Notes under the pieces: generated by a model
Told to the model about the DNA's origin: nothing
The model's input: only the letters and a program-made list of their open reading frames with translations
Database searches by the model: none
NCBI RefSeq assembly: GCF_044324875.1
Contig: NZ_CP172185.1
Length of the DNA: 64,000 nt
DNA from: Escherichia coli
Lineage (GTDB): Bacteria > Pseudomonadota > Gammaproteobacteria > Enterobacterales > Enterobacteriaceae
Direction: 5' to 3' (one strand)
Made by a program: the position numbers and the translations under genes
In this document: piece after piece, positions 1 through 64,000 of the stretch
Numbering within the stretch: position 1 is the first letter of the stretch
Layout: each line of letters opens with the position of its first letter

Positions 1-698
1 TCGGCAATGGTATACAGGCAATGAGAAGCGCGCTGTTGCAGGGCATTGGGAGTAAAGCCGGTAATCGCCAGCACTTTTCCGCCCACTCGCAGCATCTCAT
101 CTGCCGCCAGGTTTAACTCGCGTCGTACACCGGTGTAAGAAATGGCTAATAACAGATCGTCAGGGGACGACGCCTGTACGGTAGCGAGTAGCGCATGCAT
201 ATCGCGCACTGCGGCAGCATTGAAGCCAATCTTCATCAGCTTCCAGGCAAAGTTTTGCGCCACCAGACCCGAAGCGCCAATACCGGTCAGAATTATCCGC
301 CGCGCAGAGCGCAACATTGTTACGCATTCATGCAGTTTCTCTTCACTATTAACGTTTAGCGTTGCGTACATAGCGGCAGTATTTTCTTTAATCAGTTTTT
401 CGCCGACCAGCCGTAACGGATCATCACCGCGGATTTGGTTATGAATGGGCACGGAGGGCGATTCCGGCTGGCTTGCCAGCGCTTCACTCAACGCCAACTT
501 AAGCGCCGGAAAACCTTTATAGCCGAGTTTTTGCGCGAACTTCACGACGCTGGACTGACTGACTCCGGCTTCGTTGGCCAGTTGCTGAGAGCTTAAATGG
601 CGCGCCGTATCAGGTTGTAGCAGCAGATAATCCGCCAGTTTTTTATCACTCTGGGCAAGCCCCTGGTAACGCTGACGGATACGAAGTAAGCCGTTCAT
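1..698 (-). CDS. yfhH: RpiR/MurR-family transcriptional regulator (HTH plus SIS domain); C-terminal end runs off the window start
   Basis: Minus-strand reading frame from the window edge to ATG at 698-696, preceded by a GAGGAAAG Shine-Dalgarno; N-terminus MNGLLRIRQRYQGLAQSDKKLADYLL is an RpiR-type HTH; synteny next to pgpC/tadA. Confidence 0.75.
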   Translation of the reverse strand, partial: MNGLLRIRQRYQGLAQSDKKLADYLLLQPDTARHLSSQQLANEAGVSQSSVVKFAQKLGYKGFPALKLALSEALASQPESPSVPIHNQIRGDDPLRLVGEKLIKENTAAMYATLNVNSEEKLHECVTMLRSARRIILTGIGASGLVAQNFAWKLMKIGFNAAAVRDMHALLATVQASSPDDLLLAISYTGVRRELNLAADEMLRVGGKVLAITGFTPNALQQRASHCLYTIA

Positions 699-906
699 AT
701 CTTTCCTCGCGATGAAATAGTGGCGACAACAGGCAATATGAGACAAACGCGAGTGAATTTTATATTCCATTGCCGCTAATTTCCATGAATTAAAAATTCC
801 AGTTAGCCATGATGCGGTCGATTGTTGCCGGAAAAGTGATGATCTATCTGTTAGGCTATGTAGTAGCGAAAATTAATCAGGATGTTTCAGTCCAGAGGAG
901 TATGGT

Positions 907-1542
907 TTGGCAACTCACGAGCGTCGTGTGGTGTTTTTTGACTTAGATGGAACATTGCATCAGCAGGATATGTTCGGCAGTTTTTTGCGTTATTTACTGC
1001 GTCGCCAACCGCTGAATGCGTTGCTTGTCCTGCCGTTGTTGCCGATCATAGCCATTGCGTTATTGATAAAAGGCCGTGCGGCACGCTGGCCGATGAGTCT
1101 GCTTCTGTGGGGATGCACTTTTGGTCACAATGAAGCGCGTTTGCAGGCGTTGCAGGCCGATTTCGTACGCTGGTTTCGTGACAATGTTACCGCCTTTCCG
1201 CTGGTTCAGGAGCGATTAACCACCTACCTGTTAAGTTCCGATGCTGATATCTGGTTGATTACCGGCTCTCCGCAGCCGCTGGTTGAAGCGGTTTATTTCG
1301 ATACTCCCTGGCTGCCGCGGGTTAATCTTATCGCCAGTCAGATTCAGCGTGGCTATGGTGGTTGGGTATTGACGATGCGTTGCCTCGGGCATGAGAAGGT
1401 CGCGCAACTGGAGCGTAAAATCGGCACGCCACTGCGGTTGTACAGTGGCTATAGCGACAGTAATCAGGACAACCCGCTGCTTTATTTCTGTCAGCATCGT
1501 TGGCGAGTAACCCCGCGCGGTGAACTCCAGCAACTGGAATAG
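907..1542 (+). CDS. pgpC: phosphatidylglycerophosphatase C (HAD superfamily)
   Basis: 211-aa ORF with HAD motif FFDLDGTL near the N-terminus; TTG start; synteny with tadA/mltF. Confidence 0.85.
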   Translation: MATHERRVVFFDLDGTLHQQDMFGSFLRYLLRRQPLNALLVLPLLPIIAIALLIKGRAARWPMSLLLWGCTFGHNEARLQALQADFVRWFRDNVTAFPLVQERLTTYLLSSDADIWLITGSPQPLVEAVYFDTPWLPRVNLIASQIQRGYGGWVLTMRCLGHEKVAQLERKIGTPLRLYSGYSDSNQDNPLLYFCQHRWRVTPRGELQQLE

Positions 1543-1554
1543 AGTAAAGCATAG

Positions 1555-3656
<2,102 letters not shown>

Positions 3657-3821
3657 TTAGTTAATTCTCTGTGTCGTGCGCGTCCCAGCTTGAAAAAACG
3701 TAATAATAGTGAAAGGTTTACTCATAAATGAGCGGCATTTTGCGTAAACCTGCGCCAGTTGGCAACTTATTACAGCCATTGGCGGCACGCGTTGCTAATT
3801 CGCGATGGTGATTTTATTTCC

Positions 3822-3837
3822 ACGCAAACGGTTTCGT
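3822..3837. promoter_or_regulatory. PurR operator (pur box) in the purL leader
   Basis: ACGCAAACGGTTTCGT matches the 16-bp pur box consensus ACGCAAACGTTTTCNT, about 80 bp upstream of the purL start codon. Confidence 0.7.
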
Positions 3838-3913
3838 CAGCGCATCAGATTCTTTATAATGACGCCCGTTTCCCCCCCTTGGGTACACCGAAAGCTTAGA
3901 AGACGAGAGACTT

Positions 3914-6900
3914 ATGATGGAAATTCTGCGTGGTTCGCCTGCATTGTCGGCATTCCGAATCAACAAACTGCTGGCACGTTTTCAGGCTGCCAGGCTCCCG
4001 GTTCACACTATTTACGCCGAGTATGTCCATTTTGCTGACCTCAATGCGCCGTTAAACGATGATGAGCACGCACAACTTGAACGCCTGCTGAAATATGGCC
4101 CGGCACTCGCCAGCCACGCCCCGCAAGGCAAACTCCTGCTGGTGACCCCGCGTCCTGGCACCATCTCTCCCTGGTCTTCGAAAGCGACCGATATTGCCCA
4201 TAACTGCGGGCTGCAACAGGTTAACCGCCTTGAGCGCGGCGTTGCTTACTATATAGAAGCCGGTACGCTGACCAATGAACAATGGCAGCAGGTTACCGCT
4301 GAACTGCACGACCGCATGATGGAAACGGTCTTTTTTGCTTTAGATGATGCAGAGCAGCTGTTTGCACACCATCAACCGACTCCGGTCACCAGCGTTGATT
4401 TGCTGGGGCAGGGCCGTCAGGCGCTAATCGACGCTAACCTGCGTCTTGGCCTGGCACTGGCGGAAGATGAAATTGACTATTTGCAGGATGCTTTCACAAA
4501 GCTTGGTCGTAACCCGAACGACATCGAACTGTATATGTTTGCCCAGGCGAACTCCGAGCACTGCCGCCACAAAATTTTTAACGCCGACTGGGTTATCGAT
4601 GGTGAACAGCAGCCGAAATCGCTGTTTAAGATGATCAAAAACACCTTCGAAACCACGCCGGATCACGTTCTCTCTGCTTATAAAGATAACGCCGCCGTAA
4701 TGGAAGGTTCTGAAGTGGGCCGCTACTTTGCTGACCACGAAACGGGCCGCTACGATTTCCATCAGGAACCGGCGCATATTCTGATGAAAGTCGAAACTCA
4801 CAACCACCCGACGGCGATTTCTCCGTGGCCGGGCGCGGCGACCGGTTCCGGCGGTGAAATCCGCGATGAAGGTGCCACCGGGCGCGGCGCGAAGCCGAAA
4901 GCTGGTTTGGTTGGTTTCTCCGTTTCCAACCTGCGAATTCCTGGCTTCGAACAACCGTGGGAAGAAGATTTCGGTAAGCCTGAGCGCATTGTCACCGCGC
5001 TGGACATCATGACCGAAGGCCCGCTGGGTGGCGCGGCATTTAACAACGAATTTGGTCGTCCGGCACTGAACGGCTACTTCCGTACTTATGAAGAAAAAGT
5101 GAATAGCCACAATGGCGAAGAGCTGCGCGGTTATCACAAACCGATCATGCTGGCGGGCGGGATCGGCAACATTCGCGCCGATCACGTACAAAAAGGCGAG
5201 ATCAACGTTGGTGCGAAGCTGGTCGTTCTCGGCGGCCCGGCAATGAACATCGGTCTTGGCGGCGGCGCGGCGTCTTCCATGGCGTCTGGTCAGTCTGATG
5301 CCGACCTCGACTTTGCTTCCGTACAGCGCGACAACCCGGAGATGGAGCGTCGCTGCCAGGAAGTGATCGACCGTTGCTGGCAGCTTGGTGATGCCAACCC
5401 AATCCTGTTTATCCACGACGTCGGCGCTGGCGGTCTTTCTAACGCCATGCCGGAACTGGTGAGCGACGGCGGGCGCGGCGGTAAATTCGAACTGCGCGAT
5501 ATCCTGAGCGACGAACCGGGCATGAGCCCGCTGGAAATCTGGTGTAACGAATCCCAGGAACGCTACGTGCTGGCGGTTGCTGCCGATCAGTTACCGCTGT
5601 TTGACGAACTGTGTAAGCGTGAGCGCGCGCCATACGCGGTGATTGGTGAAGCGACCGAAGAACTGCATCTTTCTTTGCACGATCGTCATTTTGATAATCA
5701 GCCGATCGATCTGCCGCTGGACGTCCTGCTTGGTAAAACGCCGAAGATGACCCGCGAAGTACAAACGCTGAAAGCGAAGGGTGATGCGCTGGTTCGTGAA
5801 GGGATCACCATCGCTGACGCGGTGAAACGCGTACTGCATCTGCCGACTGTGGCAGAGAAAACTTTCCTGGTGACCATCGGTGACCGCAGCGTAACTGGCA
5901 TGGTGGCGCGCGATCAGATGGTGGGTCCGTGGCAGGTGCCGGTCGCTAACTGCGCGGTCACTACCGCCAGCCTTGACAGCTACTATGGTGAAGCGATGGC
6001 GATTGGCGAGCGTGCGCCGGTTGCGCTGCTGGATTTCGCCGCCTCTGCCCGTCTGGCGGTCGGTGAAGCGTTAACCAATATTGCCGCAACACAGATTGGC
6101 GATATCAAACGCATTAAACTTTCCGCCAACTGGATGGCGGCGGCAGGCCACCCTGGTGAAGATGCGGGCCTGTATGAAGCCGTTAAAGCCGTGGGCGAAG
6201 AGCTTTGTCCGGCGCTGGGCCTGACGATCCCGGTGGGTAAAGACTCTATGTCGATGAAAACCCGCTGGCAGGAAGGTAACGAAGAGCGCGAAATGACGTC
6301 GCCGTTGTCGCTGGTGATTTCCGCATTTGCCCGCGTGGAAGATGTACGTCACACCATTACGCCGCAGCTTTCTACCGAAGATAACGCACTGCTGCTGATT
6401 GATTTGGGCAAAGGCAATAACGCGCTGGGCGCAACGGCGCTGGCGCAGGTTTATCGTCAGCTTGGCGACAAACCGGCAGATGTACGCGATGTCGCGCAAC
6501 TGAAAGGCTTCTATGACGCGGTTCAGGCGCTGGTAGCACAGCGTAAGCTGCTCGCGTACCACGACCGCTCTGATGGCGGCCTGCTGGTAACGCTGGCGGA
6601 AATGGCCTTTGCTGGTCATTGCGGCATTGACGCGGATATCGCCACTCTGGGTGACGATCGCCTGGCGGCGTTGTTTAACGAAGAACTGGGGGCGGTGATT
6701 CAGGTTCGTGCCGCTGACCGTGAAGCAGTTGAAGCGGTACTGGCACAGCATGGGCTTGCTGATTGCGTCCATTATGTTGGGCAGGCGGTTTCCGGTGACC
6801 GTTTTGTGATTACCGCCAACGGGCAGACTGTATTCAGCGAAAGCCGCACCACGTTGCGTGTCTGGTGGGCAGAAACTACCTGGCAGATGCAGCGCCTGCG

Positions 6901-7801
6901 TGACAACCCGGAGTGTGCCGACCAGGAGCACCAGGCGAAATCAAACGACGCCGATCCGGGCCTGAATGTAAAACTGTCGTTCGATATCAACGAAGATGTG
7001 GCAGCACCGTATATTGCCACTGGCGCACGTCCGAAAGTTGCTGTGCTGCGTGAGCAGGGCGTGAACTCGCATGTTGAAATGGCGGCAGCTTTCCACCGTG
7101 CAGGCTTCGATGCTATCGACGTGCATATGAGCGACCTGCTGGCTGGACGCACGGGCCTGGAGGATTTCCACGCCCTGGTCGCGTGCGGTGGTTTCTCCTA
7201 CGGTGATGTGCTGGGTGCCGGTGAAGGTTGGGCGAAGTCTATCCTGTTCAATGACCGTGTACGCGATGAGTTTGCAACCTTCTTCCACCGTCCGCAAACG
7301 CTGGCGCTGGGGGTATGTAACGGTTGCCAGATGATGTCTAATCTGCGCGAACTGATCCCTGGTAGTGAGTTGTGGCCACGTTTTGTGCGCAATACCTCCG
7401 ATCGCTTTGAAGCGCGTTTCAGCCTGGTTGAAGTAACCCAAAGTCCGTCTCTGCTGTTGCAGGGGATGGTGGGCTCGCAAATGCCGATTGCTGTCTCTCA
7501 TGGTGAAGGGCGCGTGGAAGTGCGTGATGCGGCGCATCTGGCGGCACTGGAAAGCAAAGGGCTGGTGGCACTGCGCTATGTCGATAACTTCGGCAAAGTC
7601 ACTGAAACCTACCCAGCTAACCCGAACGGTTCTCCGAATGGTATTACGGCGGTCACGACTGAAAGTGGTCGAGTCACCATTATGATGCCGCACCCGGAAC
7701 GTGTTTTCCGTACTGTCAGCAACTCCTGGCATCCGGAAAACTGGGGCGAGGATGGGCCGTGGATGCGTATTTTCCGCAATGCACGTAAGCAGTTGGGGTA
7801 A
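3914..7801 (+). CDS. purL: phosphoribosylformylglycinamidine synthase (FGAM synthase)
   Basis: 1295-aa ORF; single-chain large PurL with AIRS-like domains and a C-terminal glutamine amidotransferase (GVCNGCQ catalytic Cys motif). Confidence 0.97.
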
Positions 7802-7858
7802 GCCGTCAACCCATTGGTTTTGCAGCCGGATGAGGCATTAAGCACCAACTACTATTAT

Positions 7859-7885
7859 AAGCTCCCAACTTCGGGAGCTTTTTTG
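7859..7885 (+). terminator. rho-independent terminator of purL
   Basis: GC-rich hairpin AGCTCCCAACTTCGGGAGCT followed by TTTTTTG, about 60 bp after the purL stop. Confidence 0.8.
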
Positions 7886-7999
7886 TGTCTGTAAATCACG
7901 ACAATGGGTGGTTTGCCGTGTCGCTTTCTGGCGACATTTAACTCATTGATTTTAATATTATCTAATAAGTTTATCTTAAGTTGTCTCTTTTTAGCGACA
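7886..7999. promoter_or_regulatory. three GlrR activator binding sites (TGTC-N10-GACA) upstream of glmY
   Basis: TGTCtgtaaatcacGACA at 7886-7903, TGTCgctttctggcGACA at 7919-7936, TGTCtctttttagcGACA at 7982-7999; all have exact 10-bp spacing and lie 90-230 bp upstream of the sigma54 promoter. Confidence 0.8.
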
Positions 8000-8088
8000 C
8001 AGTGGCTGATTTACAGCCAAATAGCGAAGAAGCCATAAATCCCTCAAAGCGGCGTATAATCAGTACGTTACCAAACTATTTTCTTTAT

Positions 8089-8104
8089 TGGCACAGTTAC
8101 TGCA
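8089..8104 (+). promoter_or_regulatory. sigma54 (-24/-12) promoter of glmY, overlapping a possible sigma70 -10 (CATAAT)
   Basis: TGGCAC-agtta-CTGCA matches TGGCAC-N5-TTGCW; predicted start about 12 nt downstream at 8116. Confidence 0.8.
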
Positions 8105-8115
8105 TAATAGTAACC

Positions 8116-8300
8116 AGTGGCTCATTCACCGACTTATGTCAGCCCCTTCGGGACGTGCTACATAAAATTCGAATGACGCACAACAAGGTGCCTGCCGTCC
8201 AACTTCTGATATCAGCGTAGCTATATCAACCATCGGGCGAAACGTCGAGTTAGGCACCGCCTTATTCCATAACAAAGCCGGGTAATTCCCGGCTTTGTTG
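8116..8300 (+). ncRNA. glmY: GlmY small regulatory RNA
   Basis: About 185 nt from the sigma54 start (AGTGGCTCATTCACCGAC...) to an intrinsic terminator with a perfect 12-bp stem AACAAAGCCGGG/CCCGGCTTTGTT (8271-8299); sits immediately upstream of glrK as expected. Confidence 0.85.
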
Positions 8301-8357
8301 TATCTGAACTTCCCCTCGGTTAGCATCAGGCTATTCGCGTCTGACGAGAGTAACACC

Positions 8358-9785
8358 TTGAAACGCTGGCCCGTTTTTCCCCGCTCATTACGACAACTGG
8401 TAATGCTGGCATTTTTGCTGATTCTGCTGCCCCTGTTGGTGCTGGCATGGCAAGCCTGGCAAAGCCTGAATGCACTTAGCGATCAGGCGGCGCTGGTTAA
8501 CCGCACTACGCTTATTGATGCCCGGCGTAGTGAAGCGATGACCAACGCGGCACTGGAGATGGAGCGCAGCTACCGTCAGTATTGCGTGCTGGACGACCCT
8601 ACGCTTGCGAAGGTTTATCAAAGCCAGCGCAAGCGTTATAGCGAAATGCTCGATGCCCACGCAGGCGTACTGCCAGACGATAAACTTTACCAGGCATTGC
8701 GTCAGGACTTGAACAATCTGGCCCAACTTCAGTGTAACAACAGTGGTCCCGATGCCGCCGCCGCCGCGCGTCTTGAAGCCTTTGCCAGTGCCAATACCGA
8801 AATGGTGCAGGCCACGCGCACAGTGGTGTTCTCTCGTGGGCAGCAACTTCAGCGTGAAATCGCCGAACGTGGGCAATATTTTGGTTGGCAATCGCTGGTG
8901 TTATTTCTGGTGAGTCTGGTGATGGTGCTACTTTTCACGAGGATGATTATCGGTCCGGTGAAAAATATCGAGCGCATGATCAACCGGCTGGGGGAAGGGC
9001 GTTCTCTGGGCAATAGTGTCTCGTTCAGTGGACCGAGCGAGTTACGCTCGGTTGGGCAACGTATTCTTTGGTTAAGTGAGCGCCTGTCATGGCTGGAATC
9101 CCAACGTCATCAATTCTTAAGACATTTATCTCATGAATTAAAAACGCCGCTGGCGAGTATGCGCGAGGGCACTGAATTACTGGCTGACCAGGTTGTCGGG
9201 CCGCTTACGCCAGAGCAAAAAGAGGTGGTGAGCATCCTCGATAGCAGCAGCCGCAATTTGCAAAAACTGATCGAACAACTGCTTGATTACAACCGTAAAC
9301 AGGCGGACAGTGCGGTGGAACTGGAGAATGTTGAATTAGCACCGCTGGTGGAGACAGTAGTTTCTGCTCATAGCCTGCCCGCACGGGCTAAAATGATGCA
9401 TACCGACGTCGATCTCCAAGCAACAGCTTGCCTGGCGGAGCCAATGCTGCTGATGAGCGTACTGGATAATCTTTACTCCAATGCTGTGCACTACGGGACT
9501 GAATCCGGTAACATTTGCCTTCGCAGCAGTTTACATGGCGCGCGGGTTTATATTGATGTCATCAATACAGGCACACCCATTCCGCAAGAGGAACGCGCCA
9601 TGATCTTTGAACCCTTTTTTCAGGGAAGCCACCAGCGAAAAGGGGCGGTGAAGGGCAGCGGTCTGGGATTAAGCATTGCCAGGGATTGTATTCGCCGTAT
9701 GCAGGGGGAACTGTATCTGGTCGACGAGAGCGGGCAAGACGTTTGCTTCCGCATTGAATTGCCGTCGTCGAAAAACACGAAATAA
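8358..9785 (+). CDS. glrK: sensor histidine kinase of the GlrK/GlrR (QseE/QseF) two-component system
   Basis: HisKA H-box LSHELKTPL, HATPase motifs, two TM segments; probable TTG start at 8358 (475 aa), the six-frame ORF extends to 8295. Confidence 0.9.
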   Translation: MKRWPVFPRSLRQLVMLAFLLILLPLLVLAWQAWQSLNALSDQAALVNRTTLIDARRSEAMTNAALEMERSYRQYCVLDDPTLAKVYQSQRKRYSEMLDAHAGVLPDDKLYQALRQDLNNLAQLQCNNSGPDAAAAARLEAFASANTEMVQATRTVVFSRGQQLQREIAERGQYFGWQSLVLFLVSLVMVLLFTRMIIGPVKNIERMINRLGEGRSLGNSVSFSGPSELRSVGQRILWLSERLSWLESQRHQFLRHLSHELKTPLASMREGTELLADQVVGPLTPEQKEVVSILDSSSRNLQKLIEQLLDYNRKQADSAVELENVELAPLVETVVSAHSLPARAKMMHTDVDLQATACLAEPMLLMSVLDNLYSNAVHYGTESGNICLRSSLHGARVYIDVINTGTPIPQEERAMIFEPFFQGSHQRKGAVKGSGLGLSIARDCIRRMQGELYLVDESGQDVCFRIELPSSKNTK

Positions 9786-9949
9786 TGTTAAGAGCCTATC
9801 CCATCAGGCTATTTTATTTGCCAGTTCGGCCCCGGGCGGAGCTCGAAATCCTCACGTACGACATGTACGCTCCGGTTTCTCCGCGCTGTCTGTGCCCAAA
9901 CTGCCTGCAACAATTACGCCCACTGGGATAGGCATTAAGTCTGGTGAAT

Positions 9950-10663
9950 ATGCGACACATTTTTCAACGATTATTGCCCCGACGGCTGTGGCTGGCAGGG
10001 CTGCCATGTCTGGCATTGCTGGGTTGCGTGCAGAGTCACAATAAACCAGCCATTGATACGCCAGCAGAAGAAAAAATTCCGGTTTATCAACTGGCTGACT
10101 ATCTTTCTACTGAATGTAGCGACATCTGGGCGCTGCAAGGTAAATCAACCGAAACCAATCCGCTTTACTGGCTGCGGGCGATGGATTGTGCTGATCGTTT
10201 AATGCCTGCGCAGTCGCGTCAGCAAGCTCGCCAATATGACGACGGCAGCTGGCAAAAGACCTTTAAACAAGGGATTTTGCTCGCCGACGCCAAAATTACG
10301 CCGTATGAGCGCCGCCAGCTGGTCGCGCGCATTGATGCGCTAAGTACCGAGATCCCGGCACAGGTTCGCCCTCTGTATCAACTCTGGCGCGACGGTCAGG
10401 CGCTGCAACTGCAACTGGCGGAAGAGCGCCAACGCTACGGCAAACTCCAGCAATCCAGCGACAGCGAGCTGGATACATTGCGCCAGCAACATCACGTTCT
10501 ACAGCAGCAACTGGAACTCACCACCCGCAAGCTGGAAAACCTGACTGATATTGAACGCCAGCTCTCGACCCGCAAACCGGCTGGAAATTTCTCGCCGGAT
10601 ACGCCGCACGAGAGTGAAAAGCCCGCGCCATCCACCCATGAGGTCACTCCTGATGAGCCATAA
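9950..10663 (+). CDS. qseG: outer-membrane lipoprotein QseG (YfhG)
   Basis: Lipoprotein signal peptide with lipobox LLGC; Gln-rich coiled-coil C-terminus; lies between glrK and glrR and overlaps the glrR start by 11 nt. Confidence 0.8.
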   Translation: MRHIFQRLLPRRLWLAGLPCLALLGCVQSHNKPAIDTPAEEKIPVYQLADYLSTECSDIWALQGKSTETNPLYWLRAMDCADRLMPAQSRQQARQYDDGSWQKTFKQGILLADAKITPYERRQLVARIDALSTEIPAQVRPLYQLWRDGQALQLQLAEERQRYGKLQQSSDSELDTLRQQHHVLQQQLELTTRKLENLTDIERQLSTRKPAGNFSPDTPHESEKPAPSTHEVTPDEP

Positions 10664-11987
10664 ACCTGCGCATTTATTATTGGTCGATGACGATCCGGGA
10701 TTGCTGAAACTGCTTGGCCTGCGCCTGACCAGCGAAGGCTACAGCGTGGTCACGGCGGAAAGTGGTGCTGAAGGATTACGGGTACTGAATCGCGAAAAAG
10801 TAGATTTAGTTATCAGCGACCTGCGGATGGATGAAATGGATGGTATGCAGCTGTTTGCTGAAATCCAGAAAGTGCAGCCGGGAATGCCGGTAATTATTCT
10901 TACCGCACATGGTTCTATTCCCGATGCCGTTGCTGCAACACAGCAGGGCGTGTTCAGTTTCCTCACCAAGCCTGTCGATAAAGACGCGCTATATCAGGCA
11001 ATTGATGATGCGTTGGAACAATCCGCGCCAGCCACCGACGAACGCTGGCGCGAGGCGATTGTCACCCGCAGCCCGCTGATGCTGCGTTTGCTGGAACAGG
11101 CGCGGCTGGTGGCGCAATCAGACGTCAGCGTTTTGATTAATGGCCAGAGCGGCACCGGGAAAGAGATTTTCGCCCAGGCTATCCACAACGCCAGCCCGCG
11201 CAATAGCAAACCATTTATTGCTATTAACTGTGGTGCATTGCCCGAGCAATTGCTGGAGTCGGAGCTGTTTGGTCATGCGCGTGGCGCGTTTACTGGCGCT
11301 GTCAGCAATCGCGAAGGTTTATTCCAGGCGGCGGAAGGCGGTACGCTATTTCTCGATGAGATTGGCGATATGCCCGCACCGTTGCAGGTCAAACTGCTGC
11401 GCGTGTTGCAGGAGCGTAAAGTGCGCCCGCTGGGCAGTAACCGCGATATTGATATCGACGTGCGGATTATTTCCGCCACTCACCGCGACCTGCCAAAAGC
11501 GATGGCGCGCGGGGAATTCCGCGAAGATCTCTATTACCGCCTCAATGTTGTCAGCCTGAAAATTCCGGCTCTGGCAGAGCGCACAGAAGACATTCCGCTA
11601 CTGGCAAATCACCTGTTGCGCCAGGCGGCAGAGCGACATAAACCGTTTGTCCGCGCGTTCTCCACCGATGCAATGAAACGCCTGATGACCGCTAGCTGGC
11701 CGGGTAATGTACGCCAGTTGGTCAACGTGATTGAACAGTGCGTGGCGCTGACCTCATCTCCGGTGATTAGTGATGCATTAGTAGAGCAGGCGCTGGAGGG
11801 TGAAAATACGGCGCTGCCAACCTTTGTTGAGGCACGTAATCAGTTTGAACTCAACTATTTGCGTAAGCTGCTGCAAATTACCAAAGGCAACGTCACCCAC
11901 GCGGCGAGAATGGCGGGGCGCAACCGGACAGAATTTTATAAACTGCTTTCCCGACACGAGCTGGATGCAAACGATTTCAAGGAATGA
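10653..11987 (+). CDS. glrR: sigma54-dependent response regulator GlrR (QseF)
   Basis: Receiver domain (LLVDDD...D), AAA+ sigma54-interaction domain (GESGTGKE-like, GAFTGA motif) and C-terminal HTH; internal ATG at 10653 gives 444 aa. Confidence 0.92.
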
Positions 11988-12011
11988 ATTGGCGTTATGT
12001 GTTACGTTTAG

Positions 12012-12386
<375 letters not shown>

Positions 12387-12398
12387 ACCGCGTCAAGG

Positions 12399-12422
12399 GT
12401 TGCCGGATGTTTCCATCCGGCA
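12399..12422. terminator. bidirectional terminator between convergent glnB and hmp
   Basis: Palindrome TTGCCGGATG-tt-TCCATCCGGCAA between the two stop codons. Confidence 0.6.
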
Positions 12423-12430
12423 ACATCAAA

Positions 12431-13621
12431 TCACAGCACCTTATGCGGACCAAAGCATTCGTAATGAATGTTTTCCTGCTTCACGCCCAGATCCACTAAC
12501 TGTTTCGCGGCAAACTGCATGAAGCCAACCGGGCCGCAGAGATAGAACTGCATTGTCGGATCGCTGAACGCACCTTCCAGTTTGCTCAAATCCATCAGAC
12601 CTTCGCTATCAAACTGACCTTTAGCGCGATCGGCTTCGCTCGGCTGACGATACCAGGTGTGCGCGGTAAAGCGCGGCAGTGCTTGCCCCAGTTCCTTAAC
12701 TTCATCGGCAAAGGCGTGAACATCGCCATTTTCTGCCGCATGGAACCAGTTCACTTGTGCTGTGTGGCCAGCTTTTGCCAGCGTGTCGAGCATTGCCAGC
12801 ATTGGCGTTTGACCGACACCGGCAGAGATTAACGTCACTGGTGTGTCATCTGCGACAGCCATAAAGAAATCACCTGCTGGAGCGACTAGTTTCACGACAT
12901 CGCCAACATTGGCGTGATTGTGCAGCCAGTTGGATACCTGCCCACCCTCTTCGCGTTTCACCGCAATACGATAGCCTTTGCCATCCGGTTTGCGAGTCAA
13001 AGAGTACTGACGAATTTCCTGATGCGGGAAACCTTCCGGCTTCAGCCAGACGCCGAGATATTGCCCCGGACGGTATTCTGCCACTGCGCCACCGTCGACC
13101 GGCTCCAGTTCGAAGCTGGTGATAAGCGCGCTGCGCGGTGTTTTAGCCACAATGTGGAAATCGCGAGTACCTTCCCAGCCACCGGCTTTGCTGGCGTTTT
13201 CGTTATAGATTTCCGCCTCGCGATTGATAAATACATTAGCCAGTACGCCATAGGCTTTACCCCACGCGTCCAGCACTTCCTGGCCCGGGCTGAACATTTC
13301 GTCCAGCGTCGCCAACAGGTGTTCACCGACAATGTTGTACTGTTCCGGTTTGATCTGGAAGCTGGTGTGCTTCTGCGCGATTTTTTCTACCGCTGGCAGC
13401 AGCGCAGGCAGGTTTTCAATATTACTGGCGTAGGCGGCAATAGCGTTAAACAGGGCTTCACGTTGATCGCCATTACGCTGGTTACTCATGTTAAAAATTT
13501 CTTTGAGTTCTGGGTTATGAGTAAACATACGGTCGTAGAAATGGGCGGTTAACTTTGGCCCCGTTTCCACCAGTAAAGGGATGGTGGCTTTTACTGTAGC
13601 GATGGTTTGAGCGTCAAGCAT
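12431..13621 (-). CDS. hmp: flavohaemoprotein (nitric oxide dioxygenase)
   Basis: Globin N-terminus [20 protein letters not shown] and NAD-binding reductase domains; start taken at the internal Met (396 aa). Confidence 0.95.
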
Positions 13622-13645
13622 ATGGTCTTCCTTTTTTTGCATCTT

Positions 13646-13670
13646 AATTGATGTATCTCAAATGCATCTT
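13646..13670. promoter_or_regulatory. NsrR operator in the hmp promoter
   Basis: Minus-strand reading AAGATGCATTTGAGATACATCAATT matches the NsrR inverted-repeat consensus (AAGATGCATTT...AAATACATCTT), about 25-50 bp upstream of the hmp start. Confidence 0.65.
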
Positions 13671-13815
13671 ATAAAAAATAGCCCTGCAATGTAAATGGTT
13701 CTTTGGTGTTTTTCAGAAAGAATGTGATGAAGTGAAAAATTTGCATCACAAACCTGAAAAGAAATCCGTTTCCGGTTGCAAGCTCTTTATTCTCCAAAGC
13801 CTTGCGCAGCCTGAA

Positions 13816-13831
13816 GGTAATCGTTTGCGTA
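13816..13831. promoter_or_regulatory. candidate PurR half-site in the glyA control region
   Basis: GGTAATCGTTTGCGTA contains CGTTTGCGT, the reverse complement of the pur box half ACGCAAACG; glyA is a known PurR/MetR target. Confidence 0.4.
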
Positions 13832-13948
13832 AATTCCTTTGTCAAGACCTGTTATCGCACAATGATTCGGTTATACTGTTCGCCGTTGTCCAACAGGACC
13901 GCCTATAAAGGCCAAAAATTTTATTGTTAGCTGAGTCAGGAGATGCGG

Positions 13949-15202
13949 ATGTTAAAGCGTGAAATGAACATTGCCGATTATGATGCCGAACTGTGGCAGG
14001 CTATGGAGCAGGAAAAAGTACGTCAGGAAGAGCACATCGAACTGATCGCCTCCGAAAACTACACCAGCCCGCGCGTAATGCAGGCGCAGGGTTCTCAGCT
14101 GACCAACAAATATGCTGAAGGTTATCCGGGCAAACGCTACTACGGCGGTTGCGAGTATGTTGATATCGTTGAACAACTGGCGATCGATCGTGCGAAAGAA
14201 CTGTTCGGTGCTGACTACGCTAACGTCCAGCCGCACTCCGGCTCCCAGGCTAACTTTGCGGTGTACACCGCGCTGCTGGAACCAGGTGATACCGTTCTGG
14301 GTATGAACCTGGCGCATGGCGGTCACCTGACTCACGGTTCTCCGGTTAACTTCTCCGGTAAACTATACAACATCGTTCCTTACGGTATCGATGCTACCGG
14401 TCATATCGACTACGCCGATCTGGAAAAACAAGCCAAAGAACACAAACCGAAAATGATTATCGGTGGCTTCTCTGCATATTCCGGCGTGGTGGACTGGGCG
14501 AAAATGCGTGAAATCGCTGACAGCATCGGTGCTTACCTGTTCGTTGATATGGCGCACGTTGCGGGCCTGGTTGCAGCTGGCGTCTACCCGAACCCGGTTC
14601 CTCATGCTCACGTTGTTACTACCACCACTCACAAAACCCTGGCGGGTCCGCGCGGCGGCCTGATCCTGGCGAAAGGTGGTAGCGAAGAGCTGTACAAAAA
14701 ACTGAACTCTGCGGTTTTCCCTGGTGGTCAGGGTGGTCCGTTGATGCACGTAATCGCCGGTAAAGCGGTTGCTCTGAAAGAAGCGATGGAGCCTGAGTTC
14801 AAAACTTACCAGCAGCAGGTCGCTAAAAACGCTAAAGCGATGGTAGAAGTGTTCCTGGAACGCGGCTACAAAGTGGTTTCCGGCGGCACTGATAACCACC
14901 TGTTCCTGGTTGATCTGGTTGATAAAAACCTGACCGGTAAAGAAGCTGACGCCGCTCTGGGCCGTGCTAACATCACCGTCAACAAAAACAGCGTACCGAA
15001 CGATCCGAAGAGCCCGTTTGTGACCTCCGGTATTCGCGTGGGTACTCCGGCGATTACGCGTCGCGGCTTCAAAGAAGCAGAAGCGAAAGAACTGGCTGGC
15101 TGGATGTGTGACGTGCTGGACAGCATCAATGATGAAGCCGTTATCGAGCGCATCAAAGGTAAAGTTCTCGACATCTGTGCACGTTACCCGGTTTACGCAT
15201 AA
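13949..15202 (+). CDS. glyA: serine hydroxymethyltransferase
   Basis: 417-aa [19 protein letters not shown]...; PLP-lysine motif [14 protein letters not shown]. Confidence 0.97.
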
Positions 15203-15223
15203 GCGAAACGGTTAATCTGTTGA

Positions 15224-15251
15224 AAAAAGGCTTCCTTCGGGAAGCCTTTCT
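15224..15251. terminator. bidirectional intrinsic terminator between glyA and yphH
   Basis: AAAAAAGGCTTCC-ttcg-GGAAGCCTTTCT perfect hairpin flanked by A and T runs. Confidence 0.8.
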
Positions 15252-15265
15252 ACGTTATCGCGCCA

Positions 15266-16459
15266 TCAAATCTGCCGTAACTGCGCCTCAACATACAAAT
15301 AGCCAATTCCCAGTACCTGTTGTGCGCGGCTTAATTGCCCAAAGCCAATTTTCGTCGCTTTCACGCTCGGTCCTTCGTCGCGGTCGAACGGGTTAAATCC
15401 CGTCTGGCGAATAATGGTATTAAGCCAGTGCTCACCAAAGGCACAACTGCGACCGTACAACCAAATCTGATTAATATTGAGGATGTTGAGGAAGTTATAC
15501 AGACTCAAACCAATGGCATTGGCAGAGCGATCAACCCAGCTGGTGATCCACGGTTCTCCACTCTGCCAGGCAGCGATTAACTGCGCTGTTGTCAGTTTTT
15601 CAGGATCAAGCTGAGTATTAACCGGTTGTGATTTTAGCCATACCCGTGCCTGTTTTTTTAATGCACTTAACGAGGCGACGGTTTCCAGGCAGCCGTAACG
15701 TCCACAGTCGCAGACGACGCCATTCGGATTAACGATGGTGTGACCAATCTGTCCGCTACCATACAAACAGCCGCGATAAATTTGCTCGTTAATCACGAAC
15801 GACGAGCCAATACCGTAATCAACGTTGATCACGCAGAAATCCCGGCCCTGCGAATTATTTTGCCATTTCTCCGCCAGCGCCAGCATCACGCAGTCATTAT
15901 CGACCATCACCCGAATGCCGAGCTTCTCTTCCAGCAGATACTTCACCTCAACCGGCGTTGTCCACGGTGCTTGCGGCATGGTTTGCGACACGCCAGTCAC
16001 CGGATCAACCTGACCGTGGATTGCCAGCGCCAGGTTGATGGTACGGTCCGGCCACAATTTACGGTGGCGATGCCAGCATTTTTCGATTTCGGACAGCAGC
16101 GCCTGCGGCGTCGGTGCATCAATCTGTAAATACTCAAATTCGCCTTTCGGACTTAAACAGGCGTTAGCGACCTGACACTCAATACTGGTAGGCGTCACGT
16201 TCAGGCACAGCGTCCAGTCACCTTCCGGCGCAATCAGCCATGTACCGCTACTATGCCCGCGCGTCTGGCTTTCATCGTCGATATTCACCACCCGTTTTTC
16301 GCTTTCCAGTTCCTGCAAAATATTACTGACCGCCGGAATCGAAATTTGCGCCAGCCGGGCCAGGGTTGATTTATTGGCGCGCTTTTGCCGGTACAGCAGT
16401 TCCAGAATCACGCATTTGTTATGGTGGCGAATCTGTTGATTATTAATGCAGGCTCTCAT
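15266..16459 (-). CDS. yphH: ROK-family (NagC/Mlc-like) transcriptional regulator
   Basis: N-terminal HTH, ROK sugar-kinase-like fold with zinc motif CDCGRYGCLE; 397 aa from the internal Met; divergent from the yphG-B cluster. Confidence 0.85.
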   Translation of the reverse strand: MRACINNQQIRHHNKCVILELLYRQKRANKSTLARLAQISIPAVSNILQELESEKRVVNIDDESQTRGHSSGTWLIAPEGDWTLCLNVTPTSIECQVANACLSPKGEFEYLQIDAPTPQALLSEIEKCWHRHRKLWPDRTINLALAIHGQVDPVTGVSQTMPQAPWTTPVEVKYLLEEKLGIRVMVDNDCVMLALAEKWQNNSQGRDFCVINVDYGIGSSFVINEQIYRGCLYGSGQIGHTIVNPNGVVCDCGRYGCLETVASLSALKKQARVWLKSQPVNTQLDPEKLTTAQLIAAWQSGEPWITSWVDRSANAIGLSLYNFLNILNINQIWLYGRSCAFGEHWLNTIIRQTGFNPFDRDEGPSVKATKIGFGQLSRAQQVLGIGYLYVEAQLRQI

Positions 16460-16576
16460 CTTCACTAAACCTTGTTTAGTTAATTGCGTGATTATTCCGC
16501 GAAAACATTGCCAGATTGTTCAATACACTGCCACAAATCTTTTAATTCAGTATGTCTTGTTAATATTGAGGGCACC

Positions 16577-19500
16577 ATGACTCCAGTAAAAGTGTGGCAA
16601 GAGCGCGTTGAGATCCCGACCTATGAAACCGGGCCGCAGGATATACATCCCATGTTCTTGGAAAATCGCGTTTATCAGGGATCGTCCGGCGCGGTTTATC
16701 CCTACGGCGTGACCGATACGCTGAGCGAGCAGAAAACCCTGAAATCCTGGCAGGCGGTGTGGCTGGAAAACGACTACATCAAAGTGATGATCCTGCCGGA
16801 ACTGGGCGGTCGGGTGCATCGCGCGTGGGATAAAGTGAAACAGCGCGATTTTGTCTATCACAATGAAGTCATTAAACCGGCGCTGGTGGGGCTGCTGGGA
16901 CCGTGGATCTCCGGCGGGATTGAGTTTAACTGGCCGCAACACCATCGCCCGACCACCTTTATGCCCGTTGATTTCACCCTCGAAGCCCATGAAGACGGCG
17001 CACAAACCGTGTGGGTAGGCGAAACGGAGCCGATGCATGGTTTACAGGTGATGACAGGTTTCACCCTGCGCCCTGACCGGGCGGCGCTGGAAATCGCCAG
17101 CCGCGTCTATAACGGCAACGCCACGCCGCGTCATTTCTTGTGGTGGGCCAACCCGGCAGTGAAAGGGGGTGAAGGGCATCAGAGCGTCTTCCCGCCGGAT
17201 GTAACGGCGGTGTTTGATCACGGCAAACGGGCCGTCTCTGCTTTCCCCATCGCCACCGGCACTTACTACAAAGTGGACTACTCCGCCGGAGTGGACATTT
17301 CTCGCTATAAAAATGTGCCTGTTCCAACCTCATATATGGCTGAAAAATCACAGTACGATTTTGTTGGCGCGTGGTGTCACGATGAAGATGGCGGTTTGCT
17401 GCACGTTGCCAACCACCATATTGCGCCAGGTAAAAAACAGTGGAGCTGGGGACACAGTGAATTTGGCCAGGCGTGGGATAAGAGTCTGACCGACAATAAC
17501 GGCCCGTATATCGAACTGATGACCGGTATTTTTGCCGATAACCAGCCTGATTTTACCTGGCTTGATGCGTACGAAGAGAAGCGTTTCGAGCAGTATTTCC
17601 TGCCTTATCATTCTCTGGGCATGGTGCAAAATGCCTCCCGCGATGCGGTGATAAAACTCCAGCGTAGTGAGCGGGGGATTGAGTGGGGGCTGTATGCCAT
17701 CTCTCCGTTGAAAGGATACCGCCTGGCGATCCGCGAAATCGGCAAATGCAACGCGTTGCTCGATGATGCCGTGGCCCTGACACCAGCGACCGCCATCCAG
17801 GGCGTGTTGCACGGTATCAATCCTGAAAGGCTGACCATTGAACTCTCCGATGCCGACGGCAATATCATACTGAGTTATCAGGAACATCAGCCGCAAGAGC
17901 TGCCGTTGCCGGACGTCGCCAAAGCGCCACTGGCAGCACAAGACATTACCAGTACAGATGAAGCCTGGTTTATCGGTCAGCATCTGGAGCAATATCATCA
18001 CGCCAGCCGTTCACCGTTCGATTACTACCTGCGCGGCGTGGCGCTGGATCCGCTGGATTATCGCTGTAATCTGGCGCTGGCGATGCTGGAATATAACCGC
18101 GCCGATTTCCCGCAAGCGGTGGCGTATGCCACTCAGGCGCTGAAACGCGCACATGCGCTGAACAAAAATCCGCAGTGCGGACAGGCGAGCTTGATTCGCG
18201 CCAGTGCTTACGAACGTCAGGGGCAATATCAACAAGCCGAAGAGGATTTCTGGCGTGCGGTCTGGAGCGGCAACAGTAAAGCCGGTGGCTATTATGGTCT
18301 GGCACGGCTGGCGGCGCGTAATGGTCACGTCGACGCTGGTCTGGATTTTTGCCAACAAAGTCTTCGCGCCTGCCCAACCAATCAGGAAGTGCTTTGCCTG
18401 CATAATCTGCTGCTGGTGTTAAGTGGTCGTCAGGACAACGCGCGTTTGCAGCGTGAGAAACTGCTGCGTGATTATCCGCTGAACGCCACTCTGTGGTGGC
18501 TGAACTGGTTCGATGGTCGTAGCGAATCAGCCCTCGCGCAGTGGCGCGGTCTGTGTCAGGGACGCGACGTTAACGCCCTGATGACCGCCGGGCAACTGAT
18601 TAACTGGGGAATGCCCACCCTGGCGGCAGAGATGCTGAACGCACTGGACTGCCAGCGCACGCTGCCGCTTTATCTGCAGGCGAGTTTATTGCCGAAAGCT
18701 GAACGCGGCGAACTGGTCGCAAAAGCCATTGATGTCTTCCCACAGTTTGTCCGTTTCCCGAATACGCTGGAAGAAGTGGCGGCGCTGGAGAGTATTGAAG
18801 AGTGCTGGTTTGCCCGTCATTTACTGGCCTGCTTCTACTACAACAAGCGCAGCTACAACAAAGCCATTGCCTTATGGCAACGTTGCGTAGAGATGTCGCC
18901 GGAGTTTGCCGACGGCTGGCGCGGGTTAGCGATCCATGCGTGGAATAAGCAACACGATTATGAGCTGGCCGCGCGTTATCTTGATAATGCTTATCAGCTT
19001 GCGCCGCAGGATGCACGTCTGCTTTTCGAACGGGATTTGCTGGATAAGTTAAGTGGAGCCACACCGGAGAAACGACTGGCGCGTCTGGAAAATAATCTGG
19101 AAATTGCGCTGAAACGCGACGACATGACCGCAGAACTGCTCAATTTGTGGCATCTCACTGGTCAAGCAGACAAAGCGGCGGATATTCTCGCCACGCGCAA
19201 ATTCCACCCGTGGGAAGGCGGGGAAGGGAAGGTCACCAGTCAGTTTATCCTCAATCAGCTATTACGCGCCTGGCAGCACCTTGATGCCAGAGAGCCGCAG
19301 CAGGCCAGCGAACTGCTTCATGCCGCGCTGCATTATCCGGAAAATTTAAGCGAAGGCCGTTTACCCGGGCAAACTGATAACGACATCTGGTTCTGGCAGG
19401 CGATATGCGCTAACGCGCAGGGCGATGAAACTGAAGCGACGCGTTGTTTACGTCTGGCGGCGACCGGCGATCGCACCATTAACATTCACAGTTATTACAA

Positions 19501-19858
19501 CGATCAGCCGGTTGATTATCTCTTCTGGCAAGGAATGGCGCTGCGACTGCTGGGCGAACAACAAATCGCACAGCAACTGTTTAGTGAAATGAAACAGTGG
19601 GCGCAAGAGATGTCGAAAACCAGTATCGAGGCGGATTTCTTTGCTGTTTCACAACCTGACCTGTTGTCGCTGTATGGCGATTTACAACAGCAGCATAAAG
19701 AAAAATGCCTGATGGTGGCGATGCTGGCGTCCGCGGGACTAGGGGAGGTTGCGCAATATGAATCTGCTCGCGCTGAATTGACGGCGATTAATCCGGCCTG
19801 GCCGAAAGCAGCATTATTCACCACCGTGATGCCTTTTATTTTTAACCGCGTTCACTAA
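16577..19858 (+). CDS. yphG: large uncharacterized protein with C-terminal TPR-like repeats
   Basis: 1093-aa ORF from ATG 16577 (the six-frame ORF extends to 16484); first gene of a co-directional cluster with an ABC sugar transporter. Confidence 0.8.
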   Translation: MTPVKVWQERVEIPTYETGPQDIHPMFLENRVYQGSSGAVYPYGVTDTLSEQKTLKSWQAVWLENDYIKVMILPELGGRVHRAWDKVKQRDFVYHNEVIKPALVGLLGPWISGGIEFNWPQHHRPTTFMPVDFTLEAHEDGAQTVWVGETEPMHGLQVMTGFTLRPDRAALEIASRVYNGNATPRHFLWWANPAVKGGEGHQSVFPPDVTAVFDHGKRAVSAFPIATGTYYKVDYSAGVDISRYKNVPVPTSYMAEKSQYDFVGAWCHDEDGGLLHVANHHIAPGKKQWSWGHSEFGQAWDKSLTDNNGPYIELMTGIFADNQPDFTWLDAYEEKRFEQYFLPYHSLGMVQNASRDAVIKLQRSERGIEWGLYAISPLKGYRLAIREIGKCNALLDDAVALTPATAIQGVLHGINPERLTIELSDADGNIILSYQEHQPQELPLPDVAKAPLAAQDITSTDEAWFIGQHLEQYHHASRSPFDYYLRGVALDPLDYRCNLALAMLEYNRADFPQAVAYATQALKRAHALNKNPQCGQASLIRASAYERQGQYQQAEEDFWRAVWSGNSKAGGYYGLARLAARNGHVDAGLDFCQQSLRACPTNQEVLCLHNLLLVLSGRQDNARLQREKLLRDYPLNATLWWLNWFDGRSESALAQWRGLCQGRDVNALMTAGQLINWGMPTLAAEMLNALDCQRTLPLYLQASLLPKAERGELVAKAIDVFPQFVRFPNTLEEVAALESIEECWFARHLLACFYYNKRSYNKAIALWQRCVEMSPEFADGWRGLAIHAWNKQHDYELAARYLDNAYQLAPQDARLLFERDLLDKLSGATPEKRLARLENNLEIALKRDDMTAELLNLWHLTGQADKAADILATRKFHPWEGGEGKVTSQFILNQLLRAWQHLDAREPQQASELLHAALHYPENLSEGRLPGQTDNDIWFWQAICANAQGDETEATRCLRLAATGDRTINIHSYYNDQPVDYLFWQGMALRLLGEQQIAQQLFSEMKQWAQEMSKTSIEADFFAVSQPDLLSLYGDLQQQHKEKCLMVAMLASAGLGEVAQYESARAELTAINPAWPKAALFTTVMPFIFNRVH

Positions 19859-19954
19859 ACCTTATTAACTGTAATATTTGAGCGGCACGCGCTGCCGCTC
19901 ACGCTCAAATAATTAAAATAAGCCGTTGTAAATAAAAACCCTACAGGAGGTACT

Positions 19955-20938
19955 ATGCCTAAAAAAATGAGAACAACCCGTAATCTATTATTAATGGCTA
20001 CGCTATTAGGTAGCGCACTATTTGCCAGGGCTGCGGATAAAGAAATGACCATTGGCGCAATATACCTTGATACCCAGGGATATTACGCTGGTGTGCGTCA
20101 GGGCGTTCAGGATGCGGCAAAAGATTCTTCAGTACAGGTACAGTTAATTGAAACTAACGCCCAGGGTGATATTTCGAAAGAAAGTACCTTTGTTGATACC
20201 CTCGTGGCGCGTAATGTCGATGCCATTATTTTATCGGCAGTGTCTGAAAATGGCAGTAGCCGTACCGTTCGTCGCGCCAGTGAAGCGGGTATTCCGGTAA
20301 TTTGCTACAACACCTGTATTAATCAAAAAGGCGTCGATAAATATGTCTCGGCGTATCTGGTCGGCGATCCGCTGGAATTTGGTAAAAAACTGGGTAACGC
20401 TGCCGCCGATTATTTTATTGCCAACAAAATTGACCAGCCGAAAATTGCCGTCATCAATTGCGAAGCCTTTGAAGTTTGTGTGCAGCGCCGTAAAGGATTT
20501 GAAGAAGTATTAAAAATCCGTGTTCCCGGCGCGCAAATTGTCGCTAATCAGGAAGGGACTGTTTTAGATAAAGCGATTTCCGTTGGTGAAAAACTAATTA
20601 TCTCCACGCCGGATCTCAACGCCATTATGGGGGAATCGGGCGGTGCGACACTCGGCGCGGTAAAAGCGGTACGTAATCAAAATCAGACCGGAAAAATTGC
20701 TGTTTTCGGTTCGGATATGACCACTGAAATTGCTCAGGAGCTGGAAAACAATCAGGTGCTGAAAGCGGTGGTGGATATTTCCGGTAAGAAAATGGGCAAT
20801 GCTGTTTTCGCGCAAACTTTGAAGGTTATCAATAAACAAGCCGACGGTGAAAAAGTGATTCAGGTGCCTATCGATCTCTATACCAAAACGGAAGACGGTA
20901 AACAGTGGCTGGCAACGCACGTTGATGGTCTGCCCTAA
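19955..20938 (+). CDS. yphF: ABC transporter periplasmic sugar-binding protein
   Basis: Signal peptide, periplasmic-binding-protein type I fold (ribose/LacI-like); strong AGGAGG Shine-Dalgarno. Confidence 0.85.
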   Translation: MPKKMRTTRNLLLMATLLGSALFARAADKEMTIGAIYLDTQGYYAGVRQGVQDAAKDSSVQVQLIETNAQGDISKESTFVDTLVARNVDAIILSAVSENGSSRTVRRASEAGIPVICYNTCINQKGVDKYVSAYLVGDPLEFGKKLGNAAADYFIANKIDQPKIAVINCEAFEVCVQRRKGFEEVLKIRVPGAQIVANQEGTVLDKAISVGEKLIISTPDLNAIMGESGGATLGAVKAVRNQNQTGKIAVFGSDMTTEIAQELENNQVLKAVVDISGKKMGNAVFAQTLKVINKQADGEKVIQVPIDLYTKTEDGKQWLATHVDGLP

Positions 20939-20960
20939 TCGCTGATTCGCAGAGGTCCCT

Positions 20961-22472
20961 ATGTTCACGGCAACAGAGGCAGTCCCGGTAGCAATAGTGG
21001 TAGCTGGAAATAAGCGTTATCCCGGCGTCGTTGCGCTGGATAACGTTAACTTCACGCTCAATAAAGGAGAAGTTCGTGCGCTGTTAGGCAAAAACGGCGC
21101 GGGCAAATCGACCCTCATTCGAATGCTTACCGGCAGTGAACGTCCGGATAGCGGTGATATCTGGATTGGCGAGACGCGACTGGAAGGTGACGAAGCTACG
21201 TTGACTCGCCGTGCCGCTGAACTGGGGGTTCGTGCGGTTTATCAGGAGTTAAGTCTGGTGGAGGGACTGACGGTGGCGGAAAACCTCTGCCTCGGTCAGT
21301 GGCCCCGCCGCAACGGCATGATTGATTACCTGCAAATGGCGCAGGATGCCCAACGTTGCTTACAGGCGCTGGGCGTTGACGTTAGCCCTGAACAACTTGT
21401 TTCAACGCTAAGCCCGGCGCAAAAGCAACTGGTGGAAATTGCGCGGGTGATGAAGGGCGAGCCGCGCGTGGTCATTCTTGATGAACCTACCAGTTCGCTT
21501 GCCAGTGCGGAAGTTGAACTGGTGATCAGCGCGGTTAAAAAGATGTCGGCACTGGGCGTGGCGGTGATTTATGTCAGCCACCGGATGGAAGAAATCCGCC
21601 GCATTGCCTCCTGTGCCACCGTTATGCGCGATGGTCAGGTAGCGGGCGATGTGATGCTCGAAAACACCTCCACGCATCATATTGTGTCGCTAATGCTCGG
21701 GCGCGATCACGTTGATATTGCGCCGGTTTCCCCTCAGGAAATTGTCGATCAGGCTGTGCTGGAAGTCCGTGCGTTACGCCATAAGCCCAAGCTGGAGGAT
21801 ATCAGCTTTACGCTCCGTCGTGGCGAAGTGCTCGGCATTGCTGGCCTGCTGGGGGCAGGGCGCAGTGAATTGTTGAAAGCCATAGTTGGGCTGGAGACGT
21901 ATGAACAGGGCGAAATTGTTATCAACGGCGAGAAAATCACGCGCCCCGATTACGGCGACATGCTGAAACGCGGCATTGGCTATACGCCAGAAAACCGCAA
22001 AGAAGCGGGGATCATTCCCTGGCTGGGCGTTGACGAAAATACAGTGCTGACCAATCGGCAAAAAATCAGCGCCAACGGTGTGCTGCAATGGTCCACCATC
22101 CGCCGCCTGACCGAAGAGGTGATGCAGCGGATGACGGTCAAGGCCGCCAGTAGCGAAACGCCCATCGGCACGCTTTCTGGCGGCAATCAGCAAAAAGTGG
22201 TGATCGGTCGTTGGGTCTATGCCGCCAGCCAGATTTTGTTGCTCGACGAGCCAACGCGTGGCGTCGATATCGAAGCCAAACAGCAGATTTACCGTATTGT
22301 CCGCGAGCTGGCTGCCGAAGGAAAAAGTGTGGTGTTTATCTCCAGTGAAGTGGAGGAGTTGCCGCTGGTGTGTGACCGCATCCTGTTATTACAGCACGGT
22401 ACGTTCTCGCAGGAGTTTCACTCGCCGGTCAATGTGGATGAGCTGATGTCCGCCATTCTGTCTGTGCACTGA
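20961..22472 (+). CDS. yphE: ABC transporter ATP-binding protein, duplicated ATPase (sugar-import type)
   Basis: Two nucleotide-binding domains with Walker A GKNGAGKST / GLLGAGRSE and signature LSGGNQQK. Confidence 0.9.
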   Translation: MFTATEAVPVAIVVAGNKRYPGVVALDNVNFTLNKGEVRALLGKNGAGKSTLIRMLTGSERPDSGDIWIGETRLEGDEATLTRRAAELGVRAVYQELSLVEGLTVAENLCLGQWPRRNGMIDYLQMAQDAQRCLQALGVDVSPEQLVSTLSPAQKQLVEIARVMKGEPRVVILDEPTSSLASAEVELVISAVKKMSALGVAVIYVSHRMEEIRRIASCATVMRDGQVAGDVMLENTSTHHIVSLMLGRDHVDIAPVSPQEIVDQAVLEVRALRHKPKLEDISFTLRRGEVLGIAGLLGAGRSELLKAIVGLETYEQGEIVINGEKITRPDYGDMLKRGIGYTPENRKEAGIIPWLGVDENTVLTNRQKISANGVLQWSTIRRLTEEVMQRMTVKAASSETPIGTLSGGNQQKVVIGRWVYAASQILLLDEPTRGVDIEAKQQIYRIVRELAAEGKSVVFISSEVEELPLVCDRILLLQHGTFSQEFHSPVNVDELMSAILSVH

Positions 22473-22496
22473 TGAATTTTACCGAGGAACCTGAAG

Positions 22497-23495
22497 ATGT
22501 CTGCTTCGTCATTACCATTGCCGCAGGGCAAGAGCGTCTCGCTCAAACAATTTGTCAGTCGCCATATTAATGAGATCGGTTTGCTGGTGGTGATCGCCAT
22601 TCTTTATCTGGTCTTCTCCCTGAACGCGCCGGGCTTTATCTCATTGAATAACCAGATGAACGTGCTGCGCGATGCCGCCACCATTGGGATTGCCGCCTGG
22701 GCGATGACGCTGATTATTATCTCCGGTGAAATTGATGTCAGCGTTGGGCCGATGGTGGCTTTTGTCTCGGTGTGCCTGGCATTTTTGCTGCAATTTGAAG
22801 TTCCGCTGGCGGTGGCGTGTCTGCTGGTGTTGCTGTTAGGCGCGCTGATGGGAACGCTGGCCGGGGTGCTGCGCGGCGTGTTTAACGTACCAAGTTTCGT
22901 TGCCACACTGGGGCTGTGGAGCGCCCTGCGCGGAATGGGGCTGTTTATGACCAACGCCCTGCCAGTGCCGATTGACGAAAACGAGGTACTGGACTGGCTG
23001 GGTGGACAATTTCTCGGAGTGCCGGTATCCGCGCTGATCATGATGGTGTTGTTTGCGCTGTTTGTGTTCATCAGCCGCAAAACCGCCTTCGGGCGCTCGG
23101 TTTTTGCTGTTGGCGGTAATGCCACTGCAGCACAGTTGTGCGGCATCAACGTTCGTCGGGTGCGCATTCTTATCTTTACCCTTTCGGGATTATTAGCGGC
23201 GGTGACCGGCATTTTGTTGGCGGCGCGCCTCGGTTCCGGTAACGCAGGTGCCGCAAACGGTCTGGAGTTTGACGTCATCGCCGCGGTCGTGGTCGGTGGT
23301 ACGGCACTTTCCGGCGGTCGCGGTTCCCTGTTTGGTACATTGCTTGGTGTGTTGGTGATTACGCTAATCGGTAACGGTCTGGTGCTGCTCGGGATTAACT
23401 CCTTTTTCCAGCAGGTGGTGCGCGGCGTCATCATCGTGGTGGCGGTGCTGGCGAATATCTTGCTGACTCAGCGAAGCAGTAAAGCGAAACGCTAA
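22497..23495 (+). CDS. yphD: ABC transporter permease (RbsC/AraH-like)
   Basis: 332-aa polytopic hydrophobic protein immediately after yphE. Confidence 0.85.
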   Translation: MSASSLPLPQGKSVSLKQFVSRHINEIGLLVVIAILYLVFSLNAPGFISLNNQMNVLRDAATIGIAAWAMTLIIISGEIDVSVGPMVAFVSVCLAFLLQFEVPLAVACLLVLLLGALMGTLAGVLRGVFNVPSFVATLGLWSALRGMGLFMTNALPVPIDENEVLDWLGGQFLGVPVSALIMMVLFALFVFISRKTAFGRSVFAVGGNATAAQLCGINVRRVRILIFTLSGLLAAVTGILLAARLGSGNAGAANGLEFDVIAAVVVGGTALSGGRGSLFGTLLGVLVITLIGNGLVLLGINSFFQQVVRGVIIVVAVLANILLTQRSSKAKR

Positions 23496-23560
23496 ACCTA
23501 AACGCCCCTGGCGCGGGTGCGGCAGGGATGAAAATTAATCGTATTGTTAATGAGGGATTT

Positions 23561-24622
23561 ATGAAAACGATGCTGGCAGCTTATTTACCAGGAAATTCGA
23601 CCGTCGATCTGCGGGAAGTTGCGGTGCCGACGCCGGGGATTAACCAGGTACTGATCAAAATGAAATCCTCCGGGATTTGCGGAAGTGATGTCCACTATAT
23701 CTATCATCAACACCGTGCCACGGCAGCGGCACCCGATAAACCGTTATACCAGGGATTTATCAACGGTCATGAACCGTGCGGGCAGATTGTGGCGATGGGG
23801 CAAGGCTGCCGCCATTTTAAAGAGGGCGACCGCGTGCTGGTGTATCACATTTCTGGCTGTGGTTTTTGCCCGAACTGCCGCCGCGGCTTTCCTATCTCTT
23901 GTACTGGCAAAGGAAAAGCGGCTTACGGCTGGCAGCGTGACGGCGGTCATGCCGAATACCTGCTGGCGGAAGAAAAAGATCTGATCCTGCTCCCGGACGC
24001 GCTGAGCTATGAAGATGGTGCGTTTATCAGTTGCGGCGTTGGTACAGCGTATGAAGGGATTTTGCGCGGCGAAGTTTCCGGCAGTGATAACGTGCTGGTG
24101 GTCGGTCTGGGGCCGGTCGGCATGATGGCGATGATGCTGGCGAAAGGTCGCGGTGCAAAAAGGATCATCGGCGTTGATATGCTGCCGGAACGTCTGGCGA
24201 TGGCGAAACAGTTAGGGGTGATGGATCATGGCTATTTAGCAACGACCGAAGGTCTGCCGCAGATTATCGCCGAACTTACCCACGGTGGCGCGGATGTTGC
24301 GCTCGATTGTTCCGGTAATGCCGCAGGTCGCTTACTGGCGTTGCAATCCACTGCTGACTGGGGACGGGTGGTTTACATCGGAGAAACCGGAAAAGTGGAG
24401 TTCGAGGTTAGCGCCGATCTGATGCATCATCAACGGCGGATTATTGGCTCCTGGGTGACCAGTCTGTTCCATATGGAAAAATGCGCCCACGATTTAACGG
24501 ACTGGAAACTGTGGCCGCGTAATGCCATTACCCATCGCTTCACGCTGGAACAGGCAGGAGATGCCTATGCGCTGATGGCGAGCGGTAAATGCGGGAAAGT
24601 TGTGATTAACTTCCCGGATTAA
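23561..24622 (+). CDS. yphC: zinc-dependent alcohol/polyol dehydrogenase (MDR family)
   Basis: GHEPCG catalytic zinc motif, CxxCxxC structural zinc site, GLGPVG Rossmann motif; internal Met start (353 aa). Confidence 0.85.
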   Translation: MKTMLAAYLPGNSTVDLREVAVPTPGINQVLIKMKSSGICGSDVHYIYHQHRATAAAPDKPLYQGFINGHEPCGQIVAMGQGCRHFKEGDRVLVYHISGCGFCPNCRRGFPISCTGKGKAAYGWQRDGGHAEYLLAEEKDLILLPDALSYEDGAFISCGVGTAYEGILRGEVSGSDNVLVVGLGPVGMMAMMLAKGRGAKRIIGVDMLPERLAMAKQLGVMDHGYLATTEGLPQIIAELTHGGADVALDCSGNAAGRLLALQSTADWGRVVYIGETGKVEFEVSADLMHHQRRIIGSWVTSLFHMEKCAHDLTDWKLWPRNAITHRFTLEQAGDAYALMASGKCGKVVINFPD

Positions 24623-24633
24623 GGAGTCAGCGG

Positions 24634-25505
24634 ATGACCATCTATACGTTATCTCACGGGCCGCTAGAGCTGGACGTTTCTGACCGGGGCGGTGTCATCG
24701 AAGGCTTCTGGCGTGACGCGACGCCGCTCTTACGTCCCGGTAAAAAAAGCGGTGTGGCAACCGATGCCTCTTGTTTTCCGCTGGTGCCGTTTGCAAACCG
24801 GGTGAGCGGCAATCGTTTTGTCTGGCAGGGGCGTGAGTATCAACTGCAACCGAATGTTGAGTGGGATGCGCACTATCTGCACGGCGACGGCTGGCTGGGG
24901 CAGTGGCAATGTGTCTCGCGCAGCGAAGATAGCTTGTGTCTGGTGTATGAACATCGCAGCGGTGTTTATCACTATCGGGTAAGTCAGGCGTTTCATTTAA
25001 CGGCAGATACGCTGACGGTGACGCTCTCTGTCACCAATCAAGGGACAGAGACGCTGCCATTTGGTACCGGCTGGCATCCTTATTTTCCGTTGTCACCACA
25101 AACGCGGATTCAGGCGCAGGCGAGCGGTTACTGGCTGGAGCGGGAGCAGTGGCTGGCGGGTGAGTTTTCGAGCAGCTACCGCAGGAGCTGGATTTCAACC
25201 AGCTCGCGCCGTTGCCGCACCAGTGGGTGAACAATGGCTTTGCCGGATGGAATGGTCAGGCCCGCATCGAGCAGCCGCAGGAGGGTTATGCCATCATCAT
25301 GGAAACGACGCCACCTGCACCATGTTATTTCATCTTTGTTTCCGACCCGGCGTTTGATAAAGGATATGCGTTTGATTTCTTCTGTCTGGAACCGATGAGC
25401 CATGCGCCGGATGACCATCATCGCCCGGAAGGGGGTGATCTCATTGCGCTTGCACCAGGGGAATCAACAACTTCAGAGATGTCGTTGCGGGTTGCGTTAC
25501 TGTAA
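24634..25505 (+). pseudogene. yphB: aldose 1-epimerase-family (mutarotase-like) gene interrupted by a 1-nt frameshift
   Basis: N-terminal frame 24634-25230 and C-terminal frame 25164-25505 overlap; total span 872 nt (3n-1); the frame change maps to GAGTTTTCGAG at about 25162-25170. Confidence 0.7.
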
Positions 25506-25531
25506 TTTATAAAATGCCGGATAAGGCGTTC

Positions 25532-26433
<902 letters not shown>

Positions 26434-26987
26434 TTTTTTTCCAGGAGATGCTCCTGCATGGCTTTCAGATATGCATTTTCTGCGCGAAGATAACGCAGCT
26501 CATTCTTCATCTCTTCCGGCGTCATGTTTGCCTCGTTTTCATGGGTATCATCAGAACGGGTCATGCTTTTCTCCTTCCAGCGCCTGATAAAGGCCTCATT
26601 ACCAGATTTGCGGTAGCCTTTTATCCAGTTTTTAACCGTGTTGTGGCTGGGAATGTTAAACCGGGCAGCTACCCGGGGTAGAGACTCAGAATGCCCGAGA
26701 GCATAAAGAACCACGCAAAGTTTATCTTCAGGAGAATAGCTACGCTTGTGTCTGCAATCCAGTGCCCGAGGACCGTGAAGAAGAAAAAGATTAATCCAGT
26801 GTGAGAGGCTGGTGTGAGAAAGTTGAAAGAGTTTTGCCGTAGAAATGATGCCTGCATGACCGGCCAGGTAATGATTTACAGCGGCAAGTTTTACTTCAAA
26901 TGAATGTTTCATAAACTGCACCTTCAGATGTCAGATTATGTCCAACATTTGGGGTGCAGTTCATTCACGCCGCATCCGGCATCTTTC

Positions 26988-27410
26988 CTAACGCCGATCG
27001 AGAGAAATTGCCCCCGGCCCGGTAATTGCCAACAGCAGGAATGCGCCAGCGATACTGACATTCTTCCAGAAATTAATCATATTTGGCCCAACCGCATCGC
27101 CGGTCATATCCCAGTAATGGTGACCAATTACCGCTGTACCCAGCGTGTAGAAAATAAACAGCACCGCCAGCGGACGGGTGAAAAAGCCAAGCACGATTAA
27201 TATCGCGGCGGGCACTTCCATAACTACCGCAATAATCGCTGCCAGCATCGGCATTGGCGCGCCCAGCGAGGCCATATATTGGACCGTACCGTCAAAGCCC
27301 ATCATTTTGGGAAAACCAAAAATAATGAAAATTAAGACCACGGCGATACGGGCAATTAATAACAAAACGGGGCGTGCAGCACCAAAATCAAAATAACGTA
27401 GTGTGTTCAT
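26988..27410 (-). CDS. yphA: DoxX-family inner membrane protein
   Basis: 140-aa hydrophobic ORF from [10 protein letters not shown]...; the six-frame ORF extends upstream to 27482. Confidence 0.8.
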
Positions 27411-27506
27411 AACCAATCCCTTTGCAAGATAATGTGATTTAAACGTAATACACACTCTTGCACCTCGCCACGCCCCAGGCATTGAGATATTCGCTAATTA
27501 TCCTGG

Positions 27507-28718
<1,212 letters not shown>

Positions 28719-29531
28719 TTAAAGATCCAGCCCAGCCGCTACGTGGCGAATGCCGCGAATCGCTAAACCCGCATCAGCGTTGATCATCACACCGCTTAAT
28801 GCGCGATTATTGCGCCGCGATGCCAACATCACATACGGACCCGTAAAATCCGCCGGTTGCGGGAAAAATTGCAGCGGTAAAATGGCGGCAATTTTCTCCG
28901 GCGTCAGAGACTGCATTATCGAGGTTTCACTTTGCCCGAGCGCCTGTGGGCCGCGCAGGTCGCTGGCCATACCACACGGGCCGACGCCATTCACCCGCAC
29001 TTTCGGTGCCAGTTCATAAGCCAGTTGGCGAATAAGTCCGGTTGCGGCATGTTTACTGGCGGTGTACAGCGGGCCACCGCCGCCGGGATACCAGGCGGCA
29101 TTTGACAGTGTGAAAATCATGCTGCCTTCACTGGCGATTAACGCCGGAGCGCAGGCTTTTGCGCCCAGCAGGTAACCGAGTACGTTGACGTTAAACAGCT
29201 CGTGGAAGCCAGTTTCGAGCGTCTCTGCGGGAGTATTAACCAGTGAGGCATTGTGATCCCAGATGCCCGCATTGCCGATAAAACAATCCAGCTTGCCAGA
29301 ACGAGTCAGGATCTGATCGACCGCGCGTTGATAATCGGCATAGCAGGTCACGTTACCTTCCACCGCCAGAATATGTTCGCCAAATCGCTGACGCAGACTG
29401 GCGACTTTTGCCGCCGACAGTTCCAGCGTGGCAACCTGCGCGCCTTCTTCGATAAATCGCTCGACCAGCGCCAGGCCTAATCCCGATCCGCCGCCGGTAA
29501 TAAAGATGGACTCGTTATGCAGATCGCTCAT
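28719..29531 (-). CDS. hcaB: 2,3-dihydroxy-2,3-dihydrophenylpropionate dehydrogenase (SDR family)
   Basis: 270-aa short-chain dehydrogenase with TGGGSGLG cofactor motif and YTASK catalytic motif. Confidence 0.9.
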
Positions 29532-29847
29532 GGCTGCGCCTCCGGTAAGTCGATGAAGATGTCACCACCTTCAACGTGTACTGGATAAGTGGTTAGCGGA
29601 TCGGTGGCGGGCAGGCATAACGCTTTCCCCGTTTTCAGGCAAAAACTGGCGGCGTGCAGCGGGCACTCCACCGTGGCGTCATCTTCCAGATACCCTTCTG
29701 ACATCGACGCATTACCATGGCTGCAACGATCGTTAATGGCATAAAACTCGCCGCCTACGTTGAACAGGGCGATGACGGGCGAGGTATCGATCCGGAGAGC
29801 CTCACCCTCCGGCACATCCGCAACGGGACACGCATAAATTCGATTCA

Positions 29848-29848
<1 letters not shown>
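29528..29848 (-). CDS. hcaC: Rieske [2Fe-2S] ferredoxin component of 3-phenylpropionate dioxygenase
   Basis: 106-aa ORF with Rieske motifs CSHG...CPLH; 4-nt overlap with hcaB. Confidence 0.9.
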
Positions 29849-31760
<1,912 letters not shown>

Positions 31761-31859
31761 CTATTTTTGTGCCATAAGGATGTTGCTGGTTGGTTGCTAA
31801 TATGTGAAATAGTTAATTTCTACCAGCTGAGACGTTTTTTCGATAACAAGGGGAAGGTG

Positions 31860-32750
31860 ATGGAACTACGGCATTTACGCTATTTCGTCGCAGTGGCGCA
31901 GGCACTGAACTTTACCCGTGCGGCGGAAAAACTGCATACCTCACAGCCTTCGTTAAGCAGCCAGATCCGCGATCTTGAAAACTGTATCGGTGTTCCGTTG
32001 CTGGTGAGGGATAAGCGCAAAGTCGCGTTGACGGCGGCGGGAGAATGTTTTCTCCAGGACGCGCTGGCAATCCTCGAACAAGCGGAAAATGCCAAATTAC
32101 GGGCGCGGAAAATTGTTCAGGAAGACAGACAATTAACCATTGGCTTTGTGCCATCGGCGGAAGTGAATTTACTGCCAAAAGTATTACCGATGTTTCGTCT
32201 CAGACAGCCAGACACCTTAATTGAGCTGGTGAGTTTAATCACCACGGAACAGGAAGAAAAAATTCGCCGTGGTGAACTCGACGTCGGCTTAATGCGCCAT
32301 CCTGTTTATAGCCCGGAGATTGATTATCTGGAGCTTTTTGACGAACCATTAGTGGTGGTGTTACCGGTTGATCACCCTTTAGCACATGAAAAAGAGATCA
32401 CCGCCGCGCAACTGGATGGCGTGAATTTCGTCAGTACCGATCCGGCGTATTCCGGTTCGCTTGCGCCGATCGTTAAAGCGTGGTTTGCACAAGAAAACAG
32501 CCAGCCAAATATCGTCCAGGTGGCAACGAATATTCTGGTGACCATGAATCTGGTGGGCATGGGGCTGGGCGTCACTTTGATACCCGGTTATATGAATAAT
32601 TTTAATACCGGGCAGGTTGTTTTTCGTCCCATTGCCGGAAATGTGCCTTCCATTGCTTTACTGATGGCGTGGAAGAAAGGGGAGATGAAGCCGGCATTAC
32701 GCGATTTCATCGCCATTGTGCAGGAACGTTTGGCAAGCGTAACGGCATAA
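31860..32750 (+). CDS. hcaR: LysR-family activator of the hca operon
   Basis: N-terminal LysR HTH MELRHLRYFVAVAQALNFTRAAEKLHTSQPSLSSQIRDLE; divergent from hcaE; internal ATG start (296 aa). Confidence 0.9.
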   Translation: MELRHLRYFVAVAQALNFTRAAEKLHTSQPSLSSQIRDLENCIGVPLLVRDKRKVALTAAGECFLQDALAILEQAENAKLRARKIVQEDRQLTIGFVPSAEVNLLPKVLPMFRLRQPDTLIELVSLITTEQEEKIRRGELDVGLMRHPVYSPEIDYLELFDEPLVVVLPVDHPLAHEKEITAAQLDGVNFVSTDPAYSGSLAPIVKAWFAQENSQPNIVQVATNILVTMNLVGMGLGVTLIPGYMNNFNTGQVVFRPIAGNVPSIALLMAWKKGEMKPALRDFIAIVQERLASVTA

Positions 32751-32909
32751 TTACGCATTATCTTTGCAACATGCGTCACGGATCGCAGTTTTTGAGTGCT
32801 TGTGAACTGGCGTTACAGACATCGGGAAGCAGGCTCGAATATTCTTATTTTTCAACTTGCACCAACATTCGATTAACCCCAGACTAACGCCTCCTGACGG
32901 GAGGGACTC

Positions 32910-34049
32910 ATGGTTTTGCAATCCACGCGCTGGTTGGCGCTCGGCTATTTCACATACTTTTTTAGTTACGGCATTTTTCTACCTTTCTGGAGCGTTTGGC
33001 TTAAGGGGATTGGTTTAACGCCAGAAACCATCGGCCTGTTATTGGGGGCAGGTCTGGTTGCCCGTTTTCTCGGGAGCTTGCTCATCGCGCCCCGCGTCAG
33101 CGATCCTTCTCGCCTGATTTCCGCCTTGCGCGTGCTGGCACTGCTGACACTTCTCTTTGCTGTCGCCTTCTGGGCGGGGGCGCACGTAGCGTGGCTGATG
33201 CTGGTGATGATTGGCTTTAACCTCTTTTTCTCACCGCTGGTACCGTTGACCGATGCACTGGCGAATACGTGGCAAAAGCAGTTCCCGCTTGATTACGGCA
33301 AAGTGCGATTGTGGGGCTCGGTAGCGTTTGTCATTGGCTCGGCGCTGACGGGCAAACTGGTCAGTATGTTTGATTATCGGGTGATCCTCGCGCTGTTGAC
33401 GTTGGGCGTGGCATCCATGCTGCTCGGCTTTCTCATCCGTCCGACGATTCAGCCACAAGGGGCAAGCCGCCAGCAGGAGAGCACCGGTTGGTCTGCGTGG
33501 TTGGCGCTGGTTCGCCAGAACTGGCGCTTTCTGGCCTGCGTTTGTTTATTGCAGGGGGCGCATGCGGCCTATTACGGTTTTAGCGCCATTTACTGGCAGG
33601 CTGCTGGCTACTCGGCCTCGGCGGTGGGCTATTTGTGGTCGCTGGGCGTGGTGGCGGAAGTCATTATCTTTGCGCTGAGTAATAAACTTTTCCGCCGTTG
33701 TAGTGCACGCGATATGCTGTTGATCTCAGCGATTTGCGGCGTAGTGCGCTGGGGCATTATGGGAGCAACTACGGCGTTGCCGTGGTTGATAGTGGTGCAA
33801 ATTCTGCATTGTGGCACCTTCACGGTCTGCCACCTGGCCGCCATGCGCTATATTGCCGCTCGCCAGGGTAGCGAAGTCATCCGTTTACAGGCGGTTTACT
33901 CTGCCGTCGCGATGGGCGGCAGTATCGCGATCATGACCGTTTTCGCCGGTTTCCTGTATCAATATCTGGGGCACGGCGTGTTCTGGGTGATGGCGCTGGT
34001 GGCGCTTCCGGCAATGTTTTTGCGCCCGAAAGTTGTTCCCTCATGTTGA
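32910..34049 (+). CDS. hcaT: MFS transporter (probable 3-phenylpropionate uptake)
   Basis: 379-aa, 12-TM-like hydrophobic protein; synteny after hcaR. Confidence 0.85.
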   Translation: MVLQSTRWLALGYFTYFFSYGIFLPFWSVWLKGIGLTPETIGLLLGAGLVARFLGSLLIAPRVSDPSRLISALRVLALLTLLFAVAFWAGAHVAWLMLVMIGFNLFFSPLVPLTDALANTWQKQFPLDYGKVRLWGSVAFVIGSALTGKLVSMFDYRVILALLTLGVASMLLGFLIRPTIQPQGASRQQESTGWSAWLALVRQNWRFLACVCLLQGAHAAYYGFSAIYWQAAGYSASAVGYLWSLGVVAEVIIFALSNKLFRRCSARDMLLISAICGVVRWGIMGATTALPWLIVVQILHCGTFTVCHLAAMRYIAARQGSEVIRLQAVYSAVAMGGSIAIMTVFAGFLYQYLGHGVFWVMALVALPAMFLRPKVVPSC

Positions 34050-35321
34050 TTCGAGCATTTTGCGGATCTGCTCCTGTTGATGTGTTGTCAGCGTCAGGTC
34101 CGTATAGATCAGCGGTGGTGAAAAGAGCGGTAATGGCATGGTATAAGGAGCAATAATCAGTGCCGCGCCGCGCGGAGCGCCTGTCTGCAAAAATACCTTT
34201 ACCGACATATGTTTAATGTTGAGCGGCAGTAACGTTAGTTCGCGTAGCTGCTGCTCAATCTGCGCTTCTCGCTCGCTATCATTCCCGGTCAGTAGAATAA
34301 TCTGTTTCTCATGCAGGTCGTTTTCCTGCATTAGCCAGGCACCAAAAATCACCGCGACCAGACCGCTTTCCTCATCAGAAAGATGGACGCCGTATTCACT
34401 TTCAAATCCGGCCAGCGCCGCGCGGGTGGTGCGCACCAGGCGTGGATACAGGCGGGCGAACTCTTCCGGCAGGGTGTTATCAATACCGATGGCAAACAAA
34501 CTGCGATTTAACGCCTGGGCGAGGTGGGTATAAAGCTGATCGCACAACCCCTGTTCATCATAAAAACGAACATTTCCCAGCTCACGAAAATGGTTTACCA
34601 GACGTTTGATAGACTTACGCAGTTGTCTGTCCCGCTGATGCGCATCCCGCAGTGGATCGGGAACCCGCAACATGGAAAAAAGTAATGCCATAAACAGTGG
34701 CTCATCAGGCGGTACAGGCTGGAGCGCCCGACGCTGCCAGTGGCGTCCAATTTCCTGCGCTACCTGAAATTCAAGGCAGGATTCCGCCCAGCGACGTTGG
34801 AGCGGATTAAACTGAGGCGTAATTCCAGCGTGGTGTTGCAGCAAACAATATTGCAGATACAGACACAGGAAATGAATATCGCGCGTTTCAAAGCGTTTTT
34901 GCAGCCGTCGGGAGCAGAGATTCACTAACGCTTGTAGATTGGTATCGTCGTAAAAGTTACGCGCAATTCCGCGTCGCTTCAGTTCACTCTTCTGGGCGGG
35001 GGTGAAATGGCTGGTAATAAATGACGGACACAGACGGAAACCACGTCGTAGCCAGTGAAATAAACACAAACGTTGGTTAAGCACTGTACCTTCAACCCGG
35101 TAGCTACCGTCATAACCAGTAGTCAGTGTGAGTTGATGATAGCGCAGGATCTCACGTCCTGTTTCGCTGATATCAAGACTGGCAATATCATCATCCACAC
35201 CATTAAGCTCGCTGAAAGTTGCCGTGGTGGCGGTCAACCCCGGCTGAAAGAGTGTCAGCAAGATCTGGCAGCGGCGCTGGGGAGCCGAAAGGACAGATGG
35301 TGGAGCAAGCGTAGGCATCAT
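34041..35321 (-). CDS. csiE: stationary-phase inducible protein CsiE
   Basis: 426-aa ORF from MMPTLAPPSVLSAPQRR...; 3' end overlaps the hcaT 3' end by 9 nt. Confidence 0.85.
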   Translation of the reverse strand: MMPTLAPPSVLSAPQRRCQILLTLFQPGLTATTATFSELNGVDDDIASLDISETGREILRYHQLTLTTGYDGSYRVEGTVLNQRLCLFHWLRRGFRLCPSFITSHFTPAQKSELKRRGIARNFYDDTNLQALVNLCSRRLQKRFETRDIHFLCLYLQYCLLQHHAGITPQFNPLQRRWAESCLEFQVAQEIGRHWQRRALQPVPPDEPLFMALLFSMLRVPDPLRDAHQRDRQLRKSIKRLVNHFRELGNVRFYDEQGLCDQLYTHLAQALNRSLFAIGIDNTLPEEFARLYPRLVRTTRAALAGFESEYGVHLSDEESGLVAVIFGAWLMQENDLHEKQIILLTGNDSEREAQIEQQLRELTLLPLNIKHMSVKVFLQTGAPRGAALIIAPYTMPLPLFSPPLIYTDLTLTTHQQEQIRKMLEST

Positions 35322-35511
35322 CTGTAGATCTCCCATAAGCATAATTGATAAGAATAGCTAAAGTTTGCTCAGGGAAATGGCGAAGGGAATGCTAATCATC
35401 AGAAATGTTGGCAAGCGTCACAGAATTTTTCTCATCTTAAACTGTTCTGACCAGTGGATTAGCATGTCTTAAGGTGGTTTTGTGAATGATTATCGTGCTA
35501 GCGATCATGGG

Positions 35512-36366
35512 TTAGTTCTGCGGATTCAACGCGCTAAGGATAAAATCCACCATCTGTTCGCGATAAACATCGCCGTGACGATCGGAAAAAGCATCAATGT
35601 GTTCGCCATCCGGGATTAGGATCAACCGTTTTGGCTCTTTTGCCAGGCTATACAACTTTTCGCTGTGCTGCCATGGGATAACGTGATCAGCTTTACCGTG
35701 AATGAGTAAAAGCGGGATCGGGCTGACGCTGGCGATGTAATTTTCGCCGCTGTAACTCTCATCAAGTAAGTAGCCACTGCCGGGAATCATCTGGTTGGCG
35801 ATGGTCGCATAAGAGGCAAATGTGGAGTCGAGGATCACCGCACGTATGTCTTCACGATCACCCTGACCAATAACATCAAGAATATTCGCCCCGCCAATAC
35901 TCTGCCCGAACAGCACCAGCCGTTGTGGGTTTACATCACTGCGATGGCGCACCACATTGATGGCGCTTTGCGTATCGTCTAATAACCCTGCCTGAGAAGG
36001 TTTTCCTTTTGATTTACCGAATCCACGATAATCAAACATAAAAACATTGAAATTACGCTCGGGTAACCAACTGACCAGCGGCCAGTGGGCGGACATATTT
36101 CCGGCATTGCCGTGAGCATGAATAATGGTAGCAATGGCGTTATCAGCAGGGCCCGTCGAAGAAGGGATAAACCAGCCTTGCAGATGAGTACCGTCCTTAG
36201 CCGTAAATTCGACGGATTCCGCCGACCAGGGTTCGGGACCGTAGATTTTGTCGTCAGGGTAATAGAAAAAATTGATGGCGATGCGCGGTATTAAATAAAT
36301 GCAGAAGGCAACAACAAAGAGAATAAACAGAATTTTGAGAACGCGTTTGTTCACTGGCAGCGCCAT
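35512..36366 (-). CDS. yfhR: alpha/beta-hydrolase family protein (putative peptidase/esterase), membrane anchored
   Basis: N-terminal TM helix, HGNAGN oxyanion-hole motif and GQSIGG nucleophile elbow; start at the internal Met (284 aa), the six-frame ORF extends to 36393. Confidence 0.8.
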   Translation of the reverse strand: MALPVNKRVLKILFILFVVAFCIYLIPRIAINFFYYPDDKIYGPEPWSAESVEFTAKDGTHLQGWFIPSSTGPADNAIATIIHAHGNAGNMSAHWPLVSWLPERNFNVFMFDYRGFGKSKGKPSQAGLLDDTQSAINVVRHRSDVNPQRLVLFGQSIGGANILDVIGQGDREDIRAVILDSTFASYATIANQMIPGSGYLLDESYSGENYIASVSPIPLLLIHGKADHVIPWQHSEKLYSLAKEPKRLILIPDGEHIDAFSDRHGDVYREQMVDFILSALNPQN

Positions 36367-36510
36367 AACCTTTCCTTGCGACTTCTTTATCATCCATTAA
36401 TCGGGGAAAGATGGTGGGAGAGTGGCGAAAGAAAGTAAAGCGGTGAGGAAGTATTTCGGAATAGCGCCTGAAAGGCGAGGGCGGGTGAGTGACATCACCC
36501 GCCAGAGTCA

Positions 36511-37314
36511 TTAACGCTTCAGGGCGTCGCTTAACTCGTCACGCATGTTCGCCAGCATGGCTTTAACAACGCGCGGGTTACCAGCAACGATGTTACCGGT
36601 CAGCATGTAGTTATGACCACCGGTGAAGTCGCTGACGATGCCGCCCGCTTCACGAACCAGCAGCTCGCCTGCCGCGAAATCCCACGGACGCAGACCGATT
36701 TCAAAGAAACCGTCAACGCGACCCGCAGCAACGTAAGCCAGATCCAGCGCCGCAGAACCGGTACGACGGAAGTCTGCACATTCGTTGAACAGTTTGCCGA
36801 CGATGTTGATGTAGGTGGTGGCGTACTGTTTTGCTTTGAACGGGAAGCCGGTCGCCAGAATAGTACCGTCGAGATCGCGAGCGGTGCTGCCGCGCAGACG
36901 GTAGCCGTTCAGCTGTGCGCCCTGACCGCGAGTGGCGGTGAACAGTTCGTTACGCATAGGATCGTAAACCACAGCAACTTCAGTGCGGCCTTTGATACGA
37001 ACGGCGATAGATACCGCGAAGTGCGGCAGACGTTTGATAAAGTTGGTCGTGCCATCCAGTGGATCGATAACCCATTGAACATCCTGATCAGTACCTTCAA
37101 GTTCACCGCTTTCTTCGGTGATGATGGTGTGCTGTGGGTAAGATTTACGAATCGTGTCGATAATCACCGCTTCGGCAGCTTTATCTACGTTGGTCACGAA
37201 GTCGTTACTGCCTTTCTGGCTCGCTTCTACAGCGTCCGGGGTTTCATAGTTTTTGGCAATTAAATTACCCGCCTTGCGCGCTGCGCGCACGGCGATGTTC
37301 AGCATCGGATGCAT
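36511..37314 (-). CDS. suhB: inositol monophosphatase
   Basis: 267-aa ORF with IMPase motifs DPLDGT and WDFAAG. Confidence 0.95.
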   Translation of the reverse strand: MHPMLNIAVRAARKAGNLIAKNYETPDAVEASQKGSNDFVTNVDKAAEAVIIDTIRKSYPQHTIITEESGELEGTDQDVQWVIDPLDGTTNFIKRLPHFAVSIAVRIKGRTEVAVVYDPMRNELFTATRGQGAQLNGYRLRGSTARDLDGTILATGFPFKAKQYATTYINIVGKLFNECADFRRTGSAALDLAYVAAGRVDGFFEIGLRPWDFAAGELLVREAGGIVSDFTGGHNYMLTGNIVAGNPRVVKAMLANMRDELSDALKR

Positions 37315-37432
37315 CGGTCTCTCTCACTGGATGTTAAAGAACGGGAAAACGGCGCAGAGTATAGCAGCGAGATCGGCATCTGTCTTCGTTTTATGATAAG
37401 ATGCGCGAATAATCTTTAGACGAAGAAAGACA

Positions 37433-38173
37433 ATGCTGCAAAATATTCGAATTGTGCTGGTGGAGACGTCACACACCGGCAATATGGGTTCTGTTGCCCG
37501 TGCCATGAAAACAATGGGATTAACCAATCTGTGGCTGGTTAATCCACTGGTGAAACCTGACTCCCAGGCGATTGCCCTGGCTGCAGGGGCCAGCGATGTG
37601 ATTGGTAATGCTCATATCGTCGATACGCTCGACGAAGCGTTAGCCGGTTGTAGCCTGGTGGTGGGCACCAGCGCACGCTCCCGCACGCTGCCGTGGCCGA
37701 TGCTCGACCCGCGCGAATGCGGTCTGAAAAGCGTCGCTGAAGCGGCAAATACCCCGGTGGCGCTGGTTTTTGGTCGCGAGCGCGTCGGCTTGACCAATGA
37801 AGAGTTGCAGAAATGCCATTATCATGTCGCGATTGCCGCTAACCCGGAATACAGTTCGCTGAACCTGGCGATGGCGGTTCAGGTTATTGCCTATGAAGTG
37901 CGCATGGCCTGGCTGGCAACTCAGGAAAATGGCGAACAAGTCGAGCATGAAGAGACGCCGTATCCGCTGGTCGATGATCTGGAGCGTTTTTATGGTCATC
38001 TGGAACAAACGCTGCTGGCAACCGGTTTTATTCGTGAAAACCATCCGGGGCAGGTGATGAATAAATTGCGCCGTCTGTTTACCCGTGCGCGCCCGGAAAG
38101 CCAGGAATTGAATATCCTGCGCGGCATTCTGGCTTCTATAGAGCAGCAGAATAAAGGTAATAAGGCCGAATAA
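37433..38173 (+). CDS. trmJ: tRNA (cytidine/uridine-2'-O)-methyltransferase (SpoU/TrmH family)
   Basis: 246-aa [32 protein letters not shown]...; SPOUT fold. Confidence 0.9.
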
Positions 38174-38182
38174 CAGTGGTTG

Positions 38183-38268
<86 letters not shown>

Positions 38269-38442
38269 AGGTACAAACGCCACGATAAAAAAATGGCACT
38301 GAAGGTTAAATACCCGACTAAATCAGTCAAGTAAATAGTTGACCAATTTACTCGGGAATGTCAGACTTGACCCTGCTATGCAATACCCCCACTTTTACAA
38401 TAAAAAACCCCGGGCAGGGGCGAGTTTGAGGTGAAGTAAGAC

Positions 38443-38931
38443 ATGAGACTGACATCTAAAGGGCGCTATGCCGTGACCGCAATGCTTGACGTTGCGCTCA
38501 ACTCTGAAGCGGGCCCGGTACCGTTGGCTGATATTTCCGAACGTCAGGGAATTTCCCTTTCTTATCTGGAACAACTGTTTTCCCGTCTGCGTAAAAATGG
38601 TCTGGTTTCCAGCGTACGTGGACCAGGCGGTGGTTATCTGTTAGGCAAAGATGCCAGCAGCATCGCCGTTGGCGAAGTGATTAGCGCCGTTGACGAATCT
38701 GTAGATGCCACCCGTTGTCAGGGTAAAGGCGGCTGCCAGGGCGGCGATAAATGCCTGACCCACGCGCTGTGGCGTGATTTGAGCGACCGTCTCACCGGTT
38801 TTCTCAACAACATTACTTTAGGCGAACTGGTTAATAACCAGGAAGTGCTGGATGTGTCTGGTCGTCAGCATGCTCACGACGCGCCACGCACCCGCACACA
38901 AGACGCGATCGACGTTAAGTTACGCGCTTAA
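38443..38931 (+). CDS. iscR: Fe-S cluster assembly transcriptional regulator IscR
   Basis: 162-aa Rrf2-family protein [19 protein letters not shown]...; cluster-ligand cysteines C92/C98/C104. Confidence 0.97.
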
Positions 38932-38950
38932 TAAAAAGTATTCAGAATCA

Positions 38951-39027
38951 GGCCGGAGTGTTTAACACTCCGTAAACACGGTCGTACATCCAGCCGGTAG
39001 CCTGGTTCCTTGCATTGAGTGATGTAC
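38951..39027 (+). promoter_or_regulatory. structured iscR-iscS intergenic region (stem-loops preceding the iscS ribosome-binding site)
   Basis: Hairpins CGGAGTG-ttta-ACACTCCG and GTACATC...GATGTAC; established site of RyhB-dependent differential stability of the isc mRNA (coordinates approximate). Confidence 0.45.
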
Positions 39028-39042
39028 GGAGTTTATAGAGCA

Positions 39043-40257
39043 ATGAAATTACCGATTTATCTCGACTACTCCGCAACCACGCCGGTGGACCCGCGTGTTG
39101 CCGAGAAAATGATGCAGTTTATGACGATGGACGGAACCTTTGGTAACCCGGCCTCCCGTTCTCACCGTTTCGGCTGGCAGGCTGAAGAAGCGGTTGATAT
39201 CGCCCGTAATCAGATTGCAGATCTGGTCGGCGCTGACCCGCGTGAAATCGTCTTTACCTCTGGTGCAACCGAATCTGACAACCTGGCGATCAAAGGTGCA
39301 GCCAACTTTTATCAGAAAAAAGGCAAGCACATCATCACCAGCAAAACCGAACACAAAGCGGTACTGGATACCTGCCGTCAGCTGGAGCGCGAAGGTTTCG
39401 AAGTCACCTACCTGGCACCGCAGCGTAACGGCATTATCGACCTGAAAGAACTTGAAGCAGCGATGCGTGACGACACCATCCTCGTTTCTATCATGCACGT
39501 GAATAACGAAATCGGCGTGGTGCAGGATATCGCGGCTATCGGCGAAATGTGCCGTGCTCGCGGCATTATCTATCACGTTGATGCAACCCAGAGCGTGGGC
39601 AAACTGCCTATCGACCTGAGCCAGTTGAAAGTTGACCTGATGTCATTCTCCGGTCACAAAATCTATGGCCCGAAAGGTATCGGTGCGCTGTATGTGCGTC
39701 GTAAACCGCGCGTACGCATCGAAGCGCAAATGCACGGCGGCGGTCACGAGCGCGGTATGCGTTCCGGCACTCTGCCTGTTCACCAGATCGTTGGTATGGG
39801 CGAAGCCTATCGCATCGCAAAAGAAGAGATGGCGACCGAGATGGAACGTCTGCGCGGCCTGCGTAACCGTCTGTGGAACGGCATCAAAGATATCGAAGAA
39901 GTTTACCTGAACGGTGACCTGGAACACGGTGCGCCGAACATTCTCAACGTCAGCTTCAACTACGTTGAAGGTGAGTCGCTGATTATGGCGCTGAAAGACC
40001 TCGCGGTTTCTTCAGGTTCCGCCTGTACGTCAGCAAGCCTCGAACCGTCCTACGTGCTGCGCGCGCTGGGGCTGAACGACGAGCTGGCACATAGCTCTAT
40101 CCGTTTCTCTTTAGGTCGTTTTACTACTGAAGAAGAGATCGACTACACCATCGAGTTAGTTCGTAAATCCATCGGTCGTCTGCGTGACCTTTCTCCGCTG
40201 TGGGAAATGTACAAGCAGGGCGTGGATCTGAACAGCATCGAATGGGCTCATCATTAA
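39043..40257 (+). CDS. iscS: cysteine desulfurase IscS
   Basis: 404-aa [17 protein letters not shown]...; PLP-lysine [12 protein letters not shown]; active-site SSGSACTS. Confidence 0.97.
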
Positions 40258-40284
40258 TCGGTATCGGAATCAGGAGAATTTATA

Positions 40285-40671
40285 ATGGCTTACAGCGAAA
40301 AAGTTATCGACCATTACGAGAATCCGCGTAACGTGGGTTCCTTTGACAACAACGACGAGAACGTCGGCAGCGGCATGGTGGGTGCACCGGCCTGTGGCGA
40401 CGTGATGAAGTTGCAGATTAAAGTCAACGATGAAGGTATCATTGAAGACGCGCGTTTTAAAACTTACGGCTGCGGTTCTGCTATCGCTTCCAGCTCCCTG
40501 GTCACCGAATGGGTGAAAGGGAAGTCTCTCGACGAAGCGCAGGCGATCAAAAACACCGATATTGCTGAAGAACTTGAACTGCCGCCGGTGAAAATTCACT
40601 GTTCTATTCTGGCAGAAGACGCGATCAAAGCCGCCATTGCGGACTATAAAAGCAAACGTGAAGCAAAATAA
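40285..40671 (+). CDS. iscU: Fe-S cluster scaffold IscU
   Basis: 128-aa ORF with GAPACGDVMKL, YGCGSAIASS and LPPVKIHCS motifs. Confidence 0.97.
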   Translation: MAYSEKVIDHYENPRNVGSFDNNDENVGSGMVGAPACGDVMKLQIKVNDEGIIEDARFKTYGCGSAIASSSLVTEWVKGKSLDEAQAIKNTDIAEELELPPVKIHCSILAEDAIKAAIADYKSKREAK

Positions 40672-40687
40672 GAGTTGAGGTTTGGTT

Positions 40688-41011
40688 ATGTCGATTACAC
40701 TGAGCGACAGTGCAGCAGCGCGAGTAAATACCTTTCTGGCTAACCGCGGCAAAGGGTTTGGCCTGCGTCTGGGCGTGAGAACCTCCGGATGTTCAGGTAT
40801 GGCTTATGTACTGGAATTTGTTGACGAACCGACGCCGGAAGACATCGTGTTTGAAGACAAAGGCGTGAAAGTCGTGGTCGATGGCAAAAGCCTGCAATTT
40901 CTGGACGGTACGCAGCTGGACTTCGTAAAAGAAGGCCTGAACGAAGGGTTTAAATTCACCAACCCGAACGTTAAAGATGAGTGTGGTTGCGGCGAAAGCT
41001 TCCACGTTTGA
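40688..41011 (+). CDS. iscA: A-type Fe-S carrier IscA
   Basis: 107-aa [16 protein letters not shown]... with C-terminal CGCGESF. Confidence 0.95.
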
Positions 41012-41106
41012 TGCGCATACCGATAACCCCACCGTGGTCGCCTGCGCGTGGGGTTTGTTTTACCTGATTCGCCGTTATCGCGGCGGATCGCAGCCCTGAG
41101 AATGTT

Positions 41107-41622
41107 ATGGATTACTTCACCCTCTTTGGCTTGCCTGCCCGTTATCAACTCGATACCCAGGCGCTGAGCCTGCGTTTTCAGGATCTACAACGTCAGTATC
41201 ATCCTGATAAATTTGCCAGCGGAAGCCAGGCGGAACAACTCGCCGCCGTACAGCAATCTGCAACCATTAACCAGGCCTGGCAAACGCTGCGTCATCCGTT
41301 AATGCGCGCGGAATATTTGCTTTCTTTGCACGGTTTTGATCTCGCCAGCGAGCAGCATACTGTGCGCGACACCGCGTTCCTGATGGAACAGCTGGAACTG
41401 CGCGAAGAACTGGACGAGATCGAACAGGCGAAAGATGAAGCGCGGCTGGAAAGCTTTATCAAACGTGTGAAAAAGATGTTTGATACCCGCCATCAGTTGA
41501 TGGTTGAACAGTTAGACAACGAGACGTGGGACGCGGCGGCGGATACCGTGCGTAAGCTGCGTTTTCTCGATAAACTGCGAAGCAGTGCCGAACAACTCGA
41601 AGAAAAACTGCTCGATTTTTAA
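41107..41622 (+). CDS. hscB: co-chaperone HscB (J-domain)
   Basis: 171-aa [13 protein letters not shown]...; J-domain HPD motif (QYHPDKF). Confidence 0.95.
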
Positions 41623-41638
41623 TTTCTGGAAGCTAAAC

Positions 41639-43489
41639 ATGGCCTTATTACAAATTAGTGAACCTGGTTTGAGTGCTGCGCCGCATCAGCGTCGTCTGGC
41701 GGCCGGTATTGACCTGGGCACAACCAACTCGCTGGTGGCGACAGTGCGCAGCGGTCAGGCCGAAACGTTAGCCGACCATGAAGGCCGTCACCTGCTGCCG
41801 TCTGTTGTTCACTATCAACAGCAAGGGCATTCGGTGGGTTATGACGCGCGTACTAACGCCGCGCTCGATACCGCCAACACCATTAGTTCTGTTAAACGCC
41901 TGATGGGGCGCTCGCTGGCTGATATCCAGCAACGCTATCCACATTTGCCTTATCAATTCCAGGCCAGCGAAAACGGCCTGCCGATGATTGAAACGGCGGC
42001 GGGGCTGCTGAACCCGGTGCGCGTTTCTGCGGACATCCTCAAAGCACTGGCGGCGCGGGCAACTGAAGCCCTGGCAGGCGAGCTGGATGGTGTCGTTATC
42101 ACCGTTCCGGCGTACTTTGACGATGCCCAGCGTCAGGGCACCAAAGACGCGGCGCGTCTGGCGGGCCTTCACGTCCTGCGCTTACTTAACGAACCGACCG
42201 CTGCGGCTATCGCCTACGGGCTGGATTCCGGTCAGGAAGGCGTGATCGCTGTTTATGACCTCGGCGGCGGGACGTTTGATATTTCCATTCTGCGCTTAAG
42301 TCGCGGCGTGTTTGAAGTGCTGGCGACCGGCGGTGATTCCGCGCTCGGCGGCGATGATTTCGACCATCTGCTGGCGGATTATATTCGCGAGCAGGCGGGC
42401 ATTCCTGATCGTAGCGATAACCGCGTTCAGCGTGAACTGCTGGATGCTGCCATTGCGGCCAAAATCGCGCTGAGCGATGCGGACTCCGTGACCGTTAACG
42501 TTGCGGGCTGGCAGGGCGAAATCAGCCGTGAACAATTCAACGAACTGATCGCGCCACTGGTAAAACGAACCTTACTGGCTTGTCGTCGTGCGCTGAAAGA
42601 CGCTGGCGTAGAAGCTGATGAAGTGCTGGAAGTGGTGATGGTTGGCGGTTCTACCCGCGTGCCGCTGGTGCGTGAACGGGTGGGCGAATTTTTCGGTCGT
42701 CCACCGCTGACTTCTATCGACCCGGATAAAGTCGTCGCTATTGGCGCGGCGATTCAGGCGGATATTCTGGTGGGTAACAAGCCGGACAGCGAAATGCTGT
42801 TGCTGGATGTGATCCCGCTGTCGCTGGGCCTCGAGACCATGGGCGGCCTGGTGGAGAAAGTGATCCCGCGTAATACCACGATTCCGGTGGCGCGCGCCCA
42901 GGATTTCACCACCTTTAAAGATGGTCAGACGGCAATGTCTATCCATGTGATGCAGGGTGAACGTGAACTGGTGCAGGACTGCCGCTCGCTGGCGCGTTTT
43001 GCACTGCGTGGTATCCCGGCGCTACCGGCTGGCGGCGCGCATATTCGCGTAACGTTCCAGGTCGATGCCGACGGTCTTTTGAGCGTGACGGCGATGGAGA
43101 AATCCACCGGCGTTGAGGCGTCTATTCAGGTCAAACCGTCTTACGGTCTGACCGATAGCGAAATCGCTTCGATGATCAAAGACTCAATGAGCTATGCCGA
43201 GCAGGACGTAAAAGCCCGTATGCTGGCAGAACAAAAAGTAGAAGCGGCGCGTGTGCTGGAAAGTCTGCACGGCGCGCTGGCTGCTGATGCCGCGCTGTTA
43301 AGCACCGCAGAGCGTCAGGTCATTGACGATGCTGCCGCTCACCTGAGTGAAGTGGCGCAGGGCGATGATGTTGACGCTATCGAACAAGCGATTAAAAACG
43401 TAGACAAACAAACCCAGGATTTCGCCGCTCGCCGCATGGACCAGTCGGTTCGTCGTGCGCTGAAAGGCCATTCCGTGGACGAGGTTTAA
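41639..43489 (+). CDS. hscA: Hsp70-type chaperone HscA
   Basis: 616-aa [13 protein letters not shown]... with Hsp70 motifs GIDLGTTNS and DLGGGTFD. Confidence 0.95.
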
Positions 43490-43490
43490 T

Positions 43491-43826
43491 ATGCCAAAGA
43501 TTGTTATTTTGCCTCATCAGGATCTCTGCCCTGATGGCGCTGTTCTGGAAGCGAATAGTGGTGAAACCATTCTCGACGTTGCGCTGCGTAACGGTATCGA
43601 GATTGAACACGCCTGTGAAAAATCCTGTGCTTGCACCACCTGCCACTGCATCGTTCGCGAAGGTTTTGACTCGCTGCCGGAAAGCTCAGAGCAGGAAGAC
43701 GACATGCTGGACAAAGCCTGGGGACTGGAGCCGGAAAGCCGTTTAAGCTGCCAGGCGCGCGTTACCGACGAAGATTTAGTGGTCGAAATCCCGCGTTACA
43801 CTATCAACCATGCGCGTGAGCATTAA
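43491..43826 (+). CDS. fdx: [2Fe-2S] ferredoxin (adrenodoxin type)
   Basis: 111-aa [24 protein letters not shown]...; cysteine ligands CxxxxxCxxC...C. Confidence 0.95.
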
Positions 43827-43837
43827 CAGAGGTTAGT

Positions 43838-44038
43838 ATGGGACTTAAGTGGACCGATAGCCGCGAAATTGGCGAAGCACTGTACGATGCGTATCCCGAT
43901 CTTGATCCGAAAACGGTTCGATTCACCGATATGCATCAGTGGATTTGCGATCTGGAAGATTTCGACGACGACCCGCAGGCATCCAACGAGAAAATCCTCG
44001 AAGCGATTTTGTTAGTCTGGCTGGACGAAGCCGAATAA
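43838..44038 (+). CDS. iscX: Fe-S assembly protein IscX
   Basis: 66-aa acidic [27 protein letters not shown]... Confidence 0.9.
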
Positions 44039-44074
44039 TTTCCGCGTCATGCTTCACGCCGCAGATGCGTTGGC

Positions 44075-44200
44075 TGCGCTCGTTCACCCCAGTCACATAG
44101 TTATCTATGCTCCTGGGGCTTCACTCACTTGCCGCGTGATTCGGCCTTTTGGCCTCACCCCTCCGGGGCCAGCGCAAGCGCTGTTCAAAACGCAATGCGT
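44075..44200. repeat. ERIC/IRU repeat element
   Basis: CGCTCGTTCACCCCAGTCAC...ATGCTCCTGGGGCTTCAC match both ERIC primer-site cores (reverse complement of AAGTAAGTGACTGGGGTGAGCG, and ATGTAAGCTCCTGGGGATTCAC); imperfect palindrome in the iscX-pepB spacer. Confidence 0.7.
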
Positions 44201-44282
44201 TTTGTCCTGCAACGCGAATCATTTAGCGGAAAAATCCTGGGGCTGCCAACTGGCGGCCCTTTTACAAAGAAGGATAACTAAA

Positions 44283-45566
44283 ATGACAGAAGCGATGAAG
44301 ATTACCCTCTCTACCCAACCTGCCGACGCGCGCTGGGGAGAAAAAGCGACTTACAGCATTAATAATGATGGCATTACCCTGCATTTGAACGGGGCAGACG
44401 ATCTGGGGCTGATCCAGCGTGCGGCGCGCAAGATTGACGGTCTGGGCATCAAGCATGTTCAGTTAAGCGGTGAAGACTGGGATGCGGATCGCTGCTGGGC
44501 ATTCTGGCAAGGTTACAAAGCCCCGAAAGGCACACGTAAAGTGGAGTGGCCGGATCTGGACGATGCCCAACGGCAGGAACTGGATAACCGCCTGATGATC
44601 ATCGACTGGGTGCGTGACACCATCAACGCACCGGCAGAAGAATTGGGACCATCGCAACTGGCACAGCGTGCTGTTGATCTGATCAGCAACGTCGCGGGCG
44701 ATCGTGTGACTTATCGGATCACCAAAGGTGAAGATCTGCGTGATCAAGGTTATATGGGGCTGCACACGGTCGGACGCGGTTCAGAACGTTCTCCGGTATT
44801 GCTGGCGCTGGATTACAACCCAACTGGCGATAAAGAAGCGCCAGTGTACGCGTGCCTGGTTGGTAAAGGCATCACCTTTGATTCCGGCGGCTACAGCATC
44901 AAACAGACCGCATTTATGGACTCGATGAAGTCGGACATGGGCGGCGCGGCAACGGTTACCGGGGCGCTGGCGTTTGCCATTACGCGCGGACTGAACAAGC
45001 GCGTGAAGCTGTTCCTCTGCTGTGCGGATAACCTGATCAGCGGCAACGCGTTCAAACTGGGCGATATTATTACCTATCGCAACGGTAAAAAAGTTGAAGT
45101 GATGAACACTGATGCGGAAGGGCGTCTGGTGCTGGCCGATGGCCTGATTGATGCCAGTGCGCAGAAACCGGAACTGATCATTGATGCGGCGACCCTCACC
45201 GGGGCGGCGAAAACTGCGCTGGGTAATGATTATCACGCGCTGTTCAGTTTTGACGATGCGCTTGCCGGTCGCTTGCTGGCGAGTGCCGCGCAGGAGAATG
45301 AACCGTTCTGGCGTCTGCCGCTGGCGGAGTTCCACCGCAGCCAGCTGCCGTCTAACTTTGCCGAACTGAACAATACCGGAAGCGCGGCGTACCCGGCAGG
45401 CGCGAGCACGGCGGCGGGCTTCCTGTCGCACTTTGTTGAGAACTATCAGCAAGGCTGGCTGCATATCGACTGCTCGGCGACTTACCGTAAAGCGCCGGTT
45501 GAACAGTGGTCTGCGGGTGCTACGGGACTTGGTGTGCGCACGATTGCTAATCTGTTAACGGCGTAA
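44283..45566 (+). CDS. pepB: aminopeptidase B (M17 leucyl-aminopeptidase family)
   Basis: 427-aa ORF from [15 protein letters not shown]...; M17 motif [12 protein letters not shown]. Confidence 0.93.
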
Positions 45567-45573
45567 ACTAATA

Positions 45574-45673
45574 TGCCGGATGCGGCGTAAACGCCATATC
45601 CGGCCTACAAAGTATTGCAAATTCAACAAATTGTGAATCCCTTGTAGGCCTGATAAGTATGGCGCATCAGGCA
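45574..45673. repeat. BIME: two inverted REP palindromes
   Basis: TGCCGGATGCGGCGTAAACGCCATATCCGGCCTAC and GTAGGCCTGATAAGTATGGCGCATCAGGCAC between pepB and sseB. Confidence 0.85.
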
Positions 45674-45708
45674 CTTGTGCCCCGAACGTTGAATGAATTG
45701 TGGTTCTT

Positions 45709-46485
45709 ATGTCCGAAACAAAAAATGAACTTGAAGACCTGCTGGAAAAAGCAGCAACCGAACCGGCGCACCGCCCGGCCTTTTTCCGTACTCTACTGGA
45801 ATCCACCGTCTGGGTGCCGGGTACGGCGGCGCAGGGCGAGGCTGTGGTTGAAGATAGCGCGCTTGATTTACAGCACTGGGAAAAAGAAGACGGCACCAGC
45901 GTCATTCCTTTTTTTACCTCGTTAGAAGCACTTCAACAGGCGGTTGAAGACGAACAGGCATTTGTCGTAATGCCCGTTCGCACATTGTTTGAGATGACCC
46001 TTGGCGAAACGCTCTTCCTTAATGCCAAACTGCCAACCGGTAAAGAATTTATGCCGCGTGAAATCAGTTTGTTGATTGGTGAAGAAGGAAATCCGCTGAG
46101 CAGCCAGGAAGTACTGGAGGGCGGTGAATCGCTGATATTATCGGAAGTCGCAGAGCCACCAGCACAAATGATTGATTCTCTCACCACCTTATTTAAAACT
46201 ATTAAGCCGGTGAAGCGTGCTTTTATTTGTTCAATTAAAGAGAACGAAGAGTCACAGCCTAATTTACTTATTGGCATTGAAGCCGATGGTGATATCGAAG
46301 AAATTATTCAGGCGGCGGGAAGTGTAGCGACCGATACATTACCTGGCGATGAACCCATCGATATTTGTCAGGTGAAAAAAGGGGAAAAAGGAATTAGCCA
46401 CTTTATTACCGAACATATTGCGCCATTCTATGAACGTCGCTGGGGTGGTTTTTTGCGTGACTTTAAACAGCATCGGATAATCTAA
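45709..46485 (+). CDS. sseB: enhanced serine sensitivity protein SseB
   Basis: 258-aa ORF MSETKNELEDLLEKAATEPAHRPAFF...; synteny between pepB and sseA. Confidence 0.85.
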   Translation: MSETKNELEDLLEKAATEPAHRPAFFRTLLESTVWVPGTAAQGEAVVEDSALDLQHWEKEDGTSVIPFFTSLEALQQAVEDEQAFVVMPVRTLFEMTLGETLFLNAKLPTGKEFMPREISLLIGEEGNPLSSQEVLEGGESLILSEVAEPPAQMIDSLTTLFKTIKPVKRAFICSIKENEESQPNLLIGIEADGDIEEIIQAAGSVATDTLPGDEPIDICQVKKGEKGISHFITEHIAPFYERRWGGFLRDFKQHRII

Positions 46486-46802
46486 AATATGCCGCCCCAA
46501 AGGGCGGCATTCGGGCTTACTTGCTGCTCTGAAGTTTGTTAACCACCAGTAAATTGTTGCCGGAGAGACTCCGGTTATTATTTACCTCGGTTAACAGCGC
46601 ACCAGAAACAATAAGTACGATACAAAAGCACCGTATCTTCATTGTGCGGTCCATGCGAAGACCGCATCACGACAGCACCACTGGCGATATTGCCGCGATA
46701 GCAAGCGCTGAGACGCGCTTGCTCTAACGGTCGCGGAACATCCTTTCCTTAAGCCAGCGCCCGCTTGCGAGACGGCGGAAAGGGCCGCAGTGGATAATAC
46801 AC
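46486..46802 (-). ncRNA. ryfA: RyfA-like RNA copy 1 (putative small-protein toxin mRNA, TimP/RyfA type); 5' end approximate
   Basis: Minus-strand unit between a promoter-like TTGTCA-16-TATTGT (about 46837-46810) and terminator hairpin ATGCCGCCCTTTGGGGCGGCAT plus U-tract (46510-46486); about 310 nt; leader has SD-sequestering CCTTTCC/GGAAAGG stem. Confidence 0.6.
46517..46654 (-). CDS. hypothetical 45-aa small protein with hydrophobic N-terminal segment (candidate type I toxin)
   Basis: ORF MDRTMKIRCFCIVLIVSGALLTEVNNNRSLSGNNLLVVNKLQSSK verified codon by codon; identical in copy 2 except the last residues; no strong Shine-Dalgarno, so start codon uncertain. Confidence 0.35.
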   Translation of the reverse strand: MDRTMKIRCFCIVLIVSGALLTEVNNNRSLSGNNLLVVNKLQSSK

Positions 46803-46865
46803 TAACAGAACAATAATAACTCTCTTTTGCTTGACAAAAAGAGGGTTACTGGCGAGTATTGTCTC

Positions 46866-46962
46866 CGCTGAGACGCGCTTGCATTACTACGGTAATACAA
46901 CCTGCTGGAAAGGCCGCGAACCGGACCAGCAACAAAAAACCGCCTGATTTTGGCGGTTTTTT
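46866..46962 (+). ncRNA. putative sRNA 1, divergent from RyfA-like copy 1 (candidate antitoxin RNA, TimR-like)
   Basis: TTGACA (46831-46836) -17 bp- GAGTAT promoter; about 97 nt to intrinsic terminator AAAAAACCGCC-tgatttt-GGCGGTTTTTT (46935-46962); 5' 17 nt identical to the plus strand at 46706-46722. Confidence 0.5.
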
Positions 46963-47079
46963 GTTGTTTAAAGAAAGTGAATTTACATGTTCAAGTAATA
47001 TCTTTTATTGGTTAGTATTTTTAATATTAAGCGAAAATTGTTTATATTTGTCTGAATTCGGACTAATAAGCTAGGTTAT

Positions 47080-47163
47080 TTTATTACCGAACATATTGCG
47101 CCATTCTATGAACGTCGCTGGGGTGGTTTTTTGCGTGACTTTAAACAGAATGGGATAATTTAA
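47080..47163 (+). pseudogene. duplicated 3' fragment of sseB (about 27 C-terminal codons plus stop), non-functional remnant at the repeat junction
   Basis: TTTATTACCGAACATATTGCGCCATTCTATGAACGTCGCTGGGGTGGTTTTTTGCGTGACTTTAAACAG repeated from 46402-46470, followed by a diverged tail and TAA at 47161-47163. Confidence 0.8.
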
Positions 47164-47480
47164 AACATGCCGCCCCAAAGGGCGGCATTCGGGCTTACCT
47201 GCTGTTCTGAAGGTTGTTAACCACCAGTAAATTGTTGCCGGAGAGACTCCGGTTATTATTTACCTCGGTTAACAGCGCACCAGAAACAATAAGTACGATA
47301 CAAAAGCACCGTATCTTCATTGTGCGGTCCATGCGAAGACCGCATCACGACAGCACCACTGGCGATATTGCCGCGATAGCAAGCGCTGTGAAACACCTGC
47401 ATTTACGGCCATGGAACATCCTTTCCTTAAGCCAGCGCCCGTTTGCGAGACGGCGGAAAGGGCCGGTGTCGATAATACGC
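47164..47480 (-). ncRNA. ryfA: RyfA-like RNA copy 2; 5' end approximate
   Basis: Same architecture as copy 1, shifted by 678 bp; terminator hairpin at 47167-47188; leader diverged from copy 1. Confidence 0.6.
47195..47332 (-). CDS. hypothetical 45-aa small protein, paralogue of the 46517-46654 ORF
   Basis: Same ORF as copy 1 with three C-terminal substitutions (K to N, S to N, K to R); frame and length preserved. Confidence 0.35.
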   Translation of the reverse strand: MDRTMKIRCFCIVLIVSGALLTEVNNNRSLSGNNLLVVNNLQNSR

Positions 47481-47543
47481 TAAATAAACAATGATTACTG
47501 TCTTTCGCTTGACAAAAAGAGAGTTACTGGCGAGTATTGCTTT

Positions 47544-47644
47544 GCTGTGAAGCACCTGCGTTGCTCATGCAACACAAGCCAACCTGCTGGAAAGGCCGCG
47601 AACCAGACCAGCAATAAAAAACCGCCAAATTCGGCGGTTTTTTA
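47544..47644 (+). ncRNA. putative sRNA 2, divergent from RyfA-like copy 2 (candidate cognate antitoxin RNA)
   Basis: TTGACA (47509-47514) -17 bp- GAGTAT promoter; terminator AAAAAACCGCC-aaattc-GGCGGTTTTTT (47616-47645) also serves convergent sseA; 5' region matches the plus strand at 47384-47403 with G-U wobbles. Confidence 0.5.
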
Positions 47645-47659
47645 TTGCCTGTAAAAAGC

Positions 47660-48505
47660 TTATTTCAATGGCTCAACCGGTAAATCTGCCCGTGCGCCCC
47701 ATTCACTCCATGCGCCGTCGTACAGTTTCACGTTTGGCACATCAAGTGTCGCGAGTGCTAACAAAACCACGGCTGCCGTTACACCAGAGCCGCAGCTGAC
47801 GATAATCGGTTTGTCATAGCTGACGCCGCGACCAAAAAATATCGCATCCAGTTCATCGGTCGTTTTTAGTTCGCCTTCGCGCACCAGTTCCGTCCACGGA
47901 ACGTTCAATGCACCGGGAATATGTCCGCGACGTAAACCTGGGCGAGGTTCATCAACTTCTGCGTTAAAACGTGCAGCCGGGCGGGCATCAATAATTTGCG
48001 CCGTATTTTCATGGCTTGCCAATAACACATCGGTGACTTTCACCACGGCTTCAGGATTAAACGTGGCGTTAAACTCTCCTTCCGGCAGCTCTACTGCACC
48101 TTCTTCTAACAGCAGATCATCGCGCTGCCAGCCTGCAAGTCCACCCCCCAGAATCGACACTTTCTCTACACCAAAGGTGCGCAGCATCCACCATGCTCGT
48201 GGGGCTGAGAAAAGATTACCTTCGTCATAGACAATCAGGTGCTTATCCTGGTTAACGCCTAACTCACGCATCGCCACGGCGAACGTTTTCGGGCGCGGCA
48301 GCATGTGCGGAAGCGGGGAAGTGTGATCAGAAAGCGCTTCGATATCAAAAAACACTGCGCCGGGAATATGTCCATTCAGATACTCCTGAGCAACGTTACG
48401 ATCTTCCTGTCCAGGCGACGCCATGCGGGCATCGATAATCTGAATTTCCGGGTCATCAATATGTTCGGCGAGCCAGTCGGCTCCTACAAACCATGTCGTG
48501 GACAT
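47660..48505 (-). CDS. sseA: 3-mercaptopyruvate sulfurtransferase (tandem rhodanese)
   Basis: 281-aa ORF from MSTTWFVGADWLAEHIDDPEIQIIDARM; catalytic Cys motif SCGSGVTA; the six-frame ORF extends upstream to 48664. Confidence 0.9.
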   Translation of the reverse strand: MSTTWFVGADWLAEHIDDPEIQIIDARMASPGQEDRNVAQEYLNGHIPGAVFFDIEALSDHTSPLPHMLPRPKTFAVAMRELGVNQDKHLIVYDEGNLFSAPRAWWMLRTFGVEKVSILGGGLAGWQRDDLLLEEGAVELPEGEFNATFNPEAVVKVTDVLLASHENTAQIIDARPAARFNAEVDEPRPGLRRGHIPGALNVPWTELVREGELKTTDELDAIFFGRGVSYDKPIIVSCGSGVTAAVVLLALATLDVPNVKLYDGAWSEWGARADLPVEPLK

Positions 48506-48711
48506 AGGCATCTCCATTTTTGCCGGGGTTAGGCTAAATTGTCGGATGTTTAGTGAAATGCGACAAGCAAAAGAGGCTGATTTGGCTGTCTGAGCCACAA
48601 TTCTCACTAAAATTCGGATTGTATGGGCGTGATACTGAATTACATAACGTAAATTCTCACGCATAATAATTATTCGACGTTGCTAACGGGCCATTGTGGC
48701 AGGGATGAAAA

Positions 48712-51700
48712 ATGAAAAAGTTACGCGTAGCCGCCTGCATGCTAATGCTGGCGCTGGCAGGGTGCGACAACAACGATAACGCGCCAACAGCGGTGAAAAA
48801 AGATGCGCCTTCTGAAGTTACTAAAGCGGCTTCTTCAGAAAACGTGAGTTCAGCAAAACTTTCCGCGCCGGAGCGACAAAAACTGGCCCAACAGAGTGCC
48901 GGTAAGGCGCTGACATTGCTGGATCTCTCTGAAGTTCAACTTGATGGCGCAGCCACGCTGGTGCTGACGTTCTCCATTCCTCTCGACCCGGATCAGGATT
49001 TCTCACGCGTTATCCATGTCGTCGATAAGAAAAGCGGCAAAGTGGATGGTGCCTGGGAGCTGTCAGATAATCTTAAAGAGTTGCGTTTACGCCACCTCGA
49101 ACCGAAACGTGATTTGATCGTCACTATTGGCAAGGAGGTCAAAGCACTCAACAACGCAACCTTCAGTAAAGATTACGAAAAAACTATAACTACCCGCGAT
49201 ATCCAACCCAGCGTCGGTTTTGCCAGCCGTGGCTCGTTGTTACCTGGTAAAGTTATTGAAGGGCTGCCGGTAATGGCGCTCAACGTTAACAATGTCGATG
49301 TTAACTTCTTCCGTGTTAAGCCAGAATCTCTGCCTGCATTCATTAGCCAATGGGAATACCGCAATTCGCTGGCGAACTGGCAGTCTGACAAACTGCTGCA
49401 GATGGCGGATCTGGTTTATACCGGACGGTTTGATCTCAATCCTGCGCGTAACACCCGTGAAAAATTATTGCTGCCGCTGGGCGATATCAAACCGCTTCAG
49501 CAGGCAGGCGTGTATCTGGCTGTGATGAATCAGGCTGGACGTTACGATTACAGTAATCCCGCGACGCTGTTTACGTTAAGTGATATCGGCGTTTCAGCTC
49601 ACCGTTATCACAATCGTCTGGATATCTTTACCCAAAGTCTGGAAAACGGCGCGGCCCAGCAAGGAATAGAAGTCTCTTTATTAAATGAGAAAGGGCAGAC
49701 TCTGACTCAGGCAACCAGTGATGCTCAGGGGCATGTGCAGCTGGAAAATGATAAAAACGCGGCATTACTGCTGGCGCGTAAAGACGGTCAGACAACGCTA
49801 CTCGATTTAAAACTTCCGGCGCTGGACTTAGCAGAATTTAACATTGCTGGCGCGCCAGGCTATAGCAAACAGTTTTTCATGTTTGGCCCGCGCGATCTTT
49901 ATCGCCCTGGTGAAACAGTCATCCTCAATGGTTTATTGCGTGATGCAGATGGTAAAGCATTGCCCGATCAACCCATCAAGTTAGACGTGATTAAACCCGA
50001 CGGGCAGGTACTCAGGAGCGTCGTTAGTCAGCCGGAGAATGGCCTCTACCACTTTACCTGGCCACTCGATAGCAATGCGGCAACCGGTATGTGGCATATT
50101 CGTGCTAACACGGGCGATAACCAGTACCGGATGTGGGATTTCCACGTCGAAGATTTTATGCCAGAGCGCATGGCGCTGAATCTGACTGGTGAGAAAACCC
50201 CGCTAACGCCGAAAGATGAAGTGAGATTTTCCGTGGTGGGGTACTACCTGTATGGTGCGCCTGCTAATGGTAATACTTTGCAAGGGCAACTTTTCCTGCG
50301 CCCACTGCGTGAAGCTGTGTCAGCCTTACCTGGTTTCGAATTCGGCGATATAGCTGCCGAAAATCTTTCCCGCACGCTGGATGAAGTTCAGTTGACGCTG
50401 GATGATAAAGGGCGTGGCGAAGTTTCTACAGAAAGCCAGTGGAAGGAAACGCATTCCCCATTACAGGTTATTTTCCAGGGTAGTTTGTTGGAATCGGGCG
50501 GTCGCCCGGTGACGCGCCGCGCTGAGCAGGCTATCTGGCCTGCCGATGCATTGCCGGGGATCCGTCCGCAGTTCGCCTCGAAATCGGTTTACGATTATCG
50601 CACTGACAGCACGGTGAAACAGCCCATTGTTGATGAAGGCAGTAACGCCGCTTTTGACATCGTTTATAGCGATGCGCAAGGCGTGAAAAAAGCCGTGTCG
50701 GGCTTGCAGGTGCGCCTGATTCGCGAACGCCGCGATTACTACTGGAACTGGTCAGAAGATGAAGGCTGGCAGTCACAGTTTGATCAAAAAGATCTGATTG
50801 AAAATGAACAAACTCTGGATCTTCAGGCAGATGAAACCGGTAAAGTCAGTTTCCCGGTAGAGTGGGGCGCTTATCGTCTGGAAGTCAAAGCGCCGAATGA
50901 AGCGGTCAGTAGTGTGCGTTTCTGGGCTGGCTATAGCTGGCAGGACAACAGCGACGGGAGCGGTGCCGTGCGACCCGACCGTGTCACGCTGAAACTGGAT
51001 AAAGCCAGTTATCGCCCTGGTGATACCATTAAGTTGCATATTGCCGCGCCAACGGCGGGTAAAGGTTATGCGATGGTCGAGTCCAGTGAAGGGCCGCTGT
51101 GGTGGCAAGAGATTGATGTTCCGGCTCAAGGGCTGGATCTGACGATTCCGGTCGATAAAACCTGGAATCGTCATGATTTGTATTTAAGTACGCTGGTGGT
51201 ACGTCCTGGCGATAAATCTCGCTCTGCGACGCCAAAACGCGCAGTTGGGGTGTTGCATCTGCCGCTTGGCGATGAAAACCGTCGTCTCGATCTGGCGCTG
51301 GAAACCCCCACCAAAATGCGCCCCAATCAGCCATTAACCGTGAAAATTAAAGCCAGCAATAAAAATGGTGAGATGCCAAAACAGGTGAATGTGCTGGTGT
51401 CTGCCGTTGATAGCGGTGTGCTGAATATTACTGATTACGTTACCCCCGATCCGTGGCAGGCGTTCTTTGGTCAGAAACGCTATGGTGCAGACATTTACGA
51501 TATTTACGGTCAGGTCATTGAAGGTCAGGGGCGTCTGGCAGCTCTGCGTTTTGGTGGCGATGGTGATGAGCTGAAACGTGGTGGTAAACCGCCGGTCAAT
51601 CACGTCAATATTGTCGCGCAGCAGGCGCTGCCGGTAACGCTCAACGAACAGGGCGAAGGCTCGGTTACACTGCCGATTGGCGATTTTAACGGTGAATTGC

Positions 51701-53673
51701 GCGTCATGGCGCAAGCCTGGACGGCAGATGACTTCGGTAGCAACGAAAGCAAAGTGATAGTTGCCGCACCGGTGATTGCTGAACTGAACATGCCGCGCTT
51801 TATGGCGAGTGGCGATACCTCGCGTCTGACGCTGGATATCACTAATCTTACCGATAAACCGCAAAAACTGAACGTTGCCCTGACCGCCAGTGGTTTGCTT
51901 GAACTGGTCAGCGTTTCACCCGCAGCCGTTGAATTAGCGCCAGGTGTGCGTACTACGCTGTTTATCCCGGTGCGAGCATTGCCGGGTTATGGCGATGGAG
52001 AAATTCAGGCCACCATTAGCGGGTTAGCGTTACCGGGTGAAACCGTTGCCGATCAGCATAAGCAGTGGAAAATCGGCGTCCGTCCGGCGTTCCCGGCACA
52101 AACGGTTAATTACGGTACGGCGTTACAGCCTGGTGAGACATGGGCGATTCCGGCGGATGGATTGCAAAACTTCTCGCCTGTTACGCTGGAAGGGCAATTG
52201 TTGTTGAGCGGCAAACCATCGCTGAACATCGCACGTTATATCAAAGAGTTAAAAGCGTATCCGTACGGGTGTCTTGAGCAAACCGCCAGCGGCCTGTTCC
52301 CGTCACTTTATACCAACGCAGCCCAACTGCAGGCGTTGGGCATCAAAGGCGACAGTGATGAGAAACGCCGTGCATCGGTCGATATCGGCGTTTCCCGTTT
52401 GCTGCAAATGCAACGTGATAACGGCGGCTTTGCGCTGTGGGATAAAAACGGTGACGAAGAGTACTGGCTGACGGCTTACGTGATGGATTTCCTGGTCCGC
52501 GCAGGTGAGCAGGGGTACAGCGTGCCGACAGACGTCATTAACCGGGGAAATGAGCGTCTGCTGCGCTATTTACAAGATCCGGGCATGATGTCGATCCCGT
52601 ACGCGGATAATCTCAAAGCCAGTAAATTCGCCGTACAGTCTTACGCTGCGCTGGTGCTGGCCCGTCAGCAAAAAGCTCCACTGGGTGCGCTGCGTGAAAT
52701 CTGGGAGCATCGTGCAGATGCCGCTTCTGGTTTACCGCTGCTGCAACTTGGCGTTGCGCTGAAAACCATGGGTGATGCGACGCGTGGTGAAGAAGCAATT
52801 GCGTTGGCGCTGAAAACGCCGCGTAATAGTGATGAGCGGATATGGCTGGGTGATTACGGTAGTCCACTGCGCGACAACGCGTTGATGCTCTCCTTGCTGG
52901 AAGAAAATAAACTGCTACCCGATGAGCAGAACACTTTGCTGAACACGCTTTCGCAGCAGGCATTTGGTGAACGCTGGCTATCGACCCAGGAAAGCAACGC
53001 GTTGTTCCTGGCTGCCCGTACGATTCAGGATTTACCGGGTAAATGGCAGGCGCAAACCTCTTTCTCAGCTGAGCCGCTGACAGGCGAGAAAACGCTAAAC
53101 AGCAATCTGAATAGCGATCAACTTGCCACCTTGCAGGCGACCAACAGTGGCGATCAGCCGTTATGGCTGCGTGTGGATGCCAGCGGTTATCCGCAATCCG
53201 CACCTTTACCGGCGAACAATGTGCTGCAAATCGAGCGTCATATTCTTGGTACTGATGGTAAGAGCAAATCGCTGGACTCGTTACGTAGCGGCGATCTGGT
53301 GCTGGTGTGGTTGCAGGTAAAAGCCAGCAACAGCGTGCCGGATGCGTTAGTCGTTGATTTACTGCCAGCGGGTCTGGAACTGGAAAACCAGAACCTGGCG
53401 AACGGTAGCGCCAGCCTGGAGCAAAGTGGTGGCGAAGTGCAGAACTTACTGAACCAGATGCAGCAGGCGAGCATTAAGCACATTGAGTTCCGTGACGATC
53501 GCTTTGTGGCGGCGGTTGTCGTTGATGAATACCAACCGGTAACGCTGGTGTATCTGGCGCGGGCGGTGACGCCGGGAACGTATCAGGTACCGCAACCGAT
53601 GGTGGAATCAATGTATGTTCCCCAATGGCGGGCGACCGGCGCGGCTGAAGATTTGCTGATTGTCAGACCGTAA
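48712..53673 (+). CDS. yfhM: alpha-2-macroglobulin family lipoprotein (ECAM)
   Basis: 1653-aa ORF with lipoprotein signal (LALAGC) and thioester motif CLEQ (GCLEQTAS). Confidence 0.92.
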   Translation: MKKLRVAACMLMLALAGCDNNDNAPTAVKKDAPSEVTKAASSENVSSAKLSAPERQKLAQQSAGKALTLLDLSEVQLDGAATLVLTFSIPLDPDQDFSRVIHVVDKKSGKVDGAWELSDNLKELRLRHLEPKRDLIVTIGKEVKALNNATFSKDYEKTITTRDIQPSVGFASRGSLLPGKVIEGLPVMALNVNNVDVNFFRVKPESLPAFISQWEYRNSLANWQSDKLLQMADLVYTGRFDLNPARNTREKLLLPLGDIKPLQQAGVYLAVMNQAGRYDYSNPATLFTLSDIGVSAHRYHNRLDIFTQSLENGAAQQGIEVSLLNEKGQTLTQATSDAQGHVQLENDKNAALLLARKDGQTTLLDLKLPALDLAEFNIAGAPGYSKQFFMFGPRDLYRPGETVILNGLLRDADGKALPDQPIKLDVIKPDGQVLRSVVSQPENGLYHFTWPLDSNAATGMWHIRANTGDNQYRMWDFHVEDFMPERMALNLTGEKTPLTPKDEVRFSVVGYYLYGAPANGNTLQGQLFLRPLREAVSALPGFEFGDIAAENLSRTLDEVQLTLDDKGRGEVSTESQWKETHSPLQVIFQGSLLESGGRPVTRRAEQAIWPADALPGIRPQFASKSVYDYRTDSTVKQPIVDEGSNAAFDIVYSDAQGVKKAVSGLQVRLIRERRDYYWNWSEDEGWQSQFDQKDLIENEQTLDLQADETGKVSFPVEWGAYRLEVKAPNEAVSSVRFWAGYSWQDNSDGSGAVRPDRVTLKLDKASYRPGDTIKLHIAAPTAGKGYAMVESSEGPLWWQEIDVPAQGLDLTIPVDKTWNRHDLYLSTLVVRPGDKSRSATPKRAVGVLHLPLGDENRRLDLALETPTKMRPNQPLTVKIKASNKNGEMPKQVNVLVSAVDSGVLNITDYVTPDPWQAFFGQKRYGADIYDIYGQVIEGQGRLAALRFGGDGDELKRGGKPPVNHVNIVAQQALPVTLNEQGEGSVTLPIGDFNGELRVMAQAWTADDFGSNESKVIVAAPVIAELNMPRFMASGDTSRLTLDITNLTDKPQKLNVALTASGLLELVSVSPAAVELAPGVRTTLFIPVRALPGYGDGEIQATISGLALPGETVADQHKQWKIGVRPAFPAQTVNYGTALQPGETWAIPADGLQNFSPVTLEGQLLLSGKPSLNIARYIKELKAYPYGCLEQTASGLFPSLYTNAAQLQALGIKGDSDEKRRASVDIGVSRLLQMQRDNGGFALWDKNGDEEYWLTAYVMDFLVRAGEQGYSVPTDVINRGNERLLRYLQDPGMMSIPYADNLKASKFAVQSYAALVLARQQKAPLGALREIWEHRADAASGLPLLQLGVALKTMGDATRGEEAIALALKTPRNSDERIWLGDYGSPLRDNALMLSLLEENKLLPDEQNTLLNTLSQQAFGERWLSTQESNALFLAARTIQDLPGKWQAQTSFSAEPLTGEKTLNSNLNSDQLATLQATNSGDQPLWLRVDASGYPQSAPLPANNVLQIERHILGTDGKSKSLDSLRSGDLVLVWLQVKASNSVPDALVVDLLPAGLELENQNLANGSASLEQSGGEVQNLLNQMQQASIKHIEFRDDRFVAAVVVDEYQPVTLVYLARAVTPGTYQVPQPMVESMYVPQWRATGAAEDLLIVRP

Positions 53674-55986
53674 ATGCCTCGCCTGTTAACCAAACGCGGC
53701 TGCTGGATAACGCTGGCAGCTGCGCCCTTTCTCCTTTTTCTTGCAGCGTGGGGAGCTGATAAACTCTGGCCTCTACCGCTGCATGAAGTCAATCCCGCAC
53801 GCGTGGTTGTGGCTCAGGATGGGACGCCGCTCTGGCGCTTTGCCGATGCGGACGGCATCTGGCGTTATCCGGTAACAATCGAAGATGTTTCTCCACGTTA
53901 CCTTGAAGCGCTGATCAATTATGAAGATCGCTGGTTCTGGAAGCATCCGGGGGTGAATCCATTCTCGGTGGCGCGCGCAGCATGGCAAGATCTCACTTCG
54001 GGAAGAGTTATTTCCGGTGGCAGCACGCTCACTATGCAGGTTGCTCGTCTGCTTGATCCTCACCCCAAAACATTTGGCGGCAAAATTCGCCAGCTCTGGC
54101 GCGCGTTGCAACTGGAGTGGCATCTGTCTAAGCGTGAAATTCTGACCTTGTATCTTGACCGCGCCCCGTTTGGCGGTACGTTACAGGGGATCGGTGCGGC
54201 AAGCTGGGCTTATCTCGGGAAGTCGCCTGCAAATTTGAGCTATTCCGAGGCGGCAATGCTGGCGGTTTTGCCGCAAGCGCCCAGCCGACTACGCCCGGAT
54301 CGCTGGCCGGAACGTGCCGAAGCCGCGCGTAATAAAGTGCTCGAACGGATGGCTGCGCAAGGTGTGTGGTCCCGTGAGCAGGTAAAAGAATCAAGGGAAG
54401 AACCCATCTGGCTGGCACCCCGACAAATGCCGCAACTGGCACCGCTGTTTTCGCGCATGATGCTCGGTAAAAGCAAAAGCGACAAAATCGTTACTACGCT
54501 GGATGCCGGTCTTCAACGACGTCTGGAAGAACTGGCGCAAAACTGGAAAGGACGATTACCACCGCGCAGCTCACTGGCGATGATCGTGGTTGATCATACC
54601 GATATGCGTGTTCGCGGCTGGGTGGGTTCGGTTGATCTCAACGATGATTCACGCTTTGGTCATGTTGATATGGTCAATGCGATCCGATCGCCAGGATCGG
54701 TGCTCAAACCGTTTGTTTATGGTCTGGCGCTGGATGAAGGCTTGATCCACCCGGCATCACTGCTGCAAGACGTCCCCCGGCGCACCGGTGATTATCGACC
54801 TGGCAACTTTGACAGCGGTTTTCATGGCCCGATCAGCATGAGTGAGGCGCTGGTGCGCTCGCTGAACTTACCTGCTGTGCAGGTGCTGGAAGCCTATGGG
54901 CCGAAACGGTTTGCTGCAAAGTTACGCAATGTTGGATTGCCGTTATATTTGCCCAACGGTGCTGCACCGAATCTTTCGCTCATTCTCGGCGGCGCTGGTG
55001 CAAAACTGGGGGATATGGCGGCGGCCTATACCGCGTTTGCTCGCCATGGCAAGGCAGGTAAATTGCGCTTACAGCCTGACGATCCGCTGCTTGAACGGCC
55101 TTTAATGTCGTCGGGGGCTGCGTGGATCATTCGCCGGATTATGGCTGATGAAGCGCAACCCTTGCCGGATGGTGCCTTGCCGCGCGTCGCCCCACTGGCA
55201 TGGAAAACGGGCACCAGCTATGGCTATCGTGATGCCTGGGCGATTGGGGTTAACGCTCGCTATGTCATTGGGATCTGGACTGGCAGACCGGACGGCACGC
55301 CCGTTGTTGGTCAGTTTGGCTTTGCCAGCGCCGTACCATTGTTGAATCAGGTTAATAATATCTTACTGTCGCGCAGTGCGAATCTGCCGGAAGACCCACG
55401 TCCTGACTCTGTAAGTCGTGGCGTTATCTGCTGGCCGGGCGGACAGTCTTTGCCGGAAGGTGACGGTAACTGCCGCCGCCGCCTGGCAACCTGGCTGCTG
55501 GACGGGAGTCAGCCGCCAACTCTATTACTGCCGGAGCAGGAAGGCATTAATGGCATTCGTTTCCCCATCTGGCTGGATGAAAACGGCAAACGTGTTGCCG
55601 CTGATTGCCCTCAGGCGCGACAAGAAATGATAAATGTCTGGCCGCTACCGTTGGAACCCTGGTTGCCCGCATCAGAACGCCGCGCTGTGCGCTTACCACC
55701 GGCCTCGACAATTTGCCCGCCATACGGTCACGATGCACAACTCCCACTGCAGCTGACAGGTGTTCGCGATGGCGCGATTATTAAACGTTTACCGGGCGCA
55801 GCGGAAGCGACTTTGCCGTTGCAATCAAGTGGAGGGGCAGGCGAACGCTGGTGGTTTCTGAATGGCGAACCGTTAACTGAACGCGGGCGCAACGTGACCC
55901 TGCATTTGATGGATAAAGGCGATTATCAATTGCTGGTGATGGATGAGGTGGGGCAAATCGCGACAGTGAAATTTGTCATGCAATAG
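53674..55986 (+). CDS. pbpC: penicillin-binding protein 1C (bifunctional glycosyltransferase/transpeptidase)
   Basis: 770-aa ORF starting immediately after the yfhM stop; GT51 motifs (EDRWFWKHPG...), transpeptidase SxxK and KTG motifs. Confidence 0.92.
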   Translation: MPRLLTKRGCWITLAAAPFLLFLAAWGADKLWPLPLHEVNPARVVVAQDGTPLWRFADADGIWRYPVTIEDVSPRYLEALINYEDRWFWKHPGVNPFSVARAAWQDLTSGRVISGGSTLTMQVARLLDPHPKTFGGKIRQLWRALQLEWHLSKREILTLYLDRAPFGGTLQGIGAASWAYLGKSPANLSYSEAAMLAVLPQAPSRLRPDRWPERAEAARNKVLERMAAQGVWSREQVKESREEPIWLAPRQMPQLAPLFSRMMLGKSKSDKIVTTLDAGLQRRLEELAQNWKGRLPPRSSLAMIVVDHTDMRVRGWVGSVDLNDDSRFGHVDMVNAIRSPGSVLKPFVYGLALDEGLIHPASLLQDVPRRTGDYRPGNFDSGFHGPISMSEALVRSLNLPAVQVLEAYGPKRFAAKLRNVGLPLYLPNGAAPNLSLILGGAGAKLGDMAAAYTAFARHGKAGKLRLQPDDPLLERPLMSSGAAWIIRRIMADEAQPLPDGALPRVAPLAWKTGTSYGYRDAWAIGVNARYVIGIWTGRPDGTPVVGQFGFASAVPLLNQVNNILLSRSANLPEDPRPDSVSRGVICWPGGQSLPEGDGNCRRRLATWLLDGSQPPTLLLPEQEGINGIRFPIWLDENGKRVAADCPQARQEMINVWPLPLEPWLPASERRAVRLPPASTICPPYGHDAQLPLQLTGVRDGAIIKRLPGAAEATLPLQSSGGAGERWWFLNGEPLTERGRNVTLHLMDKGDYQLLVMDEVGQIATVKFVMQ

Positions 55987-56134
55987 TCTGTTTTGTCCCT
56001 GATTGTTGCTTAAACTAGGTTTATTTTAAAAAAATGTTACCTTCATCAATAGTCAACGGCCCTGTTGCTCATTATAATCCGCGCCATCTCGTACGCTGGT
56101 ACAGACAACAACAGAACAATTTACAGAGGTAAAA

Positions 56135-56566
56135 ATGGCTATTGAACGTACTTTTTCCATCATCAAACCGAACGCGGTAGCAAAAAACGTCATAGGTAAT
56201 ATCTTTGCGCGCTTTGAAGCTGCAGGGTTCAAAATTGTCGGCACCAAAATGCTGCACCTGACCGTTGAACAGGCTCGTGGCTTTTATGCTGAACACGATG
56301 GAAAACCGTTCTTTGATGGTCTGGTTGAATTCATGACTTCTGGCCCGATCGTTGTTTCCGTGCTGGAAGGTGAAAATGCTGTTCAGCGTCATCGCGATCT
56401 GCTGGGCGCGACCAATCCGGCAAATGCACTGGCCGGTACTCTGCGTGCTGATTACGCCGACAGCCTGACCGAAAATGGTACCCACGGTTCTGATTCCGTC
56501 GAATCTGCCGCTCGCGAAATCGCTTATTTCTTCGGCGAAGGCGAAGTGTGCCCGCGCACCCGTTAA
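56135..56566 (+). CDS. ndk: nucleoside diphosphate kinase
   Basis: 143-aa [18 protein letters not shown]... with active-site NGTHGSDS. Confidence 0.97.
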
Positions 56567-56715
56567 TAATTTCGTAAATGCCGCGTGCAAACGTGGCATC
56601 CGTGCGCCAGAATTTGTACAATGCAGCGCCCCCGGACGAGCAGCCGCTCACCGGGGCGTTTCTTTTTTCAACCCTCCAGGGGCCATAACGTGTAATAACG
56701 AGGCCGGAATAGCAT

Positions 56716-57870
56716 ATGTCTGAACAATTAGTCACACCTGAAAACGTCACCACGAAAGATGGAAAAATCAACCTGCTGGATCTCAACCGTCAGCAGATGC
56801 GGGAGTTTTTTAAAGATTTAGGTGAAAAACCCTTCCGCGCCGATCAGGTGATGAAGTGGATGTATCACTATTGCTGCGACAACTTTGATGAGATGACCGA
56901 CATCAACAAAGTGTTGCGCGGCAAACTGAAAGAGGTGGCGGAGATCCGCGCACCGGAAGTGGTTGAAGAACAGCGTTCATCTGACGGCACCATTAAATGG
57001 GCAATTGCCGTTGGCGATCAGCGCGTCGAAACGGTGTATATCCCGGAAGACGACCGTGCCACGCTCTGCGTCTCTTCGCAGGTGGGGTGTGCGCTGGAGT
57101 GTAAATTCTGTTCCACCGCCCAGCAGGGCTTTAACCGCAACCTGCGGGTATCGGAAATTATCGGCCAGGTGTGGCGTGCAGCGAAAATCGTCGGCGCAGC
57201 AAAAGTCACCGGTCAGCGTCCAATCACTAACGTAGTGATGATGGGCATGGGCGAGCCGCTGCTCAACCTGAACAATGTCGTTCCGGCGATGGAAATCATG
57301 CTTGATGATTTCGGTTTTGGCCTGTCTAAACGTCGCGTGACGCTTTCCACTTCCGGTGTAGTTCCGGCGCTGGATAAACTGGGCGATATGATCGACGTTG
57401 CACTGGCAATTTCCCTGCACGCGCCGAACGACGAAATTCGTGACGAAATTGTGCCGATCAACAAAAAGTACAATATCGAAACGTTCCTTGCTGCGGTACG
57501 CCGTTATCTGGAGAAATCCAACGCCAATCAGGGCCGAGTCACTATTGAATACGTGATGCTTGACCACGTTAACGACGGCACTGAACACGCGCACCAACTG
57601 GCGGAGCTACTGAAAGATACGCCGTGTAAGATCAACCTGATCCCGTGGAACCCGTTCCCTGGCGCGCCGTATGGACGCAGTTCGAACAGCCGTATCGACC
57701 GTTTCTCAAAAGTGCTGATGAGCTACGGTTTCACCACTATTGTGCGTAAAACTCGTGGTGATGATATCGATGCTGCCTGTGGTCAGTTGGCGGGCGATGT
57801 TATCGACCGTACGAAACGTACCCTGCGTAAACGGATGCAGGGTGAAGCCATCGATATTAAAGCGGTCTGA
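56716..57870 (+). CDS. rlmN: dual-specificity RNA methyltransferase RlmN (radical SAM)
   Basis: 384-aa ORF with radical-SAM CxxxCxxC (CALECKFC). Confidence 0.93.
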
Positions 57871-58154
57871 TAGCCATTACGCCACGGTTACTTTATGTAC
57901 CGTGGCGTAATCTTTTATGAATGAAGTATTAAGTTGCAATTGTCTGGTCAATATTAACGGTGCGTTTTTGCTGACTTTAAGGCAGTATGTAACGATGCAA
58001 CAGTAAGTTAGCCTTAGTGAATGTGGGCTTTGTCACGAGCACACAGACGGTCTTATACTGTATGATAACGGTTAACTTAACGGATGTTTCGCGGTGTGGG
58101 TGAGCATGATGGTTCACCGGCATCTCAATTCTCATTTAAACGTACCTGCAGCGA

Positions 58155-59168
58155 ATGAATACTGAAGCCACGCACGACCAAAATGAAGCACTTACTACCG
58201 GCGCTCGCCTGCGTAATGCTCGCGAACAACTAGGACTTAGTCAGCAGGCCGTTGCCGAGCGACTTTGCCTGAAGGTTTCCACGGTACGCGACATTGAAGA
58301 AGATAAGGCACCCGCCGATCTTGCTTCAACATTCCTGCGCGGATATATCCGCTCTTATGCGCGTCTGGTACATATTCCAGAAGAAGAACTGCTGCCAGGG
58401 CTGGAAAAGCAGGCTCCACTTCGGGCTGCAAAAGTTGCGCCGATGCAGAGTTTTTCCCTCGGTAAACGCCGCAAAAAACGCGACGGCTGGCTGATGACCT
58501 TCACCTGGCTGGTGTTGTTTGTGGTTATCGGCCTGAGCGGTGCCTGGTGGTGGCAAGACCACAAAGCTCAGCAGGAAGAGATCACCACTATGGCCGATCA
58601 ATCTTCGGCGGAATTGAGCAGTAATAGCGAGCAGGGGCAGAGTGTTCCGTTAAATACGTCGACAACTACAGACCCGGCTACAACGTCCACGCCGCCAGCG
58701 TCTGTGGATACTACCGCAACCAACACGCAAACACCTGCCGTAACTGCGCCAGCACCAGCTGTTGATCCGCAACAGAATGCGGTTGTTTCGCCTTCGCAGG
58801 CAAATGTTGATACCGCCGCGACCCCGGCACCAACGGCAACAACAACGCCAGATGGTGCTGCGCCGTTGCCAACCGATCAGGCTGGCGTGACCACGCCGGC
58901 GGCTGATCCGAATGCGCTGGTGATGAACTTTACTGCCGATTGCTGGCTGGAGGTCACTGATGCTACCGGTAAAAAACTGTTTAGCGGGATGCAGCGTAAA
59001 GACGGTAATTTGAATTTAACCGGCCAGGCACCGTATAAACTGAAAATTGGTGCGCCAGCCGCAGTACAGATCCAGTATCAAGGGAAACCTGTCGATCTGA
59101 GTCGTTTTATCAGAACTAACCAGGTTGCGCGTCTGACCCTCAATGCCGAACAATCACCGGCGCAGTAA
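58155..59168 (+). CDS. rodZ: cytoskeleton protein RodZ
   Basis: 337-aa ORF: N-terminal HTH (Xre-like), single TM helix, Pro/Thr/Ala-rich periplasmic linker, C-terminal domain. Confidence 0.9.
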
Positions 59169-59194
59169 CAGACGGGTAACGCGGGAGATTTTTC

Positions 59195-60313
59195 ATGCAT
59201 AACCAGGCTCCAATTCAACGTAGAAAATCAACACGTATTTACGTTGGGAATGTGCCGATTGGCGATGGTGCTCCCATCGCCGTACAGTCCATGACCAATA
59301 CGCGTACGACAGACGTCGAAGCAACGGTCAATCAAATCAAGGCGTTGGAACGTGTTGGCGCTGATATCGTCCGTGTCTCAGTACCGACGATGGACGCGGC
59401 AGAAGCGTTCAAACTCATCAAACAGCAGGTTAACGTGCCGCTGGTGGCTGACATCCACTTCGACTATCGCATTGCGCTGAAAGTAGCGGAATACGGCGTC
59501 GATTGTCTGCGTATTAACCCTGGCAATATCGGTAATGAAGAGCGTATTCGCATGGTGGTTGACTGTGCGCGCGATAAAAACATTCCGATCCGTATTGGCG
59601 TTAACGCCGGATCGCTGGAAAAAGATCTGCAAGAAAAGTATGGCGAACCGACGCCGCAGGCGTTGCTGGAATCCGCCATGCGTCATGTTGATCATCTCGA
59701 TCGCTTGAACTTCGAACAGTTCAAAGTCAGCGTGAAAGCGTCAGACGTCTTCCTCGCTGTTGAGTCTTATCGTTTGCTGGCAAAACAGATCGATCAGCCG
59801 CTGCATCTGGGGATCACCGAAGCGGGTGGTGCGCGCAGCGGGGCGGTTAAATCCGCCATTGGTTTAGGTCTGCTGCTGTCTGAAGGCATTGGCGACACGC
59901 TGCGCGTATCGCTGGCGGCCGATCCGGTTGAAGAGATCAAAGTCGGTTTCGATATTTTGAAATCGCTGCGTATCCGTTCGCGCGGGATCAACTTCATCGC
60001 CTGTCCAACCTGTTCGCGTCAGGAGTTTGATGTTATCGGTACGGTTAACGCGCTGGAGCAACGCCTGGAAGATATCATCACTCCGATGGACGTTTCGATT
60101 ATCGGCTGTGTGGTGAATGGCCCAGGTGAGGCGCTGGTTTCTACACTCGGCGTCACCGGCGGTAACAAGAAAAGCGGCCTCTATGAAGATGGCGTGCGCA
60201 AAGACCGTCTGGACAACAACGATATGATCGACCAGCTGGAAGCGCGCATTCGTGCGAAAGCCAGTCAGCTGGACGAAGCGCGTCGAATTGACGTTCAGCA
60301 GGTTGAAAAATAA
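59195..60313 (+). CDS. ispG: 4-hydroxy-3-methylbut-2-enyl diphosphate synthase
   Basis: 372-aa [31 protein letters not shown]...; [4Fe-4S] cysteines CPTCSR...C. Confidence 0.95.
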
Positions 60314-60423
60314 TAACGTGATGGGAAGCGCCTCGCTTCCCGTGTATGATTGAACCCGCATGGCTCCCGAAACATTGAGGGAAGCGTTGAGGGTTCATTT
60401 TTATATTCAGAAAGAGAATAAAC

Positions 60424-61698
60424 GTGGCAAAAAACATTCAAGCCATTCGCGGCATGAACGATTACCTGCCTGGCGAAACGGCCATCTGGCAGCGCATTGA
60501 AGGCACACTGAAAAACGTGCTCGGCAGCTACGGTTACAGTGAAATCCGCTTGCCGATTGTAGAGCAGACCCCGCTATTCAAACGTGCGATTGGTGAAGTC
60601 ACCGACGTGGTTGAAAAAGAGATGTACACTTTTGAGGATCGCAATGGCGACAGCCTGACTCTGCGCCCTGAAGGGACGGCGGGCTGTGTACGCGCCGGCA
60701 TCGAGCATGGTCTTCTGTACAATCAGGAACAGCGTCTGTGGTATATCGGGCCGATGTTCCGTCACGAGCGTCCGCAGAAAGGGCGTTATCGTCAGTTCCA
60801 TCAGTTGGGCTGCGAAGTTTTCGGTCTGCAAGGTCCGGATATCGACGCTGAATTGATTATGCTCACCGCCCGCTGGTGGCGCGCGCTGGGTATCTCCGAG
60901 CACGTAACTCTTGAGCTGAACTCTATCGGTTCGCTGGAAGCACGCGCCAATTACCGCGATGCGCTGGTGGCATTCCTTGAGCAGCATAAAGAAAAGCTGG
61001 ACGAAGACTGCAAACGCCGCATGTACACTAACCCGCTGCGCGTGCTGGATTCAAAAAATCCGGAAGTGCAGGCGCTTCTCAACGATGCTCCGGCATTAGG
61101 CGATTATCTGGACGAGGAATCTCGTGAGCATTTTGCCGGTCTGTGCAAACTGCTTGAGAGCGCGGGGATCGCTTACACCGTCAACCAGCGTCTGGTGCGT
61201 GGTCTGGATTACTATAACCGTACCGTTTTCGAGTGGGTGACTAACAGCCTCGGTTCCCAGGGCACCGTGTGTGCAGGCGGTCGTTATGACGGTCTGGTGG
61301 AACAACTGGGTGGTCGTGCTACACCGGCAGTCGGTTTTGCGATGGGCCTCGAACGTCTTGTATTGTTAGTTCAGGCCGTTAATCCGGAATTTAAGGCCGA
61401 TCCTGTTGTCGATATATACCTGGTGGCTTCAGGTGCTGATACACAATCTGCGGCTATGGCATTAGCAGAGCGTCTGCGTGATGAATTACCGGGCGTGAAA
61501 CTGATGACCAACCACGGCGGCGGCAACTTTAAGAAACAGTTTGCCCGTGCTGATAAATGGGGTGCCCGCGTTGCTGTGGTGCTGGGTGAGTCTGAAGTGG
61601 CTAACGGCACAGCAGTAGTGAAGGATTTGCGCTCTGGTGAGCAAACGGCAGTTGCGCAGGATAGCGTAGCCGCGCATTTGCGCACGTTACTGGGTTAA
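60424..61698 (+). CDS. hisS: histidine--tRNA ligase
   Basis: 424-aa [21 protein letters not shown]... with GTG start; class II aaRS motifs. Confidence 0.95.
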
Positions 61699-61715
61699 GG
61701 AAGGAGAAGGACAGC

Positions 61716-62336
61716 GTGGAAATTTACGAGAACGAAAACGACCAGGTTGAAGCGGTTAAACGCTTTTTTGCTGAAAATGGCAAAGCACTGGCTGTTGGGG
61801 TGATTTTGGGCGTTGGTGCACTGATTGGCTGGCGCTACTGGAACAGCCATCAGGTTGATTCTGCACGCTCCGCTTCTCTTGCCTATCAAAATGCGGTTAC
61901 CGCAGTGAGCGAAGGCAAACCGGATAGCATCCCGGCGGCGGAAAAATTTGCTGCTGAAAATAAAAATACTTATGGTGCGCTGGCTTCTTTGGAACTTGCG
62001 CAGCAATTTGTTGACAAAAATGAACTAGAGAAAGCTGCCGCCCAGTTACAACAGGGGCTGGCAGACACGAGCGATGAAAATCTCAAAGCCGTGATAAATC
62101 TGCGTCTTGCTCGCGTTCAGGTTCAGCTCAAGCAGGCTGATGCCGCGCTGAAAACCCTTGATACCATCAAAGGTGAAGGGTGGGCTGCCATTGTTGCCGA
62201 CCTGCGTGGTGAAGCATTGCTGAGCAAAGGTGATAAGCAAGGTGCGCGTAGTGCATGGGAAGCAGGCGTGAAAAGCGATGTTACCCCGGCACTGAGCGAA
62301 ATGATGCAGATGAAAATTAATAATTTGTCCATCTGA
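61716..62336 (+). CDS. yfgM: membrane-anchored TPR-like protein YfgM
   Basis: 206-aa ORF with one N-terminal TM helix; synteny between hisS and bamB. Confidence 0.85.
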   Translation: MEIYENENDQVEAVKRFFAENGKALAVGVILGVGALIGWRYWNSHQVDSARSASLAYQNAVTAVSEGKPDSIPAAEKFAAENKNTYGALASLELAQQFVDKNELEKAAAQLQQGLADTSDENLKAVINLRLARVQVQLKQADAALKTLDTIKGEGWAAIVADLRGEALLSKGDKQGARSAWEAGVKSDVTPALSEMMQMKINNLSI

Positions 62337-62346
62337 GAGGGACCCG

Positions 62347-63525
62347 ATGCAATTGCGTAAATTACTGCTGCCAGGACTGCTTTCCGTTACCCTTTTAAGC
62401 GGCTGTTCGCTGTTTAACAGCGAAGAAGATGTGGTAAAGATGTCCCCATTGCCAACCGTTGAAAACCAGTTTACGCCGACCACGGCGTGGAGCACTTCCG
62501 TTGGTAGCGGCATTGGCAACTTCTATTCCAATCTTCATCCGGCACTGGCGGACAACGTTGTCTATGCAGCGGACCGCGCTGGTTTAGTAAAAGCGCTGAA
62601 TGCGGATGATGGCAAAGAAATCTGGTCTGTCAGCCTGGCCGAGAAAGATGGCTGGTTCTCTAAAGAGCCTGCATTACTTTCTGGCGGCGTGACCGTGTCT
62701 GGCGGGCATGTCTACATTGGCAGTGAAAAGGCGCAGGTTTACGCGCTGAATACCAGCGATGGTACTGTGGCATGGCAAACTAAAGTCGCGGGTGAAGCTC
62801 TTTCTCGCCCGGTGGTCAGCGACGGTCTGGTGTTAATCCACACCAGTAACGGTCAGTTACAAGCGCTGAACGAAGCTGACGGCGCTGTCAAATGGACAGT
62901 TAACCTCGATATGCCTTCGCTCTCTTTGCGTGGCGAGTCTGCGCCGGCAACGGCTTTTGGTGCGGCCGTCGTGGGTGGCGATAATGGTCGCGTCAGCGCA
63001 GTGCTGATGGAACAGGGCCAGATGATTTGGCAGCAGCGTATTTCCCAGGCGACCGGTTCAACCGAAATTGACCGTCTGAGCGATGTTGACACGACTCCCG
63101 TCGTTGTTAACGGCGTTGTTTTCGCGCTGGCCTATAATGGTAACCTGACGGCGCTTGATCTGCGCAGCGGTCAGATTATGTGGAAACGCGAACTTGGTTC
63201 GGTGAATGATTTCATCGTCGACGGCAACCGCATCTATCTGGTCGATCAAAATGACCGGGTGATGGCGTTGACCATTGATGGCGGCGTTACGCTGTGGACA
63301 CAAAGCGATCTGTTGCATCGCCTGCTGACTTCTCCGGTGCTGTATAATGGCAACCTGGTGGTAGGTGACAGTGAAGGTTATCTGCACTGGATTAACGTCG
63401 AAGATGGTCGTTTCGTTGCCCAGCAAAAAGTTGATAGTTCCGGTTTCCAGACTGAACCGGTTGCCGCTGACGGCAAACTGCTGATCCAGGCAAAAGACGG
63501 AACCGTGTACTCTATTACACGTTAA
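62347..63525 (+). CDS. bamB: outer-membrane protein assembly factor BamB (PQQ beta-propeller lipoprotein)
   Basis: 392-aa ORF with lipobox LLSGC and repeated propeller blades. Confidence 0.93.
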   Translation: MQLRKLLLPGLLSVTLLSGCSLFNSEEDVVKMSPLPTVENQFTPTTAWSTSVGSGIGNFYSNLHPALADNVVYAADRAGLVKALNADDGKEIWSVSLAEKDGWFSKEPALLSGGVTVSGGHVYIGSEKAQVYALNTSDGTVAWQTKVAGEALSRPVVSDGLVLIHTSNGQLQALNEADGAVKWTVNLDMPSLSLRGESAPATAFGAAVVGGDNGRVSAVLMEQGQMIWQQRISQATGSTEIDRLSDVDTTPVVVNGVVFALAYNGNLTALDLRSGQIMWKRELGSVNDFIVDGNRIYLVDQNDRVMALTIDGGVTLWTQSDLLHRLLTSPVLYNGNLVVGDSEGYLHWINVEDGRFVAQQKVDSSGFQTEPVAADGKLLIQAKDGTVYSITR

Positions 63526-63546
63526 TCGTCTCTGTCGTTCACTTTG

Positions 63547-63580
63547 AAAACGGCTCCTGGACAGGGGCCGTTTTCCTGTT
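63547..63580 (+). terminator. putative intrinsic terminator after bamB
   Basis: AAAACGGCTCCTGGACAGGGGCCGTTTT hairpin followed by CCTGTTTTT. Confidence 0.5.
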
Positions 63581-63642
63581 TTTAACAACGACACGAATAT
63601 AGCGTGCGTTGTCTGATGATTTATAAAAATGAGGCTTTAAAC

Positions 63643-64000
63643 ATGGTACCTGTGGTCGCGCTTGTCGGGCGCCCTAACGTAGGAAAATCCACGTTATTTA
63701 ACCGTCTAACTCGCACCCGAGATGCGCTGGTTGCGGATTTCCCGGGTCTGACTCGTGACCGTAAGTACGGTCGTGCGGAAATTGAAGGCCGTGAGTTTAT
63801 CTGTATTGATACCGGCGGGATTGATGGCACAGAAGACGGTGTAGAAACCCGCATGGCGGAACAGTCGCTGCTGGCGATTGAAGAAGCGGACGTCGTACTG
63901 TTTATGGTGGATGCGCGCGCGGGCCTGATGCCGGCAGATGAAGCGATTGCCAAACATCTGCGCTCCCGTGAAAAACCGACCTTCCTGGTGGCAAACAAAA
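63643..64000 (+). CDS. der: GTPase Der (EngA), N-terminal part; continues beyond the window end
   Basis: [43 protein letters not shown]... with G1 P-loop GRPNVGKS and DTGG; reading frame open to the window edge. Confidence 0.93.

Follow-up and report, generated by a model that had tools for sequence, protein, structure and literature searches.

The purL-glmY-glrK locus

The segment spanning positions 7859-8300 of the 64,000-nucleotide Escherichia coli sequence analysed here (hereafter the window, meaning the whole stretch) lies between purL, which encodes phosphoribosylformylglycinamidine synthase, and the sensor kinase gene glrK (also qseE), and contains the gene of the small RNA GlmY preceded by a compact array of control elements (Table 1). 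It almost certainly constitutes the purL-glmY intergenic region of E. coli together with the glmY gene, working as published. Throughout this work, positions, statistics, RNA family, neighbouring genes and conservation derive from our own analysis, while binding, sigma-factor dependence, the common start site, IHF dependence and the function of GlmY are taken from the literature.

The assignment of the transcript to GlmY, as put forward in an earlier sequence-only reading of this DNA, was confirmed by two lines of evidence. The Rfam family RF00128 (GlmY_tke1) matches the plus strand at 8116-8263 with 147.1 bits, the gathering score being 33, and covers model positions 1-163, and Rfam does not place glmY elsewhere. 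In addition, glmY of E. coli K-12 (b4441, also known as tke1 or sroF; 2691157-2691340, 184 nt) and its flanking purL and glrK genes could be aligned base for base to the window, glmY corresponding to 8116-8299 with one base different. The gene order is likewise that of K-12, with purL upstream and glrK-qseG-glrR-glnB downstream on the same strand, as previously described (PMC3045617). From 7780 to 8380 the window shows 100% identity with the chromosome of E. coli O158:H23 strain CFIAFB20140388, and this region was found as one copy in 5425 out of 5426 complete E. coli genomes, always with purL on one side and qseE/glrK on the other.

Two forms of GlmY have been described, of 184 and 148 nt, with 3' RACE ends at 147-149 nt (PMC2377431), and the dominant 3' end in Term-seq data maps to K-12 position 2691192, i.e. 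GlmY nucleotide 149 (PMC7815308 supplements). The hairpin at the end of the primary transcript was not flagged by a simple terminator scan because its T-tract is interrupted. Immediately downstream, we infer from the sequence that TTGTAT and TAGCAT represent the -35 and -10 hexamers of the sigma-70 promoter of qseE/glrK.

Rfam matches elsewhere in the window comprise the iscRS stability element (plus strand, 38932-39041), sroE (plus strand, 60313-60404) and a marginal hit to AaHKsRNA22 (minus strand, 44140-44212; 45.3 bits with the gathering score at 39.8). Two full-length copies of ryfA were also identified on the minus strand (46484-46788 and 47162-47466, with 314 and 319 bits), with a match to the IS128 sRNA at 46920-47130 between them, the ryfA locus being a tandem duplication.

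Table 1. Features of the purL-glmY-glnB region in the window. Conservation states how large a fraction of the aligned sequences has the base of the window; promoter and box positions are relative to the glmY start (+1, 8116).
Feature	Window positions	Strand	Position relative to +1	Basis and details
purL	3914..7801	+		ORF; NCBIfam equivalog NF003672, 2274.7 bits (cutoff 783); RefSeq annotation of the 100%-identical strain
purL intrinsic terminator (predicted)	7859..7884	+		8-bp stem AAGCTCCC/GGGAGCTT with 5 G-C pairs, 6-nt loop; stem-loop 7859-7880, T-tract 7879-7884
ABS1, GlrR/QseF site (TGTCTGTAAATCACGACA)	7886..7903		centre -221.5	pattern match; half-sites 0.96/0.95 conserved
ABS2, GlrR/QseF site (TGTCGCTTTCTGGCGACA)	7919..7936		centre -188.5	pattern match; half-sites 0.98/0.97 conserved
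Distal IHF consensus site (AATCAATGAGTTA = WATCARNNNNTTR), ABS2-ABS3 interval	7939..7951	-		consensus match; conservation 0.80
ABS3, GlrR/QseF site (TGTCTCTTTTTAGCGACA)	7982..7999		centre -125.5	pattern match; half-sites 0.85/0.96 conserved
Proximal IHF consensus site (AATCAGTACGTTA), ABS3-promoter interval	8058..8070	+	-58 to -46	consensus match; conservation 0.64
Sigma-54 promoter: -24 TGGCAC, 5-nt spacer, -12 CTGCA	8089..8104	+	-27 to -12	conservation 0.96 (-24) and 0.86 (-12)
CATAAT, -10 of overlapping weak sigma-70 promoter	8103..8108	+	-13 to -8	sequence reading; published -10
glmY primary transcript, 184 nt	8116..8299	+		Rfam RF00128; K-12 b4441 alignment; processed GlmY* end near 8262-8264
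GlmY terminator hairpin, 14-bp stem	8269..8301	+		fold -23.4 kcal/mol, z = -7.5
qseE/glrK sigma-70 promoter region (hexamers putative)	8298..8333	+		-35 TTGTAT 8298-8303, -10 TAGCAT 8321-8326, start ~8333
glrK/qseE, sensor kinase, TTG start	8358..9785	+		RefSeq annotation of the identical strain; ORF; histidine-kinase family matches
qseG (yfhG), lipoprotein	9944..10663	+		NCBIfam NF007997 equivalog, 358 bits (cutoff 234)
glrR/qseF, sigma-54-dependent response regulator	10653..11987	+		NCBIfam NF011695 GlrR equivalog, 982 bits (cutoff 763), full length
glnB	12048..12386			NCBIfam equivalog

Activator sites and superimposed promoters of glmY

The palindromic pattern TGTCNNNNNNNNNNGACA (TGTC-N10-GACA) occurs three times in the 64,000 bases of the window, and all three matches, exact in every specified base, are clustered inside 114 bp upstream of glmY. 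In shuffled versions of the window the pattern was found 0.82 times on average, with at least three matches in 5 out of 100 shuffles, and the chance that three random points in 64 kb fall so close together is about 3 x (114/64000)^2, i.e. ~1e-5. The boxes are separated by 33 and 63 bp from centre to centre and start at -230, -197 and -134, that is, more than 100 bp upstream of the transcription start. [quoted passage not shown] GlrR itself, the cognate enhancer-binding protein, is encoded in the same genome ~2.5 kb downstream.

The sigma-54 pattern TGGCACNNNNNYTGCW (TGGCAC-N5-YTGCW) has a single match in the window (shuffle mean 0.22, with a match in 21 out of 100 shuffles), which displays the GG at -24 and the GC at -12 at canonical spacing and places the start on the 5' end of the small RNA. 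The motif given for glmY in a sigma-54 ChIP-seq study, TTGGCACAGTTACTGCA (Bonocora 2015, PMC4591121), is a 17-mer found at 8088-8104 with no difference. The -12 element is overlapped by the hexamer CATAAT, the published -10 of a sigma-70 promoter of glmY, the start nucleotide being common to both promoters (PMC3045617). For the corresponding -35 only weak candidates were found (TTTCTT, 8080-8085), and a simple sigma-70 scan does not report the promoter, presumably because its -35 is weak, in agreement with its published description as 'weak'. [quoted passage not shown]

Exact matches to the IHF consensus WATCARNNNNTTR number 11 in 64 kb, two of which are located here, one on each side of ABS3. 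Two IHF-like sites with this consensus have been described as flanking ABS3 in E. coli, where the sigma-54 promoter needs IHF (PMC3045617).

ABS1-3, the -24/-12 element, CATAAT and the start region carry the same letters in the window and in K-12, and the boxes occupy the same positions relative to the start. Compared with K-12, a handful of substitutions are found, located in the linker DNA that leads from ABS3 to the proximal IHF site as well as in the 3' untranslated stretch of purL, with no functional element changed. The sequence-only reading had identified the three boxes, TGGCAC-N5-CTGCA as a sigma-54 promoter and CATAAT as a sign that a sigma-70 promoter may be superimposed on the sigma-54 one. 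The boxes proved to be the published ABS1-3, and boxes, promoter and superimposed sigma-70 element agree point for point with the published mapping of the glmY promoter (Reichenbach 2009; Göpel 2011, 2018). The glmY control region and gene had therefore been correctly read, and are already published.

Conservation of the control region among Enterobacterales and within E. coli

GlmY loci were surveyed in one genome per GTDB species using a pattern of the GlmY 5' end that includes no promoter base. The survey retrieved 120 loci, 112 of which also carry the GlmY 3' motif; the other eight, i.e. five chance matches outside Enterobacterales, Yersinia artesiana and two unclassified enterobacterial loci, were excluded. 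The layout of the boxes, each allowed at most one mismatch, was assessed in the 109 species loci in which the sequence preceding GlmY is 300 nt or longer. Three boxes spaced 32-33 and 62-64 bp were found in 94 out of these 109 Enterobacterales species, in line with the conservation in related genomes on which the sequence-only reading had made its case depend. All three boxes are exact in 25 of the 109 loci, and the background density of boxes (at most one mismatch) elsewhere in the surveyed loci is 0.28 per kb. The sigma-54 element was recognised in 112 out of 113 GlmY loci.

Conservation was further measured as the fraction of bases identical to the window base in an alignment of 110 sequences (the 109 loci and the window). 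The half-sites of the boxes are 0.85-0.98 identical, with the spacers inside the boxes at 0.41-0.58 and the linkers at 0.32-0.41; values for the individual boxes, both IHF sites and the promoter are given in Table 1.

These results extend what is known of the glmY/glmZ promoters in Enterobacterales such as Salmonella, Yersinia and Proteus, which share three TGTCN10GACA motifs (32-33 and 63 bp apart), IHF-like sites around ABS3 and a sigma-54 promoter. The boxes of Enterobacteriaceae are located at -230, -197 and -134, whereas those of Yersinia, Serratia, Proteus, Photorhabdus and Xenorhabdus lie ~16 bp further upstream (near -246, -214 and -151), and ABS3, exact in E. coli, has one mismatch in most Enterobacteriaceae. 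The CATAAT hexamer has been retained in genera including Escherichia, Citrobacter, Enterobacter, Klebsiella, Raoultella, Kluyvera and Buttiauxella, whereas Yersinia, Serratia, Proteus and Photorhabdus have CATTAT or a different hexamer in its place, broadly as published; CATAAT is also present in most Xenorhabdus and in Providencia. In Proteus mirabilis, glmY has been described as part of a glmY-qseEGF operon in which GlmY has no terminator, in contrast to E. coli, in which the genes are not co-transcribed. The P2 promoter of rpoE, the other sigma-54 promoter that QseF activates in E. coli, reportedly depends on the same activator and has upstream activating sequences of a similar kind (PMC6075780), but it belongs to another locus, apparently outside the window, and drives a protein-coding gene.

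Within E. coli, the control region (7880-8115) is unusually polymorphic, with 90-99% identity among genomes, and the allele of the window is rare, an identity of at least 99% over this interval being found in 25 out of 5425 E. coli genomes. Much of the 90-95% identity band seen over the larger region 7780-8380 results from an 18-19-nt indel that varies among E. coli lineages in the stretch between the purL stop codon and its terminator (window 7802-7858), and from a REP-like palindrome (CCGGATGAGGCATTCACGCCGCATCCGGCATT) that is present in this stretch in strains 134 and AST85 and of which the window and K-12 have half. In eight E. coli sequences spanning the 90-99% range, the half-sites, the positions of the boxes and the promoter are all retained and the changes fall in spacers and linkers, most densely in the linker that separates ABS3 from the proximal IHF site.

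Two individual loci of the survey stand out. In Escherichia albertii, ~800 nt lie between the purL stop codon and ABS1, compared with 84 nt in E. coli; one mismatch is present in each of ABS1 and ABS2, and no ABS3 was found within one mismatch. This arrangement suggests an insertion between purL and glmY accompanied by some erosion of the sites. The Arsenophonus endosymbiont of Aleurodicus floccissimus is the sole one of the 113 GlmY loci without a recognisable sigma-54 -24/-12 element; its sequence reads TTGACA...TATTAT instead and one box is left, which suggests that a sigma-70 promoter has taken over in this reduced endosymbiont genome.

The purL terminator and a model of glmY control

The predicted terminator of purL, 58 nt past the stop codon, is the only terminator-like site reported in 7500-8600 by a simple scan, and its fold has an energy of -13.6 kcal/mol (z = -4.6). 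As observed in the sequence-only reading, the activator sites begin one base past its T-tract, G7885 being the single base separating the latter from ABS1. Both the terminator and this terminator-G-ABS1 junction were found in all eight E. coli sequences examined. Among 97 species, a hairpin followed by a T-tract was identified upstream of ABS1 in 55, in 51 of them at most 32 nt away from the box, and 42 have none by the criterion used; the gap between T-tract and ABS1 ranges from 0 to 62 nt (median 17). The register of the terminator relative to ABS1 is therefore not conserved, and the sequence upstream of ABS1, including the terminator, is essentially unconserved (0.17 identical to the window base in the 110-sequence alignment). 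The abutment looks like a lineage-specific result of dense intergenic packing, and not like a functional register that has been conserved.

Different scenarios might nevertheless be considered for this arrangement. The sequence-only reading had suggested that read-through from purL could influence the expression of glmY or glrK. In such a scenario, polymerases escaping the terminator would cross the GlrR sites and the promoter, producing 5'-extended GlmY precursors or displacing GlrR, IHF or sigma-54 by transcriptional interference, so that purine synthesis would be tied to GlmY/glrK and the one-base gap would be functional. We consider this very unlikely. The invariable junction in E. coli (8 out of 8 sequences) and the proximity of a terminator to ABS1 in about half of the species could be taken in its favour, as could Pseudescherichia vulneris, in which the purL stop codon lies 14 nt from ABS1 with no separate terminator and with terminator-like ABS1/ABS2 palindromes, and the Term-seq tables (PMC7815308), which contain no purL-labelled 3' end, a weak argument, since this may reflect thresholds or truncated tables. 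Against it stand the variable gap, the many species without a terminator and the lack of conservation upstream of ABS1, together with the canonical nature of the terminator itself (-13.6 kcal/mol, 6 U). Moreover, a glmY'(-238 to +22)-lacZ fusion, the upstream endpoint of which corresponds approximately to window position 7878, inside the 3' half of the purL terminator, and from which purL and one half of the hairpin are thus missing, is still expressed in a manner dependent on GlrR and IHF, and ABS1, the box in contact with the terminator, is the one reported to be dispensable (PMC3045617). GlmY has been described as the 184- and 148-nt species only (PMC2377431). As for glrK, read-through from glmY to qseE is virtually absent in K-12, and fusions in which qseE' is preceded by the complete glmY locus resemble those with the qseE promoter alone (PMC6075780). 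No measurement of read-through from purL to glmY was found in the papers and supplements searched. A role of purL read-through is consequently left with no support and with some indirect evidence against it, which falls short of disproof. A related proposal takes the E. coli-wide juxtaposition of terminator and ABS1 as a sign of crosstalk, in which the binding of GlrR, IHF and sigma-54 at the enhancer would be modulated by read-through or by hairpins that the GlrR palindromes form once transcribed into RNA, or in which bound GlrR would act as a roadblock aiding purL termination, the palindromes apparently replacing a missing terminator in a few species. We regard it as equally improbable; if true, it would couple two glutamine-consuming pathways, purine synthesis (PurL) and amino-sugar synthesis (GlmS).

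At the opposite extreme, the three palindromes might be chance matches or sites of another regulator, and the sigma-54 match might be non-functional. Each motif has only eight specified bases, and the shuffled windows yielded both the triple boxes and the sigma-54-like match at the frequencies given above, but the clustering of the boxes within 114 bp is not expected by chance, their spacings and positions relative to +1 are conserved in 94 out of 109 species while their spacers have diverged, and the cognate GlrR gene is close by. Besides that, binding and mutational data have been published for identical boxes in K-12 (PMC3045617), and a sigma-54 ChIP-seq peak lies on the identical 17-mer (PMC4591121). 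Chance palindromes were rejected on the grounds of clustering and conservation and are in effect refuted by the published gel shifts and mutagenesis, the probability left to this scenario being negligible.

In Pseudescherichia vulneris (3911-3990 of the surveyed locus), as well as in Escherichia sp. ESNIH1, which shows the same 14-nt distance between the purL stop codon and ABS1 and likewise has no terminator of its own for purL, the palindromes of ABS1 and ABS2 are perfect and extended, with stems of 11 and 9 bp. The scan flags both boxes as terminator-like, ABS1 solely on the minus strand, and on the purL strand a T-rich tail comes after ABS2. In these species the GlrR sites might, judging from their sequences, double as a purL terminator.

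Our results, none of which contradicts it, are best accommodated by the published regulation of glmY, in which the purL terminator would merely form the upstream edge of a densely packed intergenic region. Phosphorylated GlrR (QseF) would bind the three palindromes, which would be presented on approximately the same side of the helix because their spacings of 33 and 63 bp correspond to about 3 and 6 helical turns. IHF, acting at the consensus sites on either side of ABS3, would bend the DNA, and the bend would bring the GlrR oligomer to the sigma-54 RNA polymerase at the -24/-12 element. The contact between GlrR and polymerase would lead to the open complex and to transcription from 8116, while the weak sigma-70 promoter, using the same start nucleotide, would provide basal expression. 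The 184-nt transcript would stop at its own hairpin and be trimmed to ~148 nt, and the resulting GlmY* would serve as a decoy for RapZ, sparing GlmZ and increasing the synthesis of GlmS.

No new biology emerges from this locus; the modest additions of this work are the survey of box spacing in 109 species and the recognition of the terminator abutment as what looks like lineage-specific packing. Its interest lies in glmY itself, a textbook-level small RNA gene in which two sigma factors use one start site, and which feeds the GlmY/GlmZ/RapZ circuit balancing the synthesis of cell-envelope precursors.

Follow-up and report, generated by a model that had tools for sequence, protein, structure and literature searches.

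The divergent intergenic region of 327 bp that separates hmp from glyA is very probably a shared control region that carries separate operators for four known regulators, NsrR, FNR, MetR, and PurR. It occupies positions 13622–13948 of the window, the whole 64,000-nucleotide stretch of Escherichia coli DNA analysed here. The region and its sites for the four regulators are already known; they have been studied since the 1990s, are recorded in RegulonDB and in genome-wide ChIP studies, and their regulatory roles have been described (PMC2884951, PMC6950321, PMC1274295, PMC5002191, PMC4239095). The discovery value is small, and the region serves as a positive control: two of the operators, those of NsrR and PurR, had been placed within 1–2 bp in the initial annotation, which was a tool-free reading of the raw sequence.

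Architecture of the hmp-glyA intergenic region

The region extends exactly from the base next to the hmp start codon (ATG at 13621, minus strand) to the base before that of glyA (ATG at 13949, plus strand). An upstream in-frame ATG at 13642, given as the hmp start in the list of open reading frames, was rejected in favour of 13621. The compact divergent layout proposed in the initial annotation is borne out by the open reading frames, by the NCBIfam matches of both genes (Table 1), and by the same length of the region in MG1655, to which 326 of the 327 bases are identical; the window is reversed relative to the MG1655 record. When a 601-bp query spanning the region was compared with 5426 complete E. 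coli genomes, 5425 had a match of at least 95% identity, and hmpA and glyA were annotated beneath it. The sole difference from MG1655, C instead of T at 13807, affects a position of low conservation outside all assigned motifs, with the MetR sites on one side and the PurR site on the other.

Table 1. Genes, promoters, and regulator sites at the hmp-glyA locus, in window coordinates.
Feature	Position	Strand	Evidence and remarks
hmp coding sequence	12431–13621	-	NO-inducible flavohaemoprotein / NO dioxygenase, 396 aa; NCBIfam NF009805, E = 6.9e-189, full length
hmp Shine-Dalgarno AAGGA	13629–13633	-	7 nt before ATG; read from sequence
Single NsrR-type 11-mer AAGATGCAAAA in hmp 5' UTR	13635–13645	-	weak; PMC5320621 Table 2, 'hmp (19)'
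NsrR operator TTGATGTATCTCAAATGCATCTT (hmp strand AAGATGCATTTGAGATACATCAA)	13648–13670	.	11-1-11 imperfect inverted repeat; published ChIP-seq-positive site, weight matrix, conservation
FNR-type box TTGATgtatCTCAA	13648–13661	.	1 mismatch to TTGAT-N4-ATCAA; superimposed on left half of NsrR operator
hmp sigma-70 promoter	13666–13695	-	promoter scan; -35 TTTACA (13695–13690); -10 TAAGAT (13671–13666, spacer 18) or TATAAG (13673–13668, spacer 16)
MetR-type site A TGAAAAATTTGCA, hmp-proximal	13733–13745	.	putative; 1 mismatch to TGAA-N5-TTCA
MetR-type site B TGAAAAGAAATCC, glyA-proximal	13755–13767	.	putative; 2 mismatches; 22 bp from site A
PurR operator AGGTAATCGTTTGCGT	13815–13830	+	16 bp; identical to Cho 2011 Table 1 in sequence and coordinate; weight matrix
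glyA promoter region	13839–13877	+	TTGTCA 13839–13844; candidate -10 hexamers AATGAT 13861–13866 and TATACT 13872–13877
End of glyA 5' UTR with Shine-Dalgarno AGGAG	13926–13948	+	near-invariant; sub-block 13935–13948 conserved 0.99
glyA coding sequence	13949–15202	+	serine hydroxymethyltransferase, 417 aa; NCBIfam NF000586, E = 2.6e-204

The NsrR operator and the hmp promoter

The 23 bases at 13648–13670 are letter-for-letter identical to the NsrR site listed for hmp by Mehta et al. 2015 (PMC5320621, Table 4), where it is associated with a ChIP-seq peak and with a PatSer ln(P) of -18.22, beyond the threshold of -14.28. Occupancy at hmp was recorded as a ChIP-seq peak in CFT073, with the summit 34 bp upstream of the hmp ATG, and by ChIP-chip in K-12 (PMC5320621). 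An NsrR-type inverted repeat had been proposed at 13646–13670; the repeat is real and corresponds to this canonical operator, the proposed interval being 2 nt too long at the left. In Table 2 of the same study, two single 11-mers have their centres 44 and 19 bp away from the start codon of hmp; both distances were reproduced exactly in the window, by AAGATGCATTT (13670–13660) and AAGATGCAAAA (13645–13635).

The operator was scored with a symmetrised matrix built from 25 other distinct published sites, the hmp site being left out. It reached 18.1 bits, inside the 12.1–32.3 bits spanned by the training sites, and ranked third among the ~128,000 strand-positions of the window. This rank, together with the published score past its cut-off, upholds the NsrR assignment. 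Considered as a bare inverted repeat, 13648–13670 is weak, with 7 of 11 arm positions complementary, and ~2.5 repeats of that quality were calculated to occur by chance in 327 bp. Because its arms are complementary at only 7 of 11 positions, the repeat was not reported by a repeat search that used a 6-nt seed. The repeat per se is statistically unremarkable; only the matrix match is notable.

The top matrix match in the window, the 23-bp NsrR-type palindrome AAGTTTTACTTCAAATGAATGTT at 26886–26908, agrees with a training site in every base and is located in the 5' end of the transposase gene of an IS1397 copy. This IS3-like element (25564–26912) sits between yphB and yphA, and the junction is present in just 58 of 5426 complete E. 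coli genomes. The c0118/c0233 sites of CFT073, at which NsrR ChIP-seq peaks are recorded, have the same sequence as the palindrome, and the mobile element therefore carries an NsrR-bound site along. Another match, TAGGTTTATTTTAAAAAAATGTT at 56016–56038 in a 1.2-kb stretch annotated pbpC and ndk, also scored above the hmp site (19.8 bits); the published lists of NsrR sites do not include it, its A/T content is very high, and the match may be due to chance.

The promoter scan found a single hmp-facing sigma-70-like promoter, at TTTACA/TAAGAT. The NsrR operator therefore overlaps both -10 candidates, TAAGAT and TATAAG, as well as the predicted start site, in agreement with the overlap between repeat and promoter described in the initial annotation. 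The -35 hexamer is conserved at 0.98 and positions 13666–13672 are invariant across 77 Enterobacteriaceae (see below), and the block around the hmp Shine-Dalgarno sequence (13627–13633) is conserved at 0.91. From this placement, bound NsrR would block RNA polymerase. The additional 11-mer at 13635–13645, also picked up as the direct repeat TGCATCTTA, scored 7.8 bits (rank 95 in the window) and is conserved at 0.47, making a second functional NsrR half-site doubtful.

An FNR box overlapping the NsrR operator

The left half of the NsrR operator doubles as an FNR-type box that lies over the predicted hmp start site and was overlooked in the initial annotation. FNR matches of this quality (at most one mismatch) gave eight strand-hits in the whole window, which amount to four distinct sites because the FNR consensus is palindromic. 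Repression of hmp by FNR has been described (PMC2884951, PMC1274295). Across the orthologous hmp-glyA regions the box is not conserved: it is present with at most one mismatch in only 12 of 77 species, comprising Escherichia, Salmonella diarizonae, and some Citrobacter. This distribution argues for a lineage-specific site and not against function in E. coli, and Rodionov 2005 (PMC1274295) described the FNR site as confined to E. coli and Salmonella.

Among the 77 Enterobacteriaceae (median 27.2 bits), the E. coli hmp operator has the lowest NsrR matrix score, 18.1 bits, since its left half also serves as the FNR box. In Escherichia this half reads TTGATGTATCT, which creates the FNR box, whereas most genera have ATGATGTATTT or ATGATGTATGT. 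This exchange in Escherichia, a weaker NsrR operator for an FNR box, slightly refines the picture given by Rodionov et al. 2005 (PMC1274295).

The PurR operator and the glyA promoter

The 16-mer AGGTAATCGTTTGCGT is the glyA PurR site of Cho et al. 2011 (PMC3159470, Table 1), where it is placed at 2,683,648–2,683,663 and was bound in ChIP-chip with and without adenine. Those coordinates, converted via the glyA start codon, fall exactly on window positions 13830–13815. The ChIP-chip log ratio at glyA with adenine is 2.08, at the top of the scale (PMC3159470), and in RegulonDB the site has the status 'confirmed', based on cross-validation between independent types of strong evidence (PMC3548332). 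As with NsrR, the site coincides with the mapped coordinates, so that the comparison with published maps supports both.

For PurR, the matrix was derived from the published sites other than those of glyA and purL. The glyA site scored 21.5 bits, second in the 64-kb window after the purL operator and in the middle of the 12.3–25.3 bits of ChIP-bound PurR sites, so the weight-matrix scan bears out the annotated PurR site. The half CGTTTGCGT is found at 13822–13830, and the full 16-mer matches ACGCAAACGTTTGCGT at 13 of 16 positions. The score and the consensus match therefore indicate that the operator is complete, one of its halves being perfect and the other degenerate, and is more than a half-site. 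The initial annotation, which had marked a pur-box half-site at 13816–13831, was right about the presence of a PurR site, which is real and mapped, but was shifted by 1 nt and took a full operator for a half.

Two other PurR boxes in the window served as internal positive controls. The purL operator ACGAAACCGTTTGCGT (3822–3837) is the best PurR matrix match in the window, at 22.2 bits. The next-best match after glyA, the weaker box TTGAAATCGTTTGCAT (11965–11980; 12.3 bits), lies 68–83 bp upstream of glnB, within the end of the preceding gene, and fits the reported PurR control of glnB, which was missed by ChIP-chip.

The PurR operator is separated by 8 bp from the TTGTCA hexamer downstream of it, which belongs to the glyA promoter. 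For the glyA -10 there are two candidates: AATGAT has a proper 16-bp spacing from TTGTCA and a conservation of 0.71, and TATACT is invariant, yet 27 bp from TTGTCA. A leader or riboswitch behind the conserved glyA 5' UTR was considered and dropped, as no Rfam family was found in 13000–14500 and the folding of the UTR was not unusual against shuffles (z = 0.57). Rfam families matched elsewhere in the window are GlmY (8116–8263), the iscRS stability element (38932–39041), and sroE (60313–60404). In addition, two full-length copies of the ryfA sRNA (46484–46788 and 47162–47466, minus strand) flank an IS128 RNA (46920–47130).

Putative MetR sites

Two MetR sites with the consensus TGAAnnTnnTTCA are described in the divergent hmp-glyA region by PMC5002191, which cites the footprints of Lorenz & Stauffer 1995/1996 for them. 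Membrillo-Hernandez et al. 1998, a paper cited in PMC2884951 and PMC6950321, concerns by its title the control of hmp by MetR through the hmp-glyA region. The positions 13733–13745 (site A) and 13755–13767 (site B) are assigned here as the probable MetR sites from the consensus, conservation, and these secondary citations. The MetR-like repeats upstream of glyA, noted without coordinates in the initial annotation, fit this assignment, in that sites A and B resemble the consensus and two sites have been reported there (PMC5002191).

Site B is a poor fit to the consensus, with mismatches at two of eight core positions and at four of ten positions of the 15-mer consensus, and single 13-mers with two mismatches are common by chance (~300 per 64 kb). 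The tandem arrangement is rarer: two pairs with at most three mismatches in total and 20–23 bp spacing occur in 64 kb, where block shuffles gave an expectation of 0.5.

Conservation across Enterobacteriaceae

Orthologous regions were collected by means of a degenerate nucleotide pattern that represents the N-terminus of Hmp and located 87 genome loci; 77 distinct sequences, the window included, had a complete hmp-glyA intergenic region. The divergent layout is kept in all 77, with spacers of 272–331 bp that are 61–96% identical to E. coli. Measured as mean identity to the E. coli base in the 77 regions, motif blocks are conserved at 0.84–1.00, compared with 0.68 for positions without an assigned motif. 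The right half of the PurR operator is invariant (1.00, 77 of 77), and its left half has 0.87. The corresponding halves of the NsrR operator have 0.96 (right) and 0.77 (left). MetR site B reaches 0.97, with a near-invariant spacer (13746–13754) beside it, and site A 0.88; the TTGTCA and TATACT hexamers of the glyA promoter have 1.00.

The matrix matches are equally persistent. The best NsrR match is at the equivalent place in all 77 regions (18.1–31.6 bits, median 27.2). In 70 regions it starts 24–29 nt from the hmp ATG, and in the other seven the distance is 18–39 nt. The best PurR match, likewise present in 77 of 77 (14.8–25.3 bits, median 21.5), is always on the same strand and 94–120 bp before the glyA ATG. 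Shuffled controls peaked at 13.0 bits for NsrR and 11.6 bits for PurR, values exceeded in all 77 regions. The mean conservation of the full NsrR 23-mer, 0.84, is unexceptional because the left half varies; 37% of windows of the same length equal it. The informative conservation test for NsrR is the site-level matrix score across species and not the mean conservation of windows.

Alternative explanations

We consider it very improbable that the palindrome at 13648–13670 is only an FNR site and its resemblance to an NsrR operator incidental. Such a reading would account for the single mismatch of TTGATgtatCTCAA to the FNR consensus, and repression of hmp by FNR was described before NsrR was known (PMC2884951, PMC1274295). 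Against it, the box is found in only 12 of 77 species, whereas an NsrR match of at least 18.1 bits occupies the same position in all 77, and the invariant operator half AAATGCATCTT lies outside the FNR box. The position of the NsrR ChIP-seq summit, 34 bp upstream of the hmp ATG (PMC5320621), also speaks for an NsrR operator with an FNR box laid over it, and Rodionov 2005 concluded likewise (PMC1274295).

Two further readings can hardly be credited. One holds that the pur box is no more than a relic half-site, unable to bind a PurR dimer, with the purine control of glyA being indirect; its left half AGGTAATC agrees with the consensus at 5 of 8 positions, and the repression of glyA by PurR is reportedly modest (Steiert 1990). 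Yet the full 16-mer scores in the middle of the ChIP-bound range, positions A19 and A20 of the left half are invariant across species, and both the ChIP-chip log ratio of 2.08 with adenine (PMC3159470) and the 'confirmed' status in RegulonDB (PMC3548332) favour a complete, occupied operator. The other takes all the motif matches for chance resemblances without regulatory function in an A/T-rich intergenic region. Taken singly, the bare 7/11 inverted repeat, which the repeat search left unflagged, and the 2-mismatch MetR-like 13-mers are indeed common by chance; against this stand the matrix scores that put both the NsrR and the PurR site within the top three of 64 kb, the shuffles that reach at most 13.0 and 11.6 bits, the conservation across 77 species, and published in vivo binding at exactly these coordinates (PMC3159470, PMC5320621). 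The reading of the region as a shared control region with separate operators is thus retained.

Conserved blocks beyond the known sites

Five blocks conserved at 0.8–1.0 in the 77 species, 13696–13704, 13746–13754, 13785–13804, 13845–13856, and 13926–13948, fall outside the NsrR, FNR, MetR, and PurR sites and the promoter hexamers. The first of them abuts the hmp -35. Weaker MetR-like 13-mers, with two mismatches, were found at 13690–13702 and 13777–13789, so that MetR-like matches start at 13690, 13733, 13755, and 13777, with spacings of 43, 22, and 22 bp; ~1.5 such matches are expected per 327 bp, and the 43/22-bp register is only a lead. It is conceivable, if unlikely, that the constraint beyond the four regulators reflects a larger nucleoprotein array of MetR or other factors that couples both promoters and includes an activation-type site over the hmp -35, and that, separately, the weakening of the Escherichia NsrR operator by the FNR overlay (18 versus a median of 27 bits) might make NsrR repression of hmp leakier.

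Proposed regulation of the two genes

In the proposed scheme, [4Fe-4S]-NsrR bound at 13648–13670 would keep RNA polymerase from the hmp promoter by occlusion. According to the literature, NO would damage the NsrR cluster and lower its affinity for DNA, so that NsrR would leave and hmp would be derepressed; repression of hmp by NsrR and its relief by NO have been described (PMC2884951, PMC6950321). Under anaerobic conditions FNR would bind the overlapping box and repress hmp, and NO is reported to inactivate FNR as well. At the middle of the region, MetR with homocysteine would activate glyA and repress hmp (PMC5002191). Once nitrosation has depleted homocysteine, MetR bound at the site nearer hmp would raise hmp expression, as outlined in PMC5002191 and in a figure legend of PMC2884951. 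At the other end, PurR with its purine corepressor would bind 13815–13830 just upstream of the glyA -35 and modestly repress glyA, an outcome taken from the literature.

The idea that nitrosative-stress and one-carbon regulation share a short divergent region, put forward in the initial annotation, agrees with the literature. MetR acts on both genes via homocysteine, and the link is thus real and mediated by the shared MetR sites. The region shows nitrosative-stress control and one-carbon/purine control sharing 327 bp via MetR and homocysteine.

Comparison with known systems

The closest counterpart is the hmp-glyA region of E. coli K-12 (b2552-b2551; RegulonDB/EcoCyc), which is the same locus with the same NsrR, PurR, MetR, and FNR sites; the region analysed here differs from it by the single C at 13807 (T in MG1655). 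The NsrR operator of hmp has the 23-bp, 11-1-11 architecture of the ytfE and hcp operators, which are bound by the same Rrf2-family [4Fe-4S] repressor, and its half-site AAGATGCATTT is identical to the ytfE half-site. Different from ytfE, the second half at hmp is degenerate, with 7 of 11 positions symmetric and 18 bits versus 32, and doubles as an FNR box in Escherichia.

The glyA PurR site resembles the operators of the pur regulon, such as that of purL, in that it is a LacI-family palindrome of 16 bp, has CG at its centre, and contains a perfect CGTTTGCGT half. It differs from them in that its left half is degenerate, in its location, which is upstream of the -35 and neither over the promoter nor within transcribed sequence, and in its target, a one-carbon gene and not a purine gene. 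The putative MetR-type sites are reminiscent of the metE-metR divergent region, the LysR-type system in which two TGAA-N5-TTCA-type sites also lie about two helical turns apart. The hmp-glyA region has its own distinctions: neither flanking gene encodes the regulator, the MetR-type sites are far from the glyA promoter hexamers (~80–140 bp upstream), and hmp and glyA respond oppositely to homocysteine (PMC5002191).

Follow-up and report, generated by a model that had tools for sequence, protein, structure and literature searches.

We analysed a window of 64,000 nucleotides of Escherichia coli DNA. Positions 15266-25505 are the E. coli yphH/yphGFEDCB sugar-uptake cluster, which is already known but still uncharacterised. 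In it yphH is divergent from yphG-F-E-D-C-B, and every named gene was located as follows, together with three further features:

15266-16459, minus strand: yphH, ROK-family regulator, 397 aa as annotated; the ORF reaches back to a GTG at 16465
16464-16480, no strand: palindrome ACTAAAC-CTT-GTTTAGT, candidate YphH operator
16577-19858, plus strand: yphG, 1093 aa, DUF5107 (E 1.4e-55) and TPR families
19879-19901, plus strand: hairpin in the yphG-yphF spacer, GC-rich stem TGAGCGGCA / TGCCGCTCA, 5-nt loop
19955-20938, plus strand: yphF, CUT2-type periplasmic sugar-binding protein (Peripla_BP_4) with signal peptide
20961-22472, plus strand: yphE, fused double ABC ATPase with two ABC_tran domains
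22497-23495, plus strand: yphD, CUT2 permease (BPD_transp_2)
23528-24622, plus strand: yphC, zinc-dependent medium-chain dehydrogenase (ADH_N and ADH_zinc_N)
24634-25505, plus strand: yphB, aldose 1-epimerase (Aldose_epim), here split into ORFs of 198 and 97 aa
25532-26963, minus strand: IS1397, IS3 family, 1432 bp, TTC target duplication

Domain families were assigned for all seven cluster genes (Pfam-type HMM search), and coordinates and domain matches agreed with the gene content, order and domain assignments given in an earlier note made from the sequence alone. The cluster was matched in 5425 of 5426 complete E. coli genomes by sequence search. Set against K-12 and the RefSeq annotation, every gene but yphB has its full length. 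The yphB frameshift that had been reported was traced to deletion of a single G between window positions 25168 and 25169. This throws the C-terminal third of the gene out of frame, and with it the CLEPMSH motif that holds the conserved Glu; as read here yphB is inactivated in the source strain by the 1-bp deletion. Because it is absent from all 5021 complete E. coli genomes matching the 61-bp stretch, the deletion is either private to the source strain or a sequencing error. The cluster had also been described as partly decayed; since the other genes are full length this can refer to the yphB lesion only and was otherwise overstated, and decay beyond yphB was rejected. IS1397 has inserted downstream of the cluster, into the REP palindrome that separates yphB from yphA, and interrupts no gene. 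It lies outside the operon and marks its 3' end.

All genes from yphG to yphB are on one strand, with intergenic gaps of 11-96 bp. A promoter and terminator scan of the intergenic regions of the cluster gave no convincing site, and no consensus between yphG and yphB. The 96-nt yphG-yphF spacer folds as a whole at -22.2 kcal/mol (z -2.1), and in all 9 of the other loci examined, from enterics and Aeromonas, a hairpin of unrelated sequence was found 3' of the yphG homologue. The GC-rich hairpin in the 96-bp gap, with a hairpin recurring at this place in other loci, could mean that yphG is a separate transcription unit which ends there and stands beside yphFEDCB by accident, functionally unrelated to the transporter. 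We consider this very improbable: the E. coli hairpin has no T run after its stem, and the gap lacks any promoter-like or terminator-like consensus. Moreover, when neighbourhoods were surveyed in 80 genomes of three phyla (70 of the 80 loci non-enteric), a monosaccharide-class sugar transporter, either CUT2 ABC or XylE-like MFS, was found within 6 kb of the YphG homologue at 50 loci, with the MFS gene at a median distance of 93 bp; chance is excluded.

YphF, YphE and YphD together have the make-up of a CUT2 ABC importer: YphF is a Peripla_BP_4 binding protein carrying a signal peptide, YphE is the fused double ATPase and YphD the BPD_transp_2 permease. The rbs, mgl, als, ytfQRT-yjfF and lsr operons of E. 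coli share this three-component architecture and these families, and like the yph cluster they have a repressor of their own along with accessory enzymes for sugar processing. Unlike the yph operon, none of them contains a DUF5107-TPR protein. YphF scored below every NCBIfam equivalog cut-off (best AlsB, 65 bits against 335, and MglB, 60 against 420). YphC belongs to the zinc MDR family, with a GroES-like ADH_N domain and an ADH_zinc_N Rossmann domain, and likewise fell below every equivalog cut-off (Tdh 171 bits against 380, IolM 169 against 450, GatD 108 against 550). The earlier name 'polyol dehydrogenase' was thus right as to the zinc dehydrogenase family, while the polyol substrate was a family-level guess. 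PDB relatives of YphF and YphC were too distant to give the name of a ligand.

YphH has the two parts of a ROK repressor of the NagC/Mlc type: a ROK sugar-binding domain (E 1.5e-32) and an N-terminal winged HTH, for which residues 18-55 gave a weak MarR-type match just under the cut-off (E 3.2e-4). NagC and Mlc orthology were both rejected (110 and 107 bits against NCBIfam cut-offs of 650 and 530). PMC4288165 counts YphH as the third ROK repressor of E. coli and as uncharacterised. The perfect palindrome at 16464-16480 lies 5 nt upstream of the yphH ATG and is unique within the window (0.13 expected by chance), and variants of it are kept in the Enterobacter, Citrobacter and Aeromonas loci. 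We infer that it is a candidate YphH operator.

YphG was assigned to DUF5107 (PF17128) with 188.9 bits over residues 39-324, against a gathering score of 24.4. Since the first full-length structure model had low confidence precisely in the conserved loops of the N-domain, this domain was re-predicted with a deeper alignment, giving a model with a pLDDT of 94.4. Structure model and fold comparison divide the protein into a DUF5107 domain of aldose-1-epimerase fold (residues 1-345), a second beta-sandwich (about 346-440) and a TPR superhelix of ~630 residues (about 460-1093). The helical part matched genuine TPR superhelices, i.e. a tandem helix-turn-helix solenoid, and an (alpha/alpha)6 toroid of the GH15, GH65 or GH94 type was rejected on these matches. 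The TPR C-terminus had been noted before, and the N-terminal domain, then left without a fold, can now be placed by the model. The suggestion that it might be a glycoside hydrolase or polysaccharide-binding domain was not borne out, as the domain is mutarotase-like and neither module was recognisable. Nor did we find what had been named as evidence against a sugar operon, a YphG unrelated to carbohydrates and not co-transcribed with yphFEDC: its fold is that of aldose 1-epimerases and yphF follows on the same strand after 96 bp. No signal peptide was predicted for E. coli YphG, so that it is probably cytoplasmic and would not meet polysaccharide.

In fold comparison the YphG N-domain showed the beta-supersandwich of galactose mutarotase, while accessory mutarotase-like domains of glycoside hydrolases scored 16.6 or less. 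No Aldose_epim (PF01263) match to YphG was obtained at E 1e-3 or better in the Pfam HMM search, and hhalign gave no match of the DUF5107 profile to YphB alone. Against an alignment of 15 epimerase sequences the match was collinear but not significant (E 0.23, probability 0.3%). With the mutarotase residues R93, H118, H188 and E319 (epimerase-alignment numbering) as active-site reference, this low-confidence alignment puts YphG H122/H123 no more than 3 residues from the first His, W110 at the Arg, and either Q202 or the non-conserved H186 at the second His; it stops short of the Glu, for which E313 and E333 are candidates. Since the second catalytic His falls on Gln202 or on a non-conserved position, albeit in a weak alignment, classical mutarotase chemistry in YphG is doubtful. 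In an alignment of 70 sequences with 34-71% identity to YphG, the many invariant or near-invariant polar residues include E64, D85, K86, E116, H122, H123, R124, N179, N192, H215, D240, E313, Q323, D325 and E333. Loops of the TPR part are conserved as well, HPWEGGEG among them.

YphG differs in several ways from the aldose 1-epimerases GalM (PF01263), YphB (PDB 3NRE) and YeaD: it has no significant sequence or profile match to them, is three times longer, with the extra beta-sandwich and the solenoid, apparently does not conserve the second catalytic His, and is often encoded beside a true epimerase. Its likeness to the GH186 beta-1,2-glucanases OpgG and OpgD is much weaker than that to mutarotases, and these enzymes, unlike YphG, are periplasmic, lack TPR and act on beta-1,2-glucan. 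PDB 5CD6 (BDI_1685 from Parabacteroides distasonis, deposited as 'TPR-domain containing protein') has 580 residues, with a TPR part that is short compared with that of YphG. The deposition title gives no function, and no paper on 5CD6 was found in the open literature searched.

The YphG family comprises 3938 clusters at 50% identity, with full-length homologues in Enterobacterales, Bacteroidota and Firmicutes and the full ~1100-aa architecture retained down to 35% identity. Near the homologues of our survey we found a ROK or AraC regulator at 53 of 80 loci (ROK in enterics, AraC elsewhere), an Aldose_epim gene at 16 of 80, and a beta-galactosidase family, GH2_20 or GH35, at 34 of the 70 non-enteric loci. 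Among 177 close neighbours GH2 (n=28) and GH35 (n=8) were far above any other glycoside hydrolase family. The GH2 neighbours are of subfamily GH2_20 (match to PDB 8U01, E 7.5e-184), which is reported as a beta-galactosidase (PMC12243196). Leloir-pathway genes were not among the recurrent neighbours. The E. coli cluster itself has no galactosidase; the link to galactose comes from the non-enteric loci. Some enteric loci consist just of ROK, YphG, MFS and epimerase, so YphG does not depend on YphC or on the ABC system. Among the more distant homologues, those that carry signal peptides are encoded in polysaccharide utilisation loci or next to AraC, epimerase, GH36 and MFS transporter genes, and for these, outside the cytoplasm, cofactor-independent carbohydrate chemistry would be the likelier kind. 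Because YphG is kept at full length across phyla with recurrent regulator, transporter, galactosidase and epimerase neighbours, genomic context marks it as the conserved core of a module made up of regulator, transporter and enzyme, and not an add-on.

Our preferred reading, held tentatively and a little short of an even chance, is that the yphH/yphGFEDCB genes serve, under the control of a repressor, to salvage a galactose-type monosaccharide or a very small galactoside, and that YphG is the conserved core enzyme of this module. YphG itself most likely works without a cofactor, as an enzyme that acts on the anomeric centre of such a sugar. Periplasmic YphF would bind the sugar and YphD with YphE would import it. 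In the cytoplasm YphG would hold it in the aldose-1-epimerase-fold domain for acid-base chemistry at the anomeric carbon, by which anomers or ring forms might be interconverted or a small glycoside cleaved, with the TPR superhelix as a possible lid or oligomerisation scaffold. YphB would equilibrate the aldose anomers and YphC would carry out an NAD(P)-linked redox step; with yphB frameshifted, the YphB/YphC step would be impaired in the source strain. YphH would repress the divergent promoters, probably via the 16464-16480 palindrome, until it has bound the sugar. A plain mutarotase activity of YphG would be redundant with a genuine epimerase gene beside it, and no simple enzyme model accounts for the 630-residue TPR solenoid.

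A sharper sub-case of this explanation makes YphG the founding member of a glycoside hydrolase or lyase family not yet recognised, whose mutarotase-like beta-sandwich cleaves a small imported beta-galactoside while YphB mutarotates the product. We regard this as unlikely: the adjacent transporters are of monosaccharide classes (CUT2, or sugar-porter MFS closest to XylE), which argues against an oligosaccharide substrate and so weakens the glycosidase variant, no catalytic acid pair was identified, and likeness to CAZy catalytic domains never rose above the accessory-domain level in fold comparison. Alternatively, YphG could be a non-enzymatic sugar-binding adaptor or sensor, whose mutarotase-like domain binds the imported sugar and whose solenoid relays this by protein contact, for instance to the transporter, the regulator or another enzyme. 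This seems quite improbable to us. Partner regulators differ between ROK and AraC and each has its own ligand-binding domain, making a dedicated sensor unnecessary and a conserved partner unlikely; the signal-peptide homologues in polysaccharide utilisation loci are away from cytoplasmic partners; and the beta-sandwich is so densely set with conserved polar residues that it resembles an active site more than a simple binding site.

DUF5107 / PF17128 was not mentioned in the open literature searched, in which we also found no paper pairing any two of yphD, yphE, yphG and yphH, and none joining 'mutarotase-like', 'tetratricopeptide' and 'polysaccharide utilization'. Published microarray lists were uninformative on yph function. 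Induction of yphF in a levoglucosan study was rejected as a functional lead, since many catabolite-derepressed transporters were induced alongside. yphG appears in the literature just as a Klebsiella PCR marker.

The yphGFEDCB operon, which almost every E. coli strain carries, is among the sugar operons of this species that still await a function; YphG, its largest protein, is a member of a big and widespread family for which a structure has been solved. What is new here is a first testable frame for this family, namely its place at the core of the module, the mutarotase fold, and the beta-galactosidases alongside it in Bacteroidota and Firmicutes. If true, galactoside catabolism in gut and soil bacteria would gain a step, and a new enzyme family might come with it. 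On the more speculative side, and rather doubtful at present, DUF5107-TPR proteins as a whole may be an unrecognised family of carbohydrate-active enzymes, in which a mutarotase-like sandwich site is capped by the TPR solenoid and performs a new glycoside-cleaving or ring-rearranging reaction on sugars derived from beta-galactosides. This would mean a previously unknown sugar salvage route in E. coli, and the enzyme family would span three or more phyla with at least 3900 sequence clusters.

We placed the yph genes using an ORF map together with the RefSeq and K-12 annotation of near-identical loci, and assigned families with Pfam:

15266-16459, minus strand: yphH (ROK)
16577-19858, plus strand: yphG (DUF5107 and TPR)
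19955-20938, plus strand: yphF (Peripla_BP_4)
20961-22472, plus strand: yphE (two ABC_tran domains)
22497-23495, plus strand: yphD (BPD_transp_2)
23528-24622, plus strand: yphC (ADH_N and ADH_zinc_N)
24634-25505, plus strand: yphB (Aldose_epim)

These positions and families agree with those of the earlier note, whose overall reading of the cluster was essentially right and its observation real. The 10.2-kb stretch was matched in 5425 of 5426 complete E. coli genomes; the locus thus belongs to the core genome and has been annotated before, and the operon is an already known, uncharacterised orphan. Among the ROK repressors of E. coli, YphH has been listed as the third and as uncharacterised (PMC4288165). 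In the searchable library, no paper was found that mentioned DUF5107 (PF17128) or named two of yphD, yphE, yphG and yphH together, and the few single mentions of yph genes were in expression lists or as PCR markers. YphF carries a signal peptide and is distant from AlsB, MglB, RbsB, YtfQ and the apo structure 5HSG. YphC reached no equivalog cut-off and is placed as a generic zinc MDR enzyme.

The cluster had also been described as partly decayed. The frameshift in yphB was confirmed: alignment to an intact reference showed a single 1-bp deletion between 25168 and 25169, giving two ORFs (198 and 97 aa) and putting the C-terminal third, with its conserved CLEPMSH motif, out of frame. The deletion was found in none of the 5021 complete genomes matching a 61-bp probe across the site, so it is either private to the source strain or a sequencing error. 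Decay goes no further, since every other yph gene is full length. An IS1397 element (1432 bp, TTC target duplication, 25529-26966) lies between the convergent yphB and yphA and interrupts no gene; its insertion point falls exactly within the loop of a REP palindrome (without the insertion, in other strains, GCCGGATAAGGCGTTCACGCCGCATCCGGC). IAI39 and other strains have this insertion too, at 99.5-99.7% identity including the flanks. That decay of the cluster is limited and private is new here.

We then modelled YphG, for which no signal peptide was found. The full-length AlphaFold model (pTM 0.79) had high confidence across the helical region, residues 460-1093, and was poor in the N-terminal loops of highest conservation; residues 1-480 were then modelled separately from an alignment of 70 sequences, with a pLDDT of 94.4. 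From these models YphG is predicted to consist of an aldose-1-epimerase-fold domain, a small beta-sandwich and a TPR solenoid of about 630 residues. This fold assignment for the DUF5107 domain is new, as is the exclusion of a barrel-type glycosidase. YphG was not a member of Aldose_epim by Pfam search, and its profile-profile alignment with epimerases was collinear and insignificant (E 0.23). Of the catalytic residues, the first His is adjoined in this alignment by HH 122-123, the second is not clearly conserved and the Glu was not placed, so that classical mutarotase chemistry is neither shown nor excluded.

An exhaustive HMMER search with residues 1-480 gave 3938 representative clusters (E 1e-3 or better); most members are about 1100 aa long, down to 35% identity. 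Close homologues of full length are spread across Enterobacterales and Aeromonas, and 80 loci (one genome per species) spanned Enterobacterales, Aeromonas, Photobacterium, many Bacteroidota and Firmicutes. Signal peptides are present in more distant homologues (35-38% identity); one of these belongs to a polysaccharide utilisation locus that also holds SusC/D, GH16 and sulfatases, and other distant homologues adjoin esterases or AraC, Aldose_epim, GH36 and a sugar porter. Truncated E. coli variants are frequent in the protein database (P0009, P0033, P0002, P0028, P0042), for example a 900-aa cluster of 1109 members and a 692-aa cluster of 1402, and one E. coli genome has yphG broken into two parts of 810 and 244 aa (locus L003, 2379-5657). 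Some may be contig-end artefacts; those that are not represent recurrent inactivation of yphG.

ORF calling at the 80 loci gave 1045 neighbours, which we grouped by sequence and annotated cluster by cluster. Within 6 kb of the yphG homologue, a monosaccharide-class transporter (XylE-like sugar-porter MFS or CUT2 ABC) was present at 50/80 loci, with the MFS gene at a median of 93 bp, and a ROK or AraC regulator at 53/80; a bona fide Aldose_epim was found at 16/80 and a YphC-like zinc dehydrogenase at 9/80. Several enteric loci have only ROK, YphG, MFS and a YphB-type epimerase; others have both the ABC system and the MFS gene. YphG is therefore no stray member of a catabolic operon. It forms the conserved core of a regulator-transporter-enzyme module, and around this core the ABC system, YphC and even the type of regulator can be exchanged. 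Directly after the homologue at three Firmicutes loci (L025, L051, L072) we observed a cupin-like protein of about 138 aa (weak Ureidogly_lyase match), which may be a further accessory enzyme.

At the non-enteric loci, beta-galactosidase families were found within 6 kb at 34/70, or 39/70 when any galactosidase (GH36 and GH97 counted) was included. An unbiased Pfam census of 177 close neighbours from 66 non-redundant non-enteric loci was led by GH2 (28 proteins) and GH35 (8), with other glycosidase families far behind. Their closeness to PDB 8U01 (E 7.5e-184) assigns the GH2 neighbours to subfamily GH2_20, reported as beta-galactosidase on decorated plant glycans (PMC12243196). In Bacteroidota these galactosidases have signal or lipoprotein peptides; those of Firmicutes and Photobacterium have none. 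Both the place of YphG at the core of a widespread module and the link of this module to beta-galactosidases are new.

Dense polar conservation in the mutarotase-like domain, the secreted paralogues and the beta-galactosidase link point to YphG as a cofactor-independent enzyme, which would act on a galactose-type sugar, or on a very small galactoside, at the anomeric centre. In a variant that fits the fold and the monosaccharide transporters, it would interconvert anomers or ring forms, which would make a neighbouring true epimerase redundant. YphG as a non-catalytic adaptor is possible and less economical, the regulators varying between phyla and each having its own sensor domain. For the E. 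coli cluster, this galactose theme is an extrapolation from other phyla.

The six genes yphGFEDCB lie on one strand with gaps of 96, 22, 24, 32 and 11 bp, and a scan of these gaps found no promoter-like or terminator-like consensus. The yphG-yphF spacer contains a 9-bp GC hairpin without a T run (19879-19901). At 9/9 other enteric and Aeromonas loci the yphG homologue is likewise followed by a GC-rich hairpin, unrelated in sequence, whatever gene comes next; its position right after the stop codon is kept in Escherichia, Enterobacter, Budvicia, Citrobacter, Hafnia and Aeromonas. This suggests a conserved element that attenuates transcription or stabilises the mRNA, not a complete terminator. 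On the other side, a perfect 7+7 palindrome (ACTAAAC-CTT-GTTTAGT, 16464-16480), unique in the window and kept in varied forms in related genera, lies 5 nt upstream of the yphH ATG. It is a candidate operator for YphH, or could form an RNA hairpin that covers the ribosome-binding site of yphH.

The window is 100.0% identical to E. coli MEW and O158:H23 CFIAFB20140388 over 1-12000. Against MEW there is about 1 mismatch per kb at 11-15 kb and, from yphH onward, a sharp rise to 7-40 per kb; the best identity of this segment among the 5426 complete genomes is 98.7%. This implies a recombination breakpoint at the glyA/yphH boundary (about 15000-15300), with the yph-hca segment derived from a lineage outside this collection. 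Farther along, 27500-47500 matches each E. coli genome at a median of 10 places and so holds short dispersed repeats, probably REP/BIME or similar.

Follow-up and report, generated by a model that had tools for sequence, protein, structure and literature searches.

The yphB gene of Escherichia coli K-12 (b2544; structure PDB 3NRE) is an intact gene of 873 nt, which closes the yphGFEDCB cluster, is convergent with yphA and lies beside the hca operon. Its product, a putative aldose 1-epimerase, shares the fold family of GalM and the hexose mutarotases (PF01263). In these enzymes two histidines and one glutamate are conserved; one of the histidines and the glutamate have been proposed to act as general acid and general base, and the second conserved histidine has been proposed to bind the substrate (PMC5902678). 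We searched a literature library for the function of yphB or of the yph operon and found no characterising paper; the one relevant item was a mutarotase alignment that makes use of 3NRE (PMC5902678). Sporadic, strain-specific pseudogenes, in which a single-nucleotide lesion interrupts an accessory metabolic gene, are known in E. coli. The insertion sequence IS1397 is documented to target REP sequences, or palindromic units (PMC1525189).

We analysed a stretch of 64,000 nucleotides of E. coli DNA, which we call the window. Here yphB has the same neighbours and the same place in its cluster as in K-12, but, unlike in the K-12 gene, one base has been lost (c.536delG) and no more than 178 native residues are encoded. 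The part of the gene that bears the glutamate is out of frame, in contrast to the GalM family. An IS1397 element follows the gene and sits, with a short target duplication, in a REP sequence, in agreement with its documented target specificity. Very probably, c.536delG is a genuine loss-of-function mutation of yphB, which is very recent, private to one clone and unrelated to IS1397. It is an ordinary strain-specific frameshift pseudogene that arose by an already known mechanism, and the exact allele alone is new to the databases searched.

Structure of the yphB locus and identity of the lost base

The yphB pseudogene occupies positions 24634..25505 on the plus strand. It is 872 nt long, compared with 873 nt in intact alleles, and PF01263 matches were found in both of its halves. 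We compared it with the annotated yphB (aldose 1-epimerase) of strain AST215 and observed 99.8% identity, the differences being one gap and one SNP. The top hits among complete E. coli genomes were all 873 nt long at this locus and were annotated "yphB: aldose 1-epimerase". The repaired protein matched the K-12 YphB structure 3NRE over residues 1-288 with E = 1e-200, and the gene is flanked by yphC upstream and by yphA/hcaD downstream. Five further genes of the cluster, yphG, yphF, yphE, yphD and yphC (16577..24622, plus strand), lie upstream and are intact, with full-length, gap-free tblastn matches to the proteins of isolate AF39; yphB is the final gene of this co-directional yphGFEDCB run. 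The initial annotation had named the gene yphB, mutarotase-like, and the last gene of the yph cluster; the PF01263 match, the similarity to 3NRE, the K-12 synteny and the gene order agree with both statements.

The truncated open reading frame (24634..25230, plus strand) starts with the ATG at 24634 and encodes 198 amino acids, namely 178 native residues followed by 20 out-of-frame residues (SSSYRRSWISTSSRRCRTSG). It ends with a premature TGA at 25228..25230 (plus strand), which is codon 199 of the shifted frame and lies 60 nt downstream of the deletion. In the frame of the C-terminal part, a TGA at 25161-25163 precedes an open stretch that starts at 25164 and ends with the TAA at 25503-25505; its translation reads ...VFEQLPQELDFNQ... 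through ...SLRVALL. When an intact orthologue was used as a tblastn query, its residues 1-178 matched at 24634-25167 (frame 1) and its residues 180-290 at 25170-25502 (frame 3). The out-of-frame C-terminal remainder (25170..25505, plus strand) corresponds to wild-type residues 180-290 and includes the C251-L-E253-P motif with the catalytic general-base Glu of the family. Compared with intact orthologues, the window copy has an indel that is not a multiple of three, followed by a premature stop. The gene had been described as split by a 1-nt frameshift, with a length of 872 nt, a TGA at 25228-25230 and a second frame open from 25164, and all these values were reproduced in our analysis.

Pairwise alignments with AST215 and AF39 placed the missing base between T25168 and C25169 (25168..25169, plus strand). 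The wild-type sequence is GAG TTT TGC GAG CAG (E-F-C-E-Q), while that of the window is GAG TTT T-C GAG CAG, with a single gap. The motif at 25162-25172 reads GAGTTTTCGAG in the window, whereas sister loci and more distant loci all read GAGTTTTGCGAG. What has been lost is a G at nucleotide 536 of 873, the middle base of the Cys179 codon TGC. Its loss results in Cys179Ser, 19 further wrong residues and a stop at codon 199. We put the G back in silico and obtained a 290-aa protein that was identical to a YphB allele which is very common and occurs in 7,746 blocks of a protein collection. Since the repaired protein is the common wild-type YphB, c.536delG is the sole lesion in the gene.

The shift had thus been placed correctly by the initial annotation, as a 1-nt deletion, but the base was misidentified: it was taken for one T of a homopolymer, and it is G536 that is missing. 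The T4 run at 25165..25168 (plus strand) is of equal length in the mutant and wild-type alleles and is not the site of the loss. Therefore neither slippage in the homopolymer nor a homopolymer miscall was the mechanism, and the heuristic by which an indel beside a homopolymer is probably a sequencing error points to the wrong mechanism in this case. The refuting observation that had been proposed, resequencing that reveals an extra T, is not the right test either. A T added instead of the G restores the frame but gives Cys179Phe rather than the wild type.

The deletion abuts the T4 run, and so a T could be thought to have been lost by replication slippage, which would make yphB a reversible, phase-variable switch. 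We consider this extremely improbable, because exactly four T's are present in both the wild type and the mutant and the absent base is the G that follows them. The change of length lies outside the mononucleotide tract, and the deletion site did not vary in length in 5,030 genomes. Further, a T4 tract is far below the tract lengths of contingency loci, which also counts against slippage and phase variation.

Evidence for a genuine and recent mutation

The initial annotation had left a choice between real pseudogenisation and a homopolymer sequencing error. The evidence favours the former, as the deletion is reproduced in Logan contigs, which are independent assemblies of public read sets; the evidence for the deletion is at the level of assemblies. 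We looked up the exact 198-aa truncated product in a collection of 15 billion proteins and found it on two Logan contigs. Over 20,295 bp (5266-25560), a span that includes the deletion, the window is matched at 100% identity by the SRR31072984 contig, which a second sample also contains and which terminates at the IS boundary. This identity places the lesion in the DNA and not in one assembly, although both Logan samples may derive from the window's own isolate as separate runs, in which case they would confirm the reads and would not be an independent biological replicate.

We also considered that yphB is really intact at 873 nt and that the G was dropped by the basecaller, the assembler or the polisher. 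Single-base deletions are a classic assembly artefact, the allele is known from one clone alone, the window's genome lies outside the RefSeq complete set (best identity 98.8%), and a systematic basecalling fault common to all reads of one platform is conceivable. Nevertheless, we regard such an error as quite improbable. The lost base is outside a homopolymer, the T4 run being unchanged, and de novo assembly of the reads, carried out independently and recorded in two samples, gave the same sequence over 20 kb. Moreover, none of the 50 other genes of the window has an indel, despite long runs that include an A7 run within yphB itself. All 50 were full-length and gap-free at the protein level when compared with AF39, the nearest complete genome, from which the window differs by about 830 substitutions over 62 kb. 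None of the remaining indels touches an annotated gene, and several lie in spacers that are REP-like or highly divergent. The lack of any other coding indel in 50 genes indicates that the assembly is not generally indel-prone.

One more unusual single-base difference, the loss of a G at 26964 in the right IS junction, 1.8 kb from the deletion, was examined as a possible sign of systematic error. The G was present in all 58 complete genomes with an IS at this site, but a separate NCBI draft of the window's lineage (GCA_036632015.1) also lacks it, and systematic error was ruled out here. The difference is a real feature of the lineage, and this is evidence that unusual single-base states of the window reflect biology.

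We did not detect the yphB deletion in any of the 5,030 matching complete E. coli genomes, all of which differed from the window by the one-base gap. The 5,426 complete E. coli genomes of RefSeq do not include the window's lineage; over 25 kb the highest identity was that of isolate AF39, at 98.8%, and IAI39 reached 97.8%. Draft genomes are rich in this lineage. We located them by the YphG and HcaD alleles of the window, which occurred in 184 and 230 blocks of the collection, respectively; the repaired YphB allele is too common to single out sisters. Three of these drafts (GCA_050232825.1, GCA_040713135.1 and GCA_958308375.1) differed from the window by 1-3 substitutions over about 16 kb. In all three the IS insertion downstream of yphB is present, the G is present and YphB is 290 aa long. 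Between GCA_958308375.1 and the window we observed two differences in 16,104 bp, namely the deletion and a C>T at 15724.

The latter change is private and falls in codon 246 of yphH (minus strand, window position 15724), where it causes the substitution D246N. The affected residue is in the loop of the zinc-binding motif of ROK proteins (GHTIVNP[D>N]GVVCDCGRYGCLE). In the whole protein collection, YphH D246N was found in the window and in the SRR31072984 Logan contig alone, and it co-occurs with the yphB frameshift.

Because the sisters are intact and both private changes are confined to the window and the Logan contig, the frameshift is very recent and private to one clone. Exact-sequence look-ups in read-level assemblies, together with near-identical sisters, can separate a private mutation from an artefact without the reads themselves.

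Predicted consequence for YphB and the improbable reading of an adaptive loss

YphB has one domain, Aldose_epim, at residues 3-285. Of the 299 positions of the Pfam profile, the truncated product spans 2-194 and the C-terminal remainder matches 198-298. The scores against PF01263 were 119.5 bits for the N-terminal fragment, 45.7 for the C-terminal fragment and 177.8 for the intact orthologue, at a Pfam gathering cut-off of 27. In the alignment with E. coli GalM, the GalM residues H104 and H175 correspond to YphB H83 and H148, which are upstream of the break and are retained in the truncated product. The region of GalM E309 corresponds to YphB residues 253-255, the site of C-L-E253-P, which is downstream of codon 179. 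The pairwise GalM alignment is two columns off YphB E253, so the assignment of the Glu rests on the conserved motif; either position is past the break. Thus no single polypeptide carries both histidines and the catalytic Glu, as H83 and H148 precede codon 179, the CLEP Glu follows it and the stop is at codon 199, after residue 198.

As the catalytic base and the C-terminal third of the fold are missing from the product, we infer that the allele is null and that the enzyme would be inactive. In the course of events that we propose, a single G, nucleotide 536 (Cys179 TGC), was deleted in a clonal lineage with IS1397 already present in the downstream REP. The frame is shifted from codon 179 on, twenty wrong residues are added and the TGA at 25228-25230 ends translation. 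The resulting 198-aa product keeps H83 and H148 but not the CLEP Glu or the C-terminal third, and would probably be inactive. Since yphB is the last gene of yphG-F-E-D-C-B, no polarity on downstream genes is expected; the upstream transporter and dehydrogenase genes of the cluster are intact.

The two halves of the gene could in principle still give a functional enzyme, by a programmed -1 frameshift, by transcriptional slippage or by reinitiation at GTGA (25227-25230) with reassembly of the two polypeptides. A possible GTG-initiated ORF of 92 aa (25227..25505, plus strand), the GTG of which overlaps the premature TGA, is open in the correct C-terminal frame. It was annotated by the gene caller and is given as a separate gene in a Logan contig (L004, 10594-10872), and both fragments still match Pfam Aldose_epim. 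We find retained function highly improbable all the same. The zero-frame GAG TTT TCG does not conform to the slippery heptamer X XXY YYZ, and the -1 frame (GTT, TTC) offers poor re-pairing. A T4 run is too short for transcriptional slippage. A product in two pieces would be without wild-type residues 179-198 and, in a domain that is one beta-sandwich, would bear 20 junk residues. The frameshift is absent from all 5,030 complete genomes, and the near-identical sisters have an unbroken frame. A single mutation separates the allele from the in-frame wild type and no orthologue shares it, and for this reason an evolved recoding signal is not possible.

Independent lesions of yphB were also observed in other E. 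coli lineages. In SRR7064557 we observed a premature stop after residue 197 of YphB; yphC was also called shorter there, at 337 aa. In the draft GCA_002972095.1 a 1-nt deletion in an A8 run (equivalent to window positions 24742-24749) results in ORFs of 56 and 234 aa. Here the affected run is a true homopolymer, and the draft may be in error. The independent lesions suggest that yphB is dispensable in at least some lineages, and a strong fitness cost of its loss is probably absent.

Such lesions are also consistent with an adaptive loss, in which selection would reshape or shut down the yph sugar-utilisation pathway in the niche of the clone. The only two private changes of the clone across approximately 28 kb, compared with its nearest sisters, are YphH D246N and the yphB frameshift. 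Both are in the yph cluster, and YphH is a putative regulator or kinase (ROK). We tried to read selection on the yph locus from these two mutations and rejected it as having no statistical support. In each sister genome a private SNP occurs about once per 12-16 kb, so two changes in approximately 28 kb are at the background rate and the coincidence of D246N with the frameshift is unremarkable. We consider adaptive loss improbable. Natural yphB-null strains and their isogenic intact sisters (e.g. GCA_958308375.1) could serve studies of the yph pathway.

The neighbouring IS1397 element and other features of the window

The element next to yphB had been identified as IS150. We found that it is IS1397 of the IS3 family (25532..26963, minus strand), 1,432 bp long and starting 26 bp past the yphB stop codon. 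Its bounds were determined by comparison with AST215, in which the site is empty. Its identity to the AF39 copy at the same site is 99.3%; in RefSeq that copy, like those of the 57-58 complete genomes with this insertion, is annotated as an IS1397-family transposase. We detected no significant DNA similarity to K-12 IS150, the best blastn match being 25 bp at 84%, and the proteins were 28% (InsJ) and 51% (InsK) identical. The appropriate annotation is therefore a yphB pseudogene (c.536delG) with IS1397 as its neighbour.

The empty site reads GCCGGATAAGGCGTTCACGCCGCATCCGGC. The element is inserted in the REP loop and splits GCCGGATAAGGCG-TTC-ACGCCGCATCCGGC. The left half of the REP palindrome (GCCGGATAAGGCGTTC) is at 25516..25531 and ends with the TTC target duplication, and the right half (TTCACGCCGCATCCGGC) is at 26964..26980 and begins with it.

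A link between the insertion and the frameshift was considered and rejected. Insertion of the IS at the same site, with an intact yphB, was observed in 57-58 complete genomes and in several near-identical sister drafts. Since yphB is intact in sisters that bear IS1397, the element was in place before the frameshift arose and had no part in it.

The target duplication is the 3-bp TTC in the window and in the draft GCA_036632015.1 (junctions at 25529-25531 and 26964-26966), and the 4-bp GTTC in all 58 complete genomes that have an IS at this REP. The difference reflects one of two events: a separate insertion into this REP loop, or the loss of 1 bp where the element joins it.

Elsewhere in the window we observed a tandem duplication of approximately 570 bp (46402-46966 and 47080-47647, 90% identical), which comprises the 3' tail of sseB and an ORF for a TimP-like small toxic membrane protein. 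One timP copy (47198-47320) is 100% identical to AF39 TimP and the other (46520-46642) is 92.7% identical; AF39 itself has a single copy. The iscX-pepB spacer (44036-44282) is about 185 bp longer than that of AF39, and downstream of purL (7828-7834) there is a block of small indels relative to AF39 in apparent REP/BIME sequence. The differences in the iscX-pepB spacer and after purL are ordinary intergenic repeat polymorphisms.

Follow-up and report, generated by a model that had tools for sequence, protein, structure and literature searches.

The nine-nucleotide convergent overlap of hcaT and csiE in Escherichia coli and its place in the Enterobacteriaceae

Where two genes are read towards each other and their coding regions meet without any space between them, it may be asked how either transcript comes to an end, and whether the meeting of the two transcripts serves the regulation of either gene. 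This question is raised by hcaT, which encodes an MFS transporter, and csiE, which encodes a PRD-domain protein, in a stretch of Escherichia coli DNA of 64,000 nucleotides (referred to here as the window, to which all positions refer unless another sequence is named). The original prediction for this locus held that the two coding regions share nine nucleotides, that no room is left for terminators, and that the transcripts must overlap at their 3' ends, allowing mutual antisense interference. The features that define the junction are as follows.

32910..34049, plus strand: hcaT coding sequence, a 379 aa MFS transporter ending ...VVPSC, with a TGA stop at 34047-34049 (ORF list, Pfam, NCBIfam, and K-12 and PGAP annotation).
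34041..35321, minus strand: csiE coding sequence, a 426 aa PRD-domain protein ending ...MLEST, with a TGA stop at 34043-34041 (K-12 annotated start).
34041..34049, both strands: the shared 9-nt segment (sequence).

Both the sequence itself and the ORF list give hcaT and csiE, on opposite strands, the same last nine bases, 5'-TCATGTTGA-3', and the overlap was correctly located and described in the original prediction, as was the lack of any intergenic space. Read on the plus strand, the shared segment supplies TCA (Ser378), TGT (Cys379) and the TGA stop of hcaT; read on the minus strand, TCAACATGA, it supplies TCA (Ser425), ACA (Thr426) and the TGA stop of csiE, and the stop of either gene is the complement of the partner's TCA serine codon. 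The figure of nine includes both stop codons, and only three nucleotides (34044-34046) are doubly coding, for Cys379 of HcaT and Thr426 of CsiE. At the other end of csiE the frame stays open for seven further codons upstream, to an ATG at 35342 (MLMGDLQ-MMPTL..., ORF 34041..35342 on the minus strand, with 35322-35342 as the extra part); the downstream start is the choice of the reference annotation and is also favoured by homologue alignment.

ORFs, equivalog HMMs and RefSeq annotation agree that these are two genuine opposite-strand genes whose 3' coding ends, stops included, are held in common. HcaT is recognised by the Pfam models MFS_1_like/MFS_1, and the NCBIfam equivalog NF008346 (3-phenylpropionate MFS transporter) matches residues 1-378; CsiE contains Pfam PRD domains and is matched by the equivalog NF008597 (CsiE) over residues 1-425 of 426. 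The annotation of K-12 MG1655 places csiE at 2665435..2666715 and hcaT at 2666707..2667846, an identical 9-nt overlap, which is also present in the PGAP annotation of the closest complete genome. A 2.8-kb query recovered the locus from 5424 of the 5426 complete E. coli genomes; the 341-nt neighbourhood of the junction is 99.4% identical to several strains. The overlap itself is already known, having long been part of the K-12 reference annotation, and the overlap of the transcripts has been published twice.

The history of the junction was followed in 80 loci from the Enterobacteriaceae, with one genome per species (L003-L082), which were collected by alignment of CsiE homologues and in which both stops were placed by script; K-12 (L001) and the nearest complete genome (L002) are kept outside the species counts. 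The two genes are convergent neighbours in 78 of the 80 loci, the exceptions being a truncated contig and a Buttiauxella MAG, and the distances from stop to stop in the 78 are distributed as listed below.

-4 nt: 34 of 78 loci
-6 nt: 19 of 78 loci
0 nt: 10 of 78 loci
-9 nt: 8 of 78 loci
-17, -22 and -77 nt: 1 locus each of 78
+2, +3, +38 and +89 nt: 1 locus each of 78

An overlap of some length is therefore found in 64 of 78 species, and overlap or exact abutment in 74 of 78. The geometry TCAGCATGA is common to K-12, E. albertii and E. whittamii. CsiE homologues across the family measure 424-426 aa and conserve ...IRxMLE[S/A], with only the last 0-2 residues variable, and HcaT tails are conserved up to ...LRPKV and variable thereafter. 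In one E. ruysiae-like genome (L004) a 3-nt TAA insertion stops csiE two codons earlier and the overlap is gone, from which it follows that the overlap is dispensable; it has also been lost in Enterobacter species, and its length is not conserved. The comparison makes the 9-nt form a variant of one lineage, at an old junction without a spacer that lies within the variable C-terminal tails of both proteins. The apparent age of the junction, and its nearly constant lack of a spacer across the family, form a new if modest result of the comparison.

The only sizeable spacers are those of Dryocola boscaweniae (L056 5237-5325, 89 nt) and Cedecea sulfonylureivorans (L059 5237-5274, 38 nt), and as both are palindromic and GC-rich, resembling REP elements, their sequence suggests that spacers at this position arise by REP insertion. 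Apparent larger overlaps are those of Kosakonia cowanii (L065 5262-5338, 77 nt), where the csiE frame continues beyond its usual stop, and of L049 (22 nt) and L037 (17 nt).

The outer flank of hcaT is much less constant. Genes of the hca cluster (hcaR/hcaE) adjoin hcaT in only seven of the 78 species loci, among them a divergent genome labelled E. coli (L006), one Citrobacter, three Pseudocitrobacter and one Kluyvera; they are also beside hcaT in K-12 and its nearest complete genome, outside the 78, with hcaR at 31860-32750 of the window. In the other loci hcaT is flanked on its outer side by glyA, by a DoxX (yphA-like) gene or by an aldose-epimerase-like gene, and the interval between hcaT and glyA looks like a variable insertion site. 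The conserved unit is accordingly csiE/hcaT and not hcaT/hca, with the name 'hcaT' mirroring the context in E. coli; that the linkage of hcaT with csiE is far steadier than its association with the hca pathway, after which it is named, is a second modest novelty of this work. The framing of the junction as a phenylpropionate transporter set against a stationary-phase gene, which the original prediction adopted, was thus E. coli-centric, since hca genes stand beside hcaT in 7/78 loci and the csiE/hcaT pair holds in 78/80. The K-12 annotation also places a 21-aa product, IroK (b4706), at L001 4507-4572 (approximately 32685-32750 of the window), which has its 3' end in common with hcaR.

We consider it very probable that hcaT and csiE form a genuine but ordinary and already annotated tail-to-tail coding overlap. 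Huvet & Stumpf 2014 (PMC4161906) counted 663 overlapping adjacent pairs in E. coli, 75 of them convergent, and with about 75 convergent overlaps in this one species the present case is not statistically unusual. It resembles the short convergent overlaps of that catalogue without any substantive difference: the genes lie on opposite strands, they share a few codons including both stops, and an origin by stop-codon movement in poorly conserved C-termini fits both. The course of events would be that the convergent arrangement of csiE and hcaT, with no spacer, goes back to an early stage of the Enterobacteriaceae, and that their stop positions have drifted by point mutation or small indel in the non-conserved tails, so that the genes now overlap by 4, 6 or 9 nt or simply abut; such drift in dispensable tails is the standard model for convergent overlaps. 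Escherichia has the 9-nt version, 5'-TCA NNN TGA-3', with each stop opposite the partner's serine codon, an in-register form that is seen at this junction less often than the 4-nt overlap of most other genera.

Against so plain an account it can be held that the junction is spacer-less in 74/78 species although the outer neighbours vary, which could reflect selection rather than inertia, and that the pair has been classed as an excludon from transcript data. The published transcript ends are informative here. In the Term-seq data of Adams et al. 2021 (PMC7815308, Supplementary file 1) a 3' end at MG1655 2666762 (+) is classed as 'primary' for csiE and 'antisense' for hcaT; it appears in the LB OD 2.0 sheet only, with a low average of ~1664 reads. 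Carried over by sequence register, this coordinate corresponds to 33994 in the window, which places the end of the csiE mRNA 47 nt beyond the csiE stop and 56 nt into hcaT.

33994..34040, minus strand: csiE 3' UTR of 47 nt, antisense to the last hcaT codons, with the Term-seq end at 33994.

The restriction of this end to OD 2.0 fits the data on a sigmaS-bound csiE promoter and the status of csiE as a sigmaS target. For hcaT, no 3' end was mapped in the three conditions of the same Term-seq study, and the SMRT-Cappable-seq supplements mention neither gene. The second published source is ExcludonFinder (PMC12288877), which gives csiE-hcaT in its Table 1 as one of the 165 convergent excludons that it detects in 50% or more of 58 MG1655 RNA-seq sets. 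The transcripts of these opposite-strand neighbours do overlap, as had been claimed, the literature giving nucleotide resolution on the csiE side only.

Whether this overlap amounts to a functional excludon is a separate matter. On such an account the spacer-less pair would be kept because csiE transcription runs antisense into hcaT and vice versa, giving reciprocal regulation, a proposal that we regard as unlikely; its suggested workings, in which carbon starvation induces csiE by way of sigmaS and cAMP-CRP and the effect is exerted through transcriptional interference or through cleavage of the RNA duplex by RNase III, strike us as equally doubtful. It draws on the ExcludonFinder listing, the csiE end mapped antisense to hcaT, the retention of the junction in 78/80 species loci while flanking genes vary, and the lack of intrinsic terminators that would insulate csiE from hcaT. 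It draws also on a tie between raised hcaT expression and altered survival in stationary-phase co-culture. Kotaka et al. 2023 found that hcaT has its own promoter, that SNVs in its -10 region raise expression, that the gene contributes in part to 3-phenylpropionate uptake and that an hcaT up-mutation affects survival in such co-culture.

Most of these points lose force on closer view. The ExcludonFinder criterion is near-automatic for overlapping coding regions, which makes the listing uninformative on function, and the mapped overlap extends over just 56 nt and was seen with few reads. The length of the coding overlap is not conserved, and the overlap has disappeared from the E. ruysiae-like genome and from Enterobacter species; a spacer of zero is in any case expected from mutational inertia, and the only two long spacers (+38 and +89 nt) have the appearance of REP insertions. 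The hcaT mRNA has moreover been reported among the three most stable E. coli mRNAs across growth stages, and this constancy argues against strong csiE-driven repression, with which it is hard to reconcile. Both genes are lowly expressed and the level of hcaT mRNA is conspicuously steady, so that any cross-talk between them is probably weak. The likeness to the excludon paradigm established in Listeria (and taken up by ExcludonFinder 2025) lies in the documented convergent 3' transcript overlap and the place of the pair in the E. coli list; the paradigm, however, has reciprocal expression, RNase III dependence and long antisense coverage, where csiE-hcaT has a mapped overlap of 56 nt and a constant hcaT.

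A bolder extension, that the spacer-less junction has been selectively kept across the Enterobacteriaceae as a cis-antisense module coupling the PRD starvation protein CsiE to the MFS transporter HcaT, we hold to be very unlikely. If it were true, csiE induction in carbon starvation would tune transporter expression via 3' antisense transcription, and the ancestral role of HcaT would be something other than 3-phenylpropionate uptake, the hca cluster having become its neighbour only in E. coli and some further lineages.

An ordinary overlap must still be reconciled with the ending of transcripts. A consensus scan of the window gave no terminator-like site downstream of the hcaT or csiE stop, and read-through RNA folds no better than shuffled sequences, whether the 76 nt that follow the csiE stop (z = -0.32) or the 161 nt that follow the hcaT stop (z = -0.35) are taken. 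Scanned for a hairpin followed by a U-tract within the first 150 nt past the stop in 79 loci, the csiE direction yielded 0/79 and the hcaT direction 6/79, counts no higher than the background of control windows placed deeper in the partner gene (0-10/79), and a search of Rfam by E-value found no RNA family at the junction, the one match lying elsewhere and being due to chance. A stable G+C-rich stem-loop with an A-tract and a U-tract past both stops, the mark of a bidirectional intrinsic terminator, was accordingly not seen, and a canonical intrinsic or bidirectional terminator in either coding region was set aside, as the consensus scan, the folding and the 79 loci with their controls gave nothing above background. 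That intrinsic terminators appear to be absent on both sides in all lineages examined is a third modest addition to what was known. As to the statement that there is no room for terminators, it holds insofar as no intrinsic terminator was found past either stop, but such signals may sit inside the partner gene, and the statement also ignores Rho and RNA polymerase collisions as ways to end transcripts.

One site inside hcaT does deserve mention in this respect.

33995..34012 (T-run to 34022), plus strand: a weak 5-bp hairpin followed by a T-run, inside the hcaT 3' coding region (consensus scan).

This hairpin might be seen as an embedded bidirectional terminator which, flanked by an A-tract and a T-tract, sets the csiE end at 33994 and also acts on the hcaT strand; the consensus scan flags it together with its plus-strand T-run, and the csiE Term-seq end is the base directly after it on the minus strand. 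We find the proposal hardly credible. The hairpin, which abuts the csiE end and lies ~30 nt before the hcaT stop, has a stem of just five pairs, including a G-U, around an 8-nt loop, and the region folds no more stably than shuffled sequence (the z of -0.32 given above). No U-tract precedes the csiE end at 33994, as termination in that direction would need; in the hcaT direction a stop ~30 nt before the stop codon would leave a non-stop mRNA; and no such element is enriched at this position over the 79 loci. It is probably not a functional terminator. Convergent pairs whose transcripts end near the gene boundary at bidirectional intrinsic terminators or by programmed head-on RNAP collisions have been described by the Liu laboratory (preprint), and csiE/hcaT is likewise convergent with a transcript end near the boundary; those systems, however, have an intergenic stem-loop with A- and U-tracts, of which none is detectable here or at orthologous loci.

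With neither a spacer nor an intrinsic terminator at the junction, both transcripts are bound to end within the opposite gene, and the composition of the read-through RNAs offers candidate regions for this.

33480..34040, minus strand: candidate Rho loading zone for csiE read-through RNA (C-rich, G-poor, untranslated), proposed from GC skew.
34240..34400, plus strand: putative first C-rich stretch of hcaT read-through RNA, 200-350 nt past the stop, proposed from GC skew.

Across 33480-34040 the GC skew on the plus strand runs from +0.02 to +0.33, except for one dip at 33800-33879, and in csiE read-through RNA C exceeds G in 74-96% of species loci. The hcaT read-through RNA is G-rich for its first ~150 nt, and across species the share of loci in which C exceeds G is 3% for nt 1-100 and 90-99% for nt 201-400. 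RNA of the kind used by Rho, untranslated, rich in C and poor in G, thus follows the csiE stop directly and the hcaT stop only from ~200 nt on, a composition that is permissive for Rho and falls short of proof. Neither gene is in the Rho-region table of Adams et al. 2021, but the cultures behind that table were at OD 0.4, where there is hardly any csiE expression. For an ordinary overlap of this kind, the csiE end would most likely be produced by Rho-dependent termination and/or exonucleolytic 3' trimming of the C-rich untranslated read-through RNA, and head-on encounters of polymerases may help to end transcripts when both genes are active. The hcaT transcript is predicted to end at least 200 nt into csiE, in antisense, the longer extension being expected because its read-through RNA becomes C-rich only 200-400 nt downstream.

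That the overlap is an artefact, created by faulty sequencing or by a wrongly called stop in one gene, is practically inconceivable: the T at 34046, which is private to the window and stands against C in the nearest genome, and a junction 60-mer without a 100% match among 5420 complete E. coli genomes might suggest it, but the change touches neither stop codon, the 9-nt overlap recurs in the same register in K-12, the nearest complete genome, E. albertii, E. whittamii and the divergent "E. coli" L006, both proteins match their equivalog models up to the last residues, and agreement across thousands of independent genomes had already refuted it. The concern that a shorter true frame or a sequencing error would remove the overlap is likewise excluded by concordant genomes, annotations and end-to-end equivalog matches, the locus recurring in 5424/5426 E. 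coli, the -9 form in eight other species and an overlap of any length in 64/78. In hcaT the T at 34046 makes a synonymous change (TGC to TGT), and in CsiE it replaces Ala426 with Thr, with both stops intact.

The importance of the hcaT/csiE overlap, as one of ~75 such cases in E. coli, is small, and it is felt mainly in strain construction, where edits at either 3' end hit both genes. The published Keio csiE deletion is a case in point, as its primer sits downstream of the correct site and the last transmembrane helix of HcaT is truncated in the mutant (PMC9431181; window 34041-34200), and phenotypes ascribed to csiE carry the caveat that this mutant truncates hcaT as well.

Follow-up and report, generated by a model that had tools for sequence, protein, structure and literature searches.

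The spacer between iscR and iscS in the analyzed window, a 64,000-nucleotide stretch of Escherichia coli DNA, is almost certainly the cis-acting iscR stability element of the iscRSUA mRNA. An Rfam scan of the whole window (cmscan) identified the spacer as RF01517, "iscRS, iscR stability element", with a score of 131.7 bits against a gathering score of 40 (E 5.9e-34), and the match at 38932–39041 (+) covers the full model, positions 1–110 of 110. It is located on the coding strand between the iscR stop and the iscS start, and the consensus helices form with evolutionary support in P2 and P2a and partly in P2b, while P1 and P3 are without covariation. The element is already known and curated, and the first-pass annotation, which had read the spacer as a structured region for differential control of the isc operon, was correct but ordinary; finding it again in E. 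coli adds nothing new and confirms that a genuine, curated cis-regulatory RNA was recognized with the right coordinates. The element is a classic example of how an sRNA can divide the expression of an operon. It links iron sensing by Fur and RyhB to whether the Isc or the Suf system is used for Fe-S assembly, and through this to aminoglycoside tolerance. The features that could refine the published structure model are a possible pseudoknot, a stabilizer stem restricted to Enterobacteriaceae as compared with the wider RyhB seed, and the polymorphism of a hairpin apex.

The genes around the spacer are suhB (on the minus strand), trmJ, iscR, iscS, iscU, iscA, hscB, and hscA. The first cistron of iscRSUA, iscR, which is the surviving part of the mRNA, occupies 38443–38931 (+), encodes 162 aa, ends with a TAA stop at 38929–38931, and is an ORF that carries the name iscR in identical E. 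coli records. The cysteine desulfurase gene iscS, the first cistron of the degraded part of the transcript, is an ORF at 39043–40257 (+), and E. coli records annotate its start at the ATG at 39043. From the iscR stop to this ATG, the spacer runs over 38932–39042 and measures 111 nt, the same length as in K-12 MG1655; the ORFs and the RefSeq annotation of identical E. coli loci, which gives the same iscR and iscS boundaries, agree exactly with the extent first assigned to it. A 701-bp query spanning the iscR-iscS junction was 100% identical to E. coli strain CFSAN018748, and of the 5426 complete E. coli genomes, 5424 contain this stretch once each, in every case annotated as iscR followed by iscS. 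The Shine-Dalgarno sequence of iscS, read from the sequence as GGAG at 39028–39031 (+), lies 11 nt upstream of the AUG and is unchanged in all 27 aligned species. The mechanically called iscS ORF opens at an in-frame GTG at 39019, which is 24 nt upstream of the ATG at 39043 and within the predicted RyhB pairing region; this GTG is taken as chance because no GGAG/AGGA-like Shine-Dalgarno motif is evident just upstream of it. A 42-aa minus-strand ORF at 38948–39076 was set aside because it lies within the Rfam element and the iscS start.

The spacer is more structured than expected by chance, as the folding check proposed with the first-pass annotation had anticipated. Its minimum free energy (MFE) is −32.6 kcal/mol, compared with −24.0 ± 3.4 kcal/mol for dinucleotide shuffles (z −2.51, with 4 of 200 shuffles as good), and the z-score becomes −3.37 when 30–40 nt of flanking sequence are included (0 of 200 as good). 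The claim of two stable hairpins upstream of the iscS ribosome-binding site held for the presence of stable structure but not for its form, which is one branched stem followed by a weak hairpin that overlaps the ribosome-binding site. The branched stabilizer stem, P2 (38945–39008, +), consists of 9 bp formed by 38945–38953 and 39000–39008 and encloses two hairpins, P2a and P2b. The strong apical hairpin P2a (38954–38972, +) reads GGAGUGU-UUA-ACACUCC in the window allele, and the weak side hairpin P2b (38976–38998, +), which belongs to the Rfam consensus structure, carries a 12-nt loop, UCGUACAUCCAG, that is the same in 20 of 27 species, unlike the P2a apex. The segment 38947–39006, comprising P2 without its two outermost pairs together with P2a and P2b, folds with −25.1 kcal/mol. 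In line with the protective role given to it in the literature, the branched P2 stem may act as a barrier to 3'-5' exonucleases and RNase E, sparing iscR. Downstream of it, the small and weak hairpin P3 (−6.7 kcal/mol) extends over 39007–39030 (+) in the MFE fold, with an Rfam core of 39011–39015 and 39022–39026, and overlaps the first bases of the iscS Shine-Dalgarno sequence. The outer helix P1 of the Rfam structure (38939–39033, +) pairs 38939–38943 with 39029–39033 and would sequester the GAG of the Shine-Dalgarno sequence. In the window allele, which has U at 38939 where K-12 has A, the outermost pair of P1 is disrupted, and cmscan flags a non-canonical pair. The MFE fold of the window allele accordingly contains P2, P2a, P2b, and an extended P3 but no P1, and among the alleles folded, P1 is present in those with A at 38939 and missing from the two with U (the window and Br112).

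The evolutionary evidence for this fold comes from a species sample collected by a pattern scan with the first 23 iscS codons of species-representative genomes, which returned at least 120 loci. For the main pairing test, 27 species were aligned with MAFFT, an alignment not fitted to structure, and the Rfam structure was scored on it. The structure is 89.9% paired, compared with 34–48% when the partners are slid, and both partners have changed in 12 pairs, where shuffles give 4.1 ± 1.3, none of 500 shuffles reaching any of the covariation measures. P2 accounts for much of this, with 98.8% of its cells paired and five of its nine pairs changed on both sides, and P2a is 92.3% paired with compensatory changes across genera in five of six pairs. 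Taken together, P2 and P2a are 92–99% paired and contain 10–11 pairs with compensatory changes across the alignments, and both the model-fitted alignment and RNAalifold agree with the MAFFT result. In the same 27 species and in both alignments, P1 shows no compensatory change (73–76% of cells paired) and P3 has no pair changed on both sides (85–89% of cells paired). The backing by covariation is therefore restricted to P2 and P2a.

A covariance model, R1, built from the 27 aligned species matches the window only once, at 38924–39054 with 141 bits. The full element was found by the covariance model in 28 among the 120 loci listed, all from Enterobacteriaceae genera, including Escherichia, Citrobacter, Enterobacter, Kluyvera, Pluralibacter, Kosakonia, Cedecea, Phytobacter, Shimwellia, and Mangrovibacter. 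In 12 more of the loci listed, from Serratia, Dickeya, Pectobacterium, Brenneria, Budvicia, and Providencia, the 3' part alone is present, comprising the Shine-Dalgarno sequence, RyhB site, and start of iscS. The length of the iscR-iscS spacer among the loci listed is 97–242 nt in Enterobacteriaceae sensu stricto, 48–68 nt in Serratia, Dickeya, Photorhabdus, Proteus, and Budvicia, and 9–45 nt in most Pseudomonadales, Oceanospirillales, and Betaproteobacteria. Four Citrobacter/Enterobacter loci (L005, L045, L051, and L072) have spacers of 239–242 nt with an insertion of about 127 nt directly after the iscR stop, and the core of this insertion, CCCCAGTCACTTACTTGATGTAAGCTCCTGGG, resembles the ERIC/IRU repeat consensus. 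Different extra hairpins follow the iscR stop in Kluyvera, Pluralibacter, Superficieibacter, Pseudocitrobacter, Phytobacter, and Shimwellia. Since inserts and hairpins that differ among genera are found at one and the same spot, the position immediately 5' of the element is a hot spot for insertions.

Within E. coli, the spacer is far more polymorphic than the flanking genes, and the variation is concentrated in the P2a apex and is compensatory. Against MG1655, the window has five substitutions among the 111 positions of the spacer, and the flanking coding sequence compared is identical. All five substitutions fall in the structured part (P1, P2, and P2a), and the segment 39006–39054, which includes the whole predicted RyhB pairing region, is identical to that of MG1655. 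A spacer at least 99% identical to the window allele is carried by 205 of 5424 genomes (3.8%), and in 1876 of the 5424 (35%) the identity is just 90–95%. The differences among six sampled alleles are limited to 38939 (T/A), the P2a apex, and 39005 (G/A), the last giving a U.G or a U-A pair in P2; no variation was seen among them from 39006 to past the iscS start. The P2a apex variants of these six alleles keep the pairing by U-A to C-G and G.U to G-C changes or carry a 5-nt loop insertion, and the folding energy of 38947–39006 ranges from −22.1 to −28.7 kcal/mol across the sampled alleles. This is the pattern expected for a purely structural helix beside a sequence-constrained segment. In the window allele, the substitutions make P2a slightly stronger, turn one P2 pair into a weaker U.G, and abolish the pair at the outer end of P1; despite them, the allele would be expected to behave like that of K-12.

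The sequence-constrained segment coincides with the predicted site of RyhB pairing. The ryhB gene is absent from the 64-kb window, but 5424 of 5426 complete E. coli genomes carry it, 5360 of them with at least 99% identity, and as a member of this species the source genome is expected to have it; the MG1655 sequence of RyhB was used here. RNAduplex was discarded for this purpose since, on long sequences, its duplexes were very long or dominated by the RyhB terminator, and a scan by windowed hybridization combined with RNAplfold-type opening energies was used instead. The best site in the neighborhood of 38700–39350 is a predicted pairing region of three blocks at 39019–39045 (+) with RyhB nt 40–66, for which the hybridization energy is −21.0 kcal/mol, the opening costs are 7.1 and 3.3 kcal/mol, and the total is −10.6 kcal/mol. 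In the prediction, block 1 is an 8-bp seed, GAGCAAUG at 39038–39045, paired with RyhB CAUUGCUC (nt 40–47) and covering the iscS AUG; block 2 pairs GGAGU at 39028–39032, the Shine-Dalgarno sequence, with RyhB nt 53–57; and block 3 pairs GUGAUG at 39019–39024 with nt 61–66. By itself, the seed reaches −10.1 kcal/mol, since nearly all of it is unpaired and its opening costs just 1.6 kcal/mol. The initiation region thus offers accessible complementarity to the RyhB core, and the check for RyhB pairing near the iscS start that had been proposed for this locus found the best site of the 650-nt neighborhood over both the Shine-Dalgarno sequence and the AUG. The RyhB nucleotides used, 40–66, fall within the known target-binding region of nt 34–76, in which seeds are found at nt 34–55, and the iscS-RyhB interaction was conserved in 74% of 19 enterobacterial species surveyed (PMC3495738).

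The energy of the predicted iscS site ranks 10th among 200 seeded sites on both strands of the whole window, and it is the sole site at a gene start among the ten best of the window, the others lying 258–1208 nt inside ORFs or antisense. As this energy rank is unremarkable, the case rests on identity with the characterized K-12 locus; the in-silico pairing fits the mechanism but would not by itself establish a target. The strongest predicted RyhB complementarities in the window, at 62258–62282 (+, −15.9 kcal/mol) and 42622–42640 (+, −14.8 kcal/mol, both including opening), are deep inside ORFs, the latter within hscA. The site at 42622–42640 was considered as the published hscA site of RyhB and ruled out, as the published site is the hscA Shine-Dalgarno sequence, and 62258–62282 does not match it either.

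The RyhB seed is distributed more broadly than the structure that precedes it. Of the loci listed that carry the full element, 26 of 28 retain GAGCAATG, as do 11 of the 12 that have the partial element; among the other loci with enough upstream sequence to be scored, it is retained in nine of 79. The RyhB seed is therefore more widespread than the stabilizer stem. In Serratia, Dickeya, and Photorhabdus (L020, L037, L058, L078, L086, L093, L006, L067, and others), the spacers are 48–68 nt long and without the P2 stabilizer stem, and the RyhB seed is kept as GAGCA directly before the ATG; GAUGUACGGAG is also kept in Serratia and Dickeya. If RyhB acts in these three genera, iscR might go unprotected.

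In E. coli K-12, Desnoyers and colleagues (EMBO Journal, 2009) reportedly demonstrated that RyhB induces the differential degradation of iscRSUA. Passages in later literature on the E. coli locus describe pairing of RyhB between iscR and iscS with inhibition of iscS translation (PMC12533949, PMC3089445, PMC11572966), RNase E-dependent degradation of the 3' part with protection of iscR by a stabilizing structure (PMC11572966), and a strong secondary structure of the spacer as accounting for the RyhB-dependent build-up of the iscR transcript (PMC12533949). A Northern blot described in one of these sources shows full-length iscRSUA mRNA, the level of which is reported to be lower after sRNA overexpression (PMC11572966). 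The literature on K-12 is thus the source for three points: that iscSUA is lost under RyhB, that the iscR fragment accumulates, and that the spacer structure is needed. The first-pass annotation had placed here the region in which RyhB pairing destabilizes iscSUA while leaving iscR intact, which agrees with these passages (PMC12533949, PMC11572966, PMC3089445). It had also proposed that the same mechanism operates in this sequence. This proposal is supported by the E. coli locus and by a pairing segment identical to that of K-12 MG1655; because the species and the pairing segment are the same, the mechanism can be transferred with high confidence. Under iron scarcity, ryhB would be released from repression by Fur, and RyhB together with Hfq would pair with the iscS initiation region, the seed GAGCAAUG lying over the AUG and further contacts at and just upstream of the Shine-Dalgarno sequence. 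The pairing would block ribosome loading on iscS, and the RNase E degradosome would remove the iscSUA part of the message. The decay would then halt at the stable P2/P2a stem immediately 5' of the pairing site, and the shorter iscR mRNA would persist and be translated, allowing apo-IscR to activate the suf operon.

In addition to the nested helices, a candidate pseudoknot (38982–39029, +) may involve the P2b loop. The loop sequence UCGUACAUC at 38982–38990 is complementary to GAUGUACGG at 39021–39029, which comprises the invariant 3' arm of P3 and the first two Shine-Dalgarno bases, and nested folding algorithms cannot report the helix because it would cross P2. The predicted duplex has −11.1 kcal/mol, and 23 of 2000 shuffles of loop and tail (1.2%) are as good; across the 27 species, 92.8% of cells are paired, compared with 21–47% when the partner is slid. 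Five of its pairs vary, on the loop side only and by wobble-compatible transitions (e.g., the Shimwellia loop GUGUAUU). Because the GAUGUACGG strand never varies, a compensatory test is not possible and the conservation shuffle control is uninformative. On these predictions, a pseudoknot that joins the conserved P2b loop to the segment bordering the iscS Shine-Dalgarno sequence and extending into it is a tentative proposal that we regard as possible but doubtful. If it forms, the pseudoknot would take the place of the weak P3, and the iscR fragment generated by RyhB would have its 3' end enclosed in a helix, giving a stronger block to exonucleases. Translation of iscS would be dampened as well, and the upstream part of the RyhB duplex would face competition from the knot. 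Such a knot would account for a P2b loop that is constrained in sequence, in contrast to a P2a apex that is free to drift.

The position of these structures at the iscS ribosome-binding site raises the alternative that the element is mainly a constitutive attenuator of iscS translation, in which P1, P3, or the candidate pseudoknot sequesters the Shine-Dalgarno sequence, the IscR:IscS ratio is set independently of RyhB, and RyhB pairing is secondary. This is unlikely to be the main function, although the GG of GGAG (39028–39029) is paired in every predicted fold, by P3 in the window allele and by P1 in alleles with A at 38939, and the P2b loop is complementary to 39021–39029. The helices on which it would depend, P1 and P3, lack compensatory support and are 73–89% paired across species, and the relevant passages of the literature assign the element to RyhB-dependent accumulation of iscR (PMC12533949, PMC11572966). 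Damping of iscS translation through sequestration of the Shine-Dalgarno sequence is compatible with the RyhB-dependent stabilization of iscR and is possible as an added function, not as a replacement. That the spacer structure splits the operon at the level of transcription, by an intrinsic terminator or attenuator or by a hidden internal promoter uncoupling iscR from iscSUA, is scarcely credible: there are stable GC-rich stems between the two cistrons, but no stem is followed by a U-tract, a motif scan of 38932–39042 found no terminator-like or sigma-70-like site, and the Northern blot described in PMC11572966 sees the full-length iscRSUA mRNA. With the motif scan of the spacer empty, both a terminator and an internal promoter were rejected.

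It is also very improbable that the spacer contains a REP-type repeated palindrome serving as a generic stabilizer of upstream mRNA, as in malE-malF, with no special link to RyhB, even though the function as a nuclease barrier is analogous and one paper calls the structure at the iscR 3' end a REP (PMC7038943). A search of 5424 E. coli genomes with sensitive blastn (E ≤ 10, near and distant modes) found one copy per genome, the R1 model matches the window once, and the element is tied to the conserved RyhB seed. The REP consensus pattern, beginning GCCKGATGCGRCG, matches the window at six places, all of them outside the spacer. Membership in the REP family was therefore rejected for a single-copy element without the consensus, which acts like a REP stabilizer but is no REP. 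The REP-consensus matches elsewhere in the window include those at 26968 and 45575 and an inverted pair at 38182–38194 (+) and 38253–38265 (−), with one mismatch each, between trmJ and the iscR promoter.

The iscR stability element reading places the spacer beside several known systems. In REP stabilizers inside operons, such as that of malE-malF, a stable stem in the polycistronic mRNA guards the upstream cistron from 3'-5' decay. The iscRS element resembles them as a stable intra-operon stem protecting the upstream cistron, but it is single-copy and its protection is relevant only after downstream decay has been triggered by an sRNA. The closest system is RF01517 iscRS of K-12 itself, with the same organism, locus, and length of 111 nt, a full-length model match, and an identical RyhB pairing segment; in comparison with K-12, the window allele has a remodeled P2a apex (−25.1 versus −22.7 kcal/mol for 38947–39006), U.G for U-A in P2, and a lost outermost P1 pair. 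RyhB-sodB and other RyhB targets at initiation regions share the use of the same RyhB core, with a seed in nt 34–55 over the start codon, whereas iscS is an internal cistron and the outcome is discoordinate, with the upstream cistron spared. Spot 42-galK and SgrS-manXYZ are alike in that an sRNA acts at an internal ribosome-binding site of a polycistronic mRNA (PMC3089445). In contrast to Spot 42-galK, the effect of which is described as translational (PMC3089445), the iscSUA part is degraded and a dedicated structure stabilizes iscR.

Other RNAs were matched by the Rfam scan in the window. Two full-length copies of the ryfA sRNA (313.6 and 319.2 bits) flank a match to the IS128 sRNA (210.6 bits), the ryfA/IS128/ryfA array lying on the minus strand at 46484–46788, 46920–47130, and 47162–47466, an arrangement that suggests a tandemly duplicated ryfA locus in this strain. 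GlmY is located at 8116–8263 (+, 147 bits) and sroE at 60313–60404 (+, 117 bits). A marginal match to Aggregatibacter sRNA 22 (45.3 bits versus a threshold of 39.8) is found at 44140–44212 (−), about 100 nt downstream of a region of about 67 codons that follows hscA.

Follow-up and report, generated by a model that had tools for sequence, protein, structure and literature searches.

The window analysed here, 64 kb of Escherichia coli DNA, contains the gene order hscB–hscA–fdx–iscX, a spacer, pepB and sseB, and across this region strains such as 118UI and 2012C-4221 show 100% identity to it. iscX occupies 43838–44038 on the plus strand (open reading frame list and RefSeq annotation of the identical strain 118UI) and ends in a TAA stop codon at 44036–44038. 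The pepB start signals lie at 44270–44285 on the same strand, with a Shine–Dalgarno sequence AAGGAT (44270–44275) read from the sequence and an ATG (44283–44285) that is the RefSeq start in 118UI. The 244-nt iscX–pepB spacer between them (44039–44282) holds an ERIC/IRU element that directly adjoins the iscX stop codon and, outside the element, a terminator-like hairpin. RefSeq annotates no repeat feature in the iscX–pepB spacer of K-12; a true REP pair (Delihas' RU-3) is located in the next spacer, pepB–sseB, and none in iscX–pepB.

The terminator-like hairpin (44240–44263, plus strand) reads GGGCUGCC-AACU-GGCGGCCC followed by UUUU, forming an 8-bp stem with 7 G–C pairs (−21.7 kcal/mol, z −4.05) approximately 6 nt before the pepB Shine–Dalgarno sequence. 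Of 80 orthologous loci compared, 77 carry this motif, some in compensated versions such as GGGCTACC/GGTAGCCC, and all E. coli alleles keep GGGCUGCC-N4-GGYRGCCC plus a short U run. Having only 4 U, the hairpin falls under the threshold of a simple terminator scan; such a scan, run with a simple promoter scan over 43700–44500 on both strands, returned no site and hence provides no support for an internal pepB promoter or an antisense gene.

Identity of the element

The spacer holds one full-length ERIC/IRU element, at 44039–44232. The ERIC1R and ERIC2 primer sequences, which we take to be ATGTAAGCTCCTGGGGATTCAC and AAGTAAGTGACTGGGGTGAGCG, locate to its centre, ERIC1R at 44103–44124 on the plus strand and ERIC2 at 44081–44102 on the minus strand (each 19 of 22 positions). 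These are the sole matches to either primer in the 64-kb window, and shuffles give a chance expectation of 0.00 for each. Delihas 2007 (PMC2759123 Table 1a) gives the Wilson & Sharp 2006 consensus for the 127-nt E. coli ERIC in reverse complement. In this form it aligns with the plus strand over its full length after removal of an internal block of 67 nt from the element, giving 103 of 127 identical positions ungapped (81%, slightly conservative because the splice is one base off at the junction). Identity rises to 89% over the 75 nt of the core (44061–44135, E=1e-19). A search of the 64-kb window with the consensus found no second ERIC; E. coli genomes contain a median of 13 places (range 2–22) that match it, mostly at 80–90% identity.

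These matches bear out the first-pass annotation of the window in its central claim, an imperfect palindrome in the 244-nt spacer with both ERIC primer cores, and the full-length alignment to the ERIC consensus that it proposed as a check was run and passed. Its ERIC identification therefore stands, and its extent and anatomy do not: the element occupies 44039–44232 only, rather than 44040–44282, and the 67-nt block (44138–44204) breaking the right arm had been overlooked. The range that it suggested for folding, 44075–44200, cuts through the element.

The terminal repeats, TTTCCGC and GCGGAAA, have diverged from TATACCC/GGGTATA and are still complementary. The element ends are TT...AA, with flanks TAA^ and ^AAT (^ marks a junction), and the corresponding site in empty alleles reads TGA/TAA^ATGAAC. 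Neither end shows a recognizable TA dinucleotide of the kind usual in ERIC, both being too diverged for a TA duplication to be identified. The element is an old, degenerate ERIC/IRU miniature transposable element (MITE) in a long form of approximately 195 nt, and is probably immobile now. We regard its identity and anatomy, taken jointly, as very nearly certain. It is a known kind of element: the K-12 version of the same copy is in every K-12 genome, where this textbook enterobacterial repeat is detectable by any ERIC scan.

Anatomy of the long form

The window element is modular, formed by two ERIC segments and a nested block (99+67+28 = 194 nt), with ERIC position 1 being the first base past the iscX TAA. 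The 5′ segment (44039–44137, plus strand; consensus 1–99), placed by consensus alignment, primer-core matches and allele alignment, runs from the left terminal repeat (TTTCCGC...) through the left arm and the conserved central inverted repeat (44081–44124) into the start of the right arm. The 67-nt module (44138–44204, plus strand), absent from the otherwise identical K-12-type allele, is nested after consensus position 99, ahead of position 100; at position 98 the element has G in place of the consensus C. It is made of four hairpins, with stems GGCC/GGCC, CCCC/GGGG, CAGCGC/GCGCTG and CAAAACGC/GCGTTTTG, the fourth reading CAAAACGC/GCGUUUUG as RNA. The 3′ segment (44205–44232, plus strand; consensus 100–127) carries the end of the right arm followed by the right terminal repeat (...GCGGAAA), with the A/U-rich sequence GAAUCAUUUAG among its bases, and is delimited by consensus alignment, the outer inverted repeat (44039–44064 with 44207–44232) and the minimum-energy fold.

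Alleles among E. coli genomes

A census of 5426 complete E. coli genomes resolves the spacer into a small set of alleles. The long form of the window is carried by 424 genomes (~8%; for example, 118UI and 2012C-4221), a plain 127-bp ERIC that is otherwise identical by ~2863 (~53%; K-12, O157:H7), and an empty 58-nt spacer by ~2137 (~39%; E2348/69, APEC O2:K1). One further genome, HH97, has a rearranged singleton; we considered this allele as a candidate empty site and rejected it as a one-off rearranged copy, the true empty allele being the 58-nt spacer. Derivation of the 127-bp allele from the long allele by a clean direct-repeat deletion was likewise rejected, because the junctions do not fit (GCCGCCT^TCC in the 127-bp allele versus GCCGCGT...TTTTG^TCC in the long one).

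The module is single-copy in E. coli, found in 439 genomes at one place each. In 15 of these the match is an 85–89% identical relative within a core-deleted ERIC of the waa cluster. E. coli thus has no obvious internal donor for the module, and the long allele was probably imported or retained; E. whittamii, whose long allele is identical, would be one conceivable source of an import.

Orthologous loci in other species

We compared 80 orthologous iscX loci, one per species, of which 75 had a measurable spacer. ERIC-derived sequence directly past the iscX stop codon, in the same orientation, was present in 13 species, with some copies decayed. Within Escherichia, E. albertii has the 127-bp form and E. 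whittamii the long form with an identical module; Leclercia adecarboxylata also has a long form. Locus-specific ERIC copies occur in Enterobacter asburiae and Enterobacter sp. ENT03, Citrobacter youngae ATCC 29220, Kluyvera genomosp. 3 and two Raoultella species, with a remnant in Kluyvera genomosp. 1 and a decayed copy in Klebsiella indica. The Salmonella enterica copies are variants of their own, that of subsp. arizonae bearing a different insertion of 70 nt at another internal site and that of subsp. diarizonae a central deletion between TCGCTCAC direct repeats.

The orthologous copies share their ends (TTTYYRCGTCATG...CATTTAGYRRAAA), their centre (CACA[TG]AGTTATCT[AC]TGC) and their adjacency to the stop codon; judged by these features, it is the same copy that occupies iscX–pepB in Escherichia, Enterobacter, Citrobacter, Kluyvera, Leclercia, Salmonella (arizonae and diarizonae) and Raoultella. 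Of the 75 measurable spacers, 43 are 75 nt or shorter and contain no ERIC, congeners of carriers included. The ERIC has been lost from, or was never present in, many lineages. Three Serratia species have an independent canonical ERIC inserted downstream of the terminator-like hairpin, and S. rubidaea a short ERIC in the opposite orientation. The simplest reading of these sequences is one old insertion at the stop codon, which would have been followed by repeated loss or recombinational exchange, with separate insertions in Serratia.

The 67-nt module at other loci

An exact-pattern scan of metagenome contigs for the module returned 89 matches in 71 contexts. In 51 of the 89, at many loci, the module is accompanied by a left arm, a classical core and a right end. 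These 51 long ERICs have the same junctions as each other, canonical TATACCC/GGGTATA ends and lengths of 194–196 nt, and the junction GCCGC(G/C)T^...GTTTTG^TCCTGCAAC is common to them and the window element. Other metagenome matches lack the core, and some bear an additional insertion of similar structure in the other arm. Module-bearing elements fall into length classes of ~140, 194–196 and 263–272 nt, the last being the double-insertion ERICs. Relatives of the module in Klebsiella and Salmonella also lie between ERIC arms without the classical core. A small metagenome sample of long ERICs next to stop codons revealed no orientation bias (9 in the same orientation versus 8 in the opposite one).

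One metagenome contig bears, at an unrelated locus, a canonical long ERIC whose module agrees with that of the Leclercia iscX–pepB copy at 66 of 67 positions (98.5%), whereas the arms of the two elements are only 75–79% identical. It is thereby unlikely that module and surrounding ERIC have diverged together from the time the genera separated. From this disparity, modules appear to have been exchanged between ERIC copies, by insertion or gene conversion.

Folding and covariation

As RNA, the long form is predicted to fold with −98.3 kcal/mol (z −4.1), and its minimum-energy structure retains the outer ERIC stem, from which the four module hairpins branch off while leaving it undisturbed. The 127-bp allele gives z −3.2. 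We assembled a covariation set for the ERIC hairpin from 11 orthologous copies and two consensus sequences (13 in all). Over 29 pairs, 98.1% of pair cells are paired, compared with 36–43% when the partners are slid, and 11 of the 29 pairs have changed on both sides, values reached by 0 of 500 shuffles. The module behaves in a similar manner: 92% of cells are paired across its 22 pairs versus 20–50% when slid, with 25 double-change cells (0 of 500 shuffles).

Nearly all double changes in the ERIC hairpin run from Watson–Crick to Watson–Crick pair, with very few G–U intermediates, a pattern that DNA-level concerted evolution of the palindrome would also give. In every copy the mRNA-sense strand folds much less stably than its complement; the E. 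coli 127-bp allele reaches −42.7 kcal/mol (sense) versus −64.8 kcal/mol (antisense), with one G–U pair in the sense hairpin and seven in the antisense one. The Escherichia sense hairpin is moreover weaker than those of Enterobacter, Citrobacter and Leclercia. Such folding argues against selection on the sense RNA. The palindrome is maintained, and there is no sign of maintenance acting on the sense RNA specifically.

Transcription and a possible effect on the message

IscR controls iscX, pepB and sseB jointly with the isc operon, in E. coli as in Yersinia (PMC4055776). In the account of Giel et al. 2006 given in PMC4055776, iscX(yfhJ)–pepB–sseB is de-repressed together with isc in E. coli iscR mutants; a Yersinia iscR mutant shows pepB up 10.1-fold and iscX up 10.8-fold (PMC4055776). 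Co-regulation of pepB with isc implies read-through past the hairpin at 44240–44263. Given this co-regulation, and a position between the iscX stop codon and the conserved terminator-like hairpin, the ERIC is almost certainly transcribed as part of the mRNA. An effect on the 3′ end of the isc message or on pepB expression, as the first-pass annotation had ventured, is plausible by analogy with ERICs elsewhere.

The analogy is drawn from Yersinia, where an RNase E model was proposed for stop-codon-adjacent ERICs (De Gregorio et al. 2005, as relayed in PMC2229807, PMC3184786 and PMC10969869). Applied here, the ERIC would be transcribed within the IscR-controlled isc–hsc–fdx–iscX(–pepB–sseB) mRNA, and its RNA would form a long imperfect hairpin with the module branching as four small stem–loops. 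Ribosomes terminating at iscX would cover the left terminal repeat and hold the hairpin open, as in the Yersinia model, and the A/U-rich right terminal repeat, GAAUCAUUUAG, would thereby be exposed to RNase E. Cleavage at this site could then let the upstream isc message and the pepB message decay independently, lowering the upstream message relative to the downstream one. Taken as a whole, from identity and anatomy to transcription and possible activity, we hold our explanation of the element to be probable; that the ERIC exerts a measurable effect of this RNase E-unmasking type on isc/pepB mRNA, the likeliest activity if it has one, is a tentative proposal, made by analogy. Any effect must be dispensable, because the ERIC is missing from ~39% of E. 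coli genomes and from 43 of the 75 measurable species spacers.

About as likely as a regulatory effect, and with a substantial chance of being correct, is that the ERIC and its module are selfish-DNA remnants with no effect on isc/pepB expression. The hairpin would here be kept by intrastrand pairing with templated repair, or by gene conversion between ERICs, and not by selection on RNA. Presence/absence polymorphism is what such a relic would display, both in E. coli (~61% versus 39%) and within other genera, as are the diarizonae deletion between TCGCTCAC repeats and the other decayed copies. The form of the double changes (Watson–Crick to Watson–Crick, few G–U intermediates) and the poorer folding of the sense strand point in the same direction, and the near-identity of the Leclercia module beside its divergent arms suggests exchange between copies. 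It is less readily reconciled with an orthologous copy that has stayed abutting the stop codon in at least seven genera with 98% of pair cells intact, a long survival for a deletion-prone palindrome. The Yersinia experiments, so far as they are described in the papers that relay them, are also a precedent for ERIC effects on co-transcribed mRNAs.

Less likely than either a neutral relic or a regulatory effect of the RNase E type, and in our judgement unlikely, is a role as a 3′ stabilizer, in which the ERIC and the G+C-rich hairpin would block 3′-to-5′ exonucleases and so stabilize the isc–hsc–fdx–iscX message. The position of the ERIC in the iscX 3′ untranslated region, upstream of the terminator-like hairpin, would suit this role, as would its stable fold; REP and some ERIC orientations have been proposed to stabilize upstream RNA. 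Yet the conserved 8-bp G+C hairpin already serves in the empty alleles, the sense ERIC hairpin is imperfect and in the weaker orientation, and its left arm begins at the stop codon, where terminating ribosomes should disrupt it.

A covariance-model search (cmscan) matched 44140–44212 on the minus strand to the Rfam family RF02902 (AaHKsRNA22, Aggregatibacter sRNA 22) at 45.3 bits, above the gathering score of 39.8. The module could on that score be taken to encode a minus-strand small RNA homologous to Aggregatibacter sRNA 22, a very improbable reading, given that 24 model positions are missing, neither strand has a promoter-like or terminator-like site, and the module recurs at a fixed site within ERICs at dozens of unrelated loci, facing either way with respect to the adjacent genes. 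The match has a simpler explanation if this repeat module underlies the Rfam model itself. The match appears to reflect the repeat module and not a small RNA gene. Two further candidates, V_AS5 (31.6 bits versus 96) and CssrA (25.5 versus 93), were far under threshold and reflect no more than ERIC-like sequence contained in those models. For annotators, an RF02902 match above the gathering score may mark an ERIC module rather than a small RNA gene.

Discussion

With its empty, 127-bp ERIC and 194-nt ERIC alleles, the iscX–pepB spacer of E. coli provides a natural series of three, set where the IscR-controlled Fe–S cluster operon meets pepB. It is therefore a ready-made test of ERIC effects on mRNA fate in E. 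coli, effects that have so far been argued mainly from Yersinia. Beyond E. coli, the ability to follow one orthologous ERIC, with its many compensatory changes, across several genera bears on whether selection or the mechanics of palindromes keeps the hairpin.

A more far-reaching version of our explanation, which we consider improbable, would treat the four-hairpin module as an entity of its own that moves between ERICs at one internal site, by insertion or ectopic conversion, with small-RNA relatives in Pasteurellaceae (RF02902), and would add that the iscX–pepB ERIC owes its very long retention to the action of its RNA in setting the proportion of isc message to pepB message. If so, the long, 127-bp and empty alleles would differ functionally.

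Several known systems bear comparison with the iscX–pepB element. REP/BIME and other bacterial MITEs (Correia/NEMIS, RUP) are likewise small, transcribed intergenic palindromes, co-transcribed with flanking genes and able to alter mRNA decay, but have no sequence relationship to this ERIC. RF02902 has the same four-hairpin order as the module, with a GAAC linker, but comes from a different bacterial family, and the window module is nested in an ERIC without gene signals of its own. Internal ERIC insertions of ~70 bp that fold independently were reportedly described by Cromie, Collins and Leach in 1997 and by Sharp in 1997, and Wilson and Sharp in 2006 are said to have treated such ERICs also. 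The window module is akin to these in being ~70 nt long, self-folding and at a fixed internal site, and differs in being single-copy and polymorphic in E. coli (424 of 5426).

The closest functional parallel is with the stop-adjacent ERICs of Yersinia enterocolitica. The iscX–pepB copy, like them, abuts a stop codon and has an A/U-rich 3′ terminal repeat, and its co-transcription with both flanking genes, as in Yersinia, is expected from its position; it differs in being degenerate. As to kind, the element belongs with ERIC (also IRU or RU-1), the 127-bp MITE reportedly described by Sharples and Lloyd in 1990, Hulton and colleagues in 1991 and Wilson and Sharp in 2006. The iscX–pepB copy departs from that family in its diverged ends, the lack of a recognizable TA duplication, the 67-nt internal module and its loop-proximal sequence (ATAGTTATCTAT here, TTACTTATGTAA in ERIC). 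It shares with the family the central inverted repeat, the 7-bp terminal inverted repeats, the intergenic site and the long hairpin, and is one member of a multi-copy family in the same genome.

Spacer variants and a possible pairing with the pepB Shine-Dalgarno sequence

Immediately 3′ of the ERIC in the iscX–pepB spacer, the motif AUCCU (window 44234–44238) is complementary to AGGAU of the pepB Shine-Dalgarno sequence (44271–44275). In ERIC-bearing Escherichia alleles, the predicted pairing would enclose the conserved terminator-like hairpin preceding pepB. Among the spacer alleles and orthologous iscX loci compared, AUCCU was found neither in empty E. coli alleles nor in other genera; the complementarity may be due to chance. 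One further allele, a singleton among 5,426 genomes, is that of E. coli HH97 (compared locus L003, 536–678), in which about 40 nt of unrelated sequence takes the place of the central ERIC; the element survives as 5 nt on the left and ~40 nt on the right.

Modular variation and independent insertion of ERICs

Three loci hold ERIC derivatives of ~130–145 nt that retain both arms and the four-hairpin module (the 67-nt block nested inside the iscX–pepB ERIC) and are missing the classical central palindrome: the rfaJ–waaO spacer of E. coli 33E (L004, 1445–1575), a Klebsiella locus after speB (L008, 1145–1278) and a Salmonella locus near gyrA (L009, 1141–1285). The Klebsiella and Salmonella records are PLSDB plasmid entries that are really chromosomes or chromosome fragments. 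A second type of insertion, ~70 nt long and terminating in ...GTTCAAAT-hairpin-ATTTGTC, occupies a different site within the ERIC from that of the 67-nt module; it is present after iscX in Salmonella enterica subsp. arizonae (L086) and at L104, L109, L138, L139 and L151. Metagenome copies carry it on the arm opposite to the 67-nt module, and the presence of both in one element gives double-insertion ERICs of 263–272 nt.

The same spacer also contains an ERIC in Serratia grimesii (L015), S. plymuthica (L049), Serratia sp. H1w (L053) and, as a short copy in opposite orientation, S. rubidaea (L073). These lie 3′ of the conserved hairpin with canonical TATACCC ends, and are insertions independent of the copy at the iscX stop codon.

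Flanking RNA elements and repeats

The iscR–iscS junction (38932–39041, plus strand) matches Rfam RF01517, the iscRS stability element, at 131.7 bits, as expected for an isc operon. Downstream of sseB, an IS128 RNA match (46920–47130, 210.6 bits) is sandwiched between two full-length ryfA matches (46484–46788, 313.6 bits; 47162–47466, 319.2 bits), all three on the minus strand. Because the K-12 stretch inspected has a single ryfA, with timP, the gene appears to be duplicated in the window strain. The pepB–sseB spacer holds a REP/BIME pair (45574–45677) that agrees nearly base for base with the 103-nt RU-3 repeat, located 3′ of pepB in strain EDL933 (Delihas 2007, PMC2759123).
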